A stretch of 64,000 nucleotides of DNA, taken from positions 65,078 through 129,077 of the forward strand of contig CAIMDG010000002.1 in assembly GCA_903839725.1 (NCBI GenBank). Direction: 5' to 3'. Below the pieces are notes generated by a model. It did no database searches. It saw nothing but the letters and a program-made list of their open reading frames with translations, and had not been told where the DNA came from. The position numbers and the translations under genes were made by a program. Origin of the DNA: an uncultured bacterium. Its GTDB lineage: Bacteria > Patescibacteriota > Minisyncoccia > Phycocordibacterales > PALSA-1337. Numbering within the stretch: position 1 is the first letter of the stretch; each line of letters starts with the position of its first letter. Below, in pieces: positions 1 through 64,000 of this stretch.

Positions 1-919
1 TGTTCACTGCAAAGTGAATACCAGTGACTGTGAAATCTGTATGCCCTTTGGTGACAAGATACCTTTTGAGTATGTGAAAGTAGTGAAAGCTGTGGGAAAC
101 GCCGCAAACGCAGCTGTCGCATCAGCTCGTCTCGGTTTGAAAGCGGCTCTTGTTACACATATTGGCGATGATCAAAATGGTAAAGATTCTTTGGTAGAAC
201 TTCACAAAAACAATGTCAGTACTTCGTATGTAACAATACAAAAAGGAAAACCGACAAATTATCATTTTGTATTGTGGTATGACATCGATCGTACTATTCT
301 TGTACATCATACCGACTATGAATATGCATTTCCAAAAATTGCAGAACCAAAGTGGATATATCTTACATCTTTGAGTAGTACTACATTCCCCTATCATATG
401 GCGATTGCTGATTATCTTGATGCACACCCAGGCGTTCGTCTCGCATTCCAGCCAGGAACATTTCAGATCAAACTTGGTTTAGAAGAATTGAAACGTATAT
501 ACCAACATACGGATGTGTTCATTGTGAACCTCGAAGAAGCACAACGTATTCTCGGAAGTAACTCGCGAGACGTCAAAGCACTTCTCAAAGGTCTTGCTAA
601 CCAGGGACCAAAATTAGTCCTTATTACTGATGCAGCAAAAGGCGCATACATGTTTGATGGTGACCATTATTATTTCATGCCTATATATCCTGATCCAAAA
701 CCTCCCTTCGAACGCACAGGATGTGGTGATGCATTCGCATCAACATTCATGGCGGCTCTCTGTATGGGAAAATCTCCACTTGAGGCTCTCGTATGGGCAC
801 CAGTCAACCCAATGTCAGTTGCTCAATTCATCGGTTCACAAGAAGGACTACTTACTGAACAACAAATAGAATGGTGGCTCAAAAGAGCACCAGCTGACTA
901 CAGACCCAAGGAAATCTAG
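1..919 (+). CDS. PfkB-family carbohydrate (ribo)kinase, probably 5'-truncated by window edge
   Basis: Open frame continues to position 2 with no stop. 'GNAANAAVA' and C-terminal 'TGCGDAFASTFMAAL' are PfkB signatures. The N-terminal ~25 aa of the fold are missing. Confidence 0.7.
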   Translation, partial: VHCKVNTSDCEICMPFGDKIPFEYVKVVKAVGNAANAAVASARLGLKAALVTHIGDDQNGKDSLVELHKNNVSTSYVTIQKGKPTNYHFVLWYDIDRTILVHHTDYEYAFPKIAEPKWIYLTSLSSTTFPYHMAIADYLDAHPGVRLAFQPGTFQIKLGLEELKRIYQHTDVFIVNLEEAQRILGSNSRDVKALLKGLANQGPKLVLITDAAKGAYMFDGDHYYFMPIYPDPKPPFERTGCGDAFASTFMAALCMGKSPLEALVWAPVNPMSVAQFIGSQEGLLTEQQIEWWLKRAPADYRPKEI

Positions 920-1611
920 TTAATATTTCTCCACCACTCTGAGACAGGAGCTTTCTCGATAACTTCGAGAACATATTCAACAGAATCTGTTATTTTGACC
1001 AATTCAAGATCATGAGGATCGATCGTATGATATTCAGCGAGCATTTTTTCTTGTAACATCTGCAAGAAACCATTCCAGAATTTTGAATCAAACAACACAA
1101 TCGGTACGCGAGGAATTTTCCCTGTCTGTATCAACGTAAGTACACTGAACAATTCATCAAATGTTCCAAATCCTCCTGGAAAAAATACATATGTCTCCGC
1201 AGCGAATGTCAGCATTGTTTTTCGAGAAAAGAAATAACTAAATTTCATTGAATCAGTTGCTGCACCATTGATATGGTGTTCGTGAGGCAAACTGATATTC
1301 AATCCAACTGACTGTCCATGAGCTTCTGCAGCACCTTTGTTGGCTGCTTCCATAACTCCAGGTCCTCCGCCGGTAATAACTGCATATTTCAATTCCTTGG
1401 CAATACGTGTACCGAGCTCATGTGCACTCTTATATGTCTGACTATCCGGAGCAACCAATGACGAACCGAATATCGTAACTGACTTTGGATATTTTCGTAC
1501 AAATGCAAAACCTTCTTTGAATTCTCTATTGATACGTTCGAGGTGTGTTTCAATTTCATCGCCGTGAATATCTCGTCGCGAAAAGAAGTGGGGATTTTTT
1601 TGATTGTTCAT
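916..1611 (-). CDS. LOG family protein (TIGR00730, cytokinin riboside 5'-monophosphate phosphoribohydrolase-like)
   Basis: 'GGGPGVMEAANKGA' and 'PGGFGTFDEL' LOG motifs. Start moved to internal Met (MNNQKN...) because the upstream part of the ORF only translates the palindromic repeat. Confidence 0.75.
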   Translation of the reverse strand: MNNQKNPHFFSRRDIHGDEIETHLERINREFKEGFAFVRKYPKSVTIFGSSLVAPDSQTYKSAHELGTRIAKELKYAVITGGGPGVMEAANKGAAEAHGQSVGLNISLPHEHHINGAATDSMKFSYFFSRKTMLTFAAETYVFFPGGFGTFDELFSVLTLIQTGKIPRVPIVLFDSKFWNGFLQMLQEKMLAEYHTIDPHDLELVKITDSVEYVLEVIEKAPVSEWWRNIN

Positions 1612-1650
1612 GGATTGATTATAACTGAGGAATGCATAATTTAAAACTAG

Positions 1651-3042
<1,392 letters not shown>

Positions 3043-3109
3043 AGCTCGTGATTAAGTATTTGACATATAAAATAATTAATGGCAATATGATTTAAAACAA
3101 TATTGCTCT

Positions 3110-3913
3110 TTGAATTTGAGCAAGGAAGGAAACATGCTAAGCAAAATTGCAGCTGATAATCTCAAAAAAGACGGAAAAGTTTTAGGTGAGAAATGGTTTC
3201 AGACTTACGGCGGTTGGTTCTCTGACCGTGAGAACATGCAAATATTTACCGATTCGATAATCCGTGGTTGTAGCCTCAGAGCTCAACATGATCTTGAAAT
3301 ATTATATGTAGGATCTGCTTCCGGCGAACTCGGCGAACAGTTTGTTCGTGCACTTGGTGGAGGCCATCTTACACTTGTTGATGTGGCCGAGGAACATCTT
3401 AAACTTAATACAAATCCAGCAACAACCAAATTGTGCATGGATGTCCTCGGAATGAATCTCAACAAAAAGTTTGACATTGTCATGATGCGGAGTTTCCTTG
3501 ATTACTTTCCCACAATGAATGAACAAATCGCAGTTCTTAAGGTAGTCAAAGAACACCTACGACCGGGCGGATTGTTTATTAATCAACCAGCATCTATTCC
3601 CACAGCGCACGCGCGAAATGTAATCAGTCGAGCATATTGTAGTGTGCCCAATATTGGCAAACGTTTATTTCAAAGCTGGGACATTGGACACTTATATGCA
3701 AGTGCAGGACTCGGTGGTGCCCCGTTTATATACGGAGATGGCAAAATTATGCGCATCACCGAACAAGATCACATCGCACGTTATGCCATTACACCTACTG
3801 ACATTGTTACCCTGCAGACAATATTAAAAGACGCCGAACGTTCAGTAGAGATAACAAAAAATGGTTACACCCTCTCGTTCGAATTCCCAATCCTTGCAAA
3901 GTTCGTCCAATAA
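3110..3913 (+). CDS. hypothetical protein, class I SAM-dependent methyltransferase-like fold
   Basis: 'ILYVGSASGELGEQ' (motif I-like), 'FDIVMMRSFLDYFP' and 'LRPGGLFINQ'. Alternative start at 3134. Confidence 0.4.
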   Translation: MNLSKEGNMLSKIAADNLKKDGKVLGEKWFQTYGGWFSDRENMQIFTDSIIRGCSLRAQHDLEILYVGSASGELGEQFVRALGGGHLTLVDVAEEHLKLNTNPATTKLCMDVLGMNLNKKFDIVMMRSFLDYFPTMNEQIAVLKVVKEHLRPGGLFINQPASIPTAHARNVISRAYCSVPNIGKRLFQSWDIGHLYASAGLGGAPFIYGDGKIMRITEQDHIARYAITPTDIVTLQTILKDAERSVEITKNGYTLSFEFPILAKFVQ

Positions 3914-3937
3914 CATTCACTTGATTATCCATACCCG

Positions 3938-3962
3938 CCAGTTGCTTGGCGGGGTTTTTATT
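3938..3962 (+). terminator. rho-independent terminator
   Basis: 'CCCGCCAGTTGCTTGGCGGGG' hairpin followed by a T-run. Confidence 0.55.
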
Positions 3963-4006
3963 TAATTATATGAGCCTTTTTGACTTCCTTGTGCTAGCAT
4001 GTCCCT

Positions 4007-5272
4007 ATGAAAGAAACAGCTGAGACCCTATACGACGTGGCCGTGATCGGTGGTGGACCCGCTGGCATGATGGCAGCTGGACGAGCAGCAGAGCGTGGCT
4101 TGAATGTTATCCTACTTGAAAAGAATACTTCTCTCGGCAAAAAGCTCCTCATCAGTGGTGGTGGAAGATGCAATCTCACCAACGCAGAGCCTGATGTACG
4201 CGCATTTCTCTCAAAATTCAAAGATGATGGTAAATTTCTTTTCTCTACATTTTCACAGCACAGTGTAAAAGACACACTCGAATTTTTCAGTAATCGATTC
4301 ATGGAAACAAAAGTCGAAGAAGGTAAACGTGTCTTCCCTGTCAGTGATTCTGCACAATCAGTATTCGACGTCCTCATTTCATACATGAAAGCAGGCAAAG
4401 TCACCGTACGCTCAAATGCTCCTGTTACCGGATTTATACAACACACAGACAAAACTATTACGGGTGTGCAACTCAAGAATGGTGAAGTTATCAAAGCCAA
4501 GAATTTTATTCTCGCAACTGGTGGTAAATCTCACCCTGAAACTGGTTCCACTGGCGAAGGATTCAACTGGCTCACTAAAATTGGCCATACTATTTCAGAA
4601 CCAAAGGCAGCATTGGTACCTATAGAAGTTCGTGATCAATGGGTCAAAGAGATTTCTGGTGTCTCAATACCAAATGCGAAAATTACCCTCTACCAAAATG
4701 GAGCGAAACAAGCAACAAAAAAAGGTAAAATTTTGTTCACACACTTTGGTCTATCAGGACCAGCCATACTCAACATGTCTTCAGAAGTCGAAGATCTCAT
4801 GAAGTATGGCGAAGTCGTTATCTCTCTCGACCTTCTTCCTGAACATGATTATGCAACCTTGAATGAAGCACTACAAAACCTATTCACAAAAGATAGTAAT
4901 AAGAAATTCAAGAACAGTATTGGTTCACTCATACCTACAGCATTCATTGACGTTGTTGTGCAGCGTTCTCTCATCAATCCCGAAACCCCCAACCACAGTA
5001 TCACTCGACAGGAACGTCTCGACTTGGTGAAACTTCTCAAGGACATGCATATTCACCCAACCAAGTTGCTCGGTGTCGACAAAGCAATCATTACCTCTGG
5101 TGGTGTTACATTGACTGAAGTTGATTTTAAAACGATGAAAAGTCTTGTCACACCTAACTTATATCTTATCGGTGATGTCTTGAATATAGATCGACCATCA
5201 GGTGGATATAGTCTACAAATTTGTTGGAGTACAGGATGGGTTGCCGGAAATGCTATTCCTATCTCAAAATAG
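4007..5272 (+). CDS. HI0933/BaiN-family NAD(P)/FAD-dependent oxidoreductase
   Basis: N-terminal 'YDVAVIGGGPAGMMAAGRAA' Rossmann motif and 'GGGRCNLTN', typical of the aminoacetone oxidase/HI0933 family. Confidence 0.8.
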   Translation: MKETAETLYDVAVIGGGPAGMMAAGRAAERGLNVILLEKNTSLGKKLLISGGGRCNLTNAEPDVRAFLSKFKDDGKFLFSTFSQHSVKDTLEFFSNRFMETKVEEGKRVFPVSDSAQSVFDVLISYMKAGKVTVRSNAPVTGFIQHTDKTITGVQLKNGEVIKAKNFILATGGKSHPETGSTGEGFNWLTKIGHTISEPKAALVPIEVRDQWVKEISGVSIPNAKITLYQNGAKQATKKGKILFTHFGLSGPAILNMSSEVEDLMKYGEVVISLDLLPEHDYATLNEALQNLFTKDSNKKFKNSIGSLIPTAFIDVVVQRSLINPETPNHSITRQERLDLVKLLKDMHIHPTKLLGVDKAIITSGGVTLTEVDFKTMKSLVTPNLYLIGDVLNIDRPSGGYSLQICWSTGWVAGNAIPISK

Positions 5273-5411
5273 GTCCATCTATCGCTCTCAAACGAGTGTA
5301 TAAACCAGTTGACACAAGTGTTCTGCAGTAGTACTATTCTCAACTGAACGCCATCCATATGTTTGGATGTCTAGGTTTGCAGAGCACAAAACAATCGAAC
5401 ACTGAACGACA

Positions 5412-5762
5412 ATGAAAAAAAATAAAGGGACGAGCATCCCTGCAGTAGGACCAGAAATTCTGGCCCATAAAACCGCAACAAGTCCGCTGCGCCGGAAGAT
5501 TGAAGAGGAAATCCTCGAAATCCAACGGAGCAACGACACTCAAGTCCACCATTTGAAGCTCCGGTATCGTAACCGGAACATCATGGTCAAGATCACCCGT
5601 TCCATCCCACTGTTCATTGTGGATGCGAAACGCGAAATTTTTCTCATCATTATCCGCACGGCCCAGAAAATATCCAACGGCTGTGGGAAATTGGTGGAGG
5701 TTGTCCGCACCTTCAAGGCCCGCGAAATCGCGCGTCTGACCATGGTTGCGACGGCCGCCTGA
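5412..5762 (+). CDS. hypothetical small protein (GC-rich singleton)
   Basis: ORF in a locally GC-rich segment, followed by a strong + strand terminator at 5783-5817. No recognisable motif. Confidence 0.35.
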   Translation: MKKNKGTSIPAVGPEILAHKTATSPLRRKIEEEILEIQRSNDTQVHHLKLRYRNRNIMVKITRSIPLFIVDAKREIFLIIIRTAQKISNGCGKLVEVVRTFKAREIARLTMVATAA

Positions 5763-5782
5763 AAATACCTTTTGAACAACAC

Positions 5783-5817
5783 CCGCCAGCGCAAATGCAC
5801 TGGCGGACTTCTTTTTA
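5783..5817 (+). terminator. rho-independent terminator
   Basis: 'CCGCCAGCGCAAATGCACTGGCGG' hairpin followed by 'ACTTCTTTTT'. Confidence 0.6.
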
Positions 5818-5819
5818 TA

Positions 5820-7787
5820 CTAATATGGATCCTCTTCCACCTCTTTCTTTGTATCTACTTTTTCAGCACTAGAAGTCTTTTTGATATATCCCAGCAATAC
5901 GCGTGCCAAACGAATATCTCTAAATGAAACACTTGCTCCAACCTTATTTTTTACTGGAGAAAGTAATGGTGGTTTATCGTCTTGCTGAGCAAGTGAGACG
6001 GTCTCCAAAGCTTTTTCAATTTTACCAAAATGCTGTGGCGAAATTTCATATTTGAGATACGCGATGTCTGATTGCATGAGATGCTCTGTAGGATCTGATC
6101 CATCAGTAGCTATGAGATATTCGAGGTGATATATAATAGTTTCAATGACCATGTCACGCGCCTCAGCCATCTCTTTGAGATTTTTCTGTGAACGAACAAG
6201 ATTGGCAGTACGAGCAAATGTTGAGATCTTAACTGGCTTTTCTTTTTTGATACGTTTGCGTGTGGTCTTACCTGTCTTCGGATCCACATACGAGTGCATC
6301 GGTGCAACTTTACCCAAAAATGATTCATGCGCACGGATAATTTCTTTTTCATCTGTATGAGTAATGATACTTTCTGCTTTTGCAGATAATTCACGAAGAT
6401 GGTGATCGTATTCGAGCACTTCATGATTGACCTTGAGTGCATGTTGATTGAGTCCGAGAATTCGTAGGCCAGCTAACGTACGTACGCGAGACAATGCCAC
6501 ATACCCCATACCAGGCTCGAATGAACGAGACAGGTCGACTTCTATTGCATCCAAACTCATTCCCTGACTCTTGTGGACGGTGATAGCCCACGCAAGGCGT
6601 AGCGGATACTGATGTATTTCCGCCAAGACTTTACCATCATCTTCTATCTGCCACGTTGCTAATTCGATGGTTAACAATCTACCATCTGGAAAATCAGGTG
6701 TTGCCGCGGTTCGAATAACTGGATCAACTCCATATCCGCAGGAAATGATGACGCCGAGCGTTCCATTCACGTATCCTTTTTCAAAATTGTTTTTGACACA
6801 CATCACGCGTGCACCTTTTTTCAAGCGTAACTTTTCAGGTGCTAAACAGGTTTTTTTAAGAGTTTCAACGAGCGGTTTTCGTCCTCGAGAAGTCATTTCG
6901 TAGACGCATTCGTATGCCTTGACTTTACCGAGTTCACGATCGTTCACGGTGTCGACATCGATATTGTGAGTGTAGAGGCGGGTGGGTTCGATGAGGGTTT
7001 CTTCAATATTGAGATCAATTATTTCTTCAGTGTCGTCAGAGGTAACAACACCGTCGCCTCTCGAGCCGTACAATATGTCTTCGTTCTGCAAAGTCGACAT
7101 ATTGTCCAGCTCTGCAGCGACGGCTGACGTTAACTGAGAAGACGCCAGCTTGGAAACTTCTTTTTTAAACCGGCCTCTCAATAGCTCCTGGGAACGCTCG
7201 GAAACTTCTCCTGAACGGATCTCATTTAAAATAGAGAGTGAGACATCGTCACCTTGTCGATAATTTTCTGAGAGGTAACACACAGCAAATTTACCTTGTT
7301 TCCACGAATCAGCATGATAGATGAATTGTGGTCGCTGTTCACCCATTCTCGACACTGGCGGTAATTGAAAGAAGTCGCCACATAATATCATTTGTATTCC
7401 ACCAAATGGTTCGGATGATTTACGAACGCGTTTGAGCACTTGATCAACGAGGTCAAGTCGGAAATGGTGAAGCATTGAAACTTCGTCGATAATCAATACT
7501 TGAGCTTCTTCTATTTTCTTACGTACACTCGCCTTTTGACTGATAGCTTCAACGTCATCCTCTGAAAGATAGTCTTTGATACCAATTCCTGACCATGAAT
7601 GAATAGTCACTCCACCCATATGAGTCGCAGCAATACCGGTAGATGCGGTGATACCTATAGGAACCTCGTGATCTTTCAAATATCTGATGTACTGATTGAC
7701 TACGAATGTCTTACCAGATCCTGCGGGGCCTGTAATGAAGACATTTTGTCCAGCTTTAAGAATATTCAGTGCATCTTTCTGAGTCAT
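5820..7787 (-). CDS. PIF1/RecD-like ATP-dependent DNA helicase with ~200-aa C-terminal extension
   Basis: Walker A 'GPAGSGKTF' and Walker B 'IIDEVSM'. AAA_30/PIF1-like motifs through ~aa 430, then a C-terminal domain of unknown function. Confidence 0.75.
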   Translation of the reverse strand: MTQKDALNILKAGQNVFITGPAGSGKTFVVNQYIRYLKDHEVPIGITASTGIAATHMGGVTIHSWSGIGIKDYLSEDDVEAISQKASVRKKIEEAQVLIIDEVSMLHHFRLDLVDQVLKRVRKSSEPFGGIQMILCGDFFQLPPVSRMGEQRPQFIYHADSWKQGKFAVCYLSENYRQGDDVSLSILNEIRSGEVSERSQELLRGRFKKEVSKLASSQLTSAVAAELDNMSTLQNEDILYGSRGDGVVTSDDTEEIIDLNIEETLIEPTRLYTHNIDVDTVNDRELGKVKAYECVYEMTSRGRKPLVETLKKTCLAPEKLRLKKGARVMCVKNNFEKGYVNGTLGVIISCGYGVDPVIRTAATPDFPDGRLLTIELATWQIEDDGKVLAEIHQYPLRLAWAITVHKSQGMSLDAIEVDLSRSFEPGMGYVALSRVRTLAGLRILGLNQHALKVNHEVLEYDHHLRELSAKAESIITHTDEKEIIRAHESFLGKVAPMHSYVDPKTGKTTRKRIKKEKPVKISTFARTANLVRSQKNLKEMAEARDMVIETIIYHLEYLIATDGSDPTEHLMQSDIAYLKYEISPQHFGKIEKALETVSLAQQDDKPPLLSPVKNKVGASVSFRDIRLARVLLGYIKKTSSAEKVDTKKEVEEDPY

Positions 7788-7965
7788 GGAGAGATTTTAC
7801 ACTACTTCTCAATAATCACCGCAAAAAATACGTGTACAAGCTGTTGATTGTATTACTCCATACAAAATACATACCATCAACTGCACCAAACTATTCTTCT
7901 CAAACGTAGTTATAGTAGTCGAATGATTATAAGATATTAATGAATATAACCTACACAATTAACCT

Positions 7966-8562
7966 ATGAAAACTTACAAACGCACACGTATTATCGCTAG
8001 TTTAGCTCTTTTGAGTTCACTTACCCTTACTGGAGTTACTTTTGCTGCCACTGACGTACATCCAACAAAAACAAATAGCTCAATATCACGAAGTATTGGA
8101 GCACGTAGTATGAAATCGCGCACAGCAACAAGTACACAAACGTTCAGGAAACGTGAAAATGCTTCGAGTACTCCCCAATTTAGCCACAGATCAGCAACAA
8201 GCACTCCTACAGTTGTTGGTACAGTTACTGCAGTCACTGGCAATAGCTTTACCGTAGTTCGTGCCGGTCGTCCTCAATTCACAATCAATTCAAGAGGTAA
8301 AAGTGCTTCAACAACACCTGCAAGGATAATTCCTGCAACAGCAACAACAACATTTACTGTCAACGTAACAAGTGGTACCACCTATATGAAAAATGGAAAA
8401 CTTGATTCATTGACTGATGTTACTGTTGGATCATTTGTCGCTATTACAGGAACACTTGATACAAATACCAATACCATCACTGCTCTTGGTGTTCATCTCA
8501 CAGACAAACCATCAAAAGCTCTCAAAAACGGTTCCACCAAAATCAAAGGAGCGAAAAAATAG
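7966..8562 (+). CDS. secreted Ser/Thr-rich protein of unknown function
   Basis: N-terminal signal peptide 'IIASLALLSSLTLTGVTFAA'. Low-complexity S/T-rich body. Confidence 0.5.
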   Translation: MKTYKRTRIIASLALLSSLTLTGVTFAATDVHPTKTNSSISRSIGARSMKSRTATSTQTFRKRENASSTPQFSHRSATSTPTVVGTVTAVTGNSFTVVRAGRPQFTINSRGKSASTTPARIIPATATTTFTVNVTSGTTYMKNGKLDSLTDVTVGSFVAITGTLDTNTNTITALGVHLTDKPSKALKNGSTKIKGAKK

Positions 8563-8586
8563 CAAACCAAAAAACTTATAATGTTC

Positions 8587-8715
8587 CACGTCGTAGAGGA
8601 GGGGGTGCCATATTCATTTTTTGTACAAGTTTGTAAACACTGTGGTACGCGATGTAATGTAAGTGTTTCTAAACTTGTACAAAAAATGAATATGGCACCC
8701 CCTCCTCTACGCGTG
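8587..8715. repeat. Family-1 ~125-bp palindromic intergenic element, copy 1 (inverted orientation relative to copies 2 and 3)
   Basis: ~45-bp near-perfect inverted arms '...GGAGGGGGTGCCATATTCATTTTTTGTACAAGTTT' around a ~38-bp non-palindromic core. The core's reverse complement matches the cores at 48105-48142 and 53566-53602. Confidence 0.8.
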
Positions 8716-8773
8716 TTTGACAATGAATCATTTTTGGTTTGCTATTTTAGCGCTTAAATGCTAGAGTATTTTC

Positions 8774-9823
8774 ATGGAAAAATTCGCCCCACGATCAAAT
8801 TCTAAGTTTGTCCCAAAATTTGTGCGCAACTCGCACAAGAAGAGTTTTGGCAAAAAAGTCTTTAGTACCAGCATTCCTGGCACATCAGCAACCTCATCAC
8901 GACCAGCTCGTCCTGCAGGAAGTGCATTCAAACCTTTCAATAAAGCAGGTGGTTCATTCAAGCCATATAACAAAGACAAAGCACCATTCAAAGCTGAAAA
9001 TAAGGAGGCGGGCTCATTCAAGCCGACCAATTTCAAAAGTGGCCCCAAGAAATTTGGCCGACAACCTAGACCTGCTCGTATCAAAACAAAAGCACCAGGT
9101 CCATCCCCTATTCCCACTGCTGATCCATATGCATTCCCTATGCGCATCAACAAATATCTTGCATTCAAAGGATTCGCAACACGTCGCGGTGCCGATGAAT
9201 TGATCACCAAAAGACGTGTCACTATCAATGGTAGTTATGCAGTACTCGGTGATCGTGTTGAAGAGTCGGATGTCGTTGAAGTCAACAATCACAAAAAGAT
9301 AGAGTCGTATGTTTATTACGCCTACAATAAACCAAGTGGCATTTCTACCGATGAAACACGCAAAGGTACGCCAAGTATTGCTCAGTCTATTTCTCTCCGT
9401 GGAGTATTTTCTGTAGGACACCTCGACACCAAAGCAAATGGCCTCATGATACTCACCAACGATCGCCGTGTTTCAAGTCGCCTTTTTAACAATGGACATG
9501 AACATGACGCTGAATATGTCATCCGTTCAATTACTCCATTCCGTAATAATTTCAAAGAAAAGATGGCTGAGGGAGTACATATCGGTGGACATGTCGTCGC
9601 TCGTGCTTCAGTCAAAATAGAAGATCCTCATCTTTGCTCGCTCATTACCACTGATGCAGGAAACCACATCCGCCAGATGTGTGCGACACTTTTCGCTGAA
9701 ATCGAACAACTTACTCGTACTCGTATTTTGAATATTAAGCTTGATCGTTTGCAATCAAATGCATTTCGTAAAATTGAAGATGATGAATTGAAGGAATTCC
9801 TCGAAGCTCTCGGTTTGCAATAA
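8774..9823 (+). CDS. RsuA/RluB-family rRNA pseudouridine synthase with Lys/Pro-rich N-terminal extension
   Basis: S4 domain 'INKYLAFKGFATRRGADELI' and catalytic region 'GHLDTKANGLMILTND'. A ~120-aa basic low-complexity N-terminus. Confidence 0.7.
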   Translation: MEKFAPRSNSKFVPKFVRNSHKKSFGKKVFSTSIPGTSATSSRPARPAGSAFKPFNKAGGSFKPYNKDKAPFKAENKEAGSFKPTNFKSGPKKFGRQPRPARIKTKAPGPSPIPTADPYAFPMRINKYLAFKGFATRRGADELITKRRVTINGSYAVLGDRVEESDVVEVNNHKKIESYVYYAYNKPSGISTDETRKGTPSIAQSISLRGVFSVGHLDTKANGLMILTNDRRVSSRLFNNGHEHDAEYVIRSITPFRNNFKEKMAEGVHIGGHVVARASVKIEDPHLCSLITTDAGNHIRQMCATLFAEIEQLTRTRILNIKLDRLQSNAFRKIEDDELKEFLEALGLQ

Positions 9824-9851
9824 AAAATACCCTACTCTGGGGTATTCCAAG

Positions 9852-9881
9852 AAAAAGGGCCTGTCGTGAGACGGGCCCTTT
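9852..9881 (-). terminator. rho-independent terminator for the minus-strand gene at 9900-10766
   Basis: 'GGGCC-TGTCGTGAGACG-GGCCC' hairpin with a T-run on the minus strand. Confidence 0.5.
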
Positions 9882-9899
9882 GCGATATGAACGCAAGGT

Positions 9900-10766
9900 T
9901 CAATTGTAAATGCGGAACTTGCCCGCGTCGCCTTCGACCCCGGTCTGCACAGCGAGCATTTCGACTGGGGTGAGGTCGTAGGTTGCAAGTAACCACACAA
10001 TGCCGCGCTTGACGCCGACGACCAAAGGATCGGCCGGGGCAATCGAAACAATAGCATTACGTTGCCACCGTGGCGCATTGGCGATGATAAATACATCATC
10101 GAACAGCTTCTGCTTGGCGCGAATATGGTCGCGAACTGCTTGAGGCATGACGCCTTCATAGCGAGCCGTGATCCAGACGGAATCGAGACGTTGCTCTTCA
10201 CATTCCAGCTGAAACGAACTGACAAGCAGATCGTCAACGAGATGCAATTTGAGCACATCTGGCAATTCTGGTTCAACCTGCATGCTACGTGCCACCGGAT
10301 CCAAAATCGGAACCGTTCGGGCAGTGAAGATATTGCCGGCGAACTGAAGGCCACTCTTGAAGGTGATACGGCAGATCGGCGAATTGATGTTATAGACCGA
10401 GAATGCAGGATACGTTGAATGGGTCTTCCACGACAAGAATTGTGGATTGATTGTCGGGAAGCCGAGAGATGGAGTCAATTCGCGAATGTCCAATTCGTTG
10501 CAGATATTTTTGTGACGCTGCAACAACGAAGTTCTCAGAGATTCCTCGACAGGCAATGTGTCCTGAAGTTTGCCGAAGATCGCATCGCGCTGCATAACGA
10601 GACGCTCGATGCTTTCGGGACTTAGTTCACGTTCGGTCATGAACCGTGCTTGCGTTGCCGCAAGAGGGACAGCGAGTTCTGGTCTGAGTCCTTCGGGCCA
10701 CATGCCCAAAACGAGACGCTCATGCAAAAGACGCGGAATGAGTAACGATGGTGTTTGATTTGTCAT
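9900..10766 (-). CDS. hypothetical protein (GC-rich singleton)
   Basis: Long ORF with visibly higher GC than surrounding genes. No recognisable motif. Start set at internal Met 'MTNQTPSLL'. Confidence 0.4.
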   Translation of the reverse strand: MTNQTPSLLIPRLLHERLVLGMWPEGLRPELAVPLAATQARFMTERELSPESIERLVMQRDAIFGKLQDTLPVEESLRTSLLQRHKNICNELDIRELTPSLGFPTINPQFLSWKTHSTYPAFSVYNINSPICRITFKSGLQFAGNIFTARTVPILDPVARSMQVEPELPDVLKLHLVDDLLVSSFQLECEEQRLDSVWITARYEGVMPQAVRDHIRAKQKLFDDVFIIANAPRWQRNAIVSIAPADPLVVGVKRGIVWLLATYDLTPVEMLAVQTGVEGDAGKFRIYN

Positions 10767-10958
10767 GGTGTTACTTCTCCCTTCTTTACAGAGTCTGACA
10801 ACCGGAATGATTGTAAGGCCTGTATTTACTATAATTTTACTCCTCTCAATTTTGTAAAGCCACTCAAAAGGGTGATAACTTTTATCACTAGCTACCCATC
10901 CTCGGCGCACTTCGGAAAGTTGTGCTGCACGGGGGCAAATCTCTCCTTGCTACAATAA

Positions 10959-11210
10959 CTAACCTAGTAGACGTATTTTCTCTTCTCGACTCATCCTCTT
11001 TAACTCACCTTCTCGGGCGCGAACTTTTGAATAAGTCTTATGCTTTTCTGAATATTTCAAAACAACTGGTCTTCTGATTTTTGTGTAGTGCGCACCAGAC
11101 TTCAAATGATTGTGTGCGTGCAAACGTTTCTCAAGGTCGGTAGTAGAACCGACATATAGAGTGGTGTCGGCACATTCGAGAATATATACGTAATAGATTA
11201 TTTTTTTCAT
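10959..11210 (-). CDS. GIY-YIG nuclease family protein (UPF0213/YhbQ-like)
   Basis: '[29 protein letters not shown]' is a GIY-YIG motif. 83 aa. Confidence 0.7.
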
Positions 11211-11211
11211 A

Positions 11212-11634
11212 TTATCCGAGCTTCATACGACGAGCCTGAACATTCAAAGCTTGTCCATTGGGAATTACGCGTTCAACTAATTTCCAGAATGATTCCCCAT
11301 GATGAAGTTCTTTGAGGTGGCACAATTCATGCACAATAATATAATCACGCAATTCTGGAGATAATGTGAGAATGCGATAATTGAAATTAAGATTTTTCTT
11401 TGACGAACAACTTCCCCATCGTCCACGTTGATTGCGAATGCTGACACGATTGTATTTCATGCTCTGTCCCAAAATCGGATCAAGTTTGGTATATTCAGCA
11501 ACAAAATGTGTGAGTCGTTCCATCACAAGTACCCGAGCTGATTCACGATGCAACAAATATTCTTTACGGCCAGACGGCTTGCGTCTGACACGTTGAGTTC
11601 GACGGATTCTTCGGAAGAAAATACGATACGGCAT
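11212..11634 (-). CDS. DUF45/YgjP-family zinc metallopeptidase-like protein (SprT-like HExxH)
   Basis: '[41 protein letters not shown]' is the YgjP/M48-like signature. 1-nt gap to the GIY-YIG gene downstream. Confidence 0.75.
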
Positions 11635-11713
11635 AGAGCGATTATAGCAAATTTTTCTTTAGCTACACCTCGAATATTTCCCAAAATACTCGTTTGACGC
11701 ACACCTACCCTAA

Positions 11714-12286
11714 GTGGTACATTATCAGCCGACCTGTAGTTATTTTGTAACAAACCACAACGCAACGAACCAAAGGAATCATATGCCCAAAATTGTAACG
11801 GCAGTTGGAATGATGGACTCATCACTTGGCCTCAAATATATTCTCGAGCGCAATGGGGATACGAATTTGTTAACCAATATCCTTACTCAACTCTTGGAAC
11901 ATTCGCAGACCGAAGCCACGGAAGCGATCGCACACATCCTCGCCCACACCAGATTGTTTGGGAAACCTCTCGTTAAACTTGCGGAGAAACACCGCTTTGC
12001 ACAATCTGCCGCTGGCGGCGCCACTGCCAAGGCAACGGTATGGCCTGAAGGGCTCGCGGAACATGACATCCAGCTTTTGGAATCCGTTCCGGAATTGTGT
12101 TACGACGAATCATTGTTTCGCGCCGTTTGCACAGAAATGGAACGTGCCGAACAAGCTGATCTGTGGCTTGACCACATCACCAGCCCAAATACACCGATGA
12201 GCGCGGTGTTGAAAGTTGTTCCCCATCCCTTCCGGCCGATGTTTGCCCAGAAATACGTTGAGCAATTCAAACGAGCGTTTGTCTAA
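11714..12286 (+). CDS. hypothetical protein (GC-rich singleton)
   Basis: ORF with elevated GC, ending at a strong bidirectional terminator. No recognisable motif. Confidence 0.4.
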   Translation: MVHYQPTCSYFVTNHNATNQRNHMPKIVTAVGMMDSSLGLKYILERNGDTNLLTNILTQLLEHSQTEATEAIAHILAHTRLFGKPLVKLAEKHRFAQSAAGGATAKATVWPEGLAEHDIQLLESVPELCYDESLFRAVCTEMERAEQADLWLDHITSPNTPMSAVLKVVPHPFRPMFAQKYVEQFKRAFV

Positions 12287-12300
12287 CCCGTTTTCACACA

Positions 12301-12340
12301 AAAAAACCCGTTTTCTGTGTGAAAACGGGTTTTTGTTTTA
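12301..12340. terminator. bidirectional rho-independent terminator
   Basis: 'AAAAAAACCCGTTTTC-TGTGTG-AAAACGGGTTTTTGTTTT' between convergent genes. Confidence 0.7.
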
Positions 12341-12358
12341 TTCAAATATATTTTGAAA

Positions 12359-12736
12359 CTATTCTAGAGTCGCACAATCACCAAATGTTTGTTCATCGTC
12401 TTCGGTAATAAAAGCGGTATTCCCTTTATTCCAGAATACAAATGATTCATTGATGTTGGCGTAACGAGCACCTGAAGCTGATATAGCTTGTGACAGTGAA
12501 AGCTGGCGATGATCTGATAATACCAAGTCGACTTTATTATCGCGGAATGTGCCGGAAATAAATTTGTTGTCTTTGCAAAAATACGTAGCGGTAGCGATGA
12601 TTGGTGTTTCTTTTTGAGGAGTAAGGGGTTGGGTAGATGAAGGTGTGGTAAATAGGACTTTACCGAGGTAGATGCCGAGAATGAAAACGCAGATGACTAA
12701 GGAGAGAGTGAGGAATTTGAGAGGATGGGTGGGCAT
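12359..12736 (-). CDS. MliC-family lysozyme inhibitor-like lipoprotein/membrane-anchored protein
   Basis: N-terminal TM/signal segment, Cys, and 'SASGARY' resembling the MliC conserved SxSGAxY motif. Confidence 0.45.
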   Translation of the reverse strand: MPTHPLKFLTLSLVICVFILGIYLGKVLFTTPSSTQPLTPQKETPIIATATYFCKDNKFISGTFRDNKVDLVLSDHRQLSLSQAISASGARYANINESFVFWNKGNTAFITEDDEQTFGDCATLE

Positions 12737-12887
12737 GGGGTAAGTATAACAGAAAAATAACTCTCAACTATTACCCCTCCTATGAAGAAAATTTCGTACC
12801 CCTATGACAAAATCGTTATACTCTATATTATTTTGAGTCACATTCAAGGCTTTTTCTGGGCACGCCCTATGAAGTTTTCTTCATACC

Positions 12888-14471
12888 CTATTTCCCCAAA
12901 TCCAACACCTCATCAATCCTAATCTGCTTCACAAACTCCGGCACGTGACTTACCACAATCATCGCACCCTCATACTGATCAAGAGCCTTGGCAATGACCG
13001 GCAAATGTCTAAAGTTAATATGGTTCGTCGGCTCATCGAGAATAAGTAACCCTGGACGTTGCAATACCAAACGAGCAAAAGCTACAAGACCCTTCTGCCC
13101 TTCTGAGAGTGACGCAATCTTGGTATGGATGGTATCAGCGGTGATGAGGAAACTTGCAGCGACTGCACGAAGTTCAGTTTCGATGAGGCGTCCTTCGACT
13201 GAGCGAATCACTTTTTCGAGACTTTGGTAAACAGTGTCATTGAAATCCATCATTGAAAAATCTTGACGATAGTACCCAACACGAATGCCTGGAGCAATCG
13301 AGACTTCAGCATTGACCAGTGAATGGTGATTGCCATCAGTGATCACACCAGCGTGGCGAGCGATCGATTCAAGCAACGTACTTTTTCCAATACCATTCGG
13401 ACCAGAGAGAAGCAGGTGCTGTTTCTTTCGTAGAGAAATCTTCGCCTTGTGAGTCGTCGGTTTATGCGTCTTAGGATTCATGATCGAATACGACGAAATA
13501 CCCATGACTTCACCGATGAGGTCAGGCTGTGATGGTATCGTAAATGACTTGATCGTACGATCTTCCTTACGCACATCAACAATCTCCTCTTCCATCTCCT
13601 CAGCCTTCTCACGCATACGCTTTGCCACCAGACGCATCTGACCTCCTTTGTTGGCGAAGACATTGGCCTGATCTTTATTGGCTTGAATCTGTTTTGCCAA
13701 CTGAGCATTCTTCATATTTTCTTTTTCGATACGCGCACTAATCTGATCCACCACATCAGCATAGTCACCAACATACTGTTCAACTTTCTTGGTATACACA
13801 TCGAGATACAAGACACCGTGTGTGAAGGCATTCAAGAATTCAGCATCGTGAGAAATAACCAAACAGGTCTTCTTATAATTCACCAAGAAATCCGTGAGGT
13901 GTTCAATTCCAGCCTTGTCGAGATTGTTCGTAGGTTCATCGAGCAACAAAATATCAGGGTCTTGAATGAGTGCTGACGCCAAAAGTAATCGTGCTTGCTG
14001 ACCACCAGAAAATGTTTTCACCAAACGATCTTTGATATCGATAGGATGTCCGTCTTTGCCACCAGTACCCTTTTTCCCAATATGTAAATTAACCACATCC
14101 AACACCTCATCGATACGAGGATCAAGATCGTATATTTTTTCCTTGAATGAGGTCGCGAAAAATTCACGTACAGTGAGATCGAGCTGATCACGTGGAATAA
14201 CCTGACGACTGGTTGCAACAGTTGCACCATTGGTAACAAATATTTCACCTGATTCAGGCTTCCATGTCTCATATCCTGCTGCCCCGAGAATCAAACCGAA
14301 AATAGTAGTTTTACCCGCACCATTTTGACCCATGATGGTAACCTTGGTACCACGACGAACCGTGAATGAAACCTCGTCGAGAATAGGCTTATTATGTCCC
14401 CATTCAAAAGTAACTTCATCAAAACGGATGATAGTATCGCCAGAAAACGCTGTTTTAGGATTATGTGCCAT
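12888..14471 (-). CDS. ABC-F family ATPase (tandem ABC domains, EttA/Uup-like)
   Basis: Two Walker A motifs ('GQNGAGKTT', 'GPNGIGKST') and two signature motifs ('LSGGQQ', 'LSEGQK'). Inter-domain linker and no TM segments. Confidence 0.85.
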   Translation of the reverse strand: MAHNPKTAFSGDTIIRFDEVTFEWGHNKPILDEVSFTVRRGTKVTIMGQNGAGKTTIFGLILGAAGYETWKPESGEIFVTNGATVATSRQVIPRDQLDLTVREFFATSFKEKIYDLDPRIDEVLDVVNLHIGKKGTGGKDGHPIDIKDRLVKTFSGGQQARLLLASALIQDPDILLLDEPTNNLDKAGIEHLTDFLVNYKKTCLVISHDAEFLNAFTHGVLYLDVYTKKVEQYVGDYADVVDQISARIEKENMKNAQLAKQIQANKDQANVFANKGGQMRLVAKRMREKAEEMEEEIVDVRKEDRTIKSFTIPSQPDLIGEVMGISSYSIMNPKTHKPTTHKAKISLRKKQHLLLSGPNGIGKSTLLESIARHAGVITDGNHHSLVNAEVSIAPGIRVGYYRQDFSMMDFNDTVYQSLEKVIRSVEGRLIETELRAVAASFLITADTIHTKIASLSEGQKGLVAFARLVLQRPGLLILDEPTNHINFRHLPVIAKALDQYEGAMIVVSHVPEFVKQIRIDEVLDLGK

Positions 14472-14577
14472 TGAGGATATAGAGTAGCCTATTTATAGCT
14501 ATTTTGCGAGGAATAAGGACGGAGCGCATTCACGTCCTGATGACAATGGGAGGTATTCTCGTTTATACTTACATTAT

Positions 14578-14943
14578 ATGACAACTACAAAAAAGATCGT
14601 GTATTACACACTACTCACCCTTATTAGCCTCGCCTTCATCGCAACGTCATATTCAAAACTTACTGGCGCTCCCGCGGCAGTGGCTGGCTTTGCGCAAGCA
14701 CATCTCCCTGTATGGTTCATGTACTTCATCGGTCTCGCTGAACTTCTCGGTGGTATTGCGCTTTGGATTCCAAAAATATCAAAGTGGGCAACGTATGGTC
14801 TCTATATCATTCTTGCTGGAGCAACTATCGTTACTCTCTTCTTGAACACTACCATAATGATACTCATGCCTATCTCCTTTGCTATTGTTCTCGCAATCGT
14901 CCGCCATCTCGGCAAACAAAAATCCTCTGCTCAAGTTGTATAA
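14578..14943 (+). CDS. DoxX-family membrane protein
   Basis: Four TM helices with 'LAELLGGIALWIPK', typical of DoxX. Confidence 0.65.
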   Translation: MTTTKKIVYYTLLTLISLAFIATSYSKLTGAPAAVAGFAQAHLPVWFMYFIGLAELLGGIALWIPKISKWATYGLYIILAGATIVTLFLNTTIMILMPISFAIVLAIVRHLGKQKSSAQVV

Positions 14944-15431
14944 AATCAGAACCTTTTTCTAGGTTATTCAATACGTACATAAAAAGACTGTAATATCTAT
15001 TCCGGTCTTTTTGCATACACACATCACTATATAAAAAGCAAAACCCAGACAGAAGTCTGGGTGTAAGAACGTGAGAGGGACAAAAGAGCAAAGAATGAAC
15101 AAAGTGATGAAAGAGCAAAAGGTAGTGAGAAAGAGAAATGAGAGAGGTGGAGGTGAATGATGTCGGGGCTAAAAGCGGCTGAGGGTACTTGGGATTGAAA
15201 AGTCAAAGGAAAGCCGACATATTCACATACCTATCTGATTTCTTTACTCACTTTCAACGTTCTTACACAAGTATTATATACCCAAAAAATACAAAAGTCA
15301 ATACCCTTCCGATATGATATTCACAGTACACACACCCAAAGAATGGACACAATCACATAAGCGTGTTAGGATATATCCTCACAGTTCTTTGCTTGGTACG
15401 AGCTACCAAGCCACAACCCAATAAACAAAAC

Positions 15432-15875
15432 ATGAGCACAATGAGCAACGGAAGTAACGAAGACCTGAAAAAACTGATAGAAGAAACGTTTGGGAAATAC
15501 CCATTCAACTTCAAAACACCCGAGAGCGACGTCAGCTTCAACCTCCAGCGTCCAGATCCGGATAAACCTGGCAACTGGCTGGTAACGCAGCATTTCGTCG
15601 GCGGGCCAGTCGTAAATCCTTGGGCGCGTCGTACAGAAAGAACGCCGCCGAAGTATATTTCAATGTCCGAGGACAAAATCCTCGATGCGAATGCGGCGCA
15701 TAAAGCCCAGTGGACAATCAATAAGATGGACACTATTGGCGTATTACCTGGCGGCAGACAATCGCAAAGAAGCCGAACTACCCAGCGCATTATCCGCAAA
15801 AAAGGCAGTCTCGCTCGTTTGCGACTGCTCATGCATCTCGACGAAAATCCGGGCCAGCTCCCCGATATGGTATAG
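15432..15875 (+). CDS. hypothetical protein (GC-rich singleton)
   Basis: + strand ORF followed by a + oriented terminator at 15895-15921. A fully overlapping minus-strand ORF was rejected. No motif. Confidence 0.35.
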   Translation: MSTMSNGSNEDLKKLIEETFGKYPFNFKTPESDVSFNLQRPDPDKPGNWLVTQHFVGGPVVNPWARRTERTPPKYISMSEDKILDANAAHKAQWTINKMDTIGVLPGGRQSQRSRTTQRIIRKKGSLARLRLLMHLDENPGQLPDMV

Positions 15876-15894
15876 AGATTGCGTCCCCTTCACC

Positions 15895-15921
15895 GCCAGA
15901 CCTCACCGTCTGGCATTTTTG
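15895..15921 (+). terminator. rho-independent terminator
   Basis: 'GCCAGAC-CTCACC-GTCTGGC' followed by 'ATTTTTG'. Confidence 0.55.
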
Positions 15922-15930
15922 TATCCAAAA

Positions 15931-16560
15931 TTATCTCTGAATCGTCACCATCACCTCATGTTTCTCCATAAAAGGAATCGTAAATGGTGCAGTGTATCCC
16001 GCATATGATATTCCTCCTTGAGGTATCACTCCATCACGTATCAATGCAGCTTTCAATATATTTTTTTGTTTCTTGATGCGATCACCATGCACATGCCATG
16101 AGAACGATCGTGCGGCCACGGTATGAGCAGATATAGTATTGAATACAATACGAGAATCAGTCGGCTTGGGTAGAGTTGTGAGTGTATATTCGCGAGGCAT
16201 TACAAAAGAAACAACATGTGATGTCTCTGAGTTATCTCGTGCCATCACCGGAGCAGTCATGGCGAGTTTTGTTGAAGTTGATTCAGTTTCAGCGACGGGA
16301 GCAGTCATCGCAAGTTTTGCATTGCTAACATTACTTCCAAAAATATATGCAGCGAGAATTCGGAAACCGGCATTCATCGCTTCACGACGCGGACCTTCGA
16401 CAATAACTTCGGCTACTATGTATGGTTCATATGCTCGCACTTCATATTCTTTCTTTTTTGATATGACTTTATATGTTGGTGCGCCAACGTGATTTACCTT
16501 CCAACTCGCAATAATCCATACGAGTACTAGTACAACCAAGATAATGAGAAATGTATTCAT
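15931..16560 (-). CDS. SOUL heme-binding protein family
   Basis: N-terminal TM anchor and a 'YEVRAYEPYIVAEV' SOUL/HBP motif. Internal duplicated 'KLAMTAPV' segment. Confidence 0.6.
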   Translation of the reverse strand: MNTFLIILVVLVLVWIIASWKVNHVGAPTYKVISKKKEYEVRAYEPYIVAEVIVEGPRREAMNAGFRILAAYIFGSNVSNAKLAMTAPVAETESTSTKLAMTAPVMARDNSETSHVVSFVMPREYTLTTLPKPTDSRIVFNTISAHTVAARSFSWHVHGDRIKKQKNILKAALIRDGVIPQGGISYAGYTAPFTIPFMEKHEVMVTIQR

Positions 16561-16578
16561 AATCTAAGTATAGCATGA

Positions 16579-16720
16579 CGAATCACAGCGGGTATGCAGT
16601 ATGTGACAGTCGAAACATCCGTGACGAACTAATATGAATGTCTGAAGAACACAATAATGTAACGATATCCCGCTGGGAATTGTTTCGACTGTCACATACT
16701 GCATACCCGCTGTGATTTCG
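16579..16720. repeat. Family-2 element copy A: conserved ~63-nt core flanked by perfect 39-bp copy-specific inverted repeats
   Basis: Arms 16579-16617 and 16681-16720 are exact reverse complements. The core '...ATATGAATGTCTGAAGAACACAATAATGTAACGATATCCCGCTGGGAAT' is homologous to the core at 35608-35679. Confidence 0.8.
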
Positions 16721-16840
16721 TAAGGTGCAGGTGAGAAGATTTTGAGGGACGTTTCGGAGCGAGTAAAGACGAGCGAGAACCAGCCGCGGAGCCAGCAGGC
16801 TCCGACGGCGTGTCCCGAGAAAATTCTCACCCGCACCTTA
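16721..16840. other. GC-rich structured element (17-bp inverted repeat enclosing an ~86-nt GC-rich segment with an internal hairpin)
   Basis: 'TAAGGTGCAGGTGAGAA' ... 'TTCTCACCCGCACCTTA' with one mismatch. Internal 'CGGAGCC-AGCA-GGCTCCG'. Confidence 0.4.
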
Positions 16841-16856
16841 CGGAACTCAAAAAATA

Positions 16857-18773
16857 TTATTTCCTCCCCGCTCGAAGTGCATTCCCTATCGGTAAGAAAT
16901 CAGTAAGAAAATTGTACGTCGCTGCACCAGCTGGACCGATAACACCGAACGCTACCAAACCCAAGCCAATAATATTCGTAATAGCCCAAATGCCAAAATT
17001 CTGACGCATAATAGTGATGACACGCTGTGACAAACGCATTACTTCAGGTAAACGAGATAACTGATCTTTCATGATAGTGATATCAGCGGCTTCAATGGCA
17101 GCATCAGCACCAACACCACCCATAGCGATAGAAACGTCCACAAGCGCCAAGGCGCCGGCATCATTCACGCCATCGCCAATATATCCAACAACCTGCTGAT
17201 GAGCACGTCGTGAGTGTGCACGCTTCTTTTGTTCAAATTCTTTGATAAAGGCAACTTTCGTTTCTGGAGTCATGTTGGCATGAAAATCATTTATACCGAG
17301 TTCACGTACCACTGGAGCAGCAGCACGTTCATTATCCCCTGTCAGCATGTGCCATTCGAGAACGCCCAATTCTTTTGTTTCAGCGATAATCTCTTTGACG
17401 CGTGGACGAATCTCATCACGATATGACAGAAGTCCAGCTATCTCATTGTCGATTGCCAATACCACAATTCCTCTACCAGCATCCTTTTCTGCAGCAACAT
17501 CTTTTTTGATGAGATCATTCACCGGACGTCCTTGTAGTTCCATGAATGAAAGGCGTCCCAAAAACATCTTCTGATCATCATGAGAAAAAACAATACCCTG
17601 TCCAGGAATCTCTGTAGATTCATGGGGTGCATGAATAGACAAATGATGTTCAGCCATATATTCGAGAATGGCACGAGACACCATGTGGTGTGATTCTGAA
17701 GCACTCATACCAAATCGTTCGATCACCTGTTCAGTAGACCATGGGCTATATGCTTTTATTTCTATAACTTTTGGTTTGCCACGAGTAAGTGTGCCTGTCT
17801 TGTCGGTCAAAATATATTTGAGACGAGACATCTGCTCAAATGCTTTTGAACCTTTGACGATCACTCCACGTTTCGCTGCACGACTAATAGCGGCAGTGAA
17901 TGCGAGCGGTACAGCAACCGCAATATCATCAGCACAAACAACCAACAATACCGAGAGAATATTTCGTGGAGTAACCCCCAATAGATACATACTTCCTGCA
18001 GCAACAAGTGACAATCCTATGTACCATTGTGTGAATCTATCAGCTGCACGTTCAGCATCATTCTTCTGACGGCTCGCTTCATCAACGAGACTTATCATGC
18101 GTGCCAATGTTGTATCAGCTCCAAGTTTGTCGGCACGAACAACAATAGAACCAGATTCATTGATTGTCGCAGTGTACACCTGATCCCCACTTTTCTTGGG
18201 AACAAGTTCACTTTCACCAGTAAGAGAAGATTCATTTATTTCAGCAGTACCAGACACAACTGTTCCATCAACAGGCATACGATCTCCTGATTCAACAATC
18301 ACATGATCACCTTTTTTAACTTCACTGATGTGAACTTCTCGTATAGTCTCACCTGTTTGAATGCGTACGTTCTCAACGTGATATTTCATCAAACTTTCAA
18401 TGGTCTTATTGGCACGAGCTTCAGTAATACGCTCAAAGAGACGTGCGAATGCCAACATAAGTGTGATAAATCCGGCCGAGAACCATTCACGTGAAATGAG
18501 CGAGAATACCAGTGCAATAACTGCCAACAAATCAACTGACAATTTTCTACTGATCAATGCTCGGCCAGCTGACACTGCAACAGGAATAAGTCCGACTGCA
18601 GTCAAAATCATAAGAATCGTATTGGCTACTTGCTCATGAAGAAAAAATGAAATAGCGAGGGCGATGAGAGTTCCACCAATAAGTACAGCATCTAGTATTG
18701 AAAAAAAACGTTCTTCAATTTCGTGAAAGCTACGTTTTGAATGTTCAGAAGATATCTGAGGAGAATTATTCAT
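16857..18773 (-). CDS. P-type cation-transporting ATPase (P1B-like, lacks N-terminal metal-binding domain)
   Basis: 'DKTGTLT' phosphorylation motif, 'TGES' actuator motif and 'GDGVNDAGALA' hinge. Transmembrane 'CADD' instead of canonical CPC. Confidence 0.8.
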   Translation of the reverse strand: MNNSPQISSEHSKRSFHEIEERFFSILDAVLIGGTLIALAISFFLHEQVANTILMILTAVGLIPVAVSAGRALISRKLSVDLLAVIALVFSLISREWFSAGFITLMLAFARLFERITEARANKTIESLMKYHVENVRIQTGETIREVHISEVKKGDHVIVESGDRMPVDGTVVSGTAEINESSLTGESELVPKKSGDQVYTATINESGSIVVRADKLGADTTLARMISLVDEASRQKNDAERAADRFTQWYIGLSLVAAGSMYLLGVTPRNILSVLLVVCADDIAVAVPLAFTAAISRAAKRGVIVKGSKAFEQMSRLKYILTDKTGTLTRGKPKVIEIKAYSPWSTEQVIERFGMSASESHHMVSRAILEYMAEHHLSIHAPHESTEIPGQGIVFSHDDQKMFLGRLSFMELQGRPVNDLIKKDVAAEKDAGRGIVVLAIDNEIAGLLSYRDEIRPRVKEIIAETKELGVLEWHMLTGDNERAAAPVVRELGINDFHANMTPETKVAFIKEFEQKKRAHSRRAHQQVVGYIGDGVNDAGALALVDVSIAMGGVGADAAIEAADITIMKDQLSRLPEVMRLSQRVITIMRQNFGIWAITNIIGLGLVAFGVIGPAGAATYNFLTDFLPIGNALRAGRK

Positions 18774-18873
18774 GGGAATAGTATATCAAACATCTGTGTA
18801 TATCGTGTGTACACCAGAACTTGCAGTCAGCCTCAAACGCGCTATGATGACGCGAGCTACTTGAACAAAAACC

Positions 18874-19731
18874 TTGAAAATGAGCCATACTATGAACAAA
18901 TCATTGCTACTTGGCGGTTTACTTACGACGGTTGCGCATGCTGGTATTGGAGATACCGATGCTCTGAGAAATTTGTTTCCGGCTGACTATCCCTTTCAGT
19001 CACTCGAAAAACCTCCGGTATACAAAACGTTATTGGCCAAATTTGTAAAAGAATTTGGCAGGCCGGACACATTCATCAACAACATGGGAAGTCCTTCCCT
19101 ATTCGACCGCGCGGTATCTTTCCAGCAAGCCAACTACAACGATGTCACCTGGATCAATGACAAAGGTCAGCGATCATTCGGCGACGCTGCTGGTTACGGT
19201 ATCCGCGAAGCTGCTGTCAGTTATTTCCCCGTTAAAGAATTCGAATCAGATATCCAGGATATCGGTTCACGATTTACACACGTTGTGATCGGCGACACGG
19301 CTGAGGAACAGCGCCTTATGGTAAGTGCTATCCCAAATGCTTCCGAATATTCGTGGATGAAACAGGCTCGTGAAGACGGTGCGTATAATTACAATCTACG
19401 CCCATTCAATTCAAGCCCATATCTACATGGATATATGAAAGTCGGACACTTTGCCGGGCAATCACTTGCAACAGTATCTGGCCGGTGGTATTACGATCTA
19501 CGCCACAGCAAAGATCACATGAGTTTTGAAACGATTTTCAATATGCAACACAACTACGGCTTTCAGGTTGGTGCATCATTTGATCCTTTCAACTTCAATG
19601 CAAGCGATACGACTTCGTGTTCAATGCGCTTACAGCACTTCGGACAGAATGGCATATTCAAATCATGGTCTATCGGTGTTGTGCAAAACAGCCAAACAAC
19701 TCTGGTCGCTCAACTTGGTTGGTTTTGGTAA
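18874..19731 (+). CDS. secreted hypothetical protein
   Basis: Signal peptide 'MNKSLLLGGLLTTVAHAG'. Moderately elevated GC. Confidence 0.4.
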   Translation: MKMSHTMNKSLLLGGLLTTVAHAGIGDTDALRNLFPADYPFQSLEKPPVYKTLLAKFVKEFGRPDTFINNMGSPSLFDRAVSFQQANYNDVTWINDKGQRSFGDAAGYGIREAAVSYFPVKEFESDIQDIGSRFTHVVIGDTAEEQRLMVSAIPNASEYSWMKQAREDGAYNYNLRPFNSSPYLHGYMKVGHFAGQSLATVSGRWYYDLRHSKDHMSFETIFNMQHNYGFQVGASFDPFNFNASDTTSCSMRLQHFGQNGIFKSWSIGVVQNSQTTLVAQLGWFW

Positions 19732-19743
19732 CACTTCTCACAC

Positions 19744-19777
19744 AAAAACGCGATTCCACATCCGGAATCGCGTTTTA
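19744..19777. terminator. bidirectional rho-independent terminator
   Basis: 'AAAAACGCGATTCC-ACATCC-GGAATCGCGTTTT' between convergent genes. Confidence 0.6.
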
Positions 19778-19793
19778 TAATATACGTTATATC

Positions 19794-21071
19794 CTATTCA
19801 AGCTTAGTAATATCTCGAGGGTAGAACACTTCGAGTGTCCATTCAAACATAATGCGGAATCGTTTTTTCCATGAAGCAAATTTGAACAAATACACGGTAC
19901 GCCACATCCACCACGTAAGTTTTCCGAATAACTTGAATCGTCCAATAAATCCGATAGCAAACCACGAACCAACTGAAACCATACTTCCCTTCGAATGATA
20001 TTCGAATGAACGTAATTTCTTTTCTTTAATAGAAGCAATGATATTTCGTGCGACCATATCAGCTTGCTGAACAGCGACTTGAGCGAGCATCGGTAGTGGT
20101 GCATGTTTTGGAGTTGTGTCGGCGTACGCTGCAACATCACCAAATGCAAAAATTCTCTCATTTCCTGTCATATTGAAATATTCGTTAACAGCTAGGCGAC
20201 CAGCGACGAGTGTTGGATCACCTCCTTCAAAATGAGGAACATTGGCTTTGACGCCAGCAGCCCAAATCACCGTATGTGCTGGTATTGATATATTATCCGT
20301 AAGTGTAAGTCCGTCTTTAGTAACTGCAGTAACCGTACTTCCAAGTTGAAGAGAAACACAACGTTCTTTCAGGCGATCAGCTGCAGCTGTACGCAGTGCC
20401 TGGGGAAATGGCTGCAACACCTCAGGTCCGGTATGGACGAGGGTAATAGCCAATTCATCAGCATTACATGATCCTGGGGTACCAGCGTGAGCCTTGTTGT
20501 TATGATAATAACGATCCATAATTTCATGAACAAAATCAGATAATTCGGCGACCGTTTCTACACCAGTCGCACCGCCACCAACAACTGCAAATGAAAGTAG
20601 ATGCAAACGTTCCTTGGGATCATTCACGAGAACTGCTTGCTCAAATGAATCAATGATACGAGCACGAATACGTGCAGCGTCTACAAGATTTTTGAGAGGT
20701 AATGCAAATTTTTCAGCTCCTGAAATACCGTAATAGTTCGTATCAGCACCCGTAGCAATAACGAGGTAATCAAACTCAGTCACTCCAACTGACGTTGTCA
20801 CTGTCTTTGTTGCCGGATTCACGGAAACAACATCGGCTTGAATAACCTGTATACCAGTCCCTGCAAATACTTCACGAAGAGGTTCAGCTACGGATGAAGC
20901 ACTCAGAGATCCGGTTGCAACTTCATGCAACAAAGGTGTAAACAAAAAATAATTAGTACGATTGATGATTGTCACATCAATCTTTCCTGCTTTCACTTGT
21001 GGTACTAGTTTCTTTGCGAGATACACTCCCCCGAAACCTGCACCAAGTATGACGATATGTGGACGGATCAT
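19794..21071 (-). CDS. type II NADH dehydrogenase (NDH-2) / pyridine nucleotide-disulfide oxidoreductase
   Basis: Two dinucleotide-binding motifs: 'IVILGAGFGGV' and 'VVGGGATGVE'. Confidence 0.8.
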   Translation of the reverse strand: MIRPHIVILGAGFGGVYLAKKLVPQVKAGKIDVTIINRTNYFLFTPLLHEVATGSLSASSVAEPLREVFAGTGIQVIQADVVSVNPATKTVTTSVGVTEFDYLVIATGADTNYYGISGAEKFALPLKNLVDAARIRARIIDSFEQAVLVNDPKERLHLLSFAVVGGGATGVETVAELSDFVHEIMDRYYHNNKAHAGTPGSCNADELAITLVHTGPEVLQPFPQALRTAAADRLKERCVSLQLGSTVTAVTKDGLTLTDNISIPAHTVIWAAGVKANVPHFEGGDPTLVAGRLAVNEYFNMTGNERIFAFGDVAAYADTTPKHAPLPMLAQVAVQQADMVARNIIASIKEKKLRSFEYHSKGSMVSVGSWFAIGFIGRFKLFGKLTWWMWRTVYLFKFASWKKRFRIMFEWTLEVFYPRDITKLE

Positions 21072-21124
21072 GTAATTTTAAATTGATTATATAACTAGTA
21101 CGATCGAAAACTTCTTTGTGGTGC

Positions 21125-21919
21125 TTACAAACCAGCGAGACGAATCGCACAATACAATACAACAACACCAAGTAGTGTCATACCGGTAGTCAATAATTTT
21201 GGATGACTATGCTGACTTTCAGGAATCAAATCACTCGCACCAATATACAAAAAGAAGCCAGAGAATAAGGCGAGAATAATACTGAGATATTGTTCTGATA
21301 CGGTGAAGAACATCGTTGAGATAACACCGATCATAGGTGCGATCGCATCAACTGCAAGCCAGCGTAATGCAGTCTTTGATTTGCCCTGATTTTTGAGAAT
21401 CATACTCACCGTATTCACGCCGTCAGAAAAATCGTGAACCAATACGGCAACGGCGACTATCACACCAACCGCTGATGAGACTTGGAAAGCAAGACCGATG
21501 GCTACACCATCAAAAAAACTATGCACAGAAAGACTTCCTGCACCGAGCACGCCACGACGAAGTTTTTTCGATTCTATAACAGCCGGCTCATATTCATGGT
21601 CATGTTCATGCCTTGAATCATCAGAAGCTTGTGCTGGTGAAGATTCACAATCTTCGTGGGCATGAGCGTGGAGAAATACAGCACGATCGAGAATCAAATA
21701 TATTAAAAATCCTAAAGCTACAATACCCATAATTGTCTCCGTACTAAAATAACGAGAACCAAGATTGAGTGATTCGGGAATAAGGTCAAAAAAAGCCACA
21801 GCTACAACTGCACCTGCACTAAAACCAAGGATAAGATGAAGCTTGTCTCTGAGGCGTACAGCCACCAAACCGCCAATAAGCGTTGCTACAAGGGTTGCGA
21901 TAGAAATAAGGAGTATCAT
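21125..21919 (-). CDS. ZIP-family metal cation transporter (ZupT-like)
   Basis: His-rich loop 'HAHAHEDCE...HEHDHE' and 'HSFFDGVAIG' ZIP signature. Confidence 0.75.
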   Translation of the reverse strand: MILLISIATLVATLIGGLVAVRLRDKLHLILGFSAGAVVAVAFFDLIPESLNLGSRYFSTETIMGIVALGFLIYLILDRAVFLHAHAHEDCESSPAQASDDSRHEHDHEYEPAVIESKKLRRGVLGAGSLSVHSFFDGVAIGLAFQVSSAVGVIVAVAVLVHDFSDGVNTVSMILKNQGKSKTALRWLAVDAIAPMIGVISTMFFTVSEQYLSIILALFSGFFLYIGASDLIPESQHSHPKLLTTGMTLLGVVVLYCAIRLAGL

Positions 21920-21949
21920 ACGTTGAATACAAAAAGTATAGCGTATAAA

Positions 21950-22441
21950 TTAATATATCGCGAATACAACAAATAGTATGAGAAATAGTACTGAAGCAAC
22001 TATTTTGACTCCAGCACCAGCGAGTGAACCGAGGAGGCTACCAGTAGCTGCGCGATGAGCTTGAGATACATTGCGTGTTCTATACCATTCAGACGCCAAG
22101 ACCCCAAAAAACATTCCAACTAAACTTCCAATAATAGGTACAGGAATAAAAGCTGAGCCAAGAATAAGTCCAGCGAGACCAGATATAAGTGAAGACCAAT
22201 GAGCACCTCCCCACTTGGCACCGATCATTCCAGACACAGTATCGATGATCATAGCAATTGCAGCAACTGCTCCTAATATTGCAAGATCAATGAGAGTCAT
22301 CACGGTGAAATGATCATAGAAACCGTACAACAAGGCAATTACAATCATATACAACATACCCGGAATCGCGGGAATGATTGACATGATGATACCTGGAATA
22401 AGGAGAACTCCCGCAATGATGAGAATGATGGTGTGGGTCAT
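21950..22441 (-). CDS. small membrane protein, DUF456-like
   Basis: Multi-TM protein with a 'GMIGAKWGGA' motif. Confidence 0.4.
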   Translation of the reverse strand: MTHTIILIIAGVLLIPGIIMSIIPAIPGMLYMIVIALLYGFYDHFTVMTLIDLAILGAVAAIAMIIDTVSGMIGAKWGGAHWSSLISGLAGLILGSAFIPVPIIGSLVGMFFGVLASEWYRTRNVSQAHRAATGSLLGSLAGAGVKIVASVLFLILFVVFAIY

Positions 22442-22459
22442 GCCTATATAATAGCACTT

Positions 22460-24244
22460 CTAACTTTTTATAAATCCCTGAGATTGTAGTGACCACAATG
22501 TTGAATACAGACCTTTCTTTTTCAACAATTCATCATGACTACCCTGTTCGATGATTGAACCATGTTCAAGCACTACAATGCGATTCATTTTACTGATCGT
22601 TGAAAGTCTGTGAGCAATCACTACCACTGTTTTATTTTTCATAAGAACATCAAGAGCGTCCTGAATAAGCATTTCTGAATGTGAATCGAGACTTGACGTT
22701 GCTTCATCGAGAACAAGAATAGGTGCATTCTTGAGAATAGCTCTCGCAATAGCAACACGCTGACGTTCACCACCAGAAAGTTTGATACCGCGTTCACCAA
22801 CATAGGTGTCATAGCCTTTTGGTAAAGTCTCTATGAATTCATGACAATGCGCGAGCTTGGCAGCACGTATTACCTCTTCATCGGTCGCATCAGTCTTGCC
22901 GTACTTTATATTTTCCTTGAGCGTACGGTGGAACAATATTGGATCCTGTGGTACGAAACTGATTGATTCACGCAAGCTTCCTTGAGATATCTGTGTGATA
23001 TCTTGACCATCGATAGAGATAGAACCTTTCTGAATATCATACAAACGCAATAACAATCTAACCATAGTTGATTTGCCTGCACCTGAAGGACCGATGAGTG
23101 CAACACGTTCGCCGGGTTTAATATTCAAGGTAATATCATTCAAGACTCCTGAACCTTCATTGAAATGAAAACCTATATTGCTGAAATCAATTGCACCCGA
23201 TGTAACAGTAAGTGACTTTGCATGAGGAGCGTCTTTGATACCATGAGAAAGTTTCATGATTTCAACAGCTTCTTTGGCATCAGCAAAAGCTTCGTAGAGA
23301 TCACGTAAGATACGACTCCATGCCCAGAAATTACTCATGAGACCGATGATATATATCTGGATCAATACAAACGTTCCAACTGATATCATGCCCATTCCCC
23401 AAAACTTAATAGCAACATAAAAGATAAAGAATTCTGTAGCAACATTGAGAATTGCTTGTATTGCATCAATTACATTTGAGATATTCCACTTTGCACTCAG
23501 AGCCTTGGTATGAATTGTATTGGCAATACCAAAAAGCTTCGATTCGTGAGAAAAACGATTGAACATCTGTATTGTTGCATGATTCGAAAGACTATCAGCC
23601 ATAGCTGCAGTTGCTCGAGATTCAACTTCGGCCGAACGAATATCATACGGTATTTTCCAGCGTGAAAATATAAATGAAAGTGCGAGAAACACAATCATCC
23701 AAATAATAATAGCGATAGTGAGTGCTGGTTGTATGTACCAGAGAACGATACAAACACCGATAACTCGAACCAAAATTGGTATGATTTCTTGGAAGAACCT
23801 GTCAGTCACACGTTCAAATGAACGCATAAAACGATTTATTTTTTGTACCAATGAACTACTGAATGTGTTACTGAAAAAGGCATACGAATGACCGATAATG
23901 TAGTCGTATGCATCTTGACGCAAATGATTCATAATCCCTGTCTGTATATGAACAATGGCAAATGCATACACACGAAAACTTATCCATGCAATACCATTCA
24001 TCAATAATATGAAAAGAATAATATGTATAAGTTGAGGAGTCGCTACCTGAGGAGTTACCCCTTGTGTTAAGACATCAAAAAATTTCTTATAGTAAAGAGG
24101 TGCAACAATACTCGCAGATACAATCGGTACAATGGTAGTAATAGTCGCAATCGTAAGCGAAAGCCAGTACTTTTTGGCAACACGTCCGTACTCCTTGAAG
24201 ACGTCAATGACAGTAACTTTTGGATAGTTTTGTTTATGAGACAT
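22460..24244 (-). CDS. ABC transporter permease/ATP-binding protein (exporter, MsbA-like)
   Basis: Six-TM N-terminal domain plus Walker A 'GPSGAGKST', signature 'LSGGERQR' and Walker B 'ILVLDE'. Confidence 0.85.
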   Translation of the reverse strand: MSHKQNYPKVTVIDVFKEYGRVAKKYWLSLTIATITTIVPIVSASIVAPLYYKKFFDVLTQGVTPQVATPQLIHIILFILLMNGIAWISFRVYAFAIVHIQTGIMNHLRQDAYDYIIGHSYAFFSNTFSSSLVQKINRFMRSFERVTDRFFQEIIPILVRVIGVCIVLWYIQPALTIAIIIWMIVFLALSFIFSRWKIPYDIRSAEVESRATAAMADSLSNHATIQMFNRFSHESKLFGIANTIHTKALSAKWNISNVIDAIQAILNVATEFFIFYVAIKFWGMGMISVGTFVLIQIYIIGLMSNFWAWSRILRDLYEAFADAKEAVEIMKLSHGIKDAPHAKSLTVTSGAIDFSNIGFHFNEGSGVLNDITLNIKPGERVALIGPSGAGKSTMVRLLLRLYDIQKGSISIDGQDITQISQGSLRESISFVPQDPILFHRTLKENIKYGKTDATDEEVIRAAKLAHCHEFIETLPKGYDTYVGERGIKLSGGERQRVAIARAILKNAPILVLDEATSSLDSHSEMLIQDALDVLMKNKTVVVIAHRLSTISKMNRIVVLEHGSIIEQGSHDELLKKKGLYSTLWSLQSQGFIKS

Positions 24245-24296
24245 ACAATTTAGGATAGCATAAAACTATCTTGGTTTCGATTGTGAGATTTAGTGG

Positions 24297-24782
24297 TTAT
24301 AACAGATTCTTAACTCCCTCGTAAACACTTCCCTTCAAATAACAAGATACTCCGTATTTACTTGCATCAAAGTGTGGTTCGGGAAGATTATGTGGATCAC
24401 ACCACTCCCAGCCCTCACATTTTTGTGGTTCCATATTTTTGAGTTCCCCTGAATATTTCTTAACCAGCAGCACAACAGAAATATAGTGCCTACCTTCTTC
24501 TTTATATGTTTCCAAATTATTTGTCACCGCAATAACCTGTGGATCAAGAATATCTAGATTGGTTTCTTCTTTAATTTCTCTTTTTATACCATCTTCAAAA
24601 GTTTCACCCATCTCGAGGCGTCCACCGGGAATGGAATATTTAGGAGCATGTACACCCTTTCTTTTACCAACCAAAATTTTTCCATCTGTATTTACAATGA
24701 TGACCCCTAAGCCCACTTGAGGATATTTTTGGGATTCCATGGGTGTAGTATAACAAAATTTATATAGTATGCTTTTTCCCAA
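24297..24782 (-). CDS. Nudix hydrolase
   Basis: Nudix box 'GGRLEMGETFEDGIKREIKEETNL'. Confidence 0.75.
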   Translation of the reverse strand: MGKSILYKFCYTTPMESQKYPQVGLGVIIVNTDGKILVGKRKGVHAPKYSIPGGRLEMGETFEDGIKREIKEETNLDILDPQVIAVTNNLETYKEEGRHYISVVLLVKKYSGELKNMEPQKCEGWEWCDPHNLPEPHFDASKYGVSCYLKGSVYEGVKNLL

Positions 24783-25329
24783 ACAACACCATTTCTGTTA
24801 TCTCTAACATTGCACCCGTAGAACCAGCATACTTTTTATCAAAGTGTTTATTTTTTGTTTCAGAAAAACCTAGTTTTTTATAAAAATTAATAGCTTTTGA
24901 ATTCAAGGAGAATACATCGAGGAACGTATCATTATCTTGATTTAATAGGTTATAAGTATCATCAAATAATTTTTTACTCAATCCAAGACCTTGAAAATCG
25001 GGTAAAATATATACAGCTTCTATTTTGTTTATACTATCCTGCTTTTCCGCAAAACAACATCCAATAATTCTACCGCTGTCATCTTTGGCGACAAATAAGA
25101 TATTCGTTTCTGTAAAAGTAGCGATCGCCGCTCTAATTTTGCCAGCTCCATCTTTAATCTTTTTAGGACTAAAATGATCATCAATTTCTTTTTCAGTCCA
25201 TCCACACAATCTATACATTCCCTTTGATGCCTCACTAACTAATGCCTGGATACCTTCCGCATCCTCAGCGATTCCTTTCAGGATTTCAACTTTATTTGAT
25301 TTGATTTCGTATGTTTTTTCATTTTCCAT
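24760..25329 (-). CDS. GNAT-family N-acetyltransferase
   Basis: 'ILPDFQGLGLSKKLF' and 'AINFYKKLGF' acetyl-CoA binding motifs. Confidence 0.7.
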   Translation of the reverse strand: MENEKTYEIKSNKVEILKGIAEDAEGIQALVSEASKGMYRLCGWTEKEIDDHFSPKKIKDGAGKIRAAIATFTETNILFVAKDDSGRIIGCCFAEKQDSINKIEAVYILPDFQGLGLSKKLFDDTYNLLNQDNDTFLDVFSLNSKAINFYKKLGFSETKNKHFDKKYAGSTGAMLEITEMVLFGKKHTI

Positions 25330-25416
25330 ATAAGTAAATTATACCAGATTATGTATCTAGCATGCCTATGGAATTATTCTATTAACGCGACTTGAGCGCC
25401 CGAACTGCGCTCTTGT

Positions 25417-25490
25417 TGGCTGCCAGACTTGGACTCGAACCAAGATACACAGCTCCAGAGGCTGCGGTCCTACCATTAGACGATCTGGCA
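25417..25490 (-). tRNA. tRNA-Gln (anticodon CUG), CCA encoded
   Basis: Cloverleaf read on the minus strand: acceptor UGCCAGA/UCUGGCA, anticodon loop 'CUCUGGA', T-loop 'GGTTCGAGTCC', 3' GCCA. Confidence 0.8.
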
Positions 25491-25537
25491 ATGGTCTCAC
25501 TAAAATACCTTAAAAATGCTTATTATTCAAGTTGTAC

Positions 25538-26425
25538 CTATACCGAAGTAATAACCGCCAAAGTAATCGCTGTCGCAATTGCCCCGACCAAACCAATTTT
25601 TTGATGAATCTGTAACTTTTCTTTATTGATGAATAACCCAAGGATAACAGCAATGATGATATAACTCTCAGAAATAGCAGTGGCAACACCGATCGAAACC
25701 ATACTCATAGAAAATACAAATGCAACCCATGCAATCTTGTCGGCAATAGCCATAGGGATCAATAAAGAAAAATGACGTCGTATATCCTTGAATGATTGGC
25801 CGAGTCTTCTCTTGTGTATGAGATAGAGAGCACACGCAACAGTGAGAAATGTATCCGTAAAAAAGTTAACCATGAGCGGATCAGTCACTCGACCACCCCA
25901 ACCCATGAAGAAATTCGCACATCCCATGGTAATAGCAGAGACAAATGCCAAGATAATTCCTCTTTCAAAAAACAAAGATTTTGAGATGCGACCCTTGAAT
26001 GCAAGGAGCATCAGTCCAATCATGAGTACTATAATAAGTCCTATCTGCAACAATGAAATGCGTTCATGCAGTATGAAAAATGCCAACAATGCTGCTGCCG
26101 GTATTTCAAAAGACCATACAGGTTCTACAATAGCTAACTTACCCACACGTAACGCTTCTAGATCAAGTAATGCTGCTACAAACAATATGACACTAGCGAT
26201 AAGAAGTATATATATTCCACTATTGCCGGAAACAAACAGATTGATCATCGAATGCCACATAAACGGAGCAAGCAAGATCATACTGAACAATGACAAAATA
26301 AAAAGTGTTTCCCAATCACCAACTTTACGAGTAGACCGTTGAATGAAAAAATCGCCAAAGCCCCATGAAAGCATAGCGATGAATGCGAGCCCTATGCCAA
26401 ACGCAACAGTTATAGTCATGGACAC
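25538..26425 (-). CDS. DMT-superfamily (EamA-like) transporter
   Basis: 10-TM protein with duplicated EamA-like halves. Confidence 0.65.
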   Translation of the reverse strand: MSMTITVAFGIGLAFIAMLSWGFGDFFIQRSTRKVGDWETLFILSLFSMILLAPFMWHSMINLFVSGNSGIYILLIASVILFVAALLDLEALRVGKLAIVEPVWSFEIPAAALLAFFILHERISLLQIGLIIVLMIGLMLLAFKGRISKSLFFERGIILAFVSAITMGCANFFMGWGGRVTDPLMVNFFTDTFLTVACALYLIHKRRLGQSFKDIRRHFSLLIPMAIADKIAWVAFVFSMSMVSIGVATAISESYIIIAVILGLFINKEKLQIHQKIGLVGAIATAITLAVITSV

Positions 26426-26456
26426 TATTATAATACACTTAGGTTTCTAGAAGAAA

Positions 26457-28289
26457 CTATTTTCTCTTTCTTTCCTTTGCAGCTTTCATAAACTCAGTAA
26501 ACAATGGGTGTGGTGTGAGAGGTCGAGCCAAGAATTCTGGATGAAATTGTGTACCGAGGAAAAACGGATGCACTTCACGTGGCAATTCAGCAATTTCCAT
26601 AAGTGTGCCATCAGGAGACTTTCCAGAGAATACGAGACCTGCCTTCTCAAGCTTTTCAATATACTTTGGATTGACCTCGTAGCGATGACGATGACGCTCT
26701 TTGATTGTAGCTGTAGGCTTCGTCAACTTATTCAAACCAACATATGAATACGCATCTTGCGCAACTGATCCTTTCAACAATTTCGCTGGATATAAGCCCA
26801 GACGCATTGAAGCACCATACTGACCTTCAGCCAATTTCTTCTTCTGGTCAGGCATAATATCTATAACAAGGTGAGGTGCTTTTTCATCGATTTCAGCCGT
26901 ATTCGCACCATTCAAGCCAACAACATTACGAGCGTACTCGATGGTCATGAGTTGCATACCATAGCATAGGCCAAAGTATGGAATCTTGTTTTCGCGACAG
27001 TAGCGAATCACATTAAGCTTCCCTTCAATACCTGATTCTCCAAATCCCCCCGGAACTATAATTCCGTCCATACTGTCGAGTAAGGCGAAAGCAGAGTTTT
27101 CGACGGGTCGAGGACTGTCCGAGCGTAACGCTAGTGGAGCGAGTTCCGCAGACCCCGAGAAAACTGCTGCTTTCGCCTTACTCATAACTTCAAAATCACG
27201 GGAATTAATAGTGTGTATGATGGGCTTAACTTTTACGATATGACCAGAGAATTTGATAGCTTCGAGTACAGACATGTAACTATCAGAAAGAATAAAATCA
27301 CCAGTATTAAAATATTTTCCAACGATAGCAATATTGAGCGGACGATCATCATGATCTTTGATACCTCGAGCCATTTTTTTCCATTCTTGGAATGTATCAG
27401 AAGTCTTCACTGCAGGAAGTGACAATGTATCAAGTAGTATTTCTGCAAGTTTATCTTTCTCAAAATTAACGGGTACATCGTATATACTCTTAATATCTGG
27501 TGCGGATATCACACGTTCAATCGGAATATTACATGCAACGGCAATCTTCTCTTTACGACGATCATCGAGTGGTGTTGCTGCACGCGCAATAATGATATCG
27601 GTATTCACGCCATATGAAGCCAACTGATGAACTGCATTTTGCGTTGGACGTGATTTCATTTCACCGAGAGCTCCTGGAGTTGGAAGGTATGAAACCATGA
27701 TGAATACCACATCATTTGGATGACGCATCTTGAGTACACGCGCAGCTTCGATGAACATGACGTTACCGTAGTCACCAACTGTGCCACCAATCTCAATAAT
27801 TGAAATCTGCGACTTATTTATTTTTGCAGCGTGTTCAAAACGCTCAACAATATTATCGCGAATATGTGGAATAGCTTCGACACATTTACCTCCATATTTG
27901 AGTGCGCGCTCTTTTTCGATCACTTCACGGTAGACCATACCACTCGTAATATAATCATGTGGCGAAAGATCTCGTCCAAGGAATCGCTCATAATTCCCCA
28001 TATCCTGATCAGTTTCCAATCCAGAATTCAAAACAAATGCTTCACCGTGTTCCGTTGGGTTCATGGTACCTGCATCAACATTTAAATACGGATCAACTTT
28101 AACCAAATTAACCGCAAATCCTTTTGCAACCAAAATAGTACCAATCGAAGAACTGGCAATGCCCTTTCCTACACCGGACATAACACCGCCGATGACAAAA
28201 ATATATTTATGGTGGGGCTTAGAAATCGCTGGCGTTTTTTTCTTCGCTTTGAGGGGGACGACCTTGGCTCGTGTGGCCATTCGTTTCAT
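26457..28289 (-). CDS. pyrG: CTP synthase with Lys-rich N-terminal extension
   Basis: 'GGTVGDYGNVMFIEA' synthetase domain and glutamine amidotransferase 'GLCYGMQ'. About 40 extra basic residues at the N-terminus. Confidence 0.9.
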   Translation of the reverse strand: MKRMATRAKVVPLKAKKKTPAISKPHHKYIFVIGGVMSGVGKGIASSSIGTILVAKGFAVNLVKVDPYLNVDAGTMNPTEHGEAFVLNSGLETDQDMGNYERFLGRDLSPHDYITSGMVYREVIEKERALKYGGKCVEAIPHIRDNIVERFEHAAKINKSQISIIEIGGTVGDYGNVMFIEAARVLKMRHPNDVVFIMVSYLPTPGALGEMKSRPTQNAVHQLASYGVNTDIIIARAATPLDDRRKEKIAVACNIPIERVISAPDIKSIYDVPVNFEKDKLAEILLDTLSLPAVKTSDTFQEWKKMARGIKDHDDRPLNIAIVGKYFNTGDFILSDSYMSVLEAIKFSGHIVKVKPIIHTINSRDFEVMSKAKAAVFSGSAELAPLALRSDSPRPVENSAFALLDSMDGIIVPGGFGESGIEGKLNVIRYCRENKIPYFGLCYGMQLMTIEYARNVVGLNGANTAEIDEKAPHLVIDIMPDQKKKLAEGQYGASMRLGLYPAKLLKGSVAQDAYSYVGLNKLTKPTATIKERHRHRYEVNPKYIEKLEKAGLVFSGKSPDGTLMEIAELPREVHPFFLGTQFHPEFLARPLTPHPLFTEFMKAAKERKRK

Positions 28290-28490
28290 AGACTCATTGT
28301 AGTTGAATCAGTATATGATTGTCTACTTGATTAGTTGAATGAAACTATGTTGCAACACATAAACAATACTCGTACTTGGTGATATTTCACCAACGAAAGT
28401 CCTGTCTCATAATAACTTGCAAAAACACGAAAATAATGTAATGTAAAGGGTCGTTAGTCAACTTCAACGAAACCCTTAGAACCTTTACAT

Positions 28491-29045
28491 ATGACTGCGC
28501 AATTAAAGAACCGACCCAAAGTCGGCATCCTGCTTGTAACCAACGGCAAAAATGGCGACTACGTGGCACACCTGCAAATGAGGGGTGTCCATGATTATCG
28601 CAAGGACTGCCCCCAAACATGGCCCGGGACTTACCAAGTCACCGTCGAAGGCAAGAAACATCAAGGCGAAAGCAATCTTGAAGCCTTACGCCGCGAACTG
28701 CGCGAAGAACTTCAACAGTCTGCAGGAGAATTTGTTCTCAAAATGTTGGTAGGTGATGGTCTCAAAAATGATTCAATCCTGCTACACGAAGAAGATATCA
28801 TCATTTACCAATTATTGGTGCCGAGCGATCTCTTCAAGAACTACGGTATTTACCTCGAAAACATTACCGGCGGACTTCGCCCAATCACCCGCGAAGATGT
28901 CATCGGAATTCGCTTGGTTCGTCCGGAGTGGCGCACGATAATCCACCCCTACAGCCAGAACACCATTATCGTGAAGCCTCACGTCAAAAAGGCACTCGAA
29001 ATACTCTTCAAAAGATACCCGAAGCCTGGCAAGAAAAAGAAGTAA
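28491..29045 (+). CDS. divergent Nudix-like hydrolase (GC-rich singleton)
   Basis: 'GESNLEALRRELREELQ' fits the Nudix E-x7-REUxEE pattern. Higher local GC and its own terminator. Confidence 0.45.
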   Translation: MTAQLKNRPKVGILLVTNGKNGDYVAHLQMRGVHDYRKDCPQTWPGTYQVTVEGKKHQGESNLEALRRELREELQQSAGEFVLKMLVGDGLKNDSILLHEEDIIIYQLLVPSDLFKNYGIYLENITGGLRPITREDVIGIRLVRPEWRTIIHPYSQNTIIVKPHVKKALEILFKRYPKPGKKKK

Positions 29046-29061
29046 CCACTTCCCCACGCAA

Positions 29062-29090
29062 ACGCCGCGAGCAATTCGCGGCGTTTTTTA
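29062..29090 (+). terminator. rho-independent terminator
   Basis: 'ACGCCGCGA-GCAAT-TCGCGGCGT' followed by 'TTTTTT'. Confidence 0.7.
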
Positions 29091-29175
29091 ATACATCATT
29101 TCAAAAATTTTACATACGTTAGATAAAAAAGCCCTCGCACTAAAAGTGGGAGGGTGGCCAAAAAGATAAAAATGA

Positions 29176-29493
29176 TCAAACGACAAGTTTTTTATTTGCT
29201 GCACGATCACTCATCATGTTGTCAGCGATGTGGGTCGTGACTTCTTCCACATCAATTCGCTGAAGAGAAAAATTGTCCATCCGATTACTTTCCTGAGAGG
29301 TGATTTCCTCCAGGCGTTGTTTGGCTTTCGCATCGCACTCTTCGAGACTCGCACCTTCGAAGGTGGATTCTTCGTAAACAAGCGGTGATTCATCAGGACG
29401 GAATGATTTGATCCGATATTTTATTTTCATCATATATTTCAAGGGGTCGAATGTTGTTTGTTGCTCTAGAGATGCCAAAACAAACACTACCAC
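29176..29493 (-). CDS. hypothetical small protein
   Basis: ORF with a downstream minus-strand terminator. No motif. Confidence 0.3.
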   Translation of the reverse strand: MVVFVLASLEQQTTFDPLKYMMKIKYRIKSFRPDESPLVYEESTFEGASLEECDAKAKQRLEEITSQESNRMDNFSLQRIDVEEVTTHIADNMMSDRAANKKLVV

Positions 29494-29537
29494 CAGAAAA
29501 TTGCAGTGTCAAACACAGTTCTCTATTCAACGTATCC

Positions 29538-30494
29538 CTACACCTTGAGATATCGGCGAGCTGCCACATAACTTGAGACTCCCCCGAGAATAATACCCGC
29601 CCCAATGATGAAGACGAAAATCTGTCCGAAATTCTGCATAAAATATTGTGAGAAAATATTGATGACCAAACCAAAATCAGCAGCGATTTGAATTCCTGCA
29701 AAACGGAATATGAGTGCAGTACTCCAATATGAGAATGCGGCCATAACAACAAGTGTGATTACACCAGAAACAAGGCCATACATAATTCCCGAAACAACCA
29801 ACGGACCACGGACATAGGTATTACTTGCACCAACTAGCTTCATAACAGAAATTTCATCACGTTCAGTAAAGATAATAAGACGAATCGTATTCCATACGAC
29901 AATAATCGCCACCAAAATCAATATAATAGCAACAACAGAACCAGCTTTTTCTGCTGCAGGAATAATCCTACTCAAACGATCAATCACTAATTTATTTTGT
30001 TCATAGTTTACCTTTTCAATCAATGGAACTCCTGAAGCATCCTGAGGATTCTTTGTCTGAAGGAAATGAGCAATACCAGCATATTGTCCTGGATCCTTCG
30101 CCTTGATGGTCAACATTGCAGGAAATGGATTGCTACCAATCTCATCGAGACCTTGCATGATGTATGCATTGTCTTGCCATTTATTCTTGAAATTCGCCAA
30201 TACCTGATCACGAGAAATGTATGTCGTACTAGCAACTTCAGCTAACTTATTGATATCTTGCACCACTGAAAGAATATCTGATTCTTGAGCAGTCAATGTA
30301 AAGTAGACATTCACATCCACTTTATCTTTGACATCAGTGAGCAATGCTCGTCCAAATGCACTACCGAATATAAGACCACCAAATGCACACAATGAAAGTG
30401 TAATTACCACAATTGCTGCGAATGACAAAAAACCATTACGCCAGAAATTGACGAAGCCGGTGCGAATGATTCTTTTGAGTGGAGTAATAAACAT
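29538..30494 (-). CDS. ftsX: cell division permease FtsX-like
   Basis: Four-TM FtsX-like permease topology immediately downstream of ftsE. Confidence 0.75.
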   Translation of the reverse strand: MFITPLKRIIRTGFVNFWRNGFLSFAAIVVITLSLCAFGGLIFGSAFGRALLTDVKDKVDVNVYFTLTAQESDILSVVQDINKLAEVASTTYISRDQVLANFKNKWQDNAYIMQGLDEIGSNPFPAMLTIKAKDPGQYAGIAHFLQTKNPQDASGVPLIEKVNYEQNKLVIDRLSRIIPAAEKAGSVVAIILILVAIIVVWNTIRLIIFTERDEISVMKLVGASNTYVRGPLVVSGIMYGLVSGVITLVVMAAFSYWSTALIFRFAGIQIAADFGLVINIFSQYFMQNFGQIFVFIIGAGIILGGVSSYVAARRYLKV

Positions 30495-30517
30495 AAGATT
30501 AAGATAATTACATTAAT

Positions 30518-31198
30518 TTACAATACATATTTACCATTTTTATCATCTCGAACAATCTTCCCTTTTTCCATCGTAATGACACGACCTTTCACAGTATCAA
30601 CGACTCCTTTATTATGAGTCGTAAGCAAAACTGTAGTACCCAACTCATTGATCTTCTGCAAGATGCGAATAATTTCGAAAGTGTTGGTTGGATCAAGGTT
30701 ACCTGTTGGTTCATCCGCAATGATGATGTCAGGCTGAGTAACAATGGCGCGAGCAATCGCTACACGCTGACGCTCTCCTCCAGATAATTCTTTGGGGAAA
30801 TTCCATATCTTATGACTCAAATTGACGAGCTCGAGTACATGAGGCACGTCTGCGGCAATTTCATTGTCACTTCGTCCAGTAGCTTCCATAGCAAAAGCAA
30901 TATTTTCATATATCGTCTTGTTTGGTATCAGACGATAGTCCTGGAATACGGTGCCGATGCGACGGCGAAGCTTGGTGGTTTCCTTCTTGGAGAGATTGTG
31001 AACATTGGTTGATTCAAAAAAAACAGATCCCTCCGTCGGAGAATCCTCAGCAATCAACATTTTTATAAGTGTAGTCTTTCCTGCTCCAGAATGACCGACA
31101 ATAGTAACGAATTCCTTGGGTTCTACACCGAAACTGATACCGTCGAGAGCGATGGAATTATCAGGGTATATTTTACTGACTTTATCGTAATAGATCAT
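30518..31198 (-). CDS. ftsE: cell division ATP-binding protein FtsE
   Basis: Walker A 'GHSGAGKTT', signature 'LSGGERQR' and Walker B 'IIADEPTGNLD'. ~226 aa. Confidence 0.85.
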   Translation of the reverse strand: MIYYDKVSKIYPDNSIALDGISFGVEPKEFVTIVGHSGAGKTTLIKMLIAEDSPTEGSVFFESTNVHNLSKKETTKLRRRIGTVFQDYRLIPNKTIYENIAFAMEATGRSDNEIAADVPHVLELVNLSHKIWNFPKELSGGERQRVAIARAIVTQPDIIIADEPTGNLDPTNTFEIIRILQKINELGTTVLLTTHNKGVVDTVKGRVITMEKGKIVRDDKNGKYVL

Positions 31199-31273
31199 GA
31201 GGTAATTGTAACATAAAAATAGTATCCGGAAGACCTGACATATGTTAGGTCTTCCGGAATCAACTCAATTAAC

Positions 31274-31310
31274 AAAAAAACCACCTACGCAACTGTGCGT
31301 AGGTGGTGGA
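31274..31310 (-). terminator. rho-independent terminator for the gene at 31334-31672
   Basis: 'CCACCTACGCA-ACTG-TGCGTAGGTGG' preceded by an A-run (a T-run on the minus strand). Confidence 0.6.
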
Positions 31311-31333
31311 ACGAAAGAGATGTGCCAGAAAAA

Positions 31334-31672
31334 TTAAACGCCGGGCACCCCGGGTGTAACCATGACCACCTTTTCTGATGGAGCAGGTTTGAACCAGTAA
31401 CTGAAGAACGCGTAGGATAAAAGCCAGATCGCCAAGCCTTCGCCGAGAGCAATGGCCAATCGCATCAAGATGATCACCGAATCCTTCGCTCCCGTGACGA
31501 AATAATTAACGACGGGTGAATCGTATTCAGTGATGGGATGTTTCAGAAGGAGCGGCCCGCCGATGTAATAATCACCAGGGGCTGTATCAAAACCGAAGTT
31601 GAAGCAAAACATAATGACGGTCGTAATAAGTCCAAAGAACAGACTGAGCGACATGACGAGTGGCTTTTTCAT
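31334..31672 (-). CDS. small membrane protein of unknown function
   Basis: Three predicted TM helices. Confidence 0.35.
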   Translation of the reverse strand: MKKPLVMSLSLFFGLITTVIMFCFNFGFDTAPGDYYIGGPLLLKHPITEYDSPVVNYFVTGAKDSVIILMRLAIALGEGLAIWLLSYAFFSYWFKPAPSEKVVMVTPGVPGV

Positions 31673-31797
31673 AGGAGTAGTTCTGTGCAGGGTGCCTACT
31701 TGGATGAGTCCAAGGTGTTTCAGATAGGCGATCTGGAATCTCTCAATGAGCGATTCTGGGAATACTTAAGCACAAATAGGTGCATGCACACAAGTGT

Positions 31798-32688
31798 TTA
31801 CAGTTCTTTTTCTGCTTCAATAAATTCATCCAAATCTCCTTCAAGGACTTTATCTACTTGTGATGTTTCAATATTTGTACGATGATCTTTCACCATTTTA
31901 TACGGATGTTGGACATACGAACGGATCTGATTACCCCACTCAATGGCTGTCGTTGAACTGAGTTGCATACCGCGCTCTTTTGCTATACGTTCTTCCTCCA
32001 TACGTTTCCAAAGTTTACCTCGCAAAATATCCATAGCCTTCTCTCTATTTTGTGCTTGTGAACGCTCAGATGTTACGTGAATAGAAATTCCAGTAGGTTT
32101 ATGCACCAATCGCACTGCAGTCTCACGCTTATTCACGTTTTGACCACCGGGACCCCCTGACTTTGCAATCGATATTTCGAGATCACTATCAGCAATAACC
32201 AGATCACCTTCTGAGGTCTTTTCAAATTCTGGGACAACTTCAACCAATGAAAATGACGTCTGTCTTTTCTGAGAAGAATTGAATGGAGAAATACGCACAA
32301 GACGATGTACACCCGATTCATTTTTGAGAGTTCCATAGACATTCTTGCCAGGAATTTCGATAGTAATATTTCGGAATCCACCATGATCATTGTGATTGGC
32401 ATGAATGATATTCCAGCCCCAACCCTTCCCTTCAGCATAGCGACGATACATGCGCACCAACATTGCAGAAAAATCTTCTGCATCATCACCTCCAGCTCCT
32501 GAAAGAATACTCAAGATGGCACTTCCTCTATCATATTTACCTACGCCTTCAAGAGCCTCTTTGAGTTGCTGTAATTCACGAACTGAAGCCTGTGCTTTAA
32601 CTTTATCAGACCAAAAATCAGCATCGGTCATGCGACTTTCGAGGTCTGTTATCTTTTGTTGTATTTCTTCTTTCTTTTGATTATTCAT
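31798..32688 (-). CDS. prfB: peptide chain release factor 2, no programmed frameshift
   Basis: 'SPF' tripeptide is specific to RF2. 'GGQ' motif in '[11 protein letters not shown]'. The ORF is continuous with a short N-terminal domain. Confidence 0.85.
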
Positions 32689-32711
32689 ATAATTCTAATC
32701 TTTTTCTACAG

Positions 32712-32782
32712 AGCCAAATGTGGGAATCGGACCCACGTTCCTGCTTTACGAAAGCAGTGTTCTGCCACTGAACTAATTTGGC
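32712..32782 (-). tRNA. tRNA-Thr (anticodon CGU)
   Basis: Acceptor GCCAAAT/ATTTGGC, anticodon loop 'TTCGTAA', T-stem GTGGG/CCCAC. CCA not encoded. Confidence 0.8.
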
Positions 32783-33276
32783 TTAGTCCTTACAAATAAA
32801 CGTCCTTCTGAAACTCTTTTACTTACTATTCTATTTGTACGTCCATTTCCCTTATTTGAACCGCCATATGTCGGTGTAAGTGAATCGCAATTTGGACAAA
32901 GTAACCTAAGATTACTTTCAATATTGTTGCGCCAGTTGCCATCGATATGATCAGCAACAAGAGGAACTATACCAGTTTTAGTATTGATTATCGACCACCC
33001 ACACAATACGCATCTATTTCCATACTTCTTTCTCAAGTATTCTTTGACGTTAACAGAAACAGTACCAATACTACTCAAACCACTTATCTCTCCCAATTTC
33101 CATTTTTCTATATATGTTCTTCTCTGAAACTCTAACTGACATTTATTACTACAATACGTATACCTTGATCGCCCAGGTACAGTTGAACAGACAAGACATA
33201 CATTTTTATTCTTTCTTGGCATTGGCATAATATCGAGTATATCCAATACTAAAAATACCGTCAAAATTTTATACAA
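32773..33276 (-). CDS. HNH endonuclease (free-standing, between two tRNA-Thr genes)
   Basis: N-terminal zinc ribbon 'CLVCSTVPG...CSNKCQ' and HNH motif 'ADHIDGNWRNNIESNLRLLCPNCDS'. Start lies 3 nt after the tRNA-Thr(GGU) 3' end. Confidence 0.7.
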   Translation of the reverse strand: MYKILTVFLVLDILDIMPMPRKNKNVCLVCSTVPGRSRYTYCSNKCQLEFQRRTYIEKWKLGEISGLSSIGTVSVNVKEYLRKKYGNRCVLCGWSIINTKTGIVPLVADHIDGNWRNNIESNLRLLCPNCDSLTPTYGGSNKGNGRTNRIVSKRVSEGRLFVRTKPN

Positions 33277-33278
33277 GG

Positions 33279-33541
33279 AGCCGTTGTCCGGGATTGAACC
33301 GGAGACCTCGTCATTCGTTTACACCTCACCTTACGGGAGGACTAGACTGTATCTTTTTCCATAAAATATATGGAAACCCTTGTCAGTCGTTCGGGTGTTA
33401 CCTATTGTAACGCCACGGTCTTATCCTTATACATTGATAGGACTTTAACCGTTATTCGGGATTCACGTATATGTTACCAAGTACGTGGGCAGGGTCTTAC
33501 GACCTACCAATGACGTGCTCTACCAACTGAGCTACAACGGC
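33279..33541 (-). tRNA. tRNA-Thr (anticodon GGU) interrupted in the anticodon loop by a ~190-nt putative group I intron
   Basis: 5' exon 33506-33541 reads 'GCCGTTGTAGCTCAGTTGGTAGAGCACGTCATTGGT'. 3' exon 33279-33315 reads 'AATGACGAGGTCTCCGGTTCAATCCCGGACAACGGCT'. Joined, they give a canonical 73-nt cloverleaf with loop UUGGUAA. Confidence 0.6.
33316..33505 (-). ncRNA. putative minimal group I intron (inserted between tRNA positions 36 and 37)
   Basis: The 5' exon ends in U and the intron ends in G. The intron contains 'AAAGATACAGTCTAGTCC' resembling the group I S element 'AAGATATAGTCC', with a 'GACTG' candidate P7 partner. Confidence 0.45.
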
Positions 33542-33830
33542 GATTTTCCTTTCCCAAGGAAAATCGGATCGAAGATTTCTTTCGGCGTAAGCCGATAGAA
33601 ATCTGAGACCAGAATTCCTCTACCAATTTCAATCAAGTGCTTTCTATCGCGCGAGCGACAAGATGTACGAGACCAGATTTTCAACTTACTACCACAACGA
33701 CCTAAAACCATTATGGTTGCCTAAGAATAGTCTATTTATCAGATATTTTCAATCAAACAGATTCCGTATTGATATCCTATAAAAAAAGACTATAATCTAC
33801 ACCAGTAAACTTTGAACCCCTTGAAAGCAT

Positions 33831-34301
33831 ATGATAATAGTAACACTAGCCTACTTGGTAACACCGAGTGAAGTCTGGCTTGCTCCAAAAAATAAAAAAG
33901 TTGGTGTGGGTCTTCTCAATGGTTATGGTGGTCAAGTAAAAGAACACGAGACCATCATTCAAGCAGCTCTTCGAGAAACCAAAGAAGAATCACGTGTCGA
34001 AGTGAGTGCAAAGGATCTCATCCACATCACGACTATCAACATATTCCGAGGAGACGAGCACCGTTTTCAATGTCACATATTCCTGATCACCCGTTGGGGA
34101 GGAGAACCGCAGGAAACTGAAGAAATGGGAATTCCCGAAAAATTTCCACGCAACAAGTTGCCTCTTGCCAGAATGCTCCCCGGAGACTCACTTTGGCTTC
34201 CTGAAGTCATGATCGGGCGCCCTATCCCCCAAGGTGGCTTTGTTCGTTACAACAAAGACATGACCCGCGTTATCGAATCGCATTTACCTGCAGCACTTTG
34301 A
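33831..34301 (+). CDS. Nudix hydrolase (MutT-like)
   Basis: Nudix box 'GGQVKEHETIIQAALRETKEESRV'. Confidence 0.7.
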   Translation: MIIVTLAYLVTPSEVWLAPKNKKVGVGLLNGYGGQVKEHETIIQAALRETKEESRVEVSAKDLIHITTINIFRGDEHRFQCHIFLITRWGGEPQETEEMGIPEKFPRNKLPLARMLPGDSLWLPEVMIGRPIPQGGFVRYNKDMTRVIESHLPAAL

Positions 34302-34388
34302 ACGGTCTGCTCTAAACAAAAATCCACGTGAAGCATCAAGCTTCCGTGGAATTTTTATTGTGCACGATAAGCAGAAAGCTTATCGTGT

Positions 34389-34462
34389 TTTTCCTTGCGC
34401 GGCCAAGCGGGCTCGAACCGCCAACCTCTCGCGTGACAGGCGAGTGCTCTAACCAGTTGAGC
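34389..34462 (-). tRNA. tRNA-Asp (anticodon GUC)
   Basis: Acceptor GCGGCCA/TGGCCGC, anticodon loop 'CTGTCAC', T-loop 'TTCGAGC'. Confidence 0.85.
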
Positions 34463-34569
34463 TATGGCCGCAAGTGAGGACTCATGACAAAGCGTGCGTT
34501 ACGCTTGGACATGAAGTCCGAGCGCAGCGGCTATACGTATCTAGTATGGCCGCAAGTGAGGACTCATGA
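34455..34569. repeat. 33-bp direct repeat x2 (34455-34487 and 34537-34569) spanning the 5' end of tRNA-Asp plus flank
   Basis: 'ATGGCCGCAAGTGAGGACTCATGACAAAGCGTG' occurs twice, 49 bp apart. The first copy includes tRNA-Asp nucleotides 1-8. Confidence 0.7.
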
Positions 34570-34673
34570 CAAAGCGTGTAAACACTCTAAATACTAGAGT
34601 GGCATCAGTGTAGCAAAAAATGGCAGAAAAACAAGATTATTCACATATTACTATTCTCCCCCACTATTTACTG

Positions 34674-34747
34674 TGTCGGCGGAAGGGATCGAACCTTCGA
34701 CCTTGGGCTTATGAGTCCCACGCTCTAACCAACTGAGCTACGCCGAC
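34674..34747 (-). tRNA. tRNA with CAU anticodon (elongator Met or lysidine-Ile)
   Basis: Acceptor GTCGGCG/CGCCGAC, anticodon loop 'CTCATAA', T-loop 'TTCGATC'. Confidence 0.75.
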
Positions 34748-34886
34748 AATAACAAGGAATATTCCTTGTGAACCCTAACAATAATAGAAAATTGCCTATT
34801 ATGCAATTGTCTGTTGCACTTCAGCGAGGTTTATGGCAAAATGAATCAATCGTCACTGGTGAGTAATTCAGCCAACAGATGAATAT

Positions 34887-34958
34887 CGCGGGGTAGGGTA
34901 ACAGTAACCCGTCAGGCTCATAACCTGAAAATTGTCGGTGCGATTCCGGCCCCCGCAA
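34887..34958 (+). tRNA. tRNA-Met (CAU), putative initiator
   Basis: C1xA72 acceptor mismatch (CGCGGGG/CCCCGCA) is typical of bacterial initiator tRNA. Anticodon loop 'CTCATAA'. Confidence 0.7.
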
Positions 34959-34976
34959 CAAGAATAGTAGCCAAAA

Positions 34977-35558
34977 CTATATATAGTAGAACTCATCAAA
35001 CACTTTTTTGTACAAGTGGTACGCTTCTTGCGCCTCGATCTTATTCAAGGTAAAACCAACTTCGTGCGCAATTCTATTACGAACCTTATGTGCTTCCCAT
35101 GCATCTTGCAACGTCTTAAAATCACCTGGCTCAACACGCTTGAGTTTCTCCCCTACACTTTCACCACGGTATCCCATCTTACTCAGCAATTCATCGAGAA
35201 TCATATCTGCTTCAAGGATAGCCTGCTTCCAGTCATTCTGATTTGGTGAATCAATATGTTTAACAACATTTTCCCAGCGATGTGCCATAACCACATCACC
35301 ACTCTCGGGTAGACGTTCAAATGCTTCCTCGACGTTTGCCTCATGAATAAGTGCCTCTTTTTTTCGCAGCACTTTCAAACGTTCAACTGAATATATGATT
35401 GCAATAATAAAGAAAATAGAAACAACAATTGAAAGTCCTACGAGGATACCTGCCGCGTCTTTGATCCATACAACTATCGTTGGCCACCAAAGTGCAAATT
35501 GATGAGGAAGATTCCCCACATCGATTCCTGGAAGAATTATATTAGTACTATTAGCCAT
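34977..35558 (-). CDS. hypothetical membrane-anchored protein
   Basis: One or two N-terminal TM helices and a charged C-terminal domain. No motif. Start set at 'MANSTNII'. Confidence 0.35.
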   Translation of the reverse strand: MANSTNIILPGIDVGNLPHQFALWWPTIVVWIKDAAGILVGLSIVVSIFFIIAIIYSVERLKVLRKKEALIHEANVEEAFERLPESGDVVMAHRWENVVKHIDSPNQNDWKQAILEADMILDELLSKMGYRGESVGEKLKRVEPGDFKTLQDAWEAHKVRNRIAHEVGFTLNKIEAQEAYHLYKKVFDEFYYI

Positions 35559-35580
35559 AAATAGATTATATAACAAAAAG

Positions 35581-35706
35581 AACACCCTCGCATGTGTATT
35601 GGTCCGCAACTCCGTGGTTATTTTAAAATATGTGTCTAAAGAAAAATGTAATGAAATAATATCCAGCTGGGAATATTACGGACCAATACACATGCGAGGG
35701 TGTTCT
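35581..35706. repeat. Family-2 element copy B: conserved core flanked by perfect 27-bp copy-specific inverted repeats
   Basis: Arms 'GAACACCCTCGCATGTGTATTGGTCCG' / 'CGGACCAATACACATGCGAGGGTGTTC'. The core '...ATATGTGTCTAAAGAAAAATGTAATGAAATAATATCCAGCTGGGAAT' matches the copy A core. Confidence 0.8.
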
Positions 35707-35719
35707 ACACTCACCAAAA

Positions 35720-37165
35720 CTACTCACCGAGAAAATCTTTTCCTATAGTAAACAAACCAGCTTCGTCACCATGTCGAGCAGTTAACTGAAGACCAATAGG
35801 TAAATCTTTGCCATCTTTTTTCGTCATACCACATGGAATAGAAAGTGCTGGCATACCTGTAATGTTTGCAGTTACCGTGAAAATATCTTCAAGATACATA
35901 GAAATAGGATCATTATTCTTTTCGCCAATTTTGAATGCTGGTGATGGAGCTGTCGGTGTTGCAATAAAATCAACTGATGCAAAAGCTTTCAAGAAGTCTG
36001 TAGTGATCATAGTGCGCACAGCATTGGCGCGATTGTAATACGCATCATAATATCCTGACGAAAGTACATACGTACCGAGCAAAATACGACGAATGACTTC
36101 ACGTCCAAGTCCTGCACGACGTGTTTCAAAATAATCCTGAATACCTGTCTCACCGTCCTTGTGAAGACCATACTTAACACCATCGAAACGAGCCATGTTC
36201 GAAGAGACTTCTGCTGGCATAATGATGTAATACACCAACAATGAATATGAAATATTTGGCAGCTGTATATCTATTATTTCATAGCCTTTTTGCTTGAATG
36301 ATTCGAGGGATGCATTGAACGCATCCATAACAGCTGGATCAATTCCCTCTTTCAAGAAATGTCGTGGCACTCCAATCACTGGTTTTGTTTTGGATGATAC
36401 ATTCTTTGGTGTGTATGTTTTTGTATCTATGGTTGTTCCATCATGAATATCTTTTCCTTTAATTGCGTTGAAAATAATCTCACTATCAGTGACAGTCTGT
36501 GAAATGGGACCAATCTGATCGAGTGATGAACCCATAGCAATAGCACCATAACGAGATACTGCTCCATAGGTAGGCTTGAGTCCTACAACACCACAGAAAC
36601 TCGCTGGCTGACGAATAGAGCCTCCTGTATCGGTGCCGAGTGTGAATACCGCACCATCCATGGCAACCGTGGCTGCAGAACCTCCAGAAGAACCACCCGC
36701 AACTCTACTTGTATCATACGGATTCTTGGTAACACCAAATGCAGAATTCTCTGTAGAACCACCCATGGCAAATTCATCCATATTGAGACGGCCAAGAAAT
36801 ACCACACCTTCCTTTTTAAGTTTTTCAATAACTGTCGCATCATATGTCGCATGATACTTCTCAAGAATCTTCGAGGCTGCACTCGCAACATGTCCTTGAA
36901 TGAGAATGTTATCTTTGATTCCACATGGAATGCCTACGAGTAACCCAAAATCTTGATTCTTATTTCGTGAATCAGCGATCTTCACATCTGCTTGTTTTGC
37001 CTGTTCGAGAGCATCGGCAAATACTTCCAAGTATGCGTTGATTTCCGGATTCTTACCTTTGATCTGTTCTAGATATGCCTGTGTCAGTTGCACTGAAGTA
37101 TATTCACCCTTCTTAAGAGCTTCATGTGCTTTCTGTATTGTTAGTTTATGTAAATCTATTGCCAT
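35720..37165 (-). CDS. gatA: Asp-tRNA(Asn)/Glu-tRNA(Gln) amidotransferase subunit A
   Basis: Amidase signature 'GGSSGGSAATVA'. ~480 aa. Confidence 0.9.
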   Translation of the reverse strand: MAIDLHKLTIQKAHEALKKGEYTSVQLTQAYLEQIKGKNPEINAYLEVFADALEQAKQADVKIADSRNKNQDFGLLVGIPCGIKDNILIQGHVASAASKILEKYHATYDATVIEKLKKEGVVFLGRLNMDEFAMGGSTENSAFGVTKNPYDTSRVAGGSSGGSAATVAMDGAVFTLGTDTGGSIRQPASFCGVVGLKPTYGAVSRYGAIAMGSSLDQIGPISQTVTDSEIIFNAIKGKDIHDGTTIDTKTYTPKNVSSKTKPVIGVPRHFLKEGIDPAVMDAFNASLESFKQKGYEIIDIQLPNISYSLLVYYIIMPAEVSSNMARFDGVKYGLHKDGETGIQDYFETRRAGLGREVIRRILLGTYVLSSGYYDAYYNRANAVRTMITTDFLKAFASVDFIATPTAPSPAFKIGEKNNDPISMYLEDIFTVTANITGMPALSIPCGMTKKDGKDLPIGLQLTARHGDEAGLFTIGKDFLGE

Positions 37166-37178
37166 GGTTTTTGTGTTT

Positions 37179-37216
37179 TATTCGCGTCATTCGCATGCAT
37201 TCGCGGATTTGCATCG
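37179..37216. repeat. P-family half-element (single arm) between gatC stop and gatA start
   Basis: 'TATTCGCGTCATTCGCATGCATTCGCGGATTTGCATCG' matches the right arms at 1731-1767 and 37605-37642. Confidence 0.7.
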
Positions 37217-37501
37217 TTACAGTATTTTTTTAACTGCAATAAAATCCCCTTCTCGATCTGGAGCTTCACTCAACAGACCCTCGCGATCTTCCTTGGAAAT
37301 CTGACGTGCCTCATCTGGGCGCATGATATTTTTGACTGCACCAACACGACCCTCAGTATCAGTAGAAACCTCAACTTTTTTGAGCTGGTCAATATAACCA
37401 AGAATAGAATCAAACTCTTTGACGAGTGAGACCTTATCTTCTTCGGTGATTTTGATGCGCGCCAATGTCGCCAATTTCTCTATTTCTGCGGGAGTTATCA
37501 T
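37217..37501 (-). CDS. gatC: Asp/Glu-tRNA amidotransferase subunit C
   Basis: ~95-aa protein directly upstream of gatA with a GatC-like 'ITEEDKVSLVKEFDSILGYIDQL'. Start set at 'MITPAEI'. Confidence 0.7.
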   Translation of the reverse strand: MITPAEIEKLATLARIKITEEDKVSLVKEFDSILGYIDQLKKVEVSTDTEGRVGAVKNIMRPDEARQISKEDREGLLSEAPDREGDFIAVKKIL

Positions 37502-37547
37502 GTTGAAGATTGTAACAGCGAGAAGGAGGAAGGGCAAGAAGGGGGAG

Positions 37548-37642
37548 CGATGCAAATTACGAATGAACGCGAATGACGCGAATACATCGCGTCCGGATGC
37601 GACGTATTCGCGTCATTCGCATACATTTGCGGATTTGCATCG
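37548..37642. repeat. P-family palindrome copy 3 (38-bp arms, 19-bp spacer) between ligA stop and gatC start
   Basis: Left 'CGATGCAAATTACGAATGAACGCGAATGACGCGAATAC'. Right 'TATTCGCGTCATTCGCATACATTTGCGGATTTGCATCG'. Confidence 0.75.
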
Positions 37643-37658
37643 GCACCCCTTCTTGCCA

Positions 37659-39749
<2,091 letters not shown>

Positions 39750-39785
39750 CTAAGGATAGCAAAATTGAAGAAAAAGGGCGAAGAA

Positions 39786-40454
39786 TTACCAGCGAGGATA
39801 CGAAACATTCTGAGCACGTTCAACAGTATTGGCGTTACCGGTATCATAATTATATCGACCAGACGAAGAATCATACTTACAGACACTATACCCTCGAGCA
39901 GCAATACTCGTTATTCCTCCAGTACCAACGGCCTTTGGACTTGTTGTATAAGTAATAATTGCACATCCAATATCAGGGTCTTGTCCAAATGGAATTGCAT
40001 AGTAACTCCATGTTGTAACATTGGTTGTTGAATCATATGAAAAAGAACTTTGAACCAAAGGAACACCGTTACACGTAGGAGTGTGTAGACTACTCAAAAT
40101 GCCAGGATGTGCAGTAAAACCAGCAGGATCAGGAGGTACATTTGGTGTATAATATCCACTACTAGGATTGTCTGTATATGTCCATGCATGAGACTCTCCA
40201 ATACCAAAATCAGTTCCTGGCTCAAGCTTCCCTGTGGATGATGCGATATTTAACCATGAAACAGACTCCGTACATTCTCGTGCAGATTTAGCATTATATG
40301 AAGCTTTCATAGATTCACGAGCAGCTGTCGCCAATTGAAATTGCTTTTTACTCACCGAAAGGATGAACATAGCAACACTAAGTACAAGCGATGAAATGAT
40401 AACCGCAAATAGAAGTGTGTATCCAGATTGTGTGTATTTCAATTTCATTATCAT
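39786..40454 (-). CDS. pseudopilin-like protein (prepilin-like N-terminal helix lacking Glu5)
   Basis: N-terminus 'QSGYTLLFAVIISSLVL' resembles the prepilin cleavage/methylation segment without the conserved E. First gene of the pilin operon. Confidence 0.4.
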   Translation of the reverse strand: MIMKLKYTQSGYTLLFAVIISSLVLSVAMFILSVSKKQFQLATAARESMKASYNAKSARECTESVSWLNIASSTGKLEPGTDFGIGESHAWTYTDNPSSGYYTPNVPPDPAGFTAHPGILSSLHTPTCNGVPLVQSSFSYDSTTNVTTWSYYAIPFGQDPDIGCAIITYTTSPKAVGTGGITSIAARGYSVCKYDSSSGRYNYDTGNANTVERAQNVSYPRW

Positions 40455-41057
40455 TTATTTGTTAGTTTGCTGTGTCACATTCAGATACAGATCAATCTCA
40501 TTCTCAATTGTTGTAGTATTCCATGAAACAGTAACGTGGATACGGCACTCTTGATCATCAGCATAACTACAAGAAGGAACAGACAAAGTAGGAGAACCAG
40601 GAGGCAAAACAGCAGTAGCTTTTTCTAAATAAAATCCACGTTTGAATACGGTTTTGTTTCCACTATCATTGGTCGAATATATATTCTTATCACTTACAAA
40701 CAACGGGCACAATGCTCCGCTTGGACCACAATTTGTAAAATTGCCTGGTGTAATTGTATCGAAATCACAACGATGATATTGATCGCCACAACTCGTATTT
40801 AATTTTGATATAAATGTATCGAATTTACTTCCGAGGAGATCATTGTAATCTAAATTTGATTTCTGATTTTTAATCGTTTCCATTGCTTCTTGTGCCAAAT
40901 ATGAAGCAGTCATCTGATCTTTTGCATATAAAGCAGAGGTTAATCCTTTACTTGCAATCAATAATGGCCCCGCAATTGCAATCATAAGTAATGTCACTGC
41001 CACGAGTGTCTCGATGATGGTAAAACCTTTTTGAGTTATGCGATGTAGTGATCTCAT
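40455..41057 (-). CDS. prepilin-type N-terminal cleavage/methylation domain protein (minor pilin)
   Basis: 'KGFTIIETLVAVTLLMIAI' is a class III signal peptide motif. Confidence 0.7.
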   Translation of the reverse strand: MRSLHRITQKGFTIIETLVAVTLLMIAIAGPLLIASKGLTSALYAKDQMTASYLAQEAMETIKNQKSNLDYNDLLGSKFDTFISKLNTSCGDQYHRCDFDTITPGNFTNCGPSGALCPLFVSDKNIYSTNDSGNKTVFKRGFYLEKATAVLPPGSPTLSVPSCSYADDQECRIHVTVSWNTTTIENEIDLYLNVTQQTNK

Positions 41058-41740
41058 ATAAGTTGAGGTTTTGCGAGAGAAATAGCTGTTTGAACATCAA
41101 AGTACGTCTTCTCCAATTCACTTACCCCTGCAAATCCTGAAAGGTGTAAGAAAGTGAGCGGATACTTTTGAGGAGGAACAGCGGAGGAATCATAACTTAC
41201 TTTTATTGAAAAATCGCTCAGAGTAACCTCAGGTGCAGTAACAGGTACGAACGGTGCATTACTACTTCCGAAGCTATCGGTACAACTTGTTTGTTCAGAT
41301 TTTTCAAGAGTGAATGATGTTGCGCCTATAGAAGTAACATGGAAAAAATATGCATCAGAAAGTGTTTGACCTAGATCCACATCACAACCCGAACCAGAGT
41401 TTGGAGTTTGAAATACCAATACAAGACTTTTGCCAGCTGATAGATTACTTTCGCACGCAATACCAGAAGGAATAGCTGTCAATGTTGGAGAGCTAGTATT
41501 TGGTGCAATATTATTATCACAGTGCACTGCTGATGCCAAACTCAATTCACGAGACATAATATCAAGTGCGAAATTAACATTTGTGATTGACGACATGAGC
41601 GCCTGTGCTTTTTTATTCACACTCACGATTTTTATCATCGCTCCGAGAGCAATAACTGCAACAACAGAAAAAATCATAAGTGACACAACTATCTCCACCA
41701 ATGAAAATCCTCGTCTTTGTTTTTGTCGTGAAATATTCAT
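41054..41740 (-). CDS. prepilin-type N-terminal cleavage/methylation domain protein (minor pilin)
   Basis: 'RGFSLVEIVVSLMIFSVV'. Confidence 0.65.
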   Translation of the reverse strand: MNISRQKQRRGFSLVEIVVSLMIFSVVAVIALGAMIKIVSVNKKAQALMSSITNVNFALDIMSRELSLASAVHCDNNIAPNTSSPTLTAIPSGIACESNLSAGKSLVLVFQTPNSGSGCDVDLGQTLSDAYFFHVTSIGATSFTLEKSEQTSCTDSFGSSNAPFVPVTAPEVTLSDFSIKVSYDSSAVPPQKYPLTFLHLSGFAGVSELEKTYFDVQTAISLAKPQLI

Positions 41741-41741
41741 A

Positions 41742-42452
41742 TTAGTTTTCTATGGTGATTTGACCATTTCTATATACAACTACTGTACGATAATTGTCCG
41801 GATTACTGTCGCTCACGATTTTCACCCGTACACTTGTTATACCCGCAGCAGCATCACACTGAGGATTAACTCCGTCAGCATCTACCATGCATATATGCGA
41901 ACTTGAGTCTGGTCTTTTGAAATATACATCAACGGTTGGATAAGTTGAACCTATACTATGCGTTCTGGATTGATCAGTTATTCTATCTATATGTGCACCA
42001 TTTCTAAGGGTGTATGTATATATATCTGCAGATGATCCTGTTGGTCCTGTCAATGCTGGATACGTATAATACGTCTTCAATGAAGTGATAGGCATTGCAT
42101 ACAAAGTAAATGTGGTATTTACACTAGAACTAAAATGAATACCGTACACGCATTGAAAGGGGTTTGCTCCGGCCTGATTACAGGGATTATTTATATCATC
42201 GGCAGCTTTCACACTCACACCGAATGTTTGTGCTGTTCTGAATGTCAGTGCCATGTCATATGCCAAGTTAGTCAGAAGAACATTTTGATTGAAATTTCCG
42301 TATTTTGAGATGACGAGTGTTGTCATAAATACGAATATACTTACTGTCACCATGAGTTCCACGAGAGTGAAAGCACGAACAGCGAGAAAAGATCTTTTAC
42401 CAAGAGAAGATCTCGACGATGAACCATGCAACATAGAACGTAATAACTTCAT
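41742..42452 (-). CDS. prepilin-type N-terminal cleavage/methylation domain protein (minor pilin)
   Basis: 'RAFTLVELMVTVSIFVFM'. Confidence 0.6.
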   Translation of the reverse strand: MKLLRSMLHGSSSRSSLGKRSFLAVRAFTLVELMVTVSIFVFMTTLVISKYGNFNQNVLLTNLAYDMALTFRTAQTFGVSVKAADDINNPCNQAGANPFQCVYGIHFSSSVNTTFTLYAMPITSLKTYYTYPALTGPTGSSADIYTYTLRNGAHIDRITDQSRTHSIGSTYPTVDVYFKRPDSSSHICMVDADGVNPQCDAAAGITSVRVKIVSDSNPDNYRTVVVYRNGQITIEN

Positions 42453-42543
42453 TGCTATTATTATACATTAAATAGCCAATCACTCGCTACCATCCTCGGT
42501 GCACTCTAGAAAATCAGGCCAAACATGGGGTGCCTCAATAACT

Positions 42544-43347
42544 CTAGAAATATGAAGCTATAATTTGTTTCAAGAGACTAAAATCGAGCACTTGAACATG
42601 GAATAAAAGCACGAGATACATGCCGAGAATAAGATACGGACCAAATGGTATCTCTGTTTTTGCTTTGAATTTCTTGTACACAATGAAAAGCCATAGGACA
42701 CTGAATACTGAACCAATCCAAAATGCCAAAATGAGAGCATTTATACCTGCCCCGATACCGAGTAACCACCCAATACCGAGAACGAGCTTGGCATCACCGA
42801 GACCCATCCATGATCCCTTTGATACAAGCCACATAAGAGCAAATGGGAGAGCTAATAGTGGACCTGCAAGTAATGCTGAAAGTGTAGGCACATGGAACCA
42901 TGAGCTTCCTCCAACAAAAAGACTGATAATAGCGAGAATAGAAAAGGTATACGAAAACTGGTCAGGAATAATTTTATGTTTGATATCATACACCGTAACA
43001 ACCAGAAGAAGACAGGTAATAATTGCGTACAAAATAGTGACAGATGCAGTAAGGGGTGTCGTTGGAGGAAATGCCAAGAAGATAAGAACGAAGATAGCAC
43101 CAGCGATGAATTCAACGAGTGGATACTGCCACGAAATCTTACTCTTACACTTTTTGCATGCCCCCTTTTGAACGAGAAAACTGAACAATGGCACTAACTC
43201 TTTCCAGGTCAATGTTTCTCCACATGACATACACTTCGAACGACCATTGATGCCAACACCTGTGTTGAAACGAAGTGATACCACATTCAAGAAACTTCCG
43301 ATGATTGTACCAAAAATAAATGAAAATATAATAGAAAAAATATCCAT
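42544..43347 (-). CDS. pilD: prepilin peptidase (A24 family)
   Basis: Zn-binding 'CMSCGE...CKKCKSKI' pairs and a polytopic membrane domain with 'GLGDAKL' catalytic Asp. Confidence 0.8.
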   Translation of the reverse strand: MDIFSIIFSFIFGTIIGSFLNVVSLRFNTGVGINGRSKCMSCGETLTWKELVPLFSFLVQKGACKKCKSKISWQYPLVEFIAGAIFVLIFLAFPPTTPLTASVTILYAIITCLLLVVTVYDIKHKIIPDQFSYTFSILAIISLFVGGSSWFHVPTLSALLAGPLLALPFALMWLVSKGSWMGLGDAKLVLGIGWLLGIGAGINALILAFWIGSVFSVLWLFIVYKKFKAKTEIPFGPYLILGMYLVLLFHVQVLDFSLLKQIIASYF

Positions 43348-43350
43348 AAA

Positions 43351-43938
43351 TTAGAGTTTTGAACTGAGACAATATAATTTTGATGTTTTGTATGCTGGAT
43401 CACTGTCAAAACATACTAAATGATATGAATCTTGCGGAAGTATAGGATGAGTAACATCTCCAAACTGTCTAATTTCAAGCAGACCTTCTGCAGCATTATT
43501 AAAACTGTCTGATTGAATAGAACTATTTTGTTCAAGAGTGGTACGGAGTAAAAAAGCATTTTTGGCAGTATTTCTTACATATTCATAATATGTACTAGTC
43601 CCCGGATCCTTCGGAACTGTCCCTAAATAATCTCCCAAAGTGACTTGCTGTGGTGATATGTTAGGGCACGATGTACCCAAATTAAAATCAGCCTTTCCTG
43701 CTGTTTCTGATGCCGGATACTCTCTACATCTATCAAAATAATACGCCAATGCAACCTGAATATTTCCCAAATCAGACACCCTCTTTCCATCTCGAGACTT
43801 TGCTTTTGCACTACTGAAATTTGCCACAACGACAGTTGTTAATATGCCGATGATGGCAACAACTATCATGAGTTCTATAAGTGAGAAGGCGCGGTTTTGA
43901 CAAGGTCTACCCTTGTTGGAGAATAATTTGAATTTCAT
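43351..43938 (-). CDS. type IV pilin-like protein whose leader peptide is encoded by a REP copy
   Basis: 'RAFSLIELMIVVAIIGIL'. The leader 'NKGRPCQNRA' is translated from the REP at 43899-43916. Confidence 0.65.
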   Translation of the reverse strand: MKFKLFSNKGRPCQNRAFSLIELMIVVAIIGILTTVVVANFSSAKAKSRDGKRVSDLGNIQVALAYYFDRCREYPASETAGKADFNLGTSCPNISPQQVTLGDYLGTVPKDPGTSTYYEYVRNTAKNAFLLRTTLEQNSSIQSDSFNNAAEGLLEIRQFGDVTHPILPQDSYHLVCFDSDPAYKTSKLYCLSSKL

Positions 43939-44654
43939 GGATAGAATTATATCACAGTTGTTTTGACAAGGCCTACCCTTGTCGATTAAGTATATTACCC
44001 TGAACTCGAATTGTTCCTACATAATCCATGAAGCTTGAATATACATATCTTATTGAACATTCGAACGCTTCAACCGGATACTCTCTTCGTGCGTCTTTGG
44101 TCATATCTGGTTCATCAATACCGTATGGATTCAAGTGAATATATTGAATCAAGTATCTAAAATAATTATCATCACTAACATGTTTTGATTTGTATTGCCC
44201 TTGAAATATGGTCCCTGAATGATCATATTTGTGGTTAAAGTATGTCGAATAACTCGTACATATTTTATGTATAAATGTATATATACCATTCTCTACTTTC
44301 TCTTTTAATGCTAGATGGAAATGGTTTGGCATTAAACAGTATGCTTTTATGTCGACAAGGGTAGACCTTGTAAACAAAAACATATGATTTGGTTTCAATT
44401 TTTTAAAATCTAACTTATGAGTATCATTGGCAGCATATAATAAACACATAAAACGTTCATAATCACTCGTATCAAGAAATATAGGTGCTTTGTGAGCCCC
44501 TCGGTTATACACATGGTAGTATTCATTAATTATATGCATAAGTAATTCAACAGGGCGACAAAGTCTACCCTTGTTTAATTACAATATCACTAACGTATGA
44601 AGATTCTGTGAAAAAAGAATCAAAATTGAATGAAGAACAAGGGTAGGCCTTGTT
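43899..44654. repeat. Cluster of five REP-like 18-bp hairpin repeats around the RAYT gene
   Basis: Copies at 43899-43916, 43965-43983, 44354-44371 (inverted), 44557-44574 and 44637-44654 (inverted). Consensus 'GACAAGG(T/C)CTACCCTTGT' with stem ACAAGG/CCTTGT. Confidence 0.75.
43973..44539 (-). mobile_element. IS200/IS605-family Y1 transposase, REP-associated (RAYT-like)
   Basis: 'YHVYNRG' N-terminal motif, HuH 'MPNHFHLAL' and C-terminal Tyr region 'YLIQYIHLNPYG'. Flanked on both sides by REP hairpins. AT-rich. Confidence 0.7.
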
Positions 44655-44707
44655 ATACAAAACCACCCCGCAGAAGCGGGGTGGTGAAGAAACCTGGAAA
44701 AGTCAGA

Positions 44708-45202
44708 CTATATACAAGCACCGTTATTCTGAACAGTAGCATCGATAGCAGTCTTGCCAGATATATTCTTAGCATTACCACTACTATCAACACAGTAAGA
44801 ACCTGAAGCATCTGGGAGAATTACTGATGCAGACCACTTTCCAGCAGCAGTAGCGACATCAGCTGAACAGGTTACCTTTTCTGCAGCTACACTAATATTT
44901 GAGTTGATACCAGTGACAATATTAGTTACTCCACTTGTACTAAATACTGATCCTGTATTACATGCAGCAGTTGTACCAAAGCCTGTTGCTACAAGAATAC
45001 CATAATCTCCTCCATTTGCTGCCAATTCGACTGCACTGCGCAAACTACTCATTTGAGCCTTTGTAGCAGCCGCTTTACCCTTACTTCGTGCTGTTCCCAA
45101 CGAAACCAACACAACTGAACTCAAAATACCAATGATGGCAATAACGACGAGCAATTCGATAAGAGTGAAACCTCCTTCTTTGTTATGTAAATTCTTTTTC
45201 AT
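44708..45202 (-). CDS. pilA: type IV pilin (probable major pilin)
   Basis: 'GGFTLIELLVVIAIIGILSSVV' class III signal sequence. A 164-aa mature domain with C-terminal Cys pair. Confidence 0.75.
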   Translation of the reverse strand: MKKNLHNKEGGFTLIELLVVIAIIGILSSVVLVSLGTARSKGKAAATKAQMSSLRSAVELAANGGDYGILVATGFGTTAACNTGSVFSTSGVTNIVTGINSNISVAAEKVTCSADVATAAGKWSASVILPDASGSYCVDSSGNAKNISGKTAIDATVQNNGACI

Positions 45203-45328
45203 AGAATGAAATTATTTATAAATATTAATTGATCTAATAATTCAAAACTCACAATTAAGAGTCATTGAGACTATTATAGCACCCCTCGAAACATCAAGGA
45301 CTTTCAAGGTGTGGATAACAGGTGGAAT

Positions 45329-46540
45329 CTACTGACTTGAAGCAATGTTGTAGATAGGGATGAGCACAGAAGCCAATAATACAGCCACTCCCCCGCCAAG
45401 CATCACGATCATGAGTGGTTCGATAAGAGATACGATGGATTCGATGGCCGTAGAAACTTCACGTGCGTAAAAACGTGATACCGTCTTCAAGATAGTGCCC
45501 ACTTCTCCAGTCTCTTCACCAACTTTCATCATCTGAGTCATGATGCCAGGAATCTGACGTGGATTGTTAGCAAGTGATTCTGACAATGTCTTACCGCCTT
45601 TCACTGCACCGACAGCTTCGGTCAAGATGCCTTCATATATTTTGTTATTGATAACATTCGAGGTCAACTCGAGAGCGCGAACGATAGGAATACCTGAGGC
45701 CAACATTGTTGACATGTTATCGGCGAGACGTGAAAGATAGAGCTTACGATACAGTGTGCTGATGTATGGAACAGATATCTTGAATTGATCAAATGCCATA
45801 CGTCCTGCTGGTGTACGAATAAAACGAATGACCAAGAATACTACGACAACAAATACACCAATAAGAATAAATCCATAACTCACCAAGAAATTACTGATAC
45901 CGAGCACAATCTGAGTATATATAGGAATCTCTTGACCAGACTGAGTCATGATTTCACTGATCTTTGGAATAACCATAGTGAACATCAATATCATAACCAC
46001 AAAGAATGTAACAACGATGAATGCAGGATAGATAAGAGCACCTCTCACTTTTGATGATAGTTCGTACGTACGCTCGAGATAATCAGCCAGATACTGGAAT
46101 GTTTCATCAAGCTTTCCGGACTCTTCACCGGCCTTGACCATGTTCACATAAAAATCAGAGAATATTTTTGGGTGCTTTGCGAGCGCTGCTGAAATCGAGT
46201 TACCACTTTGTAAATCATCAGCAATAATCTCCAATTTGTCTCCCAAAAGCCGATTTTCTGTTTCAGAACTCAACAAACGAAACACACGCAATGCTGAAAC
46301 TTGCGCTTGGAACAATGTTGCCAACTGACGTGACAATATCACCACATCCTTCATCGGTACTCGGTCAAAAAAGGCAATATTCTTCGAAAGCATCGACTTA
46401 CTACCCTGGGCTTCCTTGATCGATGCAAGCACCAAACCACGACGTTGCAACGAAGAAATTGCAACTTCAACATTCACCGCATCAATAGATCCGGATTTTT
46501 GTGCGCCTGCCTCATCGAGTGCTTCGTAATTGAATAACAT
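45329..46540 (-). CDS. pilC: type IV pilus assembly platform protein PilC (GspF family)
   Basis: Two GspF repeats with 3 TM segments. ~400 aa. Confidence 0.85.
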   Translation of the reverse strand: MLFNYEALDEAGAQKSGSIDAVNVEVAISSLQRRGLVLASIKEAQGSKSMLSKNIAFFDRVPMKDVVILSRQLATLFQAQVSALRVFRLLSSETENRLLGDKLEIIADDLQSGNSISAALAKHPKIFSDFYVNMVKAGEESGKLDETFQYLADYLERTYELSSKVRGALIYPAFIVVTFFVVMILMFTMVIPKISEIMTQSGQEIPIYTQIVLGISNFLVSYGFILIGVFVVVVFLVIRFIRTPAGRMAFDQFKISVPYISTLYRKLYLSRLADNMSTMLASGIPIVRALELTSNVINNKIYEGILTEAVGAVKGGKTLSESLANNPRQIPGIMTQMMKVGEETGEVGTILKTVSRFYAREVSTAIESIVSLIEPLMIVMLGGGVAVLLASVLIPIYNIASSQ

Positions 46541-46545
46541 ATAAA

Positions 46546-47604
46546 TTAAATAAGTCTTTCCAACGTCTTTGGATTCTGAGAATGCACATAGGCACTCTCA
46601 ACAGTAATCTCACCTGCACGTACCAACTCCGCCAACGAACGATCCATATCGATCATACCCTCTTGTGAACTTGTCTCGATGATAGTATTTATTTCATGAA
46701 TACGTTTCTCACGAATGAGGTTGGCGACAGCATTGTTATTGATGAGCAACTCATATGCAGGAATGAGACCGCCTGATATTCGTGGAATGAGACGTTGTGA
46801 GAAAATTCCATTCAACGATCCTGCAAGCTGTATACGAATCTGATCTTGTTGTCCTGGTGGGAATGAGTCGATGATGCGATTGATCGTCTGGGCCGCATTG
46901 TTGGTATGAAGTGTCGAGAAAACCAAGTGACCTGTTTCCGCCGCAGTTACCGCAGTGCCGATGGTATTGATGTCGCGCATTTCCCCCAACATAACTACGT
47001 CAATATCTTCACGGAACATAGCGGTCAATGCATTTGGAAAATCTGGAGTATCAACACGAACTTCTCGCTGATCGATAATAGACTTTTTTGACTCAAACAA
47101 ATATTCGACTGGATCCTCAATAGTCAAAATGTGAGCAGGGCGTGATTGGTTGATCATTTCGATCATGGTGGCGAGTGTCGTTGTTTTTCCATTACCTATT
47201 GGACCAACCACAATGAAGAATCCTTGTGACTTGCGGGTAAATGATTCCAAAATTGGAGGCAGACCAAGTTCAGCAAGAGTACGGATAACTTTCGGGATCA
47301 AGCGGAGCGCAATCGACATGCTTCCTTGGTGAAAATATACATTTCCACGGAAACGAGCATTGTCCAAAGAATATGAAAAGTCAGCACTTCTCTCTTTGTT
47401 CAAAATATCTTTTGCAGGACCAGAAAGGAATACATCTGCATATCCTTTCATATCTTGTTCAGTGATCACTTGACGCTTCATGAGAGGAATAAGACTCCCT
47501 GAAATACGCACGAATGGTGTTCTTCCTACAGAAAGGTGTATGTCAGAAGCTCCCTGTTTGAGGATGAGATCAACTAAATCCTGAATTTCTTTTTTGTAAT
47601 CCAT
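46546..47604 (-). CDS. pilT: type IV pilus retraction ATPase PilT
   Basis: ~350-aa GspE-family ATPase without N-terminal domain. Walker A 'GPIGNGKTT'. Confidence 0.85.
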   Translation of the reverse strand: MDYKKEIQDLVDLILKQGASDIHLSVGRTPFVRISGSLIPLMKRQVITEQDMKGYADVFLSGPAKDILNKERSADFSYSLDNARFRGNVYFHQGSMSIALRLIPKVIRTLAELGLPPILESFTRKSQGFFIVVGPIGNGKTTTLATMIEMINQSRPAHILTIEDPVEYLFESKKSIIDQREVRVDTPDFPNALTAMFREDIDVVMLGEMRDINTIGTAVTAAETGHLVFSTLHTNNAAQTINRIIDSFPPGQQDQIRIQLAGSLNGIFSQRLIPRISGGLIPAYELLINNNAVANLIREKRIHEINTIIETSSQEGMIDMDRSLAELVRAGEITVESAYVHSQNPKTLERLI

Positions 47605-47608
47605 ATAG

Positions 47609-48007
47609 TTATACTTTCTTACTAGCTGTTATTTTTTCAACTTCCAACAATACTTCGGAAGGGATAGCTGTTGCTTTGACGATATACCCATCGACGTTAA
47701 GCTTCTTGGCGCGTGCAATATCATCAGAGGTTCCTTGGTTAGTCAGCATAATAATCACTGCAGTAGGTATCAAATTTTCTTTGCGAATCGCTTCCACAAA
47801 TGACAGTCCGTCCATTCCTGGCATCACGATATCACACGTGATCACATCTGGTACAAATCCCTCTTCCTTTATCATCTTGAGAGCAGCGAGTGTAGAATCA
47901 CATGTCTTGACCTGATAGCCAGCCTTGGTGAATTTGAGGGCATACATGTCAAGCAAGAATCTATCATCATCTATACATAAAATTTTCTTCTGGATAGGTT
48001 CTGGCAT
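47609..48007 (-). CDS. CheY-like response regulator (PilH-like)
   Basis: Receiver domain: 'DDD' acid pocket, phospho-Asp context 'ITCDIVMPGMDG' and a conserved Lys. Start set at 'MPEPIQKKI'. Confidence 0.7.
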   Translation of the reverse strand: MPEPIQKKILCIDDDRFLLDMYALKFTKAGYQVKTCDSTLAALKMIKEEGFVPDVITCDIVMPGMDGLSFVEAIRKENLIPTAVIIMLTNQGTSDDIARAKKLNVDGYIVKATAIPSEVLLEVEKITASKKV

Positions 48008-48060
48008 GAATATATTATACAGGAGAAATCGTGGTGACGTTATCCACATTACATAGTATC

Positions 48061-48186
48061 CAAAACCCACAGGAGGGGTGCATACTCATTTTTTACACAA
48101 GTTTAGAGACATGTACATTACTCAGTGTACCTCAATGTTTACAAACTTGTGTAAAAAATGAGTATGCACCCCTCCTGTGGGTTTTG
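48061..48186. repeat. Family-1 palindromic intergenic element, copy 2
   Basis: Arms 'CAAAACCCACAGGAGGGGTGCATACTCATTTTTTACACAAGTTT' and its reverse complement. Core 'AGAGACATGTACATTACTCAGTGTACCTCAATGTTTAC'. Confidence 0.8.
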
Positions 48187-48224
48187 TCACCAATATAACG
48201 TCACTACCATTTCTTAATTTCCTA

Positions 48225-49964
48225 CTAGAGCTTTGTCACCTCTTCAAATGGAATAATCTTTTGGGATGCTTTGAGAATAGCGTCATTCTTGACGGTGAGC
48301 ATTCCTTTGCGTCGAAGAATCTTCATGATTTCATTTTCTGTTGGCGTCTTGAGTATTATTTCTTCAATTTCTTTGTCCATTTTGAACATTTCGAACACTG
48401 CCATACGACCACGAGTACCCTTTGGACATTCGGGTGTAGGTTTTATCTTGTACATAGTATCTCCAATTGCAATTTTACTACGGAACTCCTGAGGAAGATC
48501 CTCGAATTCACGGTCAATCATCGCTTTGACACTTCCGTCGACTTGCATCAGTTCTCCACTGTTCGGACACAATACACTTACGAGACGCTGAGCTACAGAC
48601 AAGATGAGTGTAGGTGCAATCAAGTACGGATCAACTCCCATGTCGATCAGACGAGGGATCACACCGGCTGAATTGTTGGTGTGGAGTGTTGAGAATACCA
48701 AGTGACCGGTAAGAGCTGCCTGCACAGCCAACTGAGCAGTTTCTTTATCGCGGATTTCTCCCACCATGATGACATCGGGGTCCTGACGAAGTGTCGTACG
48801 CAAACCAGCGGCAAATGTATATCCTATTTCTGGGCGCACTTGTGACTGACTCACTCCTTCGATCGAGTATTCAACTGGATCTTCGAGAGAAAGCACGTTG
48901 TACTTCTCGCGATCGATTTCATTCAAGACAGAATACAATGTTGTTGATTTTCCGGAACCTGTAGGACCTGTAATCAAGATCATGCCGTACGGCTTCGCTA
49001 TCGCTTCACGTAATGTTGCGAGATTTTCTGGAGACATGCCGATCTGATCCAATGTACGAATACCTTTTGCTTGGTCGAGGATACGCATTTCAACCTTTTC
49101 CCCATAATATGACGGGAATGTAGAGACACGGAAGTCAATACGTCTTCCATCAATACGTGCCGTAAAACGGCCGTCTTGAGGCTTTCTTTTCTCATCGAGA
49201 CGCATGTTCGAAAGCACTTTGATACGAGCAACTACTGCCGAGTGAACCTGTGCAGGCAAAACGAGACTTGTATTCAAATCTCCATCAACACGGAAACGAA
49301 CACGGACTTTGTCACGCATATGTTCAATGTGCACGTCAGACGCATCCCCTTCAACGGCATAACGGACGATAGTAGCCACGATCTTTACTACTGGAGCATC
49401 TTCAATAATGATGGCATTTTCTTTTTCTTTGTTTGCTGCAGTAGGAACATTTTGTTGTGCAAGCTCTTCTTTTGAAAGAGTGTCACTTGTATCAACTGAC
49501 AATTCTGTTTCCAATTCTGAAAGAGCTTTCGAAACTTCTCCGGTCATGCCCTTATAGGCATCAATCACTTTACCAAAATCATCGAGTGTAATCAGGAATA
49601 CTTTGTAAGGAATATTCTTTTTTGCAGCAAGAAAGTTGAGCGCATCACGTGCCTCCATGTTGTTCGGGTCGACGATACCCACTTCGAGCACCCCTTCCTT
49701 GAGAGCCAGAGGTGCAAAATGATAGTGAACAGCTGATTCTTCTGGGATATAATCCAATACATCAAAAGGAATTGATGATTCTACAACTGAACGAACAGGA
49801 ATATTCAAGAATTCACCACGAGCAATGATAATATCTTCTGGTTTCACACCACGTGCGACAAGAGCCTCGTCGATAGTTGCACCAGAAGACATCTGCTTGC
49901 GCACTTCGCCGAGATCATCTTTCGTGATTAATTTTTTTTGTAGAAGTATATCGAGTACTGACAT
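48225..49964 (-). CDS. pilB: type IV pilus assembly ATPase PilB (GspE family)
   Basis: N-terminal GSPII_E_N domain. Walker A 'GPTGSGKST' and tetracysteine-like 'CP...CPKG' motif. Confidence 0.85.
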   Translation of the reverse strand: MSVLDILLQKKLITKDDLGEVRKQMSSGATIDEALVARGVKPEDIIIARGEFLNIPVRSVVESSIPFDVLDYIPEESAVHYHFAPLALKEGVLEVGIVDPNNMEARDALNFLAAKKNIPYKVFLITLDDFGKVIDAYKGMTGEVSKALSELETELSVDTSDTLSKEELAQQNVPTAANKEKENAIIIEDAPVVKIVATIVRYAVEGDASDVHIEHMRDKVRVRFRVDGDLNTSLVLPAQVHSAVVARIKVLSNMRLDEKRKPQDGRFTARIDGRRIDFRVSTFPSYYGEKVEMRILDQAKGIRTLDQIGMSPENLATLREAIAKPYGMILITGPTGSGKSTTLYSVLNEIDREKYNVLSLEDPVEYSIEGVSQSQVRPEIGYTFAAGLRTTLRQDPDVIMVGEIRDKETAQLAVQAALTGHLVFSTLHTNNSAGVIPRLIDMGVDPYLIAPTLILSVAQRLVSVLCPNSGELMQVDGSVKAMIDREFEDLPQEFRSKIAIGDTMYKIKPTPECPKGTRGRMAVFEMFKMDKEIEEIILKTPTENEIMKILRRKGMLTVKNDAILKASQKIIPFEEVTKL

Positions 49965-50002
49965 AAAGGGCGAATGGTATTATTACTATACTCTATGCTC
50001 TA

Positions 50003-50353
50003 CTAACGAGTCGCTCCTGCTGCTGGCTTTGACTTTGTAGCCTCTCCTGGTAGTGGTGCAAAAGGGTTTGATCTGCCGACTGCCTGATCAGGTATATCAA
50101 CTGAATAATCATACAATTTTGTATATGCAGGATCCTGGAATAATTGACTATCAATATGCAACAATCGAATTTGATTGAGCAATGAAAGAACTTGTGTCTG
50201 ATCAACAGAAGATGCGCCTGTGGCAGTAACTCCTATTCCTCCAGTGTTCGAAGAACTATCCTGGCCATAAAAGTAAAAGAATATTCCACCGCCAATAACG
50301 ACGATTACAATAATCCAAATCCATGTTTTCATTGAAGATGATTGGGTATTCAT
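50003..50353 (-). CDS. small bitopic protein in pilus operon (PilP-like?)
   Basis: Single N-terminal TM helix and a Pro/Ala-rich C-terminus. Operon context only. Confidence 0.3.
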   Translation of the reverse strand: MNTQSSSMKTWIWIIVIVVIGGGIFFYFYGQDSSSNTGGIGVTATGASSVDQTQVLSLLNQIRLLHIDSQLFQDPAYTKLYDYSVDIPDQAVGRSNPFAPLPGEATKSKPAAGATR

Positions 50354-50360
50354 GATAGTG

Positions 50361-50924
50361 CTATTGGCGGAGCCAATATGTTTTAAGTTCAACTCCAAAA
50401 TCGTACGTTCCCGTATCACTTCCTGACAAGGTCAAATGTGTAATATCCATAATACGCAAACTCTTTTCAAGATCATTCAAGAAATTGATAAATTGGCCAT
50501 ATTGAGCGGTTGTATTGAAAGAAACGGTAACCGTATCGAGAGTAGGAACTGACAAACTATTATTGGAAGCGGACTTAATACCTGAATCTTTCTTTCCGTC
50601 AGATGATGCAGAGGCTCTAATATTCTTGAGAGAAAAACCATTTTTAACGGCAATACTATTCAAGTCAATAACCAAGCGAATATTATCGACAGTGTCAGGA
50701 ATCATCTTTTTCATACGAGCCTGATCGTCACTCGAAACATTGTTCCAGTCCTTGCGAACCTCTTCACGAAGTCTAATGAGTTCTTTTGCGCTCGAAAGAG
50801 CTGAAACATAGCCGCTACTGACTAGGTTTGTCGTCTTGATCTCCTCCATCAATTTGTTTGTATACGTAAAATACAAACCAATTGAGAGTCCGATGAGAAT
50901 GATTGCGATAAGATTACGGTTCAT
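50361..50924 (-). CDS. pilus assembly protein PilO-like
   Basis: N-terminal TM and coiled-coil, ~190 aa, in PilM-N-O gene order. Confidence 0.45.
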   Translation of the reverse strand: MNRNLIAIILIGLSIGLYFTYTNKLMEEIKTTNLVSSGYVSALSSAKELIRLREEVRKDWNNVSSDDQARMKKMIPDTVDNIRLVIDLNSIAVKNGFSLKNIRASASSDGKKDSGIKSASNNSLSVPTLDTVTVSFNTTAQYGQFINFLNDLEKSLRIMDITHLTLSGSDTGTYDFGVELKTYWLRQ

Positions 50925-50928
50925 ATGA

Positions 50929-51591
50929 TTATTGATTGTTATCTGAACCCTGATTTGCTGTCGAACTTGCTACAAAATCCTTGTATAGAAAATTCTTGGC
51001 ATCTACCGTAGCACTAAATCCAAAAGACACTGTTCCTGAAGAATCCAAAGATGGGTCAGACAATATAGGATTCTTAATAATCTTACTCAAACCATATTTT
51101 TCAAGTTGACTAAGCACGTCAGACTGGAATGCAACTGAAGGAAATGATGTTCCGTATCCACGCATACTGATTTTGATACTATCACCTGCCGCATTGAGTC
51201 CTGCTGGAGCAGACACATCAAGATTGAGGAAGCGAACATTTTCGATAGTAAATCGTCCAAGAATATCAAAGATACGTGATATTGATAAGTGATTGTTGAT
51301 GAGCTTACGTGACAAATCAATTTTGTTTTGTTTTTGTTTCAAGAATTCAATATCGCTCACGCCAAACTCTTTTTGGCGAGCAGTAAGATCATTCTTATAT
51401 TGTTGCTGGAGATTGGAGACGTGATCATTCCAAAAATACGCACCGCCCGCACCTGCAAGAGAAGCGATGAAAATGATACTAGCAATCAAAAGAAATAGAC
51501 TCGAAATCCCATATGTCGAATTCGAAATATGCGACCCTGTCTGAGAGAGTTGTTTTTTGGGTATAAACGAAGTTTGGAATTTGGTCTCCAT
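50929..51591 (-). CDS. pilus assembly protein PilN-like
   Basis: Bitopic ~220 aa protein following PilM. Confidence 0.45.
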   Translation of the reverse strand: METKFQTSFIPKKQLSQTGSHISNSTYGISSLFLLIASIIFIASLAGAGGAYFWNDHVSNLQQQYKNDLTARQKEFGVSDIEFLKQKQNKIDLSRKLINNHLSISRIFDILGRFTIENVRFLNLDVSAPAGLNAAGDSIKISMRGYGTSFPSVAFQSDVLSQLEKYGLSKIIKNPILSDPSLDSSGTVSFGFSATVDAKNFLYKDFVASSTANQGSDNNQ

Positions 51592-51651
51592 AATAGATTC
51601 TGTGTAAGTATATCAGGAATCCGTCTACAGAGCTTGTGTATAACGTATTCC

Positions 51652-52761
51652 CTATTCCAATTCTGAAAGAGCTCTGATAGCTGCGCCTATGGCTACCGCA
51701 AATTCTGGACCAGCCTGAGTGAATTCTTCGGCCAAAAATGCTGGTGTTTCAAGCTTTGAGAAAGGATCAGCATATACGACATCTGTTTGAAAACTGATTT
51801 TTGCAAGATCAATGAAACCCTTGAGGAGAACTCCTCCTCCGGTCAAAATAACCTTTGATACATTCTTGGCGTACTTTTTCTGATAGTTCAGCAGACTTGA
51901 ATTGGCTTCATAGAATACATAATCGAGGTTAACCGTAATAATTTCGGTAAGCTCTTTGTATTCTGGACCACCTTTCAAACCATGAACACGTTTCATATTT
52001 TCAGCTTCACCTACGGAAATAGACAGGGCTTTTGAAAGGGTGAGTGTAATATCCTGACTACCTTTATTGATAATATGTGAAGCACGAAGTATGCCACGTT
52101 CAACAATGTATAGTTTTGTTGATCGAGCACCCATGTCGATCACCATGTTGGTACTCATACCTTGGTCGAGAGCTGCACGAATAGAGCTAAAAAGCTCAAT
52201 CTCATAAAACTTGGGGTTCAGGTGAGTTCCTGCCATGACTGATTGATAGGTATTTATGTATTCGTTATGAATTGCAACTACCAACACATCTCTTCCCTGT
52301 TTTTCTGTTTTTGTGGAATCATCATCAGTCACAAAACTATCCTCTCGAGGAATAATAGAATAATCGAGAAGAACTTCATTGAGTGGTACGGGAATATATT
52401 TGCGAGCCTCAAGTGCAACAACATCAGCAACTTGTTTGTCCCCAACTGGAGGAATAGTGATGAATGCAGTAAGACTAGATGAAAGTGGTAAAGCGACACC
52501 AGCAGAAGTGGTGGTTGTTTTTGATTCTTTGAGAATATCACTTACCGCCTCGATCATTCTTTCTGGAGGTAATGCAACCGCACGACCAACTTCCATATTT
52601 GCATATGGACCAAGAGCCAATTCACCATATGTCTCAAGCACTGCGTGGCCACGCTTTTTTTTGATTTGAATCACCTTCACTGAGGATGAACCAATATCTA
52701 TGCCGAGAACGCTCGATTCTTTTTTGAAAAAAGACGACAGGAATGATCCGAATGAAGCCAT
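51652..52761 (-). CDS. pilM: type IV pilus assembly protein PilM (actin-like ATPase)
   Basis: 'LGIDIGSSSVKVIQIKKKRG' phosphate-1 motif of the actin/FtsA fold and 'VIDMGARSTKLYIV'. Confidence 0.75.
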   Translation of the reverse strand: MASFGSFLSSFFKKESSVLGIDIGSSSVKVIQIKKKRGHAVLETYGELALGPYANMEVGRAVALPPERMIEAVSDILKESKTTTTSAGVALPLSSSLTAFITIPPVGDKQVADVVALEARKYIPVPLNEVLLDYSIIPREDSFVTDDDSTKTEKQGRDVLVVAIHNEYINTYQSVMAGTHLNPKFYEIELFSSIRAALDQGMSTNMVIDMGARSTKLYIVERGILRASHIINKGSQDITLTLSKALSISVGEAENMKRVHGLKGGPEYKELTEIITVNLDYVFYEANSSLLNYQKKYAKNVSKVILTGGGVLLKGFIDLAKISFQTDVVYADPFSKLETPAFLAEEFTQAGPEFAVAIGAAIRALSELE

Positions 52762-52789
52762 GGGTATATTATAAGGTATAATCGCATTT

Positions 52790-53500
52790 ATGAATATCCT
52801 CATCACTATCTACCAAACTGTCCTTGAAGCACTCTTCCCCACTTCTTCTGCCGAAAAAGAGTTGTTCTCATACACACCGGAACAGGTATATACTCTCTTT
52901 CCTCACGTTTCTGATTATAGTGGTCTCGCTATACCGTTGCCAAACGTACACTCAATCTATACCTACAAGGATCCACGAGTCACTCAATTGGTATGGAATA
53001 TAAAATACAAGAAATCAAAACGTGCAATTGAGATTGCCGGGTATGCGTTCGGTCGACAACTTGAATCTCAATTCGATATGTTCAACAAAGAGAATTCTGA
53101 AACCATTCCCAGACCAACCTTACTCATTGTGCCAATACCTATTTCTATACAACGACGCAAAGAACGTGGGTACAATCAGTGTGAATTGATAACCGACGAA
53201 CTGAAACAACGAGATACACATAAGAGATTCCTCGTTATCCAAAATCTTCTCATTCGCACACATCACGCTTCACGACAAACATTGAAAGATCGTTCGGAGC
53301 GTCTACAAAGTGCGCAAGGAATTTTTGACGTGAATGAAAAAGTACTCAAACATATGTTGAATATAAATCCTGAAATACAACACATACCAATCGTCATCAT
53401 TGATGATGTGATCACAACAGGAAGTACCATGAAAGAAGCTATCGATGCATTAGAAAAAGCAGGATTCACACAAGTGCATGGCCTTTCCCTAGCGCACTAA
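52790..53500 (+). CDS. comF: ComF family protein (phosphoribosyltransferase domain)
   Basis: C-terminal PRTase motif 'IVIIDDVITTGSTMKEA'. Confidence 0.75.
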   Translation: MNILITIYQTVLEALFPTSSAEKELFSYTPEQVYTLFPHVSDYSGLAIPLPNVHSIYTYKDPRVTQLVWNIKYKKSKRAIEIAGYAFGRQLESQFDMFNKENSETIPRPTLLIVPIPISIQRRKERGYNQCELITDELKQRDTHKRFLVIQNLLIRTHHASRQTLKDRSERLQSAQGIFDVNEKVLKHMLNINPEIQHIPIVIIDDVITTGSTMKEAIDALEKAGFTQVHGLSLAH

Positions 53501-53522
53501 GTGAGATTATAAAATTCAAACA

Positions 53523-53646
53523 CAACCTCAGCGGGAGGCAGTGTACTCATTTTTCGTACAAGTTTAGAGACATGTACATTACACCGCGTACCTCAATGTT
53601 TACAAACTTGTACGAAAAATGAGTACACTGCCTCCCGCTGAGGTTG
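53523..53646. repeat. Family-1 palindromic intergenic element, copy 3
   Basis: Arms 'CAACCTCAGCGGGAGGCAGTGTACTCATTTTTCGTACAAGTTT' and its reverse complement. Core 'AGAGACATGTACATTACACCGCGTACCTCAATGTTTAC'. Confidence 0.8.
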
Positions 53647-53652
53647 GTCCCC

Positions 53653-54846
53653 CTATTTTATAATCTTCACGAATCTGCGCTTGCCTACTTTGAGTACAAC
53701 TGTTTCTGTTGGTGTGAAATTTGGATCAGTTATTTTACTATCGTCGTTTTTGACTGCACCATCGAGTACGAGACGTCTCCATTCTGTCTTTGATTCAACA
53801 ATACCTGATTTGATGAGAACTTCGGCGAGTGATTCATCTGCACCAAGCTGTATTTCCTGAATATCTTCAGGCACACCACCTTTTGCAAACGTCTTTTCGA
53901 AGGCTTCTTCGGCTGACTTTGCGGCAGGTTCGCCGTGAAAACGCTTCACAATATCAAATGCAAGATGAGCTTTTGCCTGACGTGGACCTTCTTTCATCAA
54001 GGAATCTTTTTCTGTTGTAGAAATACGAGTACAATTCAAGAATAAAGGTTCAAGCATAGGATCCGGTAGTGACATGACTGCACCAAATAAACTATTTGAT
54101 GGTTGGTCTATGAATACTCCTGTACCATTGCTTTTGGACATAAGCTCGCCTGTTTTGGGATTGGCAATCAAATTCAAAGCAATAACAAACTTGTCTTTAT
54201 TTTTCATACGCTTAAGCAATGTTCTTCCTGCAAGCGCATTAAATGTCTGATCTGTACCACAAATCTCAATATCAACATCCATGGCAACACTGTCATACCC
54301 TTGCATAAGTGGATACATAAATTCATGGAGATGAATCGGAGTGTTTTCCTTGAGACGTTTCGCAAACATGTCACGCTCTAACATCTGCTGAACAGTAAAG
54401 TTTGATGCGAGATTGACCACATCAGTAAATGAAAGTTTTGATAACCATTCTGAATTGTATTTTATAAGTGGAGGATTTTCTTTATCATCAAAATTAAGCA
54501 ATGGCTTCACTTGAGCTACCCAGCCAGCAACATTTTTCTTTACATCTTCAACGGTCAATTGTTTTCGAGTCGCAGCCTTATCACTTGGATCCCCTATTTG
54601 TGCAGTAAAATCACCAAATAAAATGATCACTTCATGCCCAAGCTGACGAAGTTCTTCGGCAAACATAATATTTTTTGCATGTCCCAAATGAAGAGCTGTT
54701 GAGGTTGGGTCAAAACCGATATACATACGGAGACGCTCACCTGATGTAAGCCTCTTCAGTAACTCTGCCTTGGTAGGCAAAATATCCACCACGGTTCCAC
54801 GTGCGAATATCTCTTCTATACGTTGTATATCTGTTATAACTTTCAT
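53653..54846 (-). CDS. tyrS: tyrosine--tRNA ligase
   Basis: 'GFDPTSTALHLGH' (HIGH), 'KMSKS'-like 'ELMSKSNGT' and a C-terminal S4 domain. Confidence 0.85.
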   Translation of the reverse strand: MKVITDIQRIEEIFARGTVVDILPTKAELLKRLTSGERLRMYIGFDPTSTALHLGHAKNIMFAEELRQLGHEVIILFGDFTAQIGDPSDKAATRKQLTVEDVKKNVAGWVAQVKPLLNFDDKENPPLIKYNSEWLSKLSFTDVVNLASNFTVQQMLERDMFAKRLKENTPIHLHEFMYPLMQGYDSVAMDVDIEICGTDQTFNALAGRTLLKRMKNKDKFVIALNLIANPKTGELMSKSNGTGVFIDQPSNSLFGAVMSLPDPMLEPLFLNCTRISTTEKDSLMKEGPRQAKAHLAFDIVKRFHGEPAAKSAEEAFEKTFAKGGVPEDIQEIQLGADESLAEVLIKSGIVESKTEWRRLVLDGAVKNDDSKITDPNFTPTETVVLKVGKRRFVKIIK

Positions 54847-54889
54847 GTCTCAATACTACCGTGATTTCAAGTAAAAGAAAATATCAATC

Positions 54890-55630
54890 TCAAGAAGTCC
54901 ACATCATTGCTTTTTCTGTAGGTTTTTCAACCTGTTGTATATTCCATTTCGGATTTTTTGTAATCCACTCTGAAATATCTGTCCATCTCAAATTATGGAA
55001 ACCGAATTGTTTTCCATATATATGATTATCACCTTCTATACTAAATTTTTCGGCAATCTCGGCTGGAGCAAATACGATGCCTGAATCCTCCATTAGCTTA
55101 CGGTCCCATACGCACATCACAACATCCTCCGGTTGATATACTTTGAAACGTCCTTCATTGGCCAATCGACACGAAGTCTCCAACAATTTCTTACTGCGTA
55201 AAGAAAAACCACCATTTCCAACAACGATTGTGTTACATAAGTTTCTTGGAAAATGAAACTTAGTAAACCAGAATTCATCACGAACAAGCCATGGTGCACC
55301 TATATAATCATAGGCAAAAAACTCATCAGTCCAGGAATCGGGATTCAAAACAAAACCATCCCATTGAACCAACAACACAAAATCAGTACTAACATATTTC
55401 ACCAATTCACGGATACAAAATTCAGAATATGCTTCGATGGTCCCGATATAAGGAATCTCAACTTTTCGGGGATCATTCGTTGGTAATGATGTGAGCAATT
55501 TTACTTCTGCAAATTGAATCTTATCTGAAGAAATATCGAGAGCTTTTTGAATTCTCTCAACATTCACACAGTCAATTCCTATCAATGTAACGTTAGATAA
55601 TGTTTTCATGCAAAATATATTAACTCTCAA
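54890..55630 (-). CDS. hypothetical protein, DUF5672-like
   Basis: 'VVGNGGFSLRSKK' motif recalls DUF5672. No other assignment. Confidence 0.3.
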   Translation of the reverse strand: MRVNIFCMKTLSNVTLIGIDCVNVERIQKALDISSDKIQFAEVKLLTSLPTNDPRKVEIPYIGTIEAYSEFCIRELVKYVSTDFVLLVQWDGFVLNPDSWTDEFFAYDYIGAPWLVRDEFWFTKFHFPRNLCNTIVVGNGGFSLRSKKLLETSCRLANEGRFKVYQPEDVVMCVWDRKLMEDSGIVFAPAEIAEKFSIEGDNHIYGKQFGFHNLRWTDISEWITKNPKWNIQQVEKPTEKAMMWTS

Positions 55631-55952
55631 GTATCTTCAATGACCTTCTCATGGCCACGAATGCGTATGCCCAGAGAAATGGTAGCCACAGCGGCATAAG
55701 ACCAAATAAACTATTTCTAACAAATACTTCAACACCAGTACTTATAAAAATAGATTCGGAAATAATCATTACACAAAAACCAAATATCAAAAAGACAACA
55801 TCATTCTTTTCTTTTTTGATAAAAAGAGAAATAGTTATAATCAAGATATATAAAATAGTCAGGATGTAATCATTTTTTATTACAGGAATCAATGCAATCA
55901 TAAGTAATACAGGAATTGATTCTTTGAAAATGTTAAGGATTTTGGTGAACAT
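55620..55952 (-). CDS. small membrane protein of unknown function
   Basis: Three TM helices. Confidence 0.3.
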   Translation of the reverse strand: MFTKILNIFKESIPVLLMIALIPVIKNDYILTILYILIITISLFIKKEKNDVVFLIFGFCVMIISESIFISTGVEVFVRNSLFGLMPLWLPFLWAYAFVAMRRSLKILES

Positions 55953-56012
55953 GTTTGAATAGAGAATGTGAAATACACTAAATTAATAACGACACAGAAT
56001 ATATTGTAGCAT

Positions 56013-56756
56013 CTATCGTATCTTCCCCTTCCACAAATAATTCAGAACAGTCAAATAGTGTCCGAGGTACTTATTCTCGTGAACATGAGGATCCAAGCCA
56101 TGCGCTATCATTTGTTCAACCAATCTCTTACCAAATCTATATGGAATATTCACATCATATTTTGAGAGATGTATTTCAATTTCTTTACCTTTAAGACCTT
56201 GAAAGTTATTTTCTGGCGCAAGATCACGCCAAGCTTCTTTCAAAAATTCCAAAGTAATCCCCTGCTTTTCAAAAAGACGACGAATATTTTGAGTCTTGAG
56301 TCCATACCACATCGACTGTGCAAGATCGCAACCAGGAGCAACGAGTACGAGCCTCGTCACATAATCATTGTTATTTGCAATCATCGCCGCTTCGACACAC
56401 CCAATACTAATTCCGATCACTTGCACCTGTTTGTATCCATGTTGATGCACCATCTTATCAATATCCAATCTGACATGATCAATAACTTCCTTGAATGCAT
56501 CATGGGTATATCTATAGTCAGGAGAAAGGAGTGCTGACGCTATTTTATATTCAAGGCATGAATACCCTGCTTCATATATACGCTTTCGTACTAATTTGAA
56601 AAAATCAGCCTCAACTTTCCATGGAGGTATGAGAACACACAACCCCTTTGAATGTGGTGCGGGATAAAAATCACTCGTCAAACCAACATCACCACCGAAA
56701 TCAGTGACGATACCTCGAAAAGGGCCGATGATTCTATCTGGACTTAATAGAGACAT
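56013..56756 (-). CDS. alpha/beta-hydrolase fold protein (paralog 1)
   Basis: Nucleophile elbow 'GISIGC' and a His near the C-terminus. ~30% identical to the adjacent paralog. Confidence 0.5.
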   Translation of the reverse strand: MSLLSPDRIIGPFRGIVTDFGGDVGLTSDFYPAPHSKGLCVLIPPWKVEADFFKLVRKRIYEAGYSCLEYKIASALLSPDYRYTHDAFKEVIDHVRLDIDKMVHQHGYKQVQVIGISIGCVEAAMIANNNDYVTRLVLVAPGCDLAQSMWYGLKTQNIRRLFEKQGITLEFLKEAWRDLAPENNFQGLKGKEIEIHLSKYDVNIPYRFGKRLVEQMIAHGLDPHVHENKYLGHYLTVLNYLWKGKIR

Positions 56757-56759
56757 ATA

Positions 56760-57515
56760 TTACAGGTGTAAATATTTATTTGAAAGTAAAAACGAAATAA
56801 TTGTTCCATAGTGTCCAAGAGACTTATTCTGAATAATCTCAGCACTAGGAATATGTTGTTTGATCTCACGAGCGAGCTTCTTTCCAAATCGAAAAGGAAT
56901 GATGAGGTCCTTTCTTCCGAGAATAATCTTGATCTTTTTATCTTTCACACCATCAACATAATGTTCAGGTGCCAATTCAAGCCAATATCTCTTCAGATAC
57001 TTTAATGTAATACCACTTTTCTTCATGACACGTTTCACTCGTATTGTTCGAAGACTACTCCAGAAAGATTCCGCTAGAGAATTTCCTGGTGCCACAAGAA
57101 TAATGTCAGAAATTAGTTTGTTATTATTGGAAATCATCATCGCAAAAACACAACTCAAACTAAGACCAACCATAACAAATCTCTCTATACCATTTTCCTT
57201 ATTTAGTTTTTCTAGATCCTTTCGTACATTTTGACTTACTATTTCAAAATATGACCGTGTTGCATTAACATCTGGAGATAAAATATCAGGTATAAGATTG
57301 TATTGAACATAGGCTAACCCCAATTTTTGTATCTTTCTTTTCATCGGTGAAAAAATATATGAACCAGAATGCCATGGTCCCATCAATATATATGCCACCT
57401 TACTATTCTCGCCATAGAAAAGACTACCCGAAAATGGATTTTGCAACTCTACTTCTTTACTCAAATTTTCTTTGTCGATCAAACTCGACCACGCCATTAT
57501 GTTGTCTAAATTCAT
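56760..57515 (-). CDS. alpha/beta-hydrolase fold protein (paralog 2)
   Basis: 'GLSLSC' elbow and shared 'LVAPG', 'KYL..Y', 'IPFRFGKKL' blocks with paralog 1. Start trimmed to avoid the tRNA. Confidence 0.5.
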   Translation of the reverse strand: MNLDNIMAWSSLIDKENLSKEVELQNPFSGSLFYGENSKVAYILMGPWHSGSYIFSPMKRKIQKLGLAYVQYNLIPDILSPDVNATRSYFEIVSQNVRKDLEKLNKENGIERFVMVGLSLSCVFAMMISNNNKLISDIILVAPGNSLAESFWSSLRTIRVKRVMKKSGITLKYLKRYWLELAPEHYVDGVKDKKIKIILGRKDLIIPFRFGKKLAREIKQHIPSAEIIQNKSLGHYGTIISFLLSNKYLHL

Positions 57516-57518
57516 GTG

Positions 57519-57605
57519 CGGAGAGAGTGGGATTCGAACCCACGGTTCCAATAAAGGAACGGCGGTTTAGTAAACCGCTGCCTTAAACCACTCAGCCATC
57601 TCTCC
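57519..57605 (-). tRNA. type II (long variable arm) tRNA, Ser-like acceptor, apparent anticodon ACU
   Basis: Acceptor GGAGAGA/TCTCTCC, variable hairpin 'GTTCC-TTTATT-GGAAC', T-loop 'TTCGAAT'. The anticodon arm GCGGT-'TTACTAA'-ACCGC has A at position 34. Confidence 0.6.
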
Positions 57606-57718
57606 ATATTCTTCTCAATCCAAAAATCACAACTATTTGAGAACCTACATACTATACGAAAAATAGTGCCGATTTACAACATTCAGACAAAAAGTTTATG
57701 ATGGTATACAATTGATAC

Positions 57719-58195
57719 ATGAACATAAAAACAATATTTACACTAATCGGAGCCATAGTAATCTCAGAGCTTGCCGGCATCATTGGTTCCCTATTTACCT
57801 TTCAATCGATACCAACATGGTATACAACAATCATTAGACCAGACTTCTCACCACCGAATTGGATATTTGGACCTGTTTGGACAACTCTCTTTGTACTTAT
57901 GGGTATTGCTCTTTTCCTGGTGTGGCAGAAAAAGTATGCTCAGAAAAAAATCGGACTTGCCGTGGGTTTATTCTTTGTACAACTACTACTCAATACGCTC
58001 TGGTCAATCATATTCTTTGGTAAACACAATATTGGTGGTGCATTTATAGAGATAATTTTCCTATGGTTAGCGATAGTAGCGACGACCATCGCTTTTTTCA
58101 AAATCTCAAAGCCAGCAGGATATTTACTACTACCATACATAGCGTGGGTTAGTTTTGCTGGATACTTAAATTACATCATTTGGACTTTGAATTAA
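57719..58195 (+). CDS. tspO: TspO/MBR family tryptophan-rich sensory protein
   Basis: 'PPNWIFGPVWTTLFVLMG' and 'LLPYIAWVSFAGYLNYIIW' hallmark blocks. Five TM helices. Confidence 0.8.
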   Translation: MNIKTIFTLIGAIVISELAGIIGSLFTFQSIPTWYTTIIRPDFSPPNWIFGPVWTTLFVLMGIALFLVWQKKYAQKKIGLAVGLFFVQLLLNTLWSIIFFGKHNIGGAFIEIIFLWLAIVATTIAFFKISKPAGYLLLPYIAWVSFAGYLNYIIWTLN

Positions 58196-58223
58196 GGAAT
58201 ATTTTATGACAGAATGGCACAAC

Positions 58224-58312
58224 TGGAGACGTGGTGGAGTGGTCTAACATACCTCTTTGCTAAAGAGGCAGGCCTCTTATAGGGCCTCGAGGGTTCGAAT
58301 CCCTCCGTCTCC
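58224..58312 (+). tRNA. tRNA-Ser (anticodon GCU)
   Basis: Acceptor GGAGACG/CGTCTCC, anticodon loop 'TTGCTAA', long variable arm, T-loop 'TTCGAAT'. Confidence 0.85.
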
Positions 58313-58549
58313 GCAAAATACCGAGCGAAGCGAGTGTATTTTCGCGGGACGAAGCGAGGCGACTGCTCGCCTCGCGTGAGGGATTCGAAAAGGTTGAGTA
58401 TATGGCGCGGAACGAAGTGAGCACCATACGAAACCTGTACCGAAGCTGTAAGCTTCGAATCCTGATTTAGGAAAATCACCTACTGGGCTCCTTCTTCGCC
58501 AATAGACCGAGACTATTCATGCATATCTATATAATGTATATTCTTATTC

Positions 58550-59362
58550 ATGAAAGCAGTGACTACAAAACAGCTACAGAAATTTAAAGACACCATCTGG
58601 TCCTACTACACACAGAACAAGCGCCCTATGCCCTGGCGTGACAATACTTCTACATATTATGTAGTTGTATCAGAGATCATGCTCCAACAAACTCAAGTCA
58701 GTAGAGTGATGCAAAAATTTCCTCAATTCATAAACAGGTTTCCAGATTGGCTGACACTTGCACGAGCAGAAACAAGAGATGTATTGCAAGAATGGTCGGG
58801 ACTCGGCTATAACCGTCGTGCTCTATTCTTGAAACGAATTGCTGAAGAAATCACTGAAAAAGGCACAACAAAAGGTGTACTACCAAAGACTGTTGAGGAA
58901 TTAGAAAAACTTCCTGGAATCGGACCAAATACTGCCGGCTCTATTCTCGCCTTTGCCTACAATAGTCCACACCCATTCATTGAAACAAACATCCGATCAG
59001 TATTCATCCATTTCTTTTTTGCTAAAATTGAAAAGACTTTTGGAAAACGAGCATGTAAAAAAATTCATGACGATGAATTGATGCCACTCATAGAAAAAAC
59101 AATGGATACAAAGAATCCTCGAGAATGGTATTACGCACTCATGGATTATGGATCACATTTGAAAAAACAATTAGCAAATCCCTCACGTCACAGTGCTCAC
59201 CACGTAAAGCAAACACCTTTTAAAGGATCAAATCGTGAATTACGTGCAGGAATATTGAGAATAATCATTGAAAAGCCAATGACTGAAAAGATGATCATCC
59301 GCTCATTTCCTTCTTGTAAGCCAGACGATATTAAAAAAAAACATAGAAGCTCTTACTACTGA
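58550..59362 (+). CDS. HhH-GPD superfamily base-excision DNA glycosylase (MutY/Nth-like, no Fe-S cysteine cluster seen)
   Basis: 'VVSEIMLQQTQVSRV' and 'LPGIGPNTAGSILAFAY' HhH-GPD motif. Confidence 0.7.
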   Translation: MKAVTTKQLQKFKDTIWSYYTQNKRPMPWRDNTSTYYVVVSEIMLQQTQVSRVMQKFPQFINRFPDWLTLARAETRDVLQEWSGLGYNRRALFLKRIAEEITEKGTTKGVLPKTVEELEKLPGIGPNTAGSILAFAYNSPHPFIETNIRSVFIHFFFAKIEKTFGKRACKKIHDDELMPLIEKTMDTKNPREWYYALMDYGSHLKKQLANPSRHSAHHVKQTPFKGSNRELRAGILRIIIEKPMTEKMIIRSFPSCKPDDIKKKHRSSYY

Positions 59363-59406
59363 AGGATTTATATTTAAAAAAGGAAGACGCTATCTTGTAT
59401 AAAAAA

Positions 59407-59433
59407 TTCACGCCAAGATATGCTCGGCGTGAA
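59407..59433. terminator. bidirectional terminator hairpin
   Basis: 'TTCACGCC-AAGATATGCT-CGGCGTGAA' flanked by A-runs. Confidence 0.5.
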
Positions 59434-59451
59434 TGACGAAAAAACGAACGA

Positions 59452-60027
59452 TCAAGATGTTGCCCGTTCAAAGAGCAACACACGTGAACCAGGAAGAAAT
59501 ATATCGGGGTTGGACAGTTCGTGATTCAACAAATTGAACTTCCGCCCCAACCTTTTTGACTGTTGAGACTTTTTTCGAGGAGCAACCTGAATCGTTGCAA
59601 CACAAACGATCTTGCGTTCTTCGCAATTGACGGGCAACAAGTTAAGGTGATGCCCTTCGAGTTGGTCACAGAAACTACGATTCAACAGTCCTGAATCGCG
59701 GTTCCGAACATCATGTTCGAGAATGTGAAGACATTGCCAGAGATTCATAGTGAGCCCATTGGCAATCAATGTCTCATGTTGCGCCTGGGCAGCTGAGGAA
59801 ATAGTAATGCCTGCAGCATGTGCAAAAATCTGGGGCAAATGTGTCATCTCTTCTGTCAGTTCATAGACGACGAGCCTGCCGGGTTTGCCGACAGGAACCA
59901 TTTCGCCCAATGAACAGAAATGATCAGGGTAATCCAGTAAGCGGTTGGTGGCGATAAGTTGCTTGACGCTGATAGGTTCAGGGTTGCCAGGAACATCGAT
60001 CGTAACAGGAATTTTTTTAATGCTCAT
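59452..60027 (-). CDS. hypothetical protein (moderately GC-rich singleton)
   Basis: ORF with elevated GC and no recognisable motif. Start set at 'MSIKKIPV'. Confidence 0.35.
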   Translation of the reverse strand: MSIKKIPVTIDVPGNPEPISVKQLIATNRLLDYPDHFCSLGEMVPVGKPGRLVVYELTEEMTHLPQIFAHAAGITISSAAQAQHETLIANGLTMNLWQCLHILEHDVRNRDSGLLNRSFCDQLEGHHLNLLPVNCEERKIVCVATIQVAPRKKSQQSKRLGRKFNLLNHELSNPDIFLPGSRVLLFERATS

Positions 60028-60152
60028 GCTCAATATGTGGTTGATTGTTGTATTTTTGGAAAGGAACCAAAGAGAAACGGTCTTCTTTATATACCAGTAG
60101 ACCATCAATGTCAATCATCGCCCTTTTGAACAATTTCTCGTAGAATAGAGTC

Positions 60153-62492
60153 ATGAATATGTCTCCAGATATACGCGTTTCAGAATATTTCAGGCTCACG
60201 CCGATACAAAAAGACGCACTCAGAAAAATGCGTATCTCAACAGTTCATGACCTTCTCTACCATTTCCCTGTGCGTTATGGTGATACCGCCGAAACACAAA
60301 GTATCGACTCTCTCAAAAAAGGTGATACTGCCGTAATCTTCGGCAAAATTTCCGGCCTCAAAGCAAGTAAGGGATTCAAAACTAAAATGACCATGGCATC
60401 TGCCACTATCGAAGACGAAAGTGGTCGCATCCAAGCCGTCTGGTTCAATCAACCCTACATCGCCAAAATGACCCCCGAAGGAGCGTACGTCCGAATCGAG
60501 GGTAAGATAAGTCAGAGAAGAAGCAAACCTGTTAAACCTGCAGATGAGGTGAATCGTCCCCAAGAGATGATTGAAACCGACACTGCGCAGCGCGACGGCG
60601 CGAGCATAGCGCAAAGCCAGCAGGCTTTGACGCGCGTCGGTGGCAATCATTCTCTTGGGGACGATTCAAATAATCTCTACTTTTCTAACCCGAAGATCGA
60701 AGTCGTCGATAAATTACCCATCGGCGTCGGTGATTCCCTCTTCGGAGACCAATCAGAAGTTCATACCATGTACCCCGTGTATTCTGAGTCACGAGGTATC
60801 ACTTCTATTTGGATCTATCACGCCATTCAAAAACTTTTTAAATCAGGAGTTCTCGACACTATTCCTGAATGTATACCCGAACACATTCTCGAAAAATATC
60901 ATTTGCCTGGAATAAAAACGGCACTCATATGGATACACACTCCACTCAAAAATGATGATGCACTTTCTGCACGCAAACGTTTTTCATTTGATGAAATATT
61001 CACCATTCAACTCGGCAAGCAACAAGCGCGTAGAGCGTACGAGAAACATCCATCATTCAAGATCGACATTGAAATGAAACATGTCCATGAATTCGTGCGC
61101 CGTTTTCCATTCACGGCGACTGAAGCACAAACTCATGCAATCGAAGCGATCGTACACGATATGCAACGTGGTCAAGCAATGTCACGACTCCTCGAAGGTG
61201 ATGTAGGTTCAGGTAAAACAGCGGTTGCTGCCGCAGCAGCGTATGCAGTCATGACTTCAAAAGGAATCTTGTCTGAAAACCAAAATCAAGTGACTCACCT
61301 ACCACCTTCCACTCTGTTACAAATCGCATACATGTGCCCTACCGAAATTCTCGCAACGCAACACTTCGAATCATTTATCCAATATTTTTCATACATGCCT
61401 ATCCAGATCGGTCTCATCACCGGTTCAGGGTGTCGAAAATTCCCGTCAAAAATAAATCCAAAAGGTTGGACGGATATATCTCGTACACAATTATTAAAAT
61501 GGGTTGAAAATGGCGAGATCAATGTTCTTATCGGCACACACGCACTCATTCAATCATCAGTCGTATTCAAAAATATGGCGCTCGCCATCATCGATGAACA
61601 ACATCGCTTTGGAACTGCACAACGTAGAAAACTCATTCGTAAAGATTCGATTGCGCCACATTTACTCTCGATGACCGCAACTCCTATTCCTCGCACACTT
61701 GCACTCACTATGTATGGTGACCTCGATCTCACCCTTCTCGACCAAAGTCCTGCAGGTCGAAAACCCATCATCACCGAGCTCGTCATTCCTGCAAAACGAG
61801 ATGAAATGTACGCAAAAATACGCCATGAATTGGAAGCTGGTCGTCAACTCTACGTCATCTGTCCACGTATCAATGAGCCTGATCCTGATAAAGAAGCAGC
61901 TATCATTGCCAAGTCGGTCAAGGAAGAAGCCAAGCGTCTCAAAAGCCTCATCTTCCCTCAATATGAGATCGGCGTGCTTCATAGCAAAATGAAACCTGCT
62001 GAAAAAGATGCTGTTATGGCAGAGTTCAAGAATGGAACAATAGATATTCTTTGCGCAACATCAGTGGTTGAAGTTGGCGTGAATGTTCCTAATGCTACAG
62101 TCATTATTATTGAAGGAGCAGAACGATTTGGTCTTGCACAACTCCATCAGCTTCGTGGTCGTGTTCAGAGAAGTAGTCACCAAGCTTACTGCTATGCTTT
62201 CACTGAAACAACATCACAAAAATCTATTGATCGTTTGAAGTCATTACAAACTGCCAAGAATGGTTTCGAGCTCGCTGAGCTCGATCTGTCCGCACGTGGT
62301 GCAGGAGAATTGTCTGGCACGCGACAATGGGGAGTATCCGACATTGCTATGGAAGCATTACAAAATCTCAAAATGGTTGAAGCGGCTCGAACTGAAGCAA
62401 CACAACTGATAGATGAAGATCCTACATTGAAAAAATACCCACTTTTGAAACAAGCGGTTGAAGCACATAAGGTAACGAGTCATTTTGAATAA
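60153..62492 (+). CDS. recG: ATP-dependent DNA helicase RecG
   Basis: Wedge domain, Walker A 'DVGSGKT', 'DEQHRFG', 'TATPIPRTL' and 'QLRGRVQR'. Confidence 0.9.
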   Translation: MNMSPDIRVSEYFRLTPIQKDALRKMRISTVHDLLYHFPVRYGDTAETQSIDSLKKGDTAVIFGKISGLKASKGFKTKMTMASATIEDESGRIQAVWFNQPYIAKMTPEGAYVRIEGKISQRRSKPVKPADEVNRPQEMIETDTAQRDGASIAQSQQALTRVGGNHSLGDDSNNLYFSNPKIEVVDKLPIGVGDSLFGDQSEVHTMYPVYSESRGITSIWIYHAIQKLFKSGVLDTIPECIPEHILEKYHLPGIKTALIWIHTPLKNDDALSARKRFSFDEIFTIQLGKQQARRAYEKHPSFKIDIEMKHVHEFVRRFPFTATEAQTHAIEAIVHDMQRGQAMSRLLEGDVGSGKTAVAAAAAYAVMTSKGILSENQNQVTHLPPSTLLQIAYMCPTEILATQHFESFIQYFSYMPIQIGLITGSGCRKFPSKINPKGWTDISRTQLLKWVENGEINVLIGTHALIQSSVVFKNMALAIIDEQHRFGTAQRRKLIRKDSIAPHLLSMTATPIPRTLALTMYGDLDLTLLDQSPAGRKPIITELVIPAKRDEMYAKIRHELEAGRQLYVICPRINEPDPDKEAAIIAKSVKEEAKRLKSLIFPQYEIGVLHSKMKPAEKDAVMAEFKNGTIDILCATSVVEVGVNVPNATVIIIEGAERFGLAQLHQLRGRVQRSSHQAYCYAFTETTSQKSIDRLKSLQTAKNGFELAELDLSARGAGELSGTRQWGVSDIAMEALQNLKMVEAARTEATQLIDEDPTLKKYPLLKQAVEAHKVTSHFE

Positions 62493-62496
62493 TTGT

Positions 62497-62569
62497 GCAC
62501 GCGGAGGGACTCGAACCCCCGACCGATCGAGTATAAGTCGACTGCTCTACCAGCTGAGCTACGCGTGCA
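62497..62569 (-). tRNA. tRNA with apparent anticodon UAU (Ile, AUA-decoding)
   Basis: Acceptor GCACGCG/CGCGTGC, anticodon arm GTCGA-'CTTATAC'-TCGAT, T-loop 'TTCGAGT'. Confidence 0.65.
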
Positions 62570-62600
62570 TATAATTTCAAACAAAGTACTAACATAACAA

Positions 62601-63260
62601 CTATGTATGCATATCACGAATCATACGCAAACTTGCCCGAATAAACAAATACAAATCTTTCTTAAAGTAACGAACATTACACGTACCATGACCAAAGCCA
62701 TTCTTGTAAGTGAGATCGCTTAATTTTGAATCTTTAATATATGGCTTCTTAAAACAACTTTGTGGCACTTTCAAATACTTTGACCAAAACACTCTTTCAA
62801 CATCATAATCCATATCTTTATATAAATGAAGTACCACAGACACCTGATTATTTTTTACACCAAATTCATTGAGCCATCTTAAGAAAAACTTGAGGACATC
62901 AGGGTCAGTATTTGCAACTGCCACAGTACAAGGGGCCGATTTTGTTCCTTCGCCCCAATACAAATATAATCCAGCCAGTATTCTTTCTCTTCTCGATAGA
63001 GAACCGTATTGTTTTTTAACTTCTTCAAAAACAACATTTTCTTCAGCTATCCTTTTTCTTTTCATTGTCTCTCTAAACTTTTCAATGCGCTTAGGATTCT
63101 TACCACGCAATAATTGTATCTGATCATGAGAAAGTGGCATGCCACTAAGCCAATTACTCAATGTAGATTTACTCACATTAACTAATCTACGGATTTGATT
63201 GTAACTAAAACCTTTTCTACGTAATCCCACAACTTTTTCTCTTTCTTTAATTTTAGACAT
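62601..63260 (-). CDS. HTH-domain protein, possible degenerate LAGLIDADG-like endonuclease, adjacent to tRNA
   Basis: N-terminal HTH 'GLRRKGFSYNQIRRLVNVSKSTLSNWLSG'. 'ILAGLYLYWGEGTK' weakly resembles a LAGLIDADG motif. Assignment is speculative. Confidence 0.3.
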   Translation of the reverse strand: MSKIKEREKVVGLRRKGFSYNQIRRLVNVSKSTLSNWLSGMPLSHDQIQLLRGKNPKRIEKFRETMKRKRIAEENVVFEEVKKQYGSLSRRERILAGLYLYWGEGTKSAPCTVAVANTDPDVLKFFLRWLNEFGVKNNQVSVVLHLYKDMDYDVERVFWSKYLKVPQSCFKKPYIKDSKLSDLTYKNGFGHGTCNVRYFKKDLYLFIRASLRMIRDMHT

Positions 63261-63334
63261 GAACCAATAATATCATTATTCTTAAAACAATAACAATAGT
63301 TCTTTTTTGAACATGCCTTTCTTTTCGAAAATTT

Positions 63335-64000
63335 CTATTTCCCCAATATTTCCCCTTCTTTCTTTTTGAGCACTATTCCCTGTGCAACAATAATAGTTTC
63401 ATACTCTTCACGTTCAATAGTCTCTTTTTCAACCAATCTGCGCGTAACCAATTCAAAAGCTTTTTCATGCTGTGAGAGAACTTTTTCAGCAACACCACGG
63501 GCTTCTGTCATGATGCGAGATACTTCAGCATCGATCTCTGCTGCAACTTTCTCTGAATATTCACGGTCACCAACACCCTGACCGAACAATGTCTTGCCTG
63601 CAGAACTTTCGAGAGCGATCGGACCAATCTTTTCTGACATGCCGTATTGAGTAACCATACTACGCGCAAGTGCTGTGGCAACCTGAAGGTCATTTGAAGC
63701 ACCTGTTGTGAAATCGTCATACATCATGCGTTCAGCAACATACCCTCCAAGTGAAACGGCAATATCATCCAAGAATTCCTTACGTGACTGCAATTTACGA
63801 TCTTCGAGTGGCAATTTGAGTGTGTAACCTGCAGCACGACCGCGTGAAATGATAGAAATCTTGTGCACAGGATCTGCATGAGGAAGTACCGAAGCAACAA
63901 GCGCATGACCTGCTTCATGATATGCAGTGATCTCTTTTTCTTTTGCAGAAAGGATGTGACTACGACGTTCTGGGCCGAGCATGACTTTTTCGATTGAACG
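63335..64000 (-). CDS. ftsH: ATP-dependent zinc metalloprotease FtsH, C-terminal M41 peptidase part (gene continues past window end)
   Basis: 'HEAGHAL' zinc motif, 'TTGASNDLQVAT' and 'RKEFLDDIAVSLGG'. The ORF is open at the window edge. Confidence 0.85.
   Translation of the reverse strand, partial: RSIEKVMLGPERRSHILSAKEKEITAYHEAGHALVASVLPHADPVHKISIISRGRAAGYTLKLPLEDRKLQSRKEFLDDIAVSLGGYVAERMMYDDFTTGASNDLQVATALARSMVTQYGMSEKIGPIALESSAGKTLFGQGVGDREYSEKVAAEIDAEVSRIMTEARGVAEKVLSQHEKAFELVTRRLVEKETIEREEYETIIVAQGIVLKKKEGEILGK

What the first reader, a model, noticed from the sequence alone, without database searches (positions are those of the whole stretch)
8587..8715. Family-1: three ~125-bp palindromic intergenic elements with a conserved asymmetric core (8587-8715, 48061-48186, 53523-53646)
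Each copy has ~45-bp near-perfect inverted arms with a shared inner part, '(G)TGC(C/A)ATA(C/T)TCATTTTT(T/C)(G/A)(T/C)ACAAGTTT', and a variable outer part. The 38-nt central core is not palindromic and is conserved: 'AGAGACATGTACATTAC..GCGTACCTCAATGTTTAC'. Copy 1 is inverted relative to copies 2 and 3. Arm substitutions between copies are compensated on the opposite arm (TACACAAG/CTTGTGTA versus CGTACAAG/CTTGTACG), so pairing is maintained. All three lie just after stop codons in intergenic gaps. This is an ERIC/Correia/RPE-like family of mobile terminator-type palindromes, not known to me from CPR genomes.
Basis: seen in the sequence. Interest (0 to 1): 0.7.

Follow-up and report, generated by a model that had tools for sequence, protein, structure and literature searches.

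The report
Dispersed hairpin DNA repeats in CPR bacterium
The three ~125-bp palindromes are real members of a spreading family of hairpin DNA repeats in a tiny-genome (Paceibacteria/CPR) bacterium. They have a conserved 38-base loop on perfectly paired but freely varying stems, sit inside the terminator hairpins of ordinary genes, and differ in build from the known bacterial repeat families.

Summary
Three copies lie at the stated coordinates, each with 41-44 bp perfect arms and a conserved asymmetric 38-nt loop (0 chance matches expected).

The family extends beyond the window:
- A degenerate copy lies about 100 nt left of the window start.
- A further copy lies in the MFS-rpsB gap of the same species.
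- Copies occur at other loci in two sister species.
- Related hairpins with 36-39-nt loops occur in more distant Paceibacteria.

Stem positions 1-8 and 13-22 (counted outward from the loop) and the loop are sequence-conserved. Every other stem position varies with full compensation: 484 Watson-Crick pairs, 3 G·T, 4 C·A. This points to DNA-level pairing rather than RNA selection.

Each window copy is nested in an outer 10-18 bp inverted repeat, which for copies 1 and 3 overlaps the 3' end of a neighbouring gene. At one orthologous site, three sister species keep the same outer stem but carry different, even flipped, loop cassettes. Other sites show presence, absence or replacement.

There are no conserved ends, no target duplication, no U-tract, and no Rfam, phage or plasmid match.

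Best reading: a non-autonomous, DNA-level mobile or converting hairpin cassette that occupies terminator apices. It is a new variant of palindromic repeat elements, and the mobilising enzyme is unknown.

The parts
8587..8715 (-). Family-1 copy 1, reverse orientation. Arms 8592-8632 / 8671-8711 (41 bp perfect, plus a 4-bp extension after a 1-nt bulge). 38-nt loop 8633-8670.
   Evidence: covariance model R1, 133 bits.
8556..8573 (.). Left arm of the outer 18-bp inverted repeat that encloses copy 1 (AAAATAGCAAACCAAAAA). It includes the last codons and the TAG stop of gene 7966-8562.
   Evidence: longest flank inverted repeat 18 bp; 0 of 5000 shuffles reach it.
8731..8748 (.). Right arm of the outer inverted repeat around copy 1 (TTTTTGGTTTGCTATTTT). 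It is T-rich, so together with the left arm it resembles a native intrinsic terminator whose loop now holds copy 1.
48061..48186 (+). Family-1 copy 2. Arms 48061-48104 / 48143-48186 (44 bp perfect, A-tract/T-tract at the base). Loop 48105-48142. It lies between the pilB stop and the promoter of the response-regulator gene.
   Evidence: 134 bits. Absent at the orthologous gap of L129 and L007.
48034..48043 (.). Left arm of the outer 10-bp inverted repeat around copy 2 (GTGACGTTAT). It overlaps the conserved -35-like TGTGGATAAC region of the response-regulator promoter on the minus strand.
   Evidence: 6 of 5000 shuffles.
48195..48204 (.). Right arm of the outer inverted repeat around copy 2 (ATAACGTCAC).
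53523..53646 (+). Family-1 copy 3. Arms 53523-53565 / 53604-53646 (43 bp perfect). Loop 53566-53603. It lies in the convergent gap between the ComF-like gene and tyrS.
   Evidence: 139 bits. An orthologous copy is in L129.
53504..53515 (.). Left arm of the outer 12-bp inverted repeat around copy 3 (AGATTATAAAAT).
   Evidence: 0 of 5000 shuffles.
53655..53666 (.). Right arm of the outer inverted repeat around copy 3 (ATTTTATAATCT). It overlaps the last codons of tyrS (53653-54846, minus strand). The same outer repeat exists in L007, which lacks the element. In L129 it is 9 bp, with the coding changes mirrored on the far arm.

Best explanation
Family-1 is a non-autonomous DNA repeat of about 116-126 bp that propagates within a lineage of Paceibacteria (CPR).

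Anatomy:
- an asymmetric 38-nt centre;
- two short sequence-conserved stem boxes (stem positions 1-8 and 13-22, counted outward from the loop);
- otherwise free but perfectly complementary stem positions.

Shown:
- It is dispersed at unrelated intergenic sites in at least three sister species.
- In the window each copy sits in the apex of an outer inverted repeat, and for copies 1 and 3 one arm of that repeat overlaps a gene's 3' end.
- At orthologous sites it is present, absent or replaced by other palindromes.
- At one orthologous site the outer stem is retained while the loop cassette differs in subfamily and in orientation.
- Pairing is maintained as strict Watson-Crick pairs, with no G·U preference and no orientation bias relative to transcription.
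- One copy in the same genome is decaying.

Inferred:
- The unit that moves is the apex cassette (the loop plus inner stem).
- It is copied into, or converted between, existing hairpins at the DNA level. This could be gene conversion anchored on the conserved stem boxes, or insertion of a single-stranded hairpin intermediate at hairpin apices.
- Each new or converted copy has one arm templated on the other, for example by fold-back or template-switch synthesis. That would keep the stems perfect while their sequence drifts.
- The conserved loop and boxes are the recognition determinants for an unidentified trans-acting factor.
- The cell tolerates or benefits from the copies because an apex insertion leaves the terminator's base intact and lengthens the hairpin.
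For: Reality and dispersal:
- Three copies in the window, 0 expected by chance.
- Further copies in the same species: L141 1-105 in the MFS-rpsB gap, and a degenerate copy at L136 1012-1129.
- Copies in a sister species with 92% nucleotide identity: after an MFS gene, upstream of rpmF, and upstream of an exonuclease-like gene.
- A copy in a third species, L129.
- Hairpins of the same geometry (stems 37-44 bp, loops 36-39 nt) in L142, L132, L022, L009 and L105b/L145b, scoring 66-93 bits to model R1 where scored.

Turnover at orthologous sites:
- The pilB-regulator gap holds Family-1 in the window species, a different palindrome in L129 and in L132, a small hairpin in L007, and nothing in L009 or L134.
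- The copy after the MFS gene is absent in the GROS species.
- The tyrS gap of L007 keeps a one-arm-like remnant.

Cassette exchange. In the MFS-rpsB gap, L141 and L145 share an identical 3' outer arm and flank but carry 1a versus 1b loops. The GROS species carries a mosaic loop in the opposite orientation.

Nested placement. Outer inverted repeats of 18, 10 and 12 bp are reached by 0, 6 and 0 of 5000 shuffles.

DNA-level pairing:
- 22 of 39 pairs change on both sides and none on one side.
- The tally is 484 Watson-Crick, 3 G·T, 4 C·A.
- Free stem positions differ at 11 of 21 between the orthologous copy 3 and L129, while 4-fold sites differ at 0.43-0.46. Conserved boxes differ at 1 of 18 and the loop at 7 of 38.
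- Orthologous copies are not each other's nearest relatives.

Orientation relative to flanking transcription is mixed.

Assemblies break at the copies.
Against: - No transposition intermediate, empty-site/filled-site pair with exact junctions, or excision read was seen. The same-species contigs are about 100% identical, so recent movement is not directly shown.
- No target-site duplication, conserved ends or autonomous partner was found.
- The only candidate HUH enzyme nearby, the RAYT-like Y1 transposase at 43973-44539, is flanked by a different 17-nt hairpin. That hairpin changes with the enzyme between species, whereas the Family-1 boxes do not.
- A clade-wide habit of long perfect hairpins at 3' gaps could mean host selection for strong terminators, with 'families' arising by conversion alone.
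- Loop conservation could equally reflect an RNA or protein-binding function for the host.
Confidence: 0.55

Rival explanations
1. Host terminator or insulator modules. The hairpins are functional bidirectional transcription terminators or mRNA 3'-end stabilisers selected by the host in very compact genomes. 'Families' arise by occasional duplication or conversion, not by selfish mobility.
For: - All three window copies lie just after stop codons inside terminator-like outer repeats.
- Several copies have an A-tract/T-tract base, as in CAAAACC...GGTTTTG.
- Nearly every relative has some long perfect hairpin in the convergent tyrS-ComF gap.
- In the pilB-regulator gap a hairpin of changing sequence precedes a conserved promoter. 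This suggests functional replacement.
Against: - The consensus scan calls no whole-element terminator. Its one terminator-like hit is a 5-bp stem within the outer arm of copy 3. Most copies have no U-tract directly after the stem.
- Copies also lie in divergent 5' gaps (MFS-rpsB; aldolase-PfkB) and between co-directional pilT and pilC.
- A 38-nt sequence-conserved asymmetric loop and two conserved stem boxes are not needed for termination.
- There is no G·U tolerance, which RNA-level selection would allow.
- A decaying copy exists.
Confidence: 0.2
2. REPIN-like elements mobilised by the resident RAYT-like Y1 (HUH) transposase at 43973-44539. The enzyme would recognise the single-stranded hairpin or loop and copy the element, as proposed for REP/REPIN-RAYT systems.
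For: - The window encodes a single-copy Y1_Tnp protein (Pfam E = 7.8e-8; NCBIfam REP_Tyr_transpos E = 1.3e-9, below the curated cut-off).
- It is syntenic between the pilin genes in L007 and L129. Homologs also occur in L030 and L049.
- HUH enzymes act on single-stranded hairpins.
- Both the flanking 17-nt hairpin and Family-1 have ACAAG...CTTGT next to the loop.
- The REPIN paper also reports compensatory changes in hairpins (PMC3116915).
Against: - The enzyme is flanked by its own 17-nt GTAG hairpins, not by Family-1. Those hairpins occur nowhere else in the 64 kb.
- The hairpins differ in each species, co-varying with the enzyme: ACAAGG..., CGAGG..., CGCAGG..., CCGAGG... The Family-1 boxes are unchanged between the window species and L129.
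- REPINs have conserved ends and a variable centre. Family-1 is the reverse.
- L007 has the enzyme but only a remnant of the element in 21 kb. L009 has a related hairpin and no enzyme in the locus.
Confidence: 0.1
3. A family of structured non-coding RNA genes. These would be long hairpin RNAs with a functional 38-nt apical loop, for example an RNase III-processed or protein-binding RNA.
For: - Very stable folds on either strand.
- The loop and two stem boxes are sequence-conserved across species while the rest of the stem keeps only its pairing.
- The loop is more conserved than 4-fold sites between orthologous copies (7 of 38 versus about 0.45).
Against: - No Rfam family, only sub-threshold miRNA-hairpin noise.
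- No promoter-like site shared by the copies.
- Orientation relative to neighbours is mixed, and at one orthologous site the loop is flipped.
- G·U pairs are no more frequent than C·A mismatches (3 versus 4 in 492 pairs).
- The multi-copy, turnover and decay pattern is typical of repeats.
Confidence: 0.1

Closest known systems
REPIN / REP-RAYT systems (Bertels & Rainey 2011, PMC3116915)
   Same: - Hairpin-forming intergenic repeat of about 100-120 nt.
- Many copies per genome.
- Compensatory changes between the two arms.
- No target duplication.
- Vertical persistence with a within-genome population.
- A single-copy Y1 transposase is present in the genome.
   Different: - REPINs have two invariant terminal 16-mers (REPs) and a less conserved spacer, and they flank the RAYT gene.
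- Family-1 has a conserved centre and variable termini.
- Family-1 does not flank the RAYT-like gene, which has its own 17-nt hairpins.
Correia/NEMIS, ERIC/IRU, RUP, RPE and similar bacterial MITE-like palindromic repeats (from my own knowledge of these families)
   Same: - Size of about 100-150 bp.
- Imperfect-to-perfect palindrome.
- Intergenic, often near gene 3' ends.
- Folds in RNA or DNA.
- Can influence transcript ends.
   Different: - Those families have terminal inverted repeats conserved across copies. Correia and typical MITEs also have target-site duplications (TA), and many are linked to a DDE transposase.
- Family-1 has neither.
- Family-1 stems are perfect and drift freely, and it is nested in other hairpins.
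IS200/IS605-derived non-autonomous elements (palindrome-associated transposable elements; from my own knowledge)
   Same: - No terminal inverted repeats and no target duplication.
- Dependence on single-strand hairpins is plausible.
- A Y1 transposase gene is present.
   Different: - Those carry two different subterminal hairpins (left and right ends) and conserved cleavage tetranucleotides at the ends.
- Family-1 is one hairpin whose ends vary.
Parvovirus-type terminal hairpins (rolling-hairpin 'flip/flop'; mechanistic analogy only, from my own knowledge)
   Same: - One arm templated on the other would keep a roughly 120-nt hairpin perfectly paired while the asymmetric centre can occur in either orientation. 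This matches the perfect arms and the flipped loop at an orthologous site.
   Different: - Those are telomeres of linear single-stranded DNA genomes processed by their own HUH nuclease.
- Family-1 copies are internal chromosomal sites, and no such nuclease has been linked to them.
Intrinsic (Rho-independent) terminators
   Same: - Position after stop codons.
- GC-rich stem base.
- A/T tracts at the base of some copies.
   Different: - Stems of 40+ bp with a 38-nt conserved loop.
- No U-tract in most copies, and no whole-element consensus call.
- Also found in 5' gaps.

Membership tests
MITE of the Correia/ERIC type | Terminal inverted repeats whose sequence is conserved among copies | tested here: not met
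   The outermost 17-21 stem positions are the most variable part. Conserved boxes are internal, at positions 1-8 and 13-22 from the loop.
MITE of the Correia/ERIC type | Short direct target-site duplication flanking each copy | tested here: not met
   The flanks of 6 copies were aligned. None has a direct repeat adjacent to the ends.
MITE of the Correia/ERIC type | Multiple dispersed copies in intergenic DNA, about 100-400 bp | tested here: met
   At least 5 copies in about 80 kb of the window species. Further copies lie at non-orthologous loci in sister species.
MITE of the Correia/ERIC type | A related autonomous insertion sequence carrying the same ends | tested here: not met
   No solo arm or arm-flanked gene in the window or in the 131 loci fetched up to that point. 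Whole genomes were not available.
REPIN | Two inverted REP sequences with invariant terminal 16-mers and a less conserved spacer | tested here: not met
   Definition taken from PMC3116915. Family-1 has variable ends and a conserved centre.
REPIN | Copies flank the cognate RAYT gene | tested here: not met
   The RAYT-like gene at 43973-44539 is flanked by ACAAGGyCTACCCTTGT hairpins only. The nearest Family-1 copy is 3.5 kb away.
REPIN | Hairpin with compensatory changes between the arms | tested here: met
   22 of 39 pairs change on both sides and 99.6% of cells are paired.
IS200/IS605-derived non-autonomous element | Distinct subterminal hairpins at the left and right ends, with conserved cleavage tetranucleotides | tested here: not met
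   There is a single hairpin and no conserved bases at or beyond the ends. TTAC and TCAA occur in the loop of most copies but not in L129.
Intrinsic terminator | GC-rich stem with a short loop, followed directly by a U-tract | tested here: not met
   The consensus scan calls no whole-element terminator at any of the three loci. Its single hit at copy 3 is a 5-bp stem within the outer arm. Loops are 38 nt. Only the outer repeat of copy 1 has a T-tail.
Any Rfam RNA family | Score at or above the family's gathering threshold | tested here: not met
   Only tRNAs pass in the window. In E-value mode the best hits are miRNA-precursor models at 25-29 bits against thresholds of 56-94.
Integron attC site | Conserved outer R''/R' boxes (RYYYAAC...GTTRRRY) with a variable centre and extrahelical bases | tested here: not met
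   By inspection of the aligned ends, the ends are not conserved, the centre is conserved and the stems are perfect. No integrase was seen next to any copy.

The most novel reading that the evidence does not exclude
These are a previously undescribed kind of mobile unit: an 'apex cassette'. It would consist of a 38-nt loop plus short stem boxes. It would copy itself, in either orientation, into the tip of pre-existing DNA hairpins, chiefly gene terminators. One arm would be rebuilt from the other by fold-back or template-switch synthesis, or by an HUH-type hairpin-transfer reaction. Stems would then stay perfectly complementary while drifting at the neutral rate, and terminator hairpins across this CPR clade would progressively grow into long perfect palindromes.
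Probability: 0.22. Interest if true: 0.8.

Novelty: new variant of a known kind. Interest (0 to 1): 0.58.

Why it matters
Paceibacteria and other CPR bacteria have very small, tightly packed genomes. To my knowledge, and in the literature I could search, no dispersed repeat family has been described for them.

In this window at least seven of the largest intergenic gaps are filled by long palindromes of three types. Related genomes show a different palindrome at the same gaps. Hairpin elements are therefore a major and fast-moving component of the little non-coding DNA these organisms have.

The architecture is a conserved centre on freely drifting but strictly Watson-Crick stems, nested in terminator hairpins, with a loop cassette that is swapped and flipped within a retained outer stem. 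This offers a natural system for studying how palindromes are kept perfect at the DNA level, and how mobile DNA can live in terminator loops without harming genes.

There is also a practical point. These elements break metagenome assemblies of CPR genomes and could serve as strain markers.

Tried and rejected
- **Rfam.** Gathering mode on the whole window, and E-value mode on copy 2 and on the second hairpin family, gave only tRNAs and sub-threshold miRNA-like hairpin noise.
- **Exact-pattern scans with the loop core.** 0 hits in 185,579 species-representative genomes and 0 in IMG/VR. The JGI metagenome scan gave 42 hits, of which only 3 (all from Ga0194062) were true members. The rest were chance matches from the variable gaps.
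- **BLASTN of copy 2 against phage and plasmid collections.** No match.
- **Promoter and terminator consensus scans.** Nothing shared by the copies.
- **Short ORFs starting at the ATG in the 3' arm** (13-19 codons, read directly). Rejected: there is no Shine-Dalgarno sequence, the peptides are not conserved, and the same ATG occurs on both strands because of the palindrome.
- **Target-site duplications and conserved flanking tetranucleotides.** None. An 8-nt direct repeat near L089 is not adjacent to the ends and was treated as chance.
- **Solo arms or an autonomous partner.** None in the window or the loci.
- **Using G·U versus C·A asymmetry to find a transcribed strand.** The counts are too low and balanced, 3 versus 4.
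- **Link to the RAYT-like gene.** Its flanking hairpins co-vary with the enzyme across species, but the Family-1 boxes do not.
- **A 91-98-nt stretch 97-100% identical between species with 83% identity.** It turned out to be tRNA-Thr, not an element.
- **Extending the window with end genes.** This gave only about 1-2.5 kb. One look-up found no record.
- **Integron attC, Xer/dif-like site, invertible promoter.** Considered and dropped on anatomy: conserved centre, 38-bp spacer, no recombinase nearby.
Full report
**1. The observation**

- Copy 1 has 41-bp perfect arms (8592-8632 / 8671-8711). A further 4 bp after a 1-nt bulge give 8587-8715.
- Copy 2 has 44-bp arms (48061-48104 / 48143-48186).
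- Copy 3 has 43-bp arms (53523-53565 / 53604-53646).
- Each encloses a 38-nt non-palindromic centre, and copy 1 is inverted relative to the other two.

Two 24-25-nt core patterns hit only these three places, with 0.00 matches expected from shuffles. As RNA, either strand folds at about -90 kcal/mol (z = -14 to -17). As DNA, the + strand of each copy folds at about -56 to -58 kcal/mol. The window has no Rfam match other than eight tRNAs. In E-value mode only miRNA-precursor models appear, far below their thresholds.

**2. Organism and gene context**

The flanking genes are housekeeping genes:
- a DUF5666-like protein and an RluA-type pseudouridine synthase around copy 1;
- pilB and a response regulator around copy 2;
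- a ComF-like phosphoribosyltransferase and tyrS, convergent, around copy 3.

TyrRS relatives place the window in Paceibacterota/Parcubacteria (CPR). The best species-representative genome has 85% TyrRS identity (L007). The same species occurs in many ENA assemblies whose sequence, elements included, is about 100% identical. Several contigs start or stop inside a copy, as expected for a repeat or palindrome.

**3. More members**

- The loop core has no exact match in 185,579 representative genomes or in IMG/VR.
- A JGI metagenome scan gave three true copies, all from Ga0194062. They lie at unrelated loci: after an MFS transporter gene next to rpsB-tsf, upstream of rpmF near nusB, and upstream of an exonuclease-like gene.
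- A species with 90% TyrRS identity (L129, GROS21-1 samples) has an orthologous copy in the tyrS-ComF gap.
- Covariance model R1, built from six copies, recovers all copies. It also scores hairpins of the same geometry with other loop sequences: L105 1337-1452 at 76 bits, L022 at 73 bits, L009 at 66 bits and L142 at 93 bits.
- A hairpin in L132 has the same geometry, a 37-bp stem and a 39-nt loop.
- R1 also finds a degenerate copy in the window's own genome, 99-216 nt to the left of window position 1 (L136 1012-1129). This copy has five arm mismatches, mostly transversions, and about ten loop changes.
- The window species has a further copy in its MFS-rpsB gap (L141 1-105).
- Across 13 members the loops are 36-39 nt and the stems 37-44 bp.

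**4. Anatomy from the comparison**

Counting stem positions outward from the loop:
- Positions 1-8 (ACAAGTTT / AAACTTGT) and 13-22 (GTAYTCATTT / AAATGARTAC) are essentially invariant.
- Positions 9-12 and 23-43 vary freely.
- The loop is 90-100% conserved within the 1a subfamily.

Every variable position is compensated:
- 22 of 39 pairs change on both sides, none on one side only, and 99.6% of cells pair. 0 of 500 shuffles reach this, and slid controls give 37-53%.
- Over 12 intact members the tally is 484 Watson-Crick pairs, 3 G·T, 4 C·A and 1 other.

An RNA under selection would be expected to tolerate G·U far more than C·A. The balance seen here, and the absence of any one-sided change, point to pairing that is enforced on the DNA, or equally on both strands.

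Orientation relative to neighbouring transcription is mixed. Copies 1 and 2 are antisense, while L105a, L089 and L009 are sense.

**5. Placement**

There is no target-site duplication and no conserved base at or beyond the ends. Instead each window copy is nested in a further inverted repeat, separated from the element by a short unpaired bubble:

| Copy | Outer repeat | Length | Shuffles reaching it (of 5000) |
|---|---|---|---|
| 1 | AAAATAGCAAACCAAAAA / TTTTTGGTTTGCTATTTT | 18 bp | 0 |
| 2 | GTGACGTTAT / ATAACGTCAC | 10 bp | 6 |
| 3 | AGATTATAAAAT / ATTTTATAATCT | 12 bp | 0 |

(All.)

- The left outer arm of copy 1 contains the last codons and the stop codon of the upstream gene, and its right arm runs into a T-rich tail.
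- The right outer arm of copy 3 is the 3' end of tyrS.
- The outer repeat of copy 3 also exists in L007, which lacks the element.
- In L129 a 9-bp version exists, and the coding changes are mirrored on the far arm.

For copies 1 and 3, then, the element sits in the apex of what looks like a native terminator hairpin. The consensus scans call no whole-element terminator or shared promoter. The one terminator-like hit is a 5-bp stem within the outer arm of copy 3.

Outside the window, members also lie in divergent 5' gaps (MFS-rpsB; aldolase-PfkB) and between pilT and pilC inside an operon.

**6. Evolutionary behaviour**

(a) Turnover.
- The pilB-regulator gap holds Family-1 in the window species, a 'GTATGAAGG' palindrome in L129, a 'CCAAGG' palindrome in L132, a small hairpin in L007, and nothing in L009 or L134. 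The regulator's promoter is conserved throughout.
- The copy after the MFS gene in the Ga0194062 species is absent from the GROS species. That species has a 5-6 bp terminator hairpin there instead.
- In L007 the tyrS gap is 44 nt and keeps a one-arm-like remnant, CAGGAGGTGCTGTA. This matches the arm of an unrelated copy, L105a.

(b) An orthologous pair.
- Copy 3 and the L129 copy share the right-hand boundary.
- They differ at 14 of 43 stem positions, all compensated.
- The free outer positions differ at 11 of 21. That is as much as 4-fold degenerate sites in tyrS and pilB (0.43-0.46).
- The boxes differ at 1 of 18 and the loop at 7 of 38.
- Orthologous copies are not nearest relatives. The loop of copy 3 is 1-2 changes from copies in another species but 7 from its ortholog.

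(c) Cassette exchange.
- The rpsB homolog series shows three sister populations. The window species and the Ga0194062/ERZ27300174 species are 92.3% identical in nucleotides over 2.1 kb. The GROS species is 81-83% identical to both.
- All three have a hairpin of about 116 nt in the MFS-rpsB gap.
- The window species and the Ga0194062 species share an identical 3' outer arm (TACACACCCCTGCCACGGTTTT) and flank.
- The former carries a 1a loop in reverse orientation with 1a inner stem. The latter carries a 1b loop (GATAATCGAG...) with a different inner stem.
- The GROS species has compensated-diverged outer arms and a 39-nt mosaic loop in the opposite orientation.
- The exchangeable unit is therefore the apex (the loop plus roughly 12-20 bp of inner stem). 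It can sit either way round inside a vertically inherited outer stem.

(d) One copy in the window genome is visibly decaying.

**7. Interpretation**

What is shown:
- a dispersed, turning-over family;
- a sequence-constrained centre and a structure-only periphery;
- strict Watson-Crick pairing;
- nesting in outer inverted repeats, terminator-like for copies 1 and 3;
- apex exchange and flipping.

What is inferred:
- The element is a non-autonomous DNA-level entity.
- Its apex cassette is copied or converted into hairpin tips. This could be gene conversion anchored on the conserved boxes. Those boxes are present in inverted orientation on both arms, which would explain why either orientation occurs. 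Alternatively a single-stranded hairpin intermediate could insert at the tip.
- One arm is templated on the other, which keeps the stems perfect while they drift.
- Apex insertion leaves the base of the host terminator intact, which would make such sites tolerated or useful.

I give this reading 0.55.

**8. Rivals**

- **Host-selected terminator or insulator modules (0.2).** Supported by the 3' positions and by the clade-wide habit of long perfect hairpins in the tyrS-ComF gap. Weakened by copies in 5' gaps, the missing U-tracts, the conserved loop and the decaying copy.
- **Mobilisation by the resident RAYT-like Y1 transposase at 43973-44539 (0.1).**
  - The gene matches Pfam Y1_Tnp at 7.8e-8 and NCBIfam REP_Tyr_transpos at 1.3e-9, below the cut-off.
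  - Homologs lie at the same locus in L007 and L129 and also occur in L030 and L049, with 61-65% identity.
  - Each homolog is flanked by its own species-specific 15-18-nt hairpin, including a copy inside the ORF.
  - Family-1 does not flank the gene, and its boxes do not co-vary with it.
  - REPINs also have the opposite layout, with conserved ends and a variable spacer (PMC3116915).
- **A structured RNA gene family (0.1).** Not excluded by the loop conservation. Disfavoured by the mixed and flipped orientation, the absence of a shared promoter, the absence of G·U tolerance, and the repeat-like turnover.

**9. Comparison with known elements**

In behaviour it is closest to REPINs and to MITE-like palindromic repeats such as Correia and ERIC. 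It fails their defining features that could be tested: conserved termini, target duplication and RAYT flanking. See the membership table.

Literature searches found nothing on hairpin repeats or MITEs in CPR bacteria. Phage and plasmid collections hold nothing similar.

I rate it a new variant of a known kind, namely bacterial palindromic repeat elements. Its organisation is unusual: conserved centre, variable ends and nesting in terminators.

**10. Limits**

- No complete genome could be scanned, so copy number is extrapolated. About 5-6 copies are seen in about 80 kb.
- No insertion or excision junctions were seen, because all same-species contigs are identical.
- No expression data are available.
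- The exact limits of the exchanged cassette rest on one site whose left arm is cut by a contig end in the window species.

Noticed in passing
window 16581-16717 and 35579-35706 (also L024 7743-7854): A second hairpin family built on the same principle. The perfect stems (27-37 bp) are unrelated. The 58-72-nt loop carries conserved motifs GTGyCTAAAGAA and TCCmGCTGGGAAT, shared with a hairpin in another Parcubacteria genome.
   Followed up: partly
window 1663-1767 and 37527-37663: A third type of long palindrome, built from GCGAAT/GCAAAT-like motifs. One has 37-bp perfect arms with a 31-nt loop. The other is a roughly 137-bp imperfect palindrome with no loop. Relatives carry other motif-repeat palindromes (CCAAGG, GTATGAAGG, AATAACC) or tandem repeats ((CTCTAAC)n, (TAGTC)n) in the same kinds of gaps.
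   Followed up: partly
window 43900-44653: A RAYT-like Y1 (HUH) transposase gene (43973-44539, minus strand) lies between two pilin genes. It is flanked by four copies of a 17-nt GTAG hairpin, ACAAGGGTAGrCCTTGT, and a fifth lies inside its own ORF (44355-44371). Homologs sit at the same locus in L007 and L129 and also occur in L030 and L049. They are only 61-65% identical, although TyrRS is 85-90% identical in L007 and L129. The gene is inverted in L007 and L129. Each has its own hairpin sequence, and where the gene is complete a copy also lies inside the ORF.
   Followed up: partly
window 57518-57605 (minus strand): A tRNA-Ser with anticodon ACT (anticodon loop TTACTAA), about 620 bp from a tRNA-Ser(GCT) at 58225-58314. 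An A34 serine tRNA is unusual for bacteria.
   Followed up: no
window 10959-11210 (minus strand): A small (83 aa) GIY-YIG domain gene is present in some contigs and absent in others that carry the identical RluA-type protein and the same gene order. This suggests a mobile or recently lost nuclease gene.
   Followed up: no
L008-L035, downstream of tyrS: The convergent tyrS-ComF gap holds a long, nearly perfect hairpin of species-specific sequence in many Paceibacteria. Some span 170-200 nt (L020, L027, L011). Long perfect palindromes at gene 3' ends therefore look like a clade-wide habit.
   Followed up: partly
L003 end, L137/L138 start (= window 8593), L139, L131, L105, L141: Metagenome contigs repeatedly begin or end at or inside these hairpins. 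The elements fragment assemblies of these genomes.
   Followed up: no
L142 versus L143, 4595-4630: Two strains of the GROS species carry different small terminator hairpins after the MFS gene (GCTCTC/GAGAGC versus CACTC/GAGTG). The difference is again fully compensated.
   Followed up: no
window 27078-27183 and 60542-60676: Two lower-quality inverted repeats (80-88% complementary) lie inside long ORFs (26457-28289 and recG 60153-62492). They were not examined.
   Followed up: no

Follow-up and report, generated by a model that had tools for sequence, protein, structure and literature searches.

Flexible genomic islands and islets of the "replacement" type have reportedly been described by Rodriguez-Valera and colleagues in marine and freshwater bacteria. 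The seven GC-rich genes that we examined in a 64,000-nt stretch of Patescibacteria DNA (the window) share several of their properties: a fixed site between core genes, an occupant that is variable or absent in close relatives, atypical composition, exchange mostly within the phylum, and a sharp break in DNA identity at the borders (seen between the relatives L121 and L123). For example, the occupant of the site upstream of YgjP is a 167-aa gene in the window, its 52% identical homologue in the sister species L007 and a formyltransferase-like gene in L087. Replacement islets differ in being multi-gene clusters, whereas the unit here is one small gene with its own terminator. There is also no evident glycosylation or surface-structure theme, and direct replacement was seen in relatives of the window's species but not within that species.

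Phage "morons", reportedly described by Hendrix and colleagues, are additional genes inserted between conserved ones, each carrying a promoter and a terminator of its own and deviating in GC content. The promoter-gene-terminator layout, the deviant GC and the insertion between genes that abut in relatives all recur here, but the backbone consists of cellular housekeeping genes (RluB, ABC-F, RF, FtsEX, CTP synthase), with no prophage and no PHROG or viral matches. For acquired genes of atypical composition, Lawrence and Ochman are said to have put forward the amelioration model in 1997. Deviation in GC3 and codon usage and a patchy distribution are found here as in that model; however, the deviation in our case lasts at orthologous positions across lineages with saturated synonymous sites. 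Integron cassettes, too, are small or promoter-less units of one ORF that frequently has no known function, with a structured element on its 3' side. The GC-rich genes, however, are scattered over 55 kb and not arrayed, have no common attC-like sequence, and are followed by hairpins with the T-runs typical of intrinsic terminators.

The phenomenon is of a known kind and reveals no new mechanism. How the tiny, streamlined genomes of Patescibacteria acquire strain-level variation is poorly described, and the window provides a clean, quantified example. Its variable genes are single self-contained transcription units of foreign composition in fixed gaps of the backbone, and at least one such slot has been swapped between near-identical strains.

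Seven compositional outliers

The overall GC content of the window is 41.4%, and the median GC3 of its genes is about 0.33. We worked with a gene set of 69 non-overlapping ORFs obtained by greedy picking, from which a false ORF lying over a tRNA-Ser gene (58204-58479) had been taken out beforehand. Each gene was given a z value, which compares the GC3 of its synonymous codons (GC3s) with what its own amino acids and the codons used by the remaining genes would predict. Seven small genes, with a GC content of 0.47-0.52 and a GC3 of 0.46-0.62, lie 4-8 sd above the amino-acid-based expectation (Table 1); the sd of z among background genes is 1.8. An earlier note, made from the sequence by eye, had singled out six small genes as richer in GC than the background, and all six are confirmed (z 4.0-8.2), with 31334-31672 as an addition. 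The seven are the strongest outliers, barring the conserved ABC-F gene 12888-14471 (z 4.7, though with a GC3s of just 0.41), the secreted-protein gene 18874-19731 (z 4.1) and the non-gene 16564-16836.

The shift in codon usage is chiefly toward C-ending codons and affects all family types. A comparison of codon usage, as the earlier note had proposed, sets the seven apart: their RSCU correlates with that of the resident genes at r = 0.24 only, and with that of Paceibacteria loci of 45-55% GC at 0.6-0.7. Between 1 and 24.3 kb of the window, GC3 is higher in variable than in core genes (Mann-Whitney p = 0.014). As the earlier note had remarked, most of the genes escape annotation: six of the seven have no match in Pfam, NCBIfam, PHROGs or PADLOC, the exception being 28491-29045 with a weak NUDIX match.

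A strand effect on GC3 was rejected, as many genes on the + strand have a normal GC3 and the GC of base pairs is independent of strand. Several of the genes do lie on this minority strand, as the earlier note had remarked, but the enrichment (4/7 against 13/61 of the other genes, p = 0.06) is a trend only. Structured RNA behind the GC-rich stretches was also rejected, given that Rfam matches are confined to tRNAs and that the ORFs have protein homologues.

Table 1. GC-rich genes, their terminators and neighbouring features in the window.
Position	Strand	Feature	GC	GC3s	z	Remarks
5412-5762	+	116-aa orphan	0.513	0.62	7.2	highest GC3s of the seven; L007 positional homologue 7450-7845 (131 aa, about 35% identical, 38% over 61 aa, GC3 0.49)
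5782-5816		terminator				after 5412-5762 (+); common to convergent Pif1 helicase gene
9822-9879	-	two tandem hairpin + T-run terminators				3' of 288-aa gene; dG -19.1
9900-10766	-	288-aa gene	0.518	0.55	8.2	expected GC3s 0.33
10817-10886	-	putative promoter/leader of 288-aa gene				promoter-like TTTACA...AATTAT (10858-10831) and GATAAAAGTTATC palindrome
10959-11210	-	GIY-YIG domain gene				83 aa; PF01541, E=3e-15, 56.7 bits (cutoff 22.6); GC3 0.37
11212-11634	-	YgjP-like/DUF45 metallopeptidase-fold gene				140 aa; PF01863, E=1e-29, 104.5 bits (cutoff 26); GC3 0.34
11783-12286	+	167-aa orphan	0.504	0.52	5.2	L007 positional homologue 11599-12168, 52% identical
12300-12339	+/-	bidirectional terminator				14-bp stem; serves 167-aa gene (+) and MliC gene (-)
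15432-15875	+	147-aa orphan	0.507	0.54	6.0	absent from L007 along with adjoining DoxX gene
15895-15920		terminator				after 15432-15875 (+)
28491-29045	+	184-aa NUDIX-like gene	0.481	0.55	6.7	in FtsX/CTP-synthase gap
29061-29089		terminator				after 28491-29045 (+)
31274-31306		terminator				after 31334-31672 (-); dG -21.3
31334-31672	-	112-aa small membrane-protein-like gene	0.487	0.57	5.4	in RF/FtsE gap; absent from the earlier note's list
59401-59434		terminator				after 59452-60027 (-)
59452-60027	-	191-aa orphan, moderately GC-rich	0.465	0.46	4.0	lowest z of the seven; between HhH-GPD glycosylase and RecG genes

Terminators and promoters

A terminator was called where a hairpin with dG <= -12.7 kcal/mol, followed by a T-run, lies at most 60 nt from the stop codon. 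All seven GC-rich genes have one, compared with 8 of the 61 others (Fisher p=7e-6), and the difference is retained among genes that end a transcription unit (7/7 vs 8/40, p=1e-4). The strong terminators reported earlier are thus real, but they are not all private to one gene, since three of the seven hairpins are common to a GC-rich gene and its convergent neighbour. In the tandem pair that follows the 288-aa gene, which is kept in L087 and missing in L007, the distal T-run overlaps the stop codon of the convergent RluB-like gene. Promoter-like sites occur 5' of 5412, 10766, 11783, 15432 and 28491, although such sites are not enriched relative to shuffled sequences. Upstream of the 288-aa gene, 56 of 60 nt (93%) in the promoter region agree between the window and L087, a conservation that exceeds that of every flanking coding block.

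The 288-aa gene and its neighbours

The sister species L007 is syntenic with the window, with a core amino acid identity of 71-92% (median about 87%). It is without 9900-10766, 15432-15875 and five further genes, and its RluB-like and GIY-YIG genes abut where the window has the 288-aa gene. The same arrangement as in the window was found on at least 18 contigs assembled independently from several samples, which excludes an assembly artefact. Within the window's own species, no presence/absence variation of the 288-aa gene was seen, the arrangement being constant in 13 of 13 contigs.

L087 has a 288-aa gene in the same site. This positional homologue has diverged in excess of the backbone (57% amino acid identity, against 85-94% in the flanks). 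At 4-fold sites, 46% are identical (28% at random), and the corresponding values for the flanks are 44% and 27%. This flank-like divergence, together with the conserved promoter and terminator, would fit vertical descent with fast protein evolution since the split of the window and L087, and not a recent swap.

An exhaustive profile search returned 585 cluster representatives of the 288-aa family. Every named member is a "Patescibacteria group bacterium" and all genomic contexts are from Patescibacteria, where the homologues are found in housekeeping loci of small genomes, the locus varying from one to another. The closest outside relative is just 37-44% identical, and in a relative of 54% GC the homologue has a native composition (GC3 0.67). 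The protein has no Pfam or PDB sequence match. Its AF2 model reached a pLDDT of 86 with 50 family members aligned (32 with a two-sequence alignment), and the former model gave no Foldseek match. The protein is thus a member of an uncharacterised family that, as sampled so far, is Patescibacteria-only.

The GIY-YIG and DUF45 genes, which the earlier note had mentioned as lying in the 9.85-12.3 kb stretch too, do not belong with the GC-rich genes. Their GC3 is native (0.34-0.37), they are conserved in L007, L008, L010 and L087, and they are kept as neighbours in L007, L008 and L087. The GIY-YIG gene is 75-91% identical in L007 and L087 and was found in 20 related loci; the YgjP-like/DUF45 gene has 79-85% identity in the same two. 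By conservation and composition, the pair is native core, unrelated to the GC-rich islets.

The NUDIX-like gene and its slot

The match of 28491-29045 to PF00293 is weak (26.1 bits, gathering cutoff 21.1) and covers only model positions 2-60 of 134. Set against the Nudix box GX5EX7REUXEEXGU, the protein reads G54-KKHQG-E60-SNLEALR-R68-E-L-R-E-E-L-Q; it keeps the catalytic REUXEE core and has Q for the final G. Its PADLOC match is confined to the Nudix box (E=7.5e-4). NUDIX-like genes occupy the same slot in the same orientation in 8 of 48 related loci, with a GC3 near 0.43-0.50 whatever the GC3 of the core, and the elevation is seen in five low-GC lineages.

Replacement at this slot is seen in two relatives. 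L121 and L123 have 97% DNA identity over 2153-5018 and 5710-7638, and their FtsX is 100% identical, yet their NUDIX-like cassettes (about 690 bp) have zero DNA similarity and 25% amino acid identity. Unrelated alleles between 97%-identical flanks indicate that the cassette was replaced.

Between the window and L106, core 4-fold sites are almost saturated (38% identical vs 30% at random), whereas the NUDIX-like orthologues have a GC4 of 0.63 and 0.55, respectively, vs 0.30 and 0.29 in the core. To arrive at these values by uniform amelioration, the ancestral GC4 would have had to exceed 1, which is impossible. The history of this gene cannot be that of one old transfer with subsequent amelioration.

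Homologues of the other genes

GC3-elevated positional homologues exist in other species for four of the seven genes: L007 7450-7845 and 11599-12168 (the latter with a GC3 of 0.42 vs about 0.30 in its flanks), L087 1628-2494, and the NUDIX-like genes of L106, L121, L111 and L123. The earlier note had held that core orthologues of the same composition would speak against horizontal acquisition, and these homologues go part of the way. A picture of recent singleton acquisitions does not suit them, while the variable, non-core presence and foreign codon usage of the genes agree with horizontal acquisition as such. In high-GC relatives, the gap genes are instead AT-richer than the core (L126 2728-3018, GC3 0.39 vs about 0.7; L090 5116-5712, 0.36 vs about 0.7).

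The presence/absence comparison that had been suggested thus separates the genes: besides the two that are missing from L007, 31334-31672 has no homologue among 80 related loci, and the RF-FtsE spacing is 12-45 nt in most of those inspected. For 11783-12286 there was no family match, and a word-index protein search returned only the gene itself, which is weak evidence because this method under-reports relatives (2 matches for the 288-aa protein vs 585 by exhaustive profile search). The lack of homologues is likewise weak evidence for the four orphans searched without the exhaustive method. A long antisense ORF accompanies 15432-15875, for which no homologue was found.

Origin of the GC-rich genes

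On balance, we think that the GC-rich genes are exchanged slot genes, swapped among Patescibacteria, in a conserved Paceibacteria backbone. This freshwater Paceibacteria genome would combine a conserved core with flexible slots at particular gaps, mostly at the ends of transcription units, each occupied by a one-gene module with its own promoter and intrinsic terminator. Recombination through the conserved flanks would add, remove and exchange such modules, with DNA uptake as the likely route, since the window encodes a type IV pilus cluster. The genes would be drawn from a pool of other Patescibacteria, which span a GC3 of 0.18 to 0.83, so that slot genes would look GC-rich in a 41% GC recipient and AT-rich in a 54% GC relative. 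They would also evolve or turn over far faster than the backbone, which may be why most have no recognisable relatives. For the window's own cassettes we infer arrival by the same route as in the NUDIX replacement of the relatives, and what we say of their donors, of transformation and of what the cassettes may do is likewise inferred. Most detected single-gene transfers in Patescibacteria run between Patescibacteria (PMC12455944).

The source proposed in the earlier note was a higher-GC host or neighbour. Capture of each gene, once, from such a non-CPR donor, with slow amelioration to 41% GC, seems quite unlikely to us. It would leave the atypical composition and codon usage seen here and the absence of several GC-rich genes from the sister species, and values can be chosen that suit the 288-aa gene: since the window and L087 split, each lineage has seen turnover at about half of the 4-fold sites, so that a GC4 of about 0.8-0.85 at that split would yield the present 0.57 and 0.63. 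However, our searches identified no donor for any of the seven genes and no homologue outside Patescibacteria; the only relatives that they returned were those of the 288-aa protein, whose family, as far as sampled, is confined to Patescibacteria, and there was no phage or plasmid match. High GC3 recurs in five low-GC lineages, and amelioration is contradicted for 28491-29045 by the ancestral GC4 that it requires. It is unlikely, too, that the genes are native and vertically inherited, their GC3 being held up by a gene-specific force (GC-biased gene conversion at loci prone to recombination, or selection acting on synonymous sites). Such a force would accommodate the positional homologues in L007, L087, L106, L121, L111 and L123, all of which exceed the GC3 of their flanks despite saturated synonymous divergence, and the 288-aa gene has indeed co-diverged with its flanks. 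Against this stand the absence of genes from close relatives and the unrelated NUDIX-slot alleles of 97%-identical strains, which mean exchange. Translational selection was rejected as the cause, since high expression is not tied to high GC3: the strongest terminator belongs to the major pilin gene 44708-45202, whose GC3s is 0.23. A GC-raising force is also at odds with the opposite deviation of gap genes in high-GC relatives, which an effect of the pool average predicts.

We consider it extremely improbable that the genes are artefacts, either mis-binned or chimeric pieces or spurious ORFs in non-coding DNA. Some ORFs of the window are suspect: 16564-16836 (GC3 0.54) is a non-gene within a 296-nt double-hairpin spacer, 58204-58479 overlies a tRNA, and 15432-15875 combines the lack of a homologue with its antisense ORF. 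But identical junctions recur on many independent contigs and samples and in another species, L087; for the 288-aa, 167-aa and NUDIX-like genes, homologues of full length exist, at a dN/dS of about 0.14-0.2; and the confidently predicted fold of the 288-aa protein would also argue for a real gene.

A further generalisation, which we regard as doubtful, is that fixed one-gene slots in Paceibacteria hold cassettes that turn over fast and keep a GC3 near 0.45-0.6 regardless of that of the host genome (0.3 to 0.7), even across lineages with saturated synonymous divergence. If true, it would point either to a phylum-wide pool from which transformation exchanges cassettes faster than they ameliorate, or to locus-specific maintenance of GC, for example by biased gene conversion. 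In that case, several of the cassettes might serve in strain-level interaction or defence, in ways not yet recognised and under frequency-dependent selection; among them would be the 288-aa family, with its confidently predicted fold and lack of PDB or viral matches. For annotation, a GC3 outlier with a terminator marks flexible genes; in the curation of MAGs, GC-rich slot genes are not to be taken for contamination; and the same signature may help in picking candidate host- or phage-interaction genes.

Mobile-element and defence matches

Phage or prophage origin was rejected, with no PHROG, phage-record or viral-contig matches, as was plasmid origin, with no plasmid match. The flanks of the GC-rich genes have no k-mer of at least 10 nt in common, no integrase or direct repeats were found marking the insertions, and no integrase or IntI was detected among the gene products of that part of the window to which the Pfam scans applied. 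None of the seven genes has an adjacent tRNA, and the flanking genes are housekeeping genes. Known defence systems were rejected for the GC-rich genes, with no PADLOC match beyond the Nudix-box one of 28491-29045. Elsewhere in the window, PADLOC gave a generic methyltransferase match for 3110-3913.

GC-rich genes and their terminators

Gene composition was measured on greedy non-overlapping ORFs, with an ORF over tRNA-Ser taken out, and GC at synonymous third positions (GC3s) was scored for each gene against an expectation derived from its amino-acid content and from codon usage in the remaining genes (background z sd 1.8). An earlier note had pointed to six small GC-rich genes in an AT-richer genome; the per-gene check of GC, GC3 and codon usage shows that they are real, with z of 4.0–8.2, and adds a seventh, a 112-aa gene (Table). 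The window has a GC content of 41.4%, and whole-gene GC of the seven is 0.465–0.518. Their shift is chiefly to C-ending codons, with a C fraction of 0.49 in NNY boxes (vs 0.29) and, at 4-fold sites, fractions of 0.36 for C (vs 0.15) and 0.23 for G (vs 0.14). NNR boxes keep their G fraction (0.34 vs 0.33). Among the amino acids, Pro and Arg show modest enrichment and Ile, Lys, Phe, and Tyr modest depletion. Codon usage of the seven correlates at 0.24 with that of resident genes and at 0.6–0.7 with that of Paceibacteria loci of 45–55% GC. High expression as the cause of high GC3 is ruled out by a pilin gene that has the strongest terminator and a GC3s of 0.23.

A hairpin (dG <= -12.7 kcal/mol) with a T-run lies within 60 nt 3′ of all seven genes, compared with 8 of the 61 others (Fisher p = 7e-6); restricted to genes at transcription-unit ends, the comparison is 7/7 vs 8/40 (p = 1e-4). 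The description of these terminators as private is only partly right, because three of them are bidirectional and also serve a convergent neighbor. The suggested location of several of the genes on the minority + strand is a trend only (4/7 vs 13/61, p = 0.06).

Coordinates of the GC-rich genes, the 9.85–12.3 kb stretch and intergenic inverted repeats in the window
Feature	Position	Strand	GC	GC3s z	Remark
GC-rich gene	5412–5762			7.2	
RluB-like gene	ends 9823	+			
Two tandem terminators	9822–9879	-			
288-aa gene	9900–10766	-	0.518	8.2	190-nt upstream region
GIY-YIG gene	10959–11210	-			Pfam E = 3e-15
YgjP-like/DUF45 gene	11212–11634	-			Pfam E = 1e-29
Promoter region					between YgjP-like/DUF45 and 167-aa genes
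167-aa gene	11783–12286	+	0.504	5.2	
Bidirectional terminator	12300–12339				
MliC gene		-			beyond the 12300–12339 terminator
GC-rich gene	15432–15875			6.0	
NUDIX-like gene	28491–29045			6.7	
112-aa gene	31334–31672			5.4	seventh gene, not among the first six
GC-rich gene	59452–60027			4.0	
Inverted repeats	1663–1767, 8592–8711, 16581–16845, 35579–35706, 37527–37663, 48046–48201, 53523–53646				

Single-gene modules in a conserved backbone

The closest GTDB species representatives are uncultured Paceibacteria/Parcubacteria (Patescibacteria), and contigs of up to 378 kb from lake metagenomes, ENA 'BUCK21' scaffolds among them, encode proteins identical to those of the window. An assembly artefact is ruled out, as the arrangement recurs on many independent contigs and in another species. 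The neighboring genes are of housekeeping or small-genome type (TGT, Pif1 helicase, RluB-like pseudouridine synthase, ABC-F, P-type ATPase, NDH-2, CTP synthase, FtsEX, RF, GatCA, DNA ligase, a type IV pilus cluster, TyrRS, and RecG). The RluB-like protein is 87% identical to that of a sister species, L007 (CAIUOX010000011), and 56–60% identical to the next relatives. Between 1 and 24.3 kb, genes missing or highly diverged in L007 have a median GC3s of 0.41, compared with 0.31 for conserved genes (p = 0.014).

In L007, only a few bases separate the RluB-like and GIY-YIG genes, and this gap has no hairpin. The window's species and L007 differ here by an indel, the ~1.1 kb module made up of terminators, 288-aa gene and promoter region. 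A closer relative, L087 (flank proteins 85–94% identical), has the 288-aa module at the same place, with a protein only 57% identical and a GC3 of 0.56 vs 0.29–0.45 in the flanks. The promoter/leader block of this gene (10820–10879) matches L087 at 56 of 60 positions, above any nearby coding block. Between the window and L087, the 288-aa gene has diverged to the same extent as its flanks at 4-fold sites (46% identical, 28% random; flanks 44%, 27% random), and its dN is 0.36 vs 0.03–0.15 in the flanks. For this pair, the simplest reading is that the module as a whole comes from a common ancestor and that its protein evolves fast.

The 167-aa gene has an equal-length positional homologue in L007 that is 52% identical, vs 71–92% for core genes, with a GC3 of 0.42 vs ~0.30 in its neighbors. 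In L087 its slot holds another gene, weakly formyltransferase-like and also GC3-rich (0.58). The GIY-YIG/DUF45 pair, kept in L007, L008, L010, and L087 with a native GC3 of 0.34–0.37, is core.

Further features were seen around these modules. The promoter/leader block at 10817–10886(-) is 93% identical to L087, and the palindrome GATAAAAGTTATC, which adjoins the -35 element, is a possible operator of the 288-aa gene. Just upstream of this promoter, L087 carries a ~150-nt GC-rich element (1345–1510) whose terminal inverted repeats (CCACCCTTGCGCAACAAGGCTTTC...) are perfect over 24 bp and which has no Rfam match; only its left part remains in the window (~10900–10958). Upstream of MliC, contig F69R9YU2, which encodes an identical 288-aa protein, has genes for an ABC-transporter permease and an ATPase (TOBE) in place of the window's ABC-F; gene order thus varies in the species or close to it.

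Replacement at the NUDIX slot and origin of the genes

The RF-FtsE-FtsX-CTP synthase backbone is kept in 48 related metagenome loci. The 112-aa gene has no homologue in these loci, where the RF-FtsE spacing is usually 12–45 nt. The NUDIX-like gene occurs in eight of the 48, each time on the opposite strand in the FtsX/CTP-synthase gap, with a GC3 of 0.43–0.50 whether core GC3 is 0.30 or 0.54. Between the window and L106, one of these loci, core 4-fold sites are near saturation (38% identical, 30% random), and GC at 4-fold sites (GC4) of the NUDIX-like gene is 0.63 and 0.55, respectively (core 0.30 and 0.29). One old transfer is insufficient to account for this, since uniform amelioration at the slot would require an ancestral GC4 above 1; mid-range GC3 persists at the slots across saturated divergence. 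In two further loci, L121 and L123, DNA on both sides of the cassette is 97% identical (FtsX 100% and CTP synthase 99% at the protein level), whereas the cassettes themselves have zero DNA similarity and 25% protein identity. The window allele is 58–61% identical to the L106 and L121 alleles, for a core that is only ~69–78% identical. Together, the unrelated cassettes in near-identical flanks and the identity of the window allele indicate that alleles at this slot are replaced between lineages. A force that raises GC would be the alternative; in high-GC relatives, small gap genes are AT-richer (GC3 0.36–0.39, neighbors near 0.7), and this opposite deviation is the prediction of a shared mid-GC pool, contrary to such a force.

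The GC-rich genes make up the flexible part of this Patescibacteria genome. They form modules of one gene each, running from promoter to terminator, that occupy fixed gaps in the backbone, have a foreign composition and a variable presence, and either diverge fast or are replaced. The piecemeal horizontal acquisition proposed earlier is right in outline. A higher-GC host as the source finds no support, the sole traceable family (that of the 288-aa protein) being Patescibacteria-specific, and the genes are not all singletons, as several are positional homologues shared with other species. Core GC3 spans 0.18–0.83 across related Paceibacteria; therefore, higher-GC donors are present inside the group. 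The phenomenon is of a known kind, and the Patescibacteria-specific family is in line with a survey in which single-gene transfers in Patescibacteria are mostly within the phylum (PMC12455944). The donors of the seven genes, the route of uptake (a type IV pilus cluster is present in the window, at 39.8–52.8 kb), and any function are what we infer.

Low-GC DNA was also seen in this clade. In locus L009, an AT-rich block of large ORFs (1521–7816; GC3 0.26–0.36 vs core 0.45–0.49) adjoins the same backbone. The block exemplifies low-GC foreign DNA, and the first residues of its translations lead us to guess at a type I restriction-modification system.

Protein families

Most of the genes had been called unannotatable, and indeed six of the seven proteins have no match in Pfam, NCBIfam, PHROGs, or PADLOC; none of the six matched phage or plasmid records by tblastn. 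The remaining one (28491–29045) is above the Pfam NUDIX threshold and retains most of the Nudix box.

For the 288-aa protein, a word-index search returned only itself and the L087 orthologue, and an exhaustive profile search returned 585 cluster representatives, of which 19 scored below 1e-30 and most are ~250 aa long; members with a name are 'hypothetical protein [Patescibacteria group bacterium]'. Three members viewed in context lie among small-genome housekeeping genes at unrelated positions: beside SecA (857-kb contig), beside UvrB, and beside a Mur ligase and RuvA-like ORF. In a 54% GC genome the homologue is native in composition (GC3 0.67, neighbors 0.62–0.76). Neither a Pfam domain nor a sequence relative in PDB was found for the family; P120, D246-P247, and E269 are invariant. 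AlphaFold with a 50-sequence alignment gave a confident model (ma7beef1f303e; pLDDT 86, pTM 0.82) with a helical N-terminal part and an alpha/beta C-terminal part. Because Foldseek matched this model to nothing in PDB or BFVD, the family may represent an undescribed fold or domain combination.

Two other genes that are missing in L007 were also noted. One (18874–19731(+), 279–283 aa) has an intermediate GC3 of 0.42–0.45 (z = 4.1), and its protein has a signal-peptide-like N-terminal segment and no family or PDB match; its aromatic C-terminus (...AQLGWFW) recalls outer-membrane beta-barrels, which would be odd for a Patescibacterium. The other (3110–3913(+)) is SAM-methyltransferase-like and has its own terminator; its PADLOC 'mad2' match (E = 4e-10) is probably generic methyltransferase-domain similarity.

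Intergenic repeats and RNA genes

Intergenic DNA contains many long near-perfect inverted repeats (arms of 22–67 nt, 85–100% complementary; Table) that look like MITE- or REP-like palindromic elements and have no Rfam match. There are at least two sequence families, with cores TTTTTGTACAAGTTT (at 8592 and 53523) and ACGCGAATGACGCGAATA (at 1663, 37179, and 37560). The 296-nt spacer that separates the SOUL gene from the P-type ATPase gene (16561–16856, GC 0.50) consists of two inverted-repeat hairpins with perfect stems of 22 and 37 bp (RNA fold -147.9 kcal/mol, z = -15), and is missing in L007, which has a gap of 50 nt at this place. The GC-rich ORF at 16564–16836 was rejected as a gene because it sits in this double hairpin. 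An IS200-like Y1 transposase gene (43973–44539(-), PF01797, GC 0.32) is inserted among the type IV pilus/pilin genes, and the short hairpins on its flanks have ACAAGGGTAGACCTTGT in common (43958–43985/44352–44379 and 44558–44575/44636–44653); the gene could encode the enzyme that moves the palindromic repeats.

A candidate small RNA is located at 15043–15301(-), in a region missing in L007. A sigma-70-like promoter (11/12; TTGACT-17-TATAAT, 15301–15273) and a hairpin and T-run terminator (15062–15043) enclose ~210 nt that are rich in C and U and lack a convincing ORF. ARAGORN identified a tRNA-Ile with anticodon TAT (62495–62568) and, next to a normal tRNA-Ser(GCT) at 58225–58314, a tRNA-Ser whose anticodon, ACT, is unusual (57518–57605).

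Follow-up and report, generated by a model that had tools for sequence, protein, structure and literature searches.

What kind of element keeps a conserved centre inside long stems that differ from copy to copy yet remain perfectly paired? Two intergenic loci, here called family 2, raise this question in the window, which is the whole 64,000-nucleotide (64-kb) stretch of DNA analysed, from an uncultured bacterium. The initial annotation offered two answers: a structured RNA with strong covariation, or a small element that inserts into the loops of pre-existing hairpins. Both loci were confirmed in the sequence where they had been placed. Their features are as follows (L152 is a locus in a related species; no strand is given for symmetric features).

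16579–16720: family-2 copy 1, whole palindromic element in the ATPase-to-SOUL spacer (fold −78 to −80 kcal/mol, z about −12)
16581–16617: copy 1, 37-nt arm on the SOUL-promoter side, 37/37 Watson–Crick with 16681–16717
16581–16602, minus strand: copy 1, outer part of the promoter-side arm, reading ATACTGCATACCCGCTGTGATT on the minus strand
16608–16617: copy 1, inner arm AGTCGAAACA, TIR-like; partner 16681–16690; 8/10 identical to AATCAAAACA of L152
16618–16680, plus strand: copy 1, 63-nt core, asymmetric and without self-complementarity, from sequence and pairing analysis
16618–16626, plus strand: copy 1, 5´ conserved block TCCGTGACG, 9/9 identical to the L152 copy
16662–16680, plus strand: copy 1, 3´ conserved block ACGATATCCCGCTGGGAAT, which includes the mini-palindrome TCCC-GCT-GGGA; 19/19 identical to L152, 15/16 to copy 2
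16681–16717: copy 1, ATPase-side arm, whose outer 22 nt (16696–16717) are an inverted duplicate of 16581–16602
16718–16842: GC-rich family C palindrome abutting copy 1, a sister element outside family 2
35579–35706: family-2 copy 2, whole element in the spacer from gatA to the gene for a 193-aa protein
35579–35609: copy 2, promoter-side arm, 28 perfect pairs or 31 with one mismatch
35579–35591, minus strand: copy 2, outermost 13 nt of the arm facing the promoter, reading GCGAGGGTGTTCT in minus-strand direction; native, contiguous with the conserved promoter-region sequence TTTTGTTATATAAT in L143 and L148
35610–35675, plus strand: copy 2 core, with TCCGTG at 35611–35616 and ATATCCAGCTGGGAAT at 35659–35674
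35676–35706: copy 2, gatA-side arm, whose outer 13 nt (35694–35706) match the native promoter-side sequence as an inverted duplicate

The family-2 elements measure 128–142 bp and contain no credible ORF. In copy 1, 37-nt arms with 100% complementarity flank the 63-nt core; the exact pairing that was first described holds, but the length of 39 bp requires a 1-nt bulge. Perfect pairing also holds in copy 2, where the 27 bp described become 28 perfect pairs (35579–35606 with 35679–35706), or 31 nt with one C·A mismatch, around a centre of 66–72 nt with a core of 66 nt. The folding energy of the copies is about −63 to −80 kcal/mol on either strand (z about −12 versus shuffles). Both copies lie between co-directional minus-strand genes, as annotated: P-type ATPase and SOUL for copy 1, and gatA and the gene of the 193-aa (membrane) protein, which has no Pfam family, for copy 2. 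Names of proteins in public sources assign the genome to Parcubacteria/Patescibacteria.

The relatedness of the two cores was evaluated by global alignment, which scored 71 compared with 23.5 ± 6.0 for 2000 dinucleotide shuffles (z = 7.9), and none of the 2000 shuffles reached 71. The reverse-complement control gave z = 2.3. Both window cores have a 5´-edge TCCGTG, a central TGTCTnAAGAA and a 3´-edge ATATCCnGCTGGGAAT. The chance resemblance against which the initial annotation had cautioned is consequently not borne out. Each copy is present in 6–7 independent assemblies of the same species, obtained from different samples with different pipelines; these are identical except for one SNP, one contig breaks inside the core, and no variant of core orientation or arm length was observed among the 6–7 assemblies per site. 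It is extremely improbable that the similarity is accidental or that the palindromes are assembly artefacts. Three metagenome contigs do terminate at or inside palindromes (L141 at its end, L155 and L147 at their starts), but the identical sequences in independent assemblies, a core similarity of z about 8 and a third member in another species all argue against this explanation. The contig ends show that such elements fragment assemblies of these genomes, so that they will be under-represented in MAGs.

The third member occupies the orthologous ATPase-to-SOUL spacer of a related species (L151–153), in which the SOUL protein is 74% and the ATPase 86% identical in amino-acid sequence to those of the window. 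This element also has a 63-nt core and 37-nt arms, and it may be an orthologous copy or a repeated insertion at that spacer. Compared with copy 1, the L152 core is reverse-complemented relative to the flanking genes. The ends of the core are identical between copy 1 and L152 at 28 of 28 positions (9/9 in the 5´ block and 19/19 in the 3´ block), whereas the central 35 nt match at only 16 positions (46%). Fourfold-degenerate sites between the same two genomes are identical at 384 of 823 positions (47%), so that the centre is at the neutral level, and by our arithmetic 28 identical positions would arise at this level with a probability of about 0.47^28 = 7e-10. The outer 27 nt of the L152 arms cannot be aligned with copy 1, in contrast to the inner 10 nt (AATCAAAACA versus AGTCGAAACA). 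One strain-level, uncompensated A-to-G change is polymorphic in the arms of L151 and L153. The constraint is therefore confined to the stem foot and both ends of the loop, whereas drift affects the centre of the loop and also the outer stem, which retains its pairing. The description of the arms as unrelated applies to the outer 20–27 nt, which are copy-specific, but not to the innermost ~10 nt, which are homologous and alignable between copies (AGTCGAAACA, GGTCCGCAAC and AATCAAAACA).

Family 2 thus numbers two copies within the 64-kb window and one in a relative. A search with nhmmer using the three cores recovered no further copy in the window or in the loci of relatives that were examined. 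The pattern ATATCCNGCTGGGAA, with 14 specified bases, was too short for the genome collection and returned 120 matches, all by chance. Conversely, the metagenome pattern TGTCTNAAGAAN{8,32}TCCNGCTGGGAA was too strict, since the L152 core reads TGCCTAAAGG, and its 9 matches were also all by chance. Both large DNA scans thus used poorly chosen patterns, which is why the known members number only three. No family-2 match was present in viral contigs, phage records or plasmid records.

This conservation pattern bears directly on the proposal of a structured non-coding RNA. In such an RNA, the copy-specific covarying pairs would build a long closing helix that presents a conserved junction or loop, and the molecule would serve either as a cis-acting element for the flanking mRNAs or as a small RNA. 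The very stable hairpins (z about −12), the pairing kept as the sequence changes and the conserved nucleotides at the helix–loop junction are all consistent with this proposal. Four of five transition mismatches in the palindromes are G·U on the gene-sense strand, although this bias is not significant. However, the ~100 arm pairs of the three members include no G·U, and the stems end sharply. The core is flipped relative to both the genes and the direction of replication between species while its ends remain identical. The loop centre is neutral, and for neither strand did RNAalifold yield a convincing fold that is conserved within the core. In addition, the reading frames of pyrG and recG run through sister palindromes, which are translated in either orientation. 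No promoter was found in or beside the element except that of the downstream gene, and at the Rfam gathering threshold only tRNAs were detected in the window, with the best local matches (miRNA-hairpin and SNORD50 noise) at E values of 0.002–1.2 and well short of the gathering scores. A structured RNA is therefore very unlikely, and the family-2 stems behave as DNA palindromes rather than selected RNA helices.

Several more specific identities were also rejected. A box C/D (K-turn) or TIGR-like RNA, in which a C box RUGAUGA and a D box CUGA make tandem G·A pairs beside a terminal stem, is not supported, as GUGACGA in copy 1 is replaced by GUGGUUA in copy 2 and the 3´ CUGG in all copies loses the G·A pair; the SNORD50 match has an E value of 1.2, and the elements are solitary rather than arrayed. 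The hammerhead-like CUGANGA reads CUAAAG in copy 2 and L152, and the dif/Xer-like sequence ATAATGTAAC is not conserved in L152. The parS-like half-site GAAACA/TGTTTC has the wrong arrangement, and a small ORF was dismissed because of stops or lack of conservation. No promoter-like or terminator-like site was found inside the family-2 cores, and a promoter inside the core was accordingly rejected.

The idea of a small inserted element is supported by the orthologous spacers, which are empty, or contain other palindrome families, or carry the flipped family-2 copy:

ATPase-to-SOUL spacer, L157: 23 nt, empty
ATPase-to-SOUL spacer, P0123 contig: 50 nt, from gene coordinates only
ATPase-to-SOUL spacer, P0124 contig: 194 nt, from gene coordinates only
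ATPase-to-SOUL spacer, L152: family 2
ATPase-to-SOUL spacer, window: family C and family 2
ATPase-to-SOUL spacer, L154: unrelated palindrome with 31-nt arms
gatA-to-membrane-protein spacer, L148–150: 72 nt, without an element
gatA-to-membrane-protein spacer, L143–146: family C element

These differing states between relatives point to repeated colonisation of the spacers by different palindromic families.

The same comparison allows the origin of the arms to be traced. On the gene strand, the promoter-side arm of copy 2 reads TTGCGGACCAATACACATGCGAGGGTGTTCT followed by TTTTGTTATATAAT. At this site, the same TTTTGTTATATAAT is preceded by GGTATGCAGGGGTGTTCT in L143, and the corresponding position of L148 reads GCTGAGGGATGTTTTTTG. 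In register, 19 of the 31 arm positions are identical to L143 (P about 3e-4), and no complementary partner is located upstream of this sequence in L143 or L148. Judged from these alignments, the copy 2 arm on the promoter side consists of native DNA over 13 nt or more at its outer end, and the gatA-side arm must therefore carry the inverted copy. The outer arm of the L154 palindrome, GTGTGGTG, abuts the −10 motif and matches native GTGTGTG at the empty L157 site. In the promoter-side arm of copy 1, ATACTGCATA is matched 10/10 outside the palindrome in the sequence upstream of the L152 SOUL gene and also resembles L157. This case is weaker than that of copy 2, as the match covers 10 nt and its spacing to the −10 differs by 12 nt; we estimate the chance of such a shifted match at roughly 0.002–0.005. 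In all three readable cases, the native side is the promoter side.

The empty sites (the 23-nt spacer of L157 and the 72-nt spacer of L148) fold weakly and have no long perfect stem, which argues against pre-existing hairpins and for growth by inverted duplication of one flank. Under the former alternative, the ~63-nt core would be a mobile unit directed at hairpins already in place or at older palindromes, inserting at their centre or loop, and the arms would be target DNA; this is quite unlikely on the evidence. A palindromic target would lead to random orientation, and the window and L152 cores are indeed opposite. The ligase-to-gatC spacers of the window (37527–37663) and L148 (6854–6972) share the outer arms GCAAGAAGGGGTG with different centres, which fits insertion into an older palindrome, and palindromes consisting of arms only exist, such as that of P0243 in pyrG. 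Nevertheless, the native outer arm sequence of copy 2 is partnerless in L143 and L148, perfect 37-bp hairpins are not expected as natural terminators, and the P0243 palindrome retains the family-C motif GAGAAAAYT, which identifies it as a deletion derivative. Short repeats of the GCGAATA type build the palindromes at 37527–37663 and 1663–1767 of the window and at 6854–6972 of L148.

Sister palindromes in the window and its relatives provide further views of arm and centre dynamics; they are listed here together with a RAYT-like gene of the window:

8592–8711, 48061–48186 and 53523–53646 of the window, and 7929–8021 of L143: family A palindromes with 41–44-nt perfect arms
16718–16842, 27078–27183 and 60542–60676 of the window: family C palindromes, GC-rich
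27078–27183: family C copy inside pyrG (26457–28289, minus strand), in frame, forming an insert of ~35 aa in CTP synthase
60542–60676: family C palindrome inside recG (60153–62492, plus strand), in frame
43973–44539, minus strand: RAYT-like Y1_Tnp gene inside a type IV pilin cluster

In family A, the inner ~20 nt of the arms are conserved (TCATTTTTyGTACAAGTTT), the outer part is divergent yet paired, and the 38-nt loop is found in both orientations. The orthologous family C insert in the pyrG of L143 differs from that of the window in that its core is flipped and the insert as a whole is 8 codons longer. The outer arms differ between the two at 5 of 16 positions; three of these changes are fully compensated Watson–Crick substitutions and one is T·G. 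The flipping of a conserved sequence within a coding region excludes a protein-level constraint and makes an mRNA-level constraint unlikely. The P0243 pyrG insert has kept its arms and lost its core, and its retained GAGAAAAYT shows that core deletion is possible and that this is not a virgin target. In a set of 120 PyrG proteins from Paceibacterota, 44 to 94 aa separate SRDFE from LDxMDGIIVPGGFG, and this loop contains dozens of unrelated inserts, which points to a hot spot for palindromic insertions throughout the phylum. The RecG_wedge domain that Pfam recognises in RecG ends at residue 120, about 10 residues before the family C insert.

Both window copies are located next to an extended −10-like motif that lies 6–8 nt before the ATG of the downstream gene. 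The motif at copy 1 is the following, and its assignment derives from the sigma-70 consensus:

16567–16575, minus strand: extended −10-like TGCTATACT, ending 6 nt short of the ATG of SOUL (start codon 16560–16558), outside the element; conserved in L152, L154 and L157

At copy 2, the extended −10-like TGTTATATAAT lies just outside the element and is conserved in relatives. The boxes at 16567–16575, 35565–35575 and 60139–60144 are only 6–8 nt before the ATG of the SOUL, 193-aa membrane-protein and recG genes, respectively, which implies leaderless or near-leaderless mRNAs for these genes. The plus strand has a negative GC skew throughout, which shows that the minus-strand genes run with replication.

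Taken together, we favour, with about even confidence, the interpretation of family 2 as a short, non-coding insertion element from a Parcubacteria (Paceibacterota) lineage, similar to MITEs and RPEs, whose stem is grown and kept perfect by templated copying at the DNA level. Both the structured RNA and the insertion into pre-existing hairpins are less likely than this. The real unit would be ~85 bp long and consist of a ~10-bp inverted repeat (GTCGAAACA/TGTTTCGAC) around the asymmetric core of 63–66 bp, in the layout GTCGAAACA-TCCGTGACG...ACGATATCCnGCTGGGAAT-TGTTTCGAC. Only the core ends, TCCGTG(ACG) and (ACG)ATATCCnGCTGGGAAT, are constrained. This short, hairpin-ended unit would insert into short spacers of co-directional genes, just upstream of the extended −10 promoter, and the long copy-specific arms would be secondary. 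At or after insertion, 13–27 nt of one flank, probably the promoter side as in the readable cases, would be copied in inverted orientation onto the other side. The likeliest route would be fold-back or template-switch synthesis, in which the nascent strand anneals to its own short inverted repeat and copies the flank that has just been made. Templating from arm to arm would then keep the stem Watson–Crick, convert single mutations to compensated pairs and allow inversion of the centre. The conserved loop ends at the stem foot are presumably recognised by a mobilising or host protein.

Templated copying would explain the compensated substitutions, the absence of G·U, the sharp stem ends and the inverted centre. 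As the genes at the window copies run with replication, the duplicated flank of these two copies would be the side that lagging-strand fold-back copies. Process-level precedents are available: quasipalindrome template-switch mutagenesis, inverted-repeat boundary expansion and plastid hairpin-loop inversions all involve templated copying that perfects and extends inverted repeats and flips loops. Family 2 resembles quasipalindrome template switching at this level, but the latter is a general mutational process and not an element family with a conserved centre; in our model, it would act systematically on at least three families.

Several observations stand against this model. Neither a target-site duplication nor a transposase was found, and the model gives no account of how the unit moves. 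The centres of copy 1 and copy 2 are so different that they give no sign of recent transposition. Arms of the same 37-nt length in the two species would be a coincidence if they were grown independently. Furthermore, a decaying selfish copy is not expected to keep its ends identical in an orthologous position when neutral sites are saturated; the model does not explain this conservation, and it points to a constraint at the host or mechanistic level or to a protein that recognises the stem foot. This last point is shared by an alternative that we regard as unlikely, namely a host-maintained DNA site that is not currently mobile. Here, a protein would bind the bipartite motif as duplex or cruciform DNA, for example in a regulatory, insulating or replication-related role ahead of the SOUL and membrane-protein genes, and the palindrome dynamics would be incidental. 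The 28/28 core ends against a neutral centre in the orthologous copy fit such a site, whose function would be orientation-independent; the 3´ block is an operator-like near-palindrome, TCC(C/A)GCTGGGA, and both window copies are directly upstream of promoters. However, flipping brings the motif from about 100 to about 60 bp away from the promoter, closely related species do without the element at both sites, the two downstream genes share no evident functional link, and no candidate binding protein was identified.

Comparison with known systems suggests that family 2 is an unusual variant among bacterial palindromic insertion elements rather than a structured RNA gene, and that it lies outside any named family. 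Bacterial MITEs, including Correia/NEMIS, ERIC and RUP, have been reviewed (PMC10969869). Like MITEs, family 2 is small, non-coding and intergenic, has inverted-repeat ends, forms a hairpin, occurs in several copies and varies in presence between relatives (PMC10969869). Its size and copy number are also those of a MITE (below ~500 bp, non-coding, several copies). Unlike in MITEs, only ~10 bp of inverted repeat (at most ~20, imperfect) are shared, and most of the stem is copy-specific and perfect. No direct target-site duplication of the MITE type was seen by inspection at the ends of either the palindrome or the ~85-bp unit in copy 1, copy 2 and L152, where the flanks are inverted. Neither a parent IS nor a cognate transposase was found in the 64-kb window and about 200 kb of relatives, the sole transposase being the RAYT with its different repeat. 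The earlier view of family 2 as the reverse of a MITE is weakened by the conserved ~10-bp inverted repeat beside the core, and the long copy-specific portion of the stem looks secondary.

RPEs are palindromic elements in Rickettsia genes, reportedly described by Ogata and colleagues in 2000. As in the RPE case (PMC10969869), several palindromic families of ~100–150 bp occur in a reduced genome, and sister family C is inserted in frame in pyrG and recG. Family 2 itself has neither a whole-length palindromic consensus nor an in-frame gene insertion: RPE copies are alignable over their whole length, whereas in family 2 the arms can be aligned over no more than 10 nt, identity in the centre is no higher than neutral and all three copies are intergenic. 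We know of no RPE with flank-derived arms or centre flipping.

REP/REPIN sequences, which are associated with RAYT (Y1) proteins, are likewise hairpin-forming extragenic repeats, and the window contains a RAYT-like Y1_Tnp gene. REP stems are conserved, whereas those of family 2 vary and have no conserved stem of the GTAG type. Mobilisation by the window RAYT was rejected, as this gene has its own unrelated 17-nt REP, ACAAGGGTAGRCCTTGT. These REP-like palindromes are found around the gene at ~43915, 43985, 44370, 44575 and 44650, with one inside the RAYT-like gene itself and one within the start of the next pilin gene; relatives have a Y1_Tnp gene at the same place. IS1397/ISKpn1 and IS110-family elements insert into REP sequences and are thereby precedents for a mobile core that targets existing hairpins. 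Integron attC sites and HUH-Rep stem-loop origins also conserve pairing while the stem sequence varies, and are recognised as a folded single strand with conserved unpaired bases. They differ in that attC sites conserve the outer ends and reside in cassette arrays, HUH-Rep origins have 9–13-nt loops, and neither an integrase nor a Rep gene is associated with family 2. Literature searches brought up no previous account of elements of this kind from Patescibacteria or Parcubacteria.

More speculatively, and in our estimation rather unlikely, the long arms could be the signature of an undescribed insertion mechanism in at least three palindromic families of Paceibacterota. A hairpin-ended unit would then insert through a single-stranded or fold-back intermediate and leave a 15–27-bp inverted duplication of the target flank instead of a direct target-site duplication, with the stem-foot bases serving as the site of a structure-specific enzyme.

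If confirmed, templated copying would mean that short palindromic elements in reduced CPR genomes are not merely decaying, but that local DNA serves to rebuild their stems, which are kept perfect and flipped. It would also mean that covariation arising at the DNA level mimics structured RNA and can mislead RNA-gene discovery. The strict conservation of the loop ends points to a putative protein partner of family 2. The same class of elements remodels essential proteins through in-frame inserts in the PyrG loop and the RecG wedge domain, and family 2 would, if the model is confirmed, provide a natural system for the growth and maintenance of palindromes in bacteria.

Follow-up and report, generated by a model that had tools for sequence, protein, structure and literature searches.

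What interrupts the tRNA-Thr(GGU) gene in this stretch of bacterial DNA, and is the nuclease-like gene that follows it connected with the interruption? The whole 64,000-nucleotide stretch that was analyzed is called the window here. When positions 32700-33700 are read on the minus strand, a first tRNA exon (GCCGTTGTAGCTCAGTTGGTAGAGCACGTCATTGGT) is followed by a 190-nt insert (AGGTCG...TAAACG, with ends that read AGGTCGTAAGACC...GGTGTAAACG) and then by a second exon (AATGACGAGGTCTCCGGTTCAATCCCGGACAACGGCT, running AATGACG...CAACGGCT). With its intron mode (-i) enabled, ARAGORN calls tRNA-Thr(ggt) with i(37,190) at this locus, and the joined exons form a perfect 73-nt cloverleaf. The initial annotation of this DNA had already placed a split between tRNA positions 36 and 37 at the exon coordinates listed in Table 1, and had described a canonical cloverleaf with the anticodon loop UUGGUAA, an upstream exon ending in U, and an insert ending in G. 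All of these points are upheld by the sequence, by ARAGORN, and by an orthologous gene that carries no intron. The split tRNA is thus confirmed, and for its insert, which lies in the anticodon loop, we put the probability of a compact group I intron at roughly nine in ten.

Table 1. Features of the split tRNA-Thr(GGU) locus. Coordinates are those of the window; intron position i corresponds to window coordinate 33506 - i.
Feature	Window coordinates	Strand	Remarks
5' exon, tRNA-Thr(GGU) positions 1-36	33506..33541	-	Last base U36 is the splice-site U-1; same as the 5' half of intron-less L006
Group I intron, 190 nt (probable)	33316..33505	-	ARAGORN -i, covariation-backed P1-P9, weak RF00028 match; omegaG at 33316
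3' exon, tRNA-Thr(GGU) positions 37-73	33279..33315	-	Anticodon-stem pairs spanning the intron 100% paired, all covary
P1	33488..33508	-	Exon G34-G35-U36 against intron C18-C17-G16; the U36.G16 wobble marks the 5' splice site
P2 hairpin	33464..33487	-	Intron 19-42; ~10 bp, GNRA tetraloop (GUAA); up to six pair types per position; also in the MFE fold
P3, 5' strand C46-C48	33458..33460	-	Partner G127-G129
P4	33415..33452 (including the enclosed part)	-	Intron 54-59 / 86-91, ACGGUU/GACCGU; encloses A-rich J4/5, P5, and J5/4
P5		-	Intron 63-83, inside P4; 4/5 pairs covary
P6 hairpin	33394..33414	-	Intron 92-112; double changes in 7/8 pairs, e.g. basal GG/CC to CC/GG
P7, 5' strand GACUG (R element, old name)	33384..33388	-	Intron 118-122; pairs with CAGUC
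P3, 3' strand G127-G129	33377..33379	-	Closes the P3/P7 pseudoknot
P8 hairpin	33356..33376	-	Intron 130-150; double changes in 8/8 pairs
J8/7 (AAGAUA, 151-156) and P7 3' strand CAGUC (157-161)	33345..33355	-	"S element"; fits the RF00028 consensus AAGAUAUAGUC
P9 hairpin, GUAA loop	33324..33340	-	Intron 166-182; 5/6 pairs covary; the 3' tail UGUAAACG comes next, with omegaG as its last base
omegaG	33316	-	Intron position 190, last intron base
151-aa zinc-ribbon and HNH nuclease-like gene	32773..33228	-	PHROG matches, invariant motifs, fold matches; not part of the intron system
tRNA-Thr(CGU)	32711..32782	-	Directly downstream of the HNH-like gene in 79/80 homologous loci

Evidence on the junction comes from relatives that lack the insert. 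At the same syntenic place, loci L006 and L007 carry an uninterrupted tRNA-Thr(GGU) gene containing ...CATTGGT|AATGACG..., which is exactly the ligation junction predicted for the window gene. The predicted spliced product is identical to this intron-less orthologue at 69 of 73 positions, and the four differences form two compensatory T-stem pairs. The anticodon stem spans the insert with five pairs; these form without exception among 101 homologues, and all five covary. Chance cannot account for such an arrangement. The window copy looks like a functional tRNA-Thr(GGU) gene.

Many genomes carry an insert of this kind. A species-representative genome collection was scanned with the pattern AAGATAYAGTCTAG-N(28-58)-GGTTCRANNCC, which returned at least 119 related stretches, almost all of them from Patescibacteria MAGs. 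Among the matches listed, the carriers include Saccharibacteria, Paceibacteria, Kaiser-, Wolfe-, Nomura-, Jorgensen-, Uhr-, and Peregrinibacteria and others, and a few records are labeled otherwise, as an isolate of Niastella populi, a MAG of Pedobacter, or MAGs of Gammaproteobacteria. Boundaries were set by the rule that the exon ends in UGGU, the insert ends in G, and the next base is A. Under this rule, 108 of 115 ARAGORN intron calls resolve to tRNA-Thr(GGU) 36/37 with U-1 and omegaG, a figure that is partly circular because these two nucleotides served as a selection criterion. All five anticodon-stem pairs can form in 106 of the 108 resolved members. The remaining seven calls lie outside the boundary-search range, and the five of them that were read by eye have matching exon ends and intron core (L052 and L098 were left out).

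Inserts in the 108 resolved members measure 176-234 nt, with a median of ~192, and two others are shorter still (170 nt in L126, 171 nt in L082). The Azoarcus tRNA-Ile intron has ~205 nt. The suggestion that the window intron would be among the smallest group I introns is therefore not supported: it is shorter than the Azoarcus intron, but its size is not exceptional, as the family spans 170-234 nt. A length of 190 nt is typical of a large and already described family. One close relative, L005 (GCA_040384165.1), has a 203-nt insert at the same tRNA-Thr(GGU) site with a core identical to that of the window intron. The two differ by a compensatory U-A to C-G change in the anticodon stem across the insert, and by further compensatory changes in P6 and P9.

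Over its whole length, the window intron can be aligned with 100 homologues, nearly all of which come from Patescibacteria MAGs. The resulting alignment (A2) comprises 101 distinct sequences, each made up of the intron and 12 nt of flanking exon at both ends. A canonical group I structure was proposed from the window sequence and then scored on this alignment. The proposed P1-P9 fold leaves 89.3% of cells paired, compared with 73.3% in column shuffles, and its covariation score of 0.405 (0.132 when shuffled) was reached by none of 500 shuffles. Sliding the partners by one to three columns lowers the score to 0.07-0.12. Both sides change in 42 of the 61 pairs; P2, P3, P5, P6, P8, and P9 all covary, and all helices stand in canonical group I order. 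Because P7 and most of P4 are invariant, they contribute no covariation evidence. When no structure is supplied, RNAalifold recovers the anticodon stem, an extended P1, P2, and P4 through P9, and the minimum free energy fold of the window intron alone gives matching hairpins (z = -3.06). The group I nature of the insert, first proposed from the single sequence, is in this way borne out by comparative structure, and the elements that had been named as the ones to look for in a fold (P1 with an internal guide, P3, and P7) are all found, P3 and the intron-side pairs of P1 with covariation.

Individual elements can be read in some detail. The P1 pairs U36.G16, G35-C17, and G34-C18 are present in 101 of 101 sequences. 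The helix is extended by pairs of intron positions +1, +2, and +3 with U15, C14, and C13, topped by a GUAA loop, and RNAalifold finds that these three intron-side pairs covary (GU:48 AU:27 GC:18 UA:7, etc.). P3 has only 3 bp, which are 99.3% paired and show a C-G to U-A double change at 3/3 pairs, and P4 is invariant except for exchange between U.G and C-G at 59:86. The 5' strand of P7 is invariant in 101/101 sequences even though it lies outside the search pattern; J8/7 and the 3' strand of P7 are likewise invariant in the family, but they are part of that pattern and so carry an ascertainment bias. These last two elements explain the "S element" of the initial annotation, which corresponds to the 3' strand of P7 with J8/7 and matches the RF00028 consensus (motif AAAGATACAGTCTAGTCC, located at 33356-33339 on the minus strand). 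A bulged C117 beside the G118-C161 pair forms the predicted guanosine-binding pattern in this P7, which is invariant, with its 3' strand fixed by the search pattern. The layout lacks P5abc, P2.1, and P7.1/7.2 and has a J7/3 of 4 nt, which fits a minimal IC3- or IA3-like arrangement. Both the helices and the splice-site nucleotides are visible in the sequence and its covariation.

Several other structural proposals were considered and set aside. A local hairpin, ACCC/GGGU (intron 110-113 / 127-130), was evaluated as P3 with P4-P6 outside; it shows no compensatory change and is equaled by 116 of 500 shuffles, and C111-C112 instead covary with G92-G93, with which they make up the lowest pairs of P6. 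In the window, the P2 loop reads UUGGUAA and could be mistaken for a mimic of the anticodon loop, but the family shows a plain GNRA tetraloop there (GUAA, GCAA, or GAAA) with variable closing pairs. An apparent covarying contact of intron position 188 with tRNA positions 31/39 is inconsistent (e.g. in L083) and probably reflects phylogenetic correlation. P10 was likewise dismissed as a meaningful helix and is essentially absent, since A37-U15 is the only pair available to it (at most ~1 bp).

These structural data also bear on whether the insert could belong to some other class of intervening sequence, such as a BHB-type tRNA intron removed by proteins, a group II intron, or an insertion element. 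The insert does sit in the anticodon loop close to 37/38, where introns occur in archaeal and eukaryotic tRNAs. However, the host is bacterial, the site is 36/37 with U-1 and omegaG, P1-P9 covary around a P3/P7 pseudoknot, the Rfam search gave no group II or other matches, and the insert has no ORF. We regard this class of explanation as having a negligible chance of being correct.

Standard annotation tools present a technical challenge at this locus. ARAGORN run without its intron mode does not report the split tRNA-Thr(GGU) gene, and an Rfam search of the whole window at gathering thresholds matches only uninterrupted tRNAs. When a 421-nt slice was compared with the group I model RF00028, the intron scored 18.5 bits (E = 0.018, match at 33324-33456), which does not reach the gathering score of 50. 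In that match, J8/7-P7-P9 and P8 align well, whereas the ACCC/GGGU hairpin is used as P3 and P4-P6 are deleted. Among 16 related loci, RF00028 failed to detect 15 of the Thr introns and gave one a score of 19.2 bits, while an intron of another tRNA, located in L079, reached 50 bits. Because RF00028 is known to miss the Thr(GGU) family (Nakagawa et al. 2026, PMC13011429), the low score is a limit of the model and not the failure of a biological feature. The initial annotation had named the lack of an RF00028 hit as grounds for refutation, a rule that would wrongly reject this intron.

Mislabeling adds to the difficulty. In related loci, ARAGORN -i reports Thr(GGU) 36/37, Arg(GCG) 34/35, or Pro(GGG) 35/36, and many copies carry one of the latter two labels. 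The Arg(GCG), Pro(GGG), His, and Leu calls were considered as other split tRNAs and proved to be shifts of the Thr(GGU) intron boundary by 1-2 nt. Because tRNA finders miss or mislabel the split gene, CPR genomes can seem to have no tRNA-Thr(GGU), and pitfalls of this kind are part of what makes the locus worth describing.

A low model score could also be taken to mean that the tRNA-Thr(GGU) gene is a dead pseudogene, disrupted by a decaying intron remnant that no longer splices, and splicing in the Thr family is indeed a prediction from sequence. Several observations speak against this. Both exons are intact and close to the intron-less orthologue, with differences that are compensatory; the anticodon stem is maintained by covariation across the intron in all 101 sequences; and the intron core is invariant while its helices covary. 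Together, intact exons, covarying helices, and an invariant core indicate that purifying selection acts on the tRNA as well as on the ribozyme, and a dead gene is accordingly very improbable.

If the insert is indeed a group I intron, splicing would proceed by the usual two steps. In the precursor tRNA, exon nucleotides G34-G35-U36 would pair with the internal guide G16-C17-C18 to form P1 with its U36.G16 wobble, and the P4-P6 and P3-P8/P7-P9 domains would come together at the P3/P7 pseudoknot. The attack after U36 would then be made by a free guanosine that occupies the predicted G118-C161 site of P7. In the second step, omegaG190 would take over the guanosine site and the 3'-OH of U36 would attack the G190|A37 bond, so that exon ligation yields mature tRNA-Thr(GGU) with its anticodon loop restored. 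Because P10 could supply so little pairing, the exons would be held in register mainly by the anticodon stem. Splicing of the Anabaena pre-tRNA intron is reported to depend on such anticodon-stem exon pairing (Zaug et al. 1993, a title cited in PMC13011429). For the window intron, catalysis, independence from proteins, and any regulatory role are inferred.

An intron of this type at this site has been published. Nakagawa et al. (2026, mSystems, PMC13011429) described "divergent group I introns" in tRNA-Thr(GGU) at 36/37 in three complete Patescibacteria genomes among their 95 complete genomes, and name Castelle et al. (2018) as the first to have noticed such introns. These Thr introns are missed by RF00028.cm but are detected by the tFind model gpI_bact_tRNA (PMC13011429; Williams 2020, bioRxiv 10.1101/2020.01.27.920355), and ARAGORN mis-called two of the three as Arg(GCG) 34/35 (PMC13011429, Table 1), a mistake that is reproduced in related loci here. 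The window intron shares with them the host phylum, tRNA, anticodon, insertion site, size class (~170-230 nt), the RF00028 blind spot, and the lack of an internal ORF, and nothing essential differs. It is a further member of this published family and is in that sense already known.

The discovery value of the locus is correspondingly small, as the intron type, the site, and the host phylum have all been reported. What is added here is a secondary structure for the Thr(GGU) intron family that is supported by covariation, and the finding that the family is far larger and more widespread than its three reported cases, since the scan extends it to at least 119 stretches, some of them outside Patescibacteria.

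Whether these introns form a separate kind of minimal ribozyme is a question on which only a tentative view can be offered. According to this proposal, the Thr(GGU) introns would be a distinct minimal branch of group I introns, characterized by a length of 170-190 nt, a P3 of 3 bp, and exon-guide pairing of 3 bp, that self-splice without protein and occur nearly exclusively in CPR bacteria; the branch would comprise at least 119 stretches and may have leaked into Bacteroidota and Gammaproteobacteria. In the phylogeny of Nakagawa et al. (PMC13011429), the Thr introns are nested within the IA clade, where they form a long branch, and not in IC3. Their self-splicing assays covered only Asn and Asp (35/36) introns (PMC13011429), and our literature search found no published self-splicing test of tRNA-Thr(GGU) introns. 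We consider the proposal possible but somewhat less probable than its negation. If it is true, Thr(GGU) introns would be the smallest natural self-splicing group I introns, and if self-splicing is confirmed, a family of 170-190 nt would make an attractive minimal group I ribozyme. The proposal is directly testable in Niastella populi (CCTCC AB 208238, locus L034), a cultured carrier whose intron measures 181 nt, and the availability of such an organism for experiments accounts for part of the remaining value of the family.

Comparison with other tRNA introns helps to place the family. Other Patescibacteria tRNA group I introns occur in the same phylum, likewise interrupt the anticodon loop, are mostly without ORFs, and sometimes share a locus with a Thr intron (as in L079). 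They differ in their insertion site, in being detectable by RF00028, and in that some have an internal HNH homing endonuclease; moreover, in vitro self-splicing has been shown for them, whereas splicing of Thr-family introns is deduced from sequence. A further comparison is with the group I introns of Azoarcus tRNA-Ile(CAU) and Agrobacterium tRNA-Arg(CCU), which were reportedly described by Reinhold-Hurek & Shub (1992) and belong to subgroup IC3. These introns are also small and ORF-less, sit in the anticodon loop of a bacterial tRNA, and are spliced after a U. In common with the Thr intron, their P1 is very short, with 3 exon bp, P2 and P9 end in GNRA loops, and the P1-P9 layout is minimal, lacking P5abc, P2.1, and P7.1/7.2, with exons presumably aligned by the anticodon stem. 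Unlike them, the Thr intron is too divergent for RF00028, has a P3 of only 3 bp, and is 15-35 nt shorter.

The second question concerns the gene that follows the split tRNA. The mechanically defined ORF (33276-32773) encodes 167 aa and corresponds to the initial reading of a start 3 nt after the tRNA 3' end. This start is not borne out: all homologues begin with MP.PKK at ATG 33228, so the gene most likely starts there, 50 nt after the tRNA, and encodes 151 aa. The reading frame closes with a TAG that overlaps the 5' end of tRNA-Thr(CGU) (32782-32711). The neighbor was correctly recognized as encoding an HNH endonuclease-like protein. Phage HNH endonuclease PHROG families match at E = 6e-17, and 25 homologues show no variation in either the zinc ribbon at the N-terminus (CxxC...CxxxC) or the HNH motif at the C-terminus (CxxC...DH..GN..NN...N...CPNC) (residues C73/C76, D93-H94, N102, N106, and C111/C114). 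Pfam gave no match for this ORF at E <= 0.01, and at E <= 1 only weak matches to HNH_3 and HNH, below their cut-offs; a sequence search of the PDB returned only I-HmuI (E = 0.29). It took the PHROGs and the predicted fold to establish the HNH identity. The predicted model (pLDDT 75) was matched by Foldseek to the HNH domains of ScoMcrA, Cap5, EcoKMcrA, and T4 EndoVII, with a best E of 0.021 and none at or below 0.001.

The presence of a genuine HNH homologue, with its DH..N..N residues and two CxxC pairs invariant, only 50 nt downstream of the split tRNA invites the view that the two form a collaborative homing system. By analogy with free-standing phage endonucleases beside ORF-less introns, the protein might cut intron-less tRNA-Thr(GGU) alleles in trans, and the intron would spread along with it and protect the site. 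The initial annotation likewise spoke of a homing-type endonuclease outside the intron. In all seven loci whose HNH protein is at least 72% identical to that of the window (L005, L129-L133, and L053), the gene and the intron are indeed both present, but this is also what vertical co-inheritance predicts, and inheritance of the intron appears to be mostly vertical in the window's clade.

Wider sampling argues against trans homing. The HNH gene lies downstream in just 11 of 85 intron-bearing loci that have at least 600 nt of downstream sequence. Conversely, a metagenome scan yielded 68 HNH loci with enough upstream sequence, which are preceded by an intron-split tRNA-Thr(GGU) in 9 cases, an intron-less tRNA-Thr(GGU) in 14, tRNA-Gly(CCC) in 14, and no tRNA in 31. 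Upstream of the HNH gene in these 31 tRNA-less loci, a search for the intron-core motif found none except in L192 (~850 nt upstream). The constant neighbor of the HNH gene is instead tRNA-Thr(CGU), just upstream of which it is fixed in 79 of 80 loci. Furthermore, representatives of more than 1800 clusters share ~65% identity in this protein, with conserved gene order, unlike a sporadic selfish gene. Phage free-standing HNH homing endonucleases (I-HmuI-like; PHROG 1271, 14736, and 10822) have the HNH beta-beta-alpha-metal motif and zinc ligands in common with the 151-aa protein, but the gene described here is conserved, syntenic, and single-copy in Paceibacteria-type genomes. The distributions of gene and intron are decoupled, and the HNH gene is not the homing enzyme of the intron. 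It looks like a vertically inherited resident neighbor and should not be annotated as the intron's homing endonuclease; a homing partnership is very unlikely, if marginally less so than a dead tRNA gene.

The setting of the locus is that of an ordinary bacterial chromosome. Flanking ORFs are housekeeping genes (a prfB-like release factor, ftsE, ftsX, CTP synthase, a gatA-type amidase, NAD-dependent DNA ligase, and a NUDIX protein), and the order tRNA-Thr(GGU), 151-aa HNH protein, tRNA-Thr(CGU), prfB, ftsE, ftsX, pyrG recurs in relatives, including the intron-less orthologue L006. A phage element was ruled out, as a BLASTN comparison with phage records yielded nothing beyond 38 nt of tRNA matched at chance level. 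Homologues of the HNH protein are annotated as Parcubacteria or Nomurabacteria; the window is part of a CPR/Patescibacteria chromosome, and its host is an ultra-small CPR bacterium of the Parcubacteria/Paceibacteria type. Contigs identical or near-identical to the window occur in groundwater-type metagenomes and in one NCBI MAG.

The intron family that interrupts tRNA-Thr(GGU) between positions 36 and 37 is also present in records that lack a Patescibacteria label (L012, L034, L036, L043 and L068). One of these is Niastella populi CCTCC AB 208238 (L034, NZ_LWBP01000002.1), a cultured Bacteroidota isolate in which a 181-nt intron lies on a 300-kb contig, and the others are a Pedobacter metagenome-assembled genome (MAG) and Gammaproteobacteria MAGs. 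Carriers labeled outside Patescibacteria suggest that the family is occasionally transferred. Furthermore, a cultured carrier such as N. populi makes the intron experimentally testable.

Members of the family vary in size. The smallest introns among the matches listed are 170 nt (L126) and 171 nt (L082), and both have a shortened P1 loop and P6. The P1 terminal loop also tolerates expansion, because two members (L023 and L102) carry insertions of approximately 25–40 nt at this site. Several CPR loci have a second intron-split tRNA, including ones for Asp, Tyr, Met, Ser and Leu, within a few kilobases of the split tRNA-Thr. Unlike the Thr introns, the second intron of one such locus (L079) scores 50 bits and so reaches the RF00028 gathering score.

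More than 1800 cluster representatives are approximately 65% identical to the 151-aa zinc-ribbon and HNH protein. Among homologous loci (L129–L208), tRNA-Thr(CGU) lies directly downstream of the HNH gene in 79 of 80, and the stop codon of the gene overlaps the 5′ end of this tRNA. The HNH gene looks like a conserved resident of Paceibacteria-type CPR that is tightly coupled to the tRNA-Thr(CGU) gene.

Variant neighborhoods can also be found. On one contig (L003, ena:ERZ27313189:k141_496), the split tRNA-Thr, the HNH gene and tRNA-Thr(CGU) are all identical to those of the window, but the upstream side differs and carries smpB, a PLD-like gene, infC and rpmI. Either the region immediately preceding the split tRNA has been rearranged at the strain level, or the contig is chimeric through misassembly. 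At one HNH-homolog locus (L009), which departs from the usual prfB gene order, a reverse-transcriptase (RVT_1) ORF flanks the HNH gene, whose 3′ end is overlapped by an opposite-strand ORF for a large serine recombinase.

Elsewhere in the window, both ARAGORN and Rfam predict a tRNA-Ser with the anticodon ACU, an A34 anticodon that is unusual among bacteria; this gene is oriented divergently from a normal tRNA-Ser(GCU). There is also a tRNA-Ile(UAU), which is uncommon in bacteria, where AUA is usually read by a lysidine-modified CAU tRNA.

Coordinates of the features discussed
Feature	Location	Strand
Zinc-ribbon and HNH protein gene	window 32773-33228	-
tRNA-Thr(CGU)	window 32711-32782	-
tRNA-Ser pair, ACU (A34) and GCU	window 57518-57605 and 58225-58314	- and +
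tRNA-Ile(UAU)	window 62495-62568	-
Split tRNA-Thr, N. populi	L034:5196-5450	
Split tRNA-Thr, 170-nt intron	L126:2752-2997	
Split tRNA-Thr, 171-nt intron	L082:6384-6629	
Split tRNA-Thr, P1 insertion	L023:2706-2959	
Split tRNA-Thr, P1 insertion	L102:3639-3879	
HNH-homolog locus	L009:476-1228 and 1779-3456	
Second split tRNA	L079:1738-1996	
Second split tRNA, Asp	L032, L067, L096	
Second split tRNA, Tyr	L046, L069	
Second split tRNA, Met	L040, L059	
Second split tRNA, Ser	L049, L070	
Second split tRNA, Leu	L077
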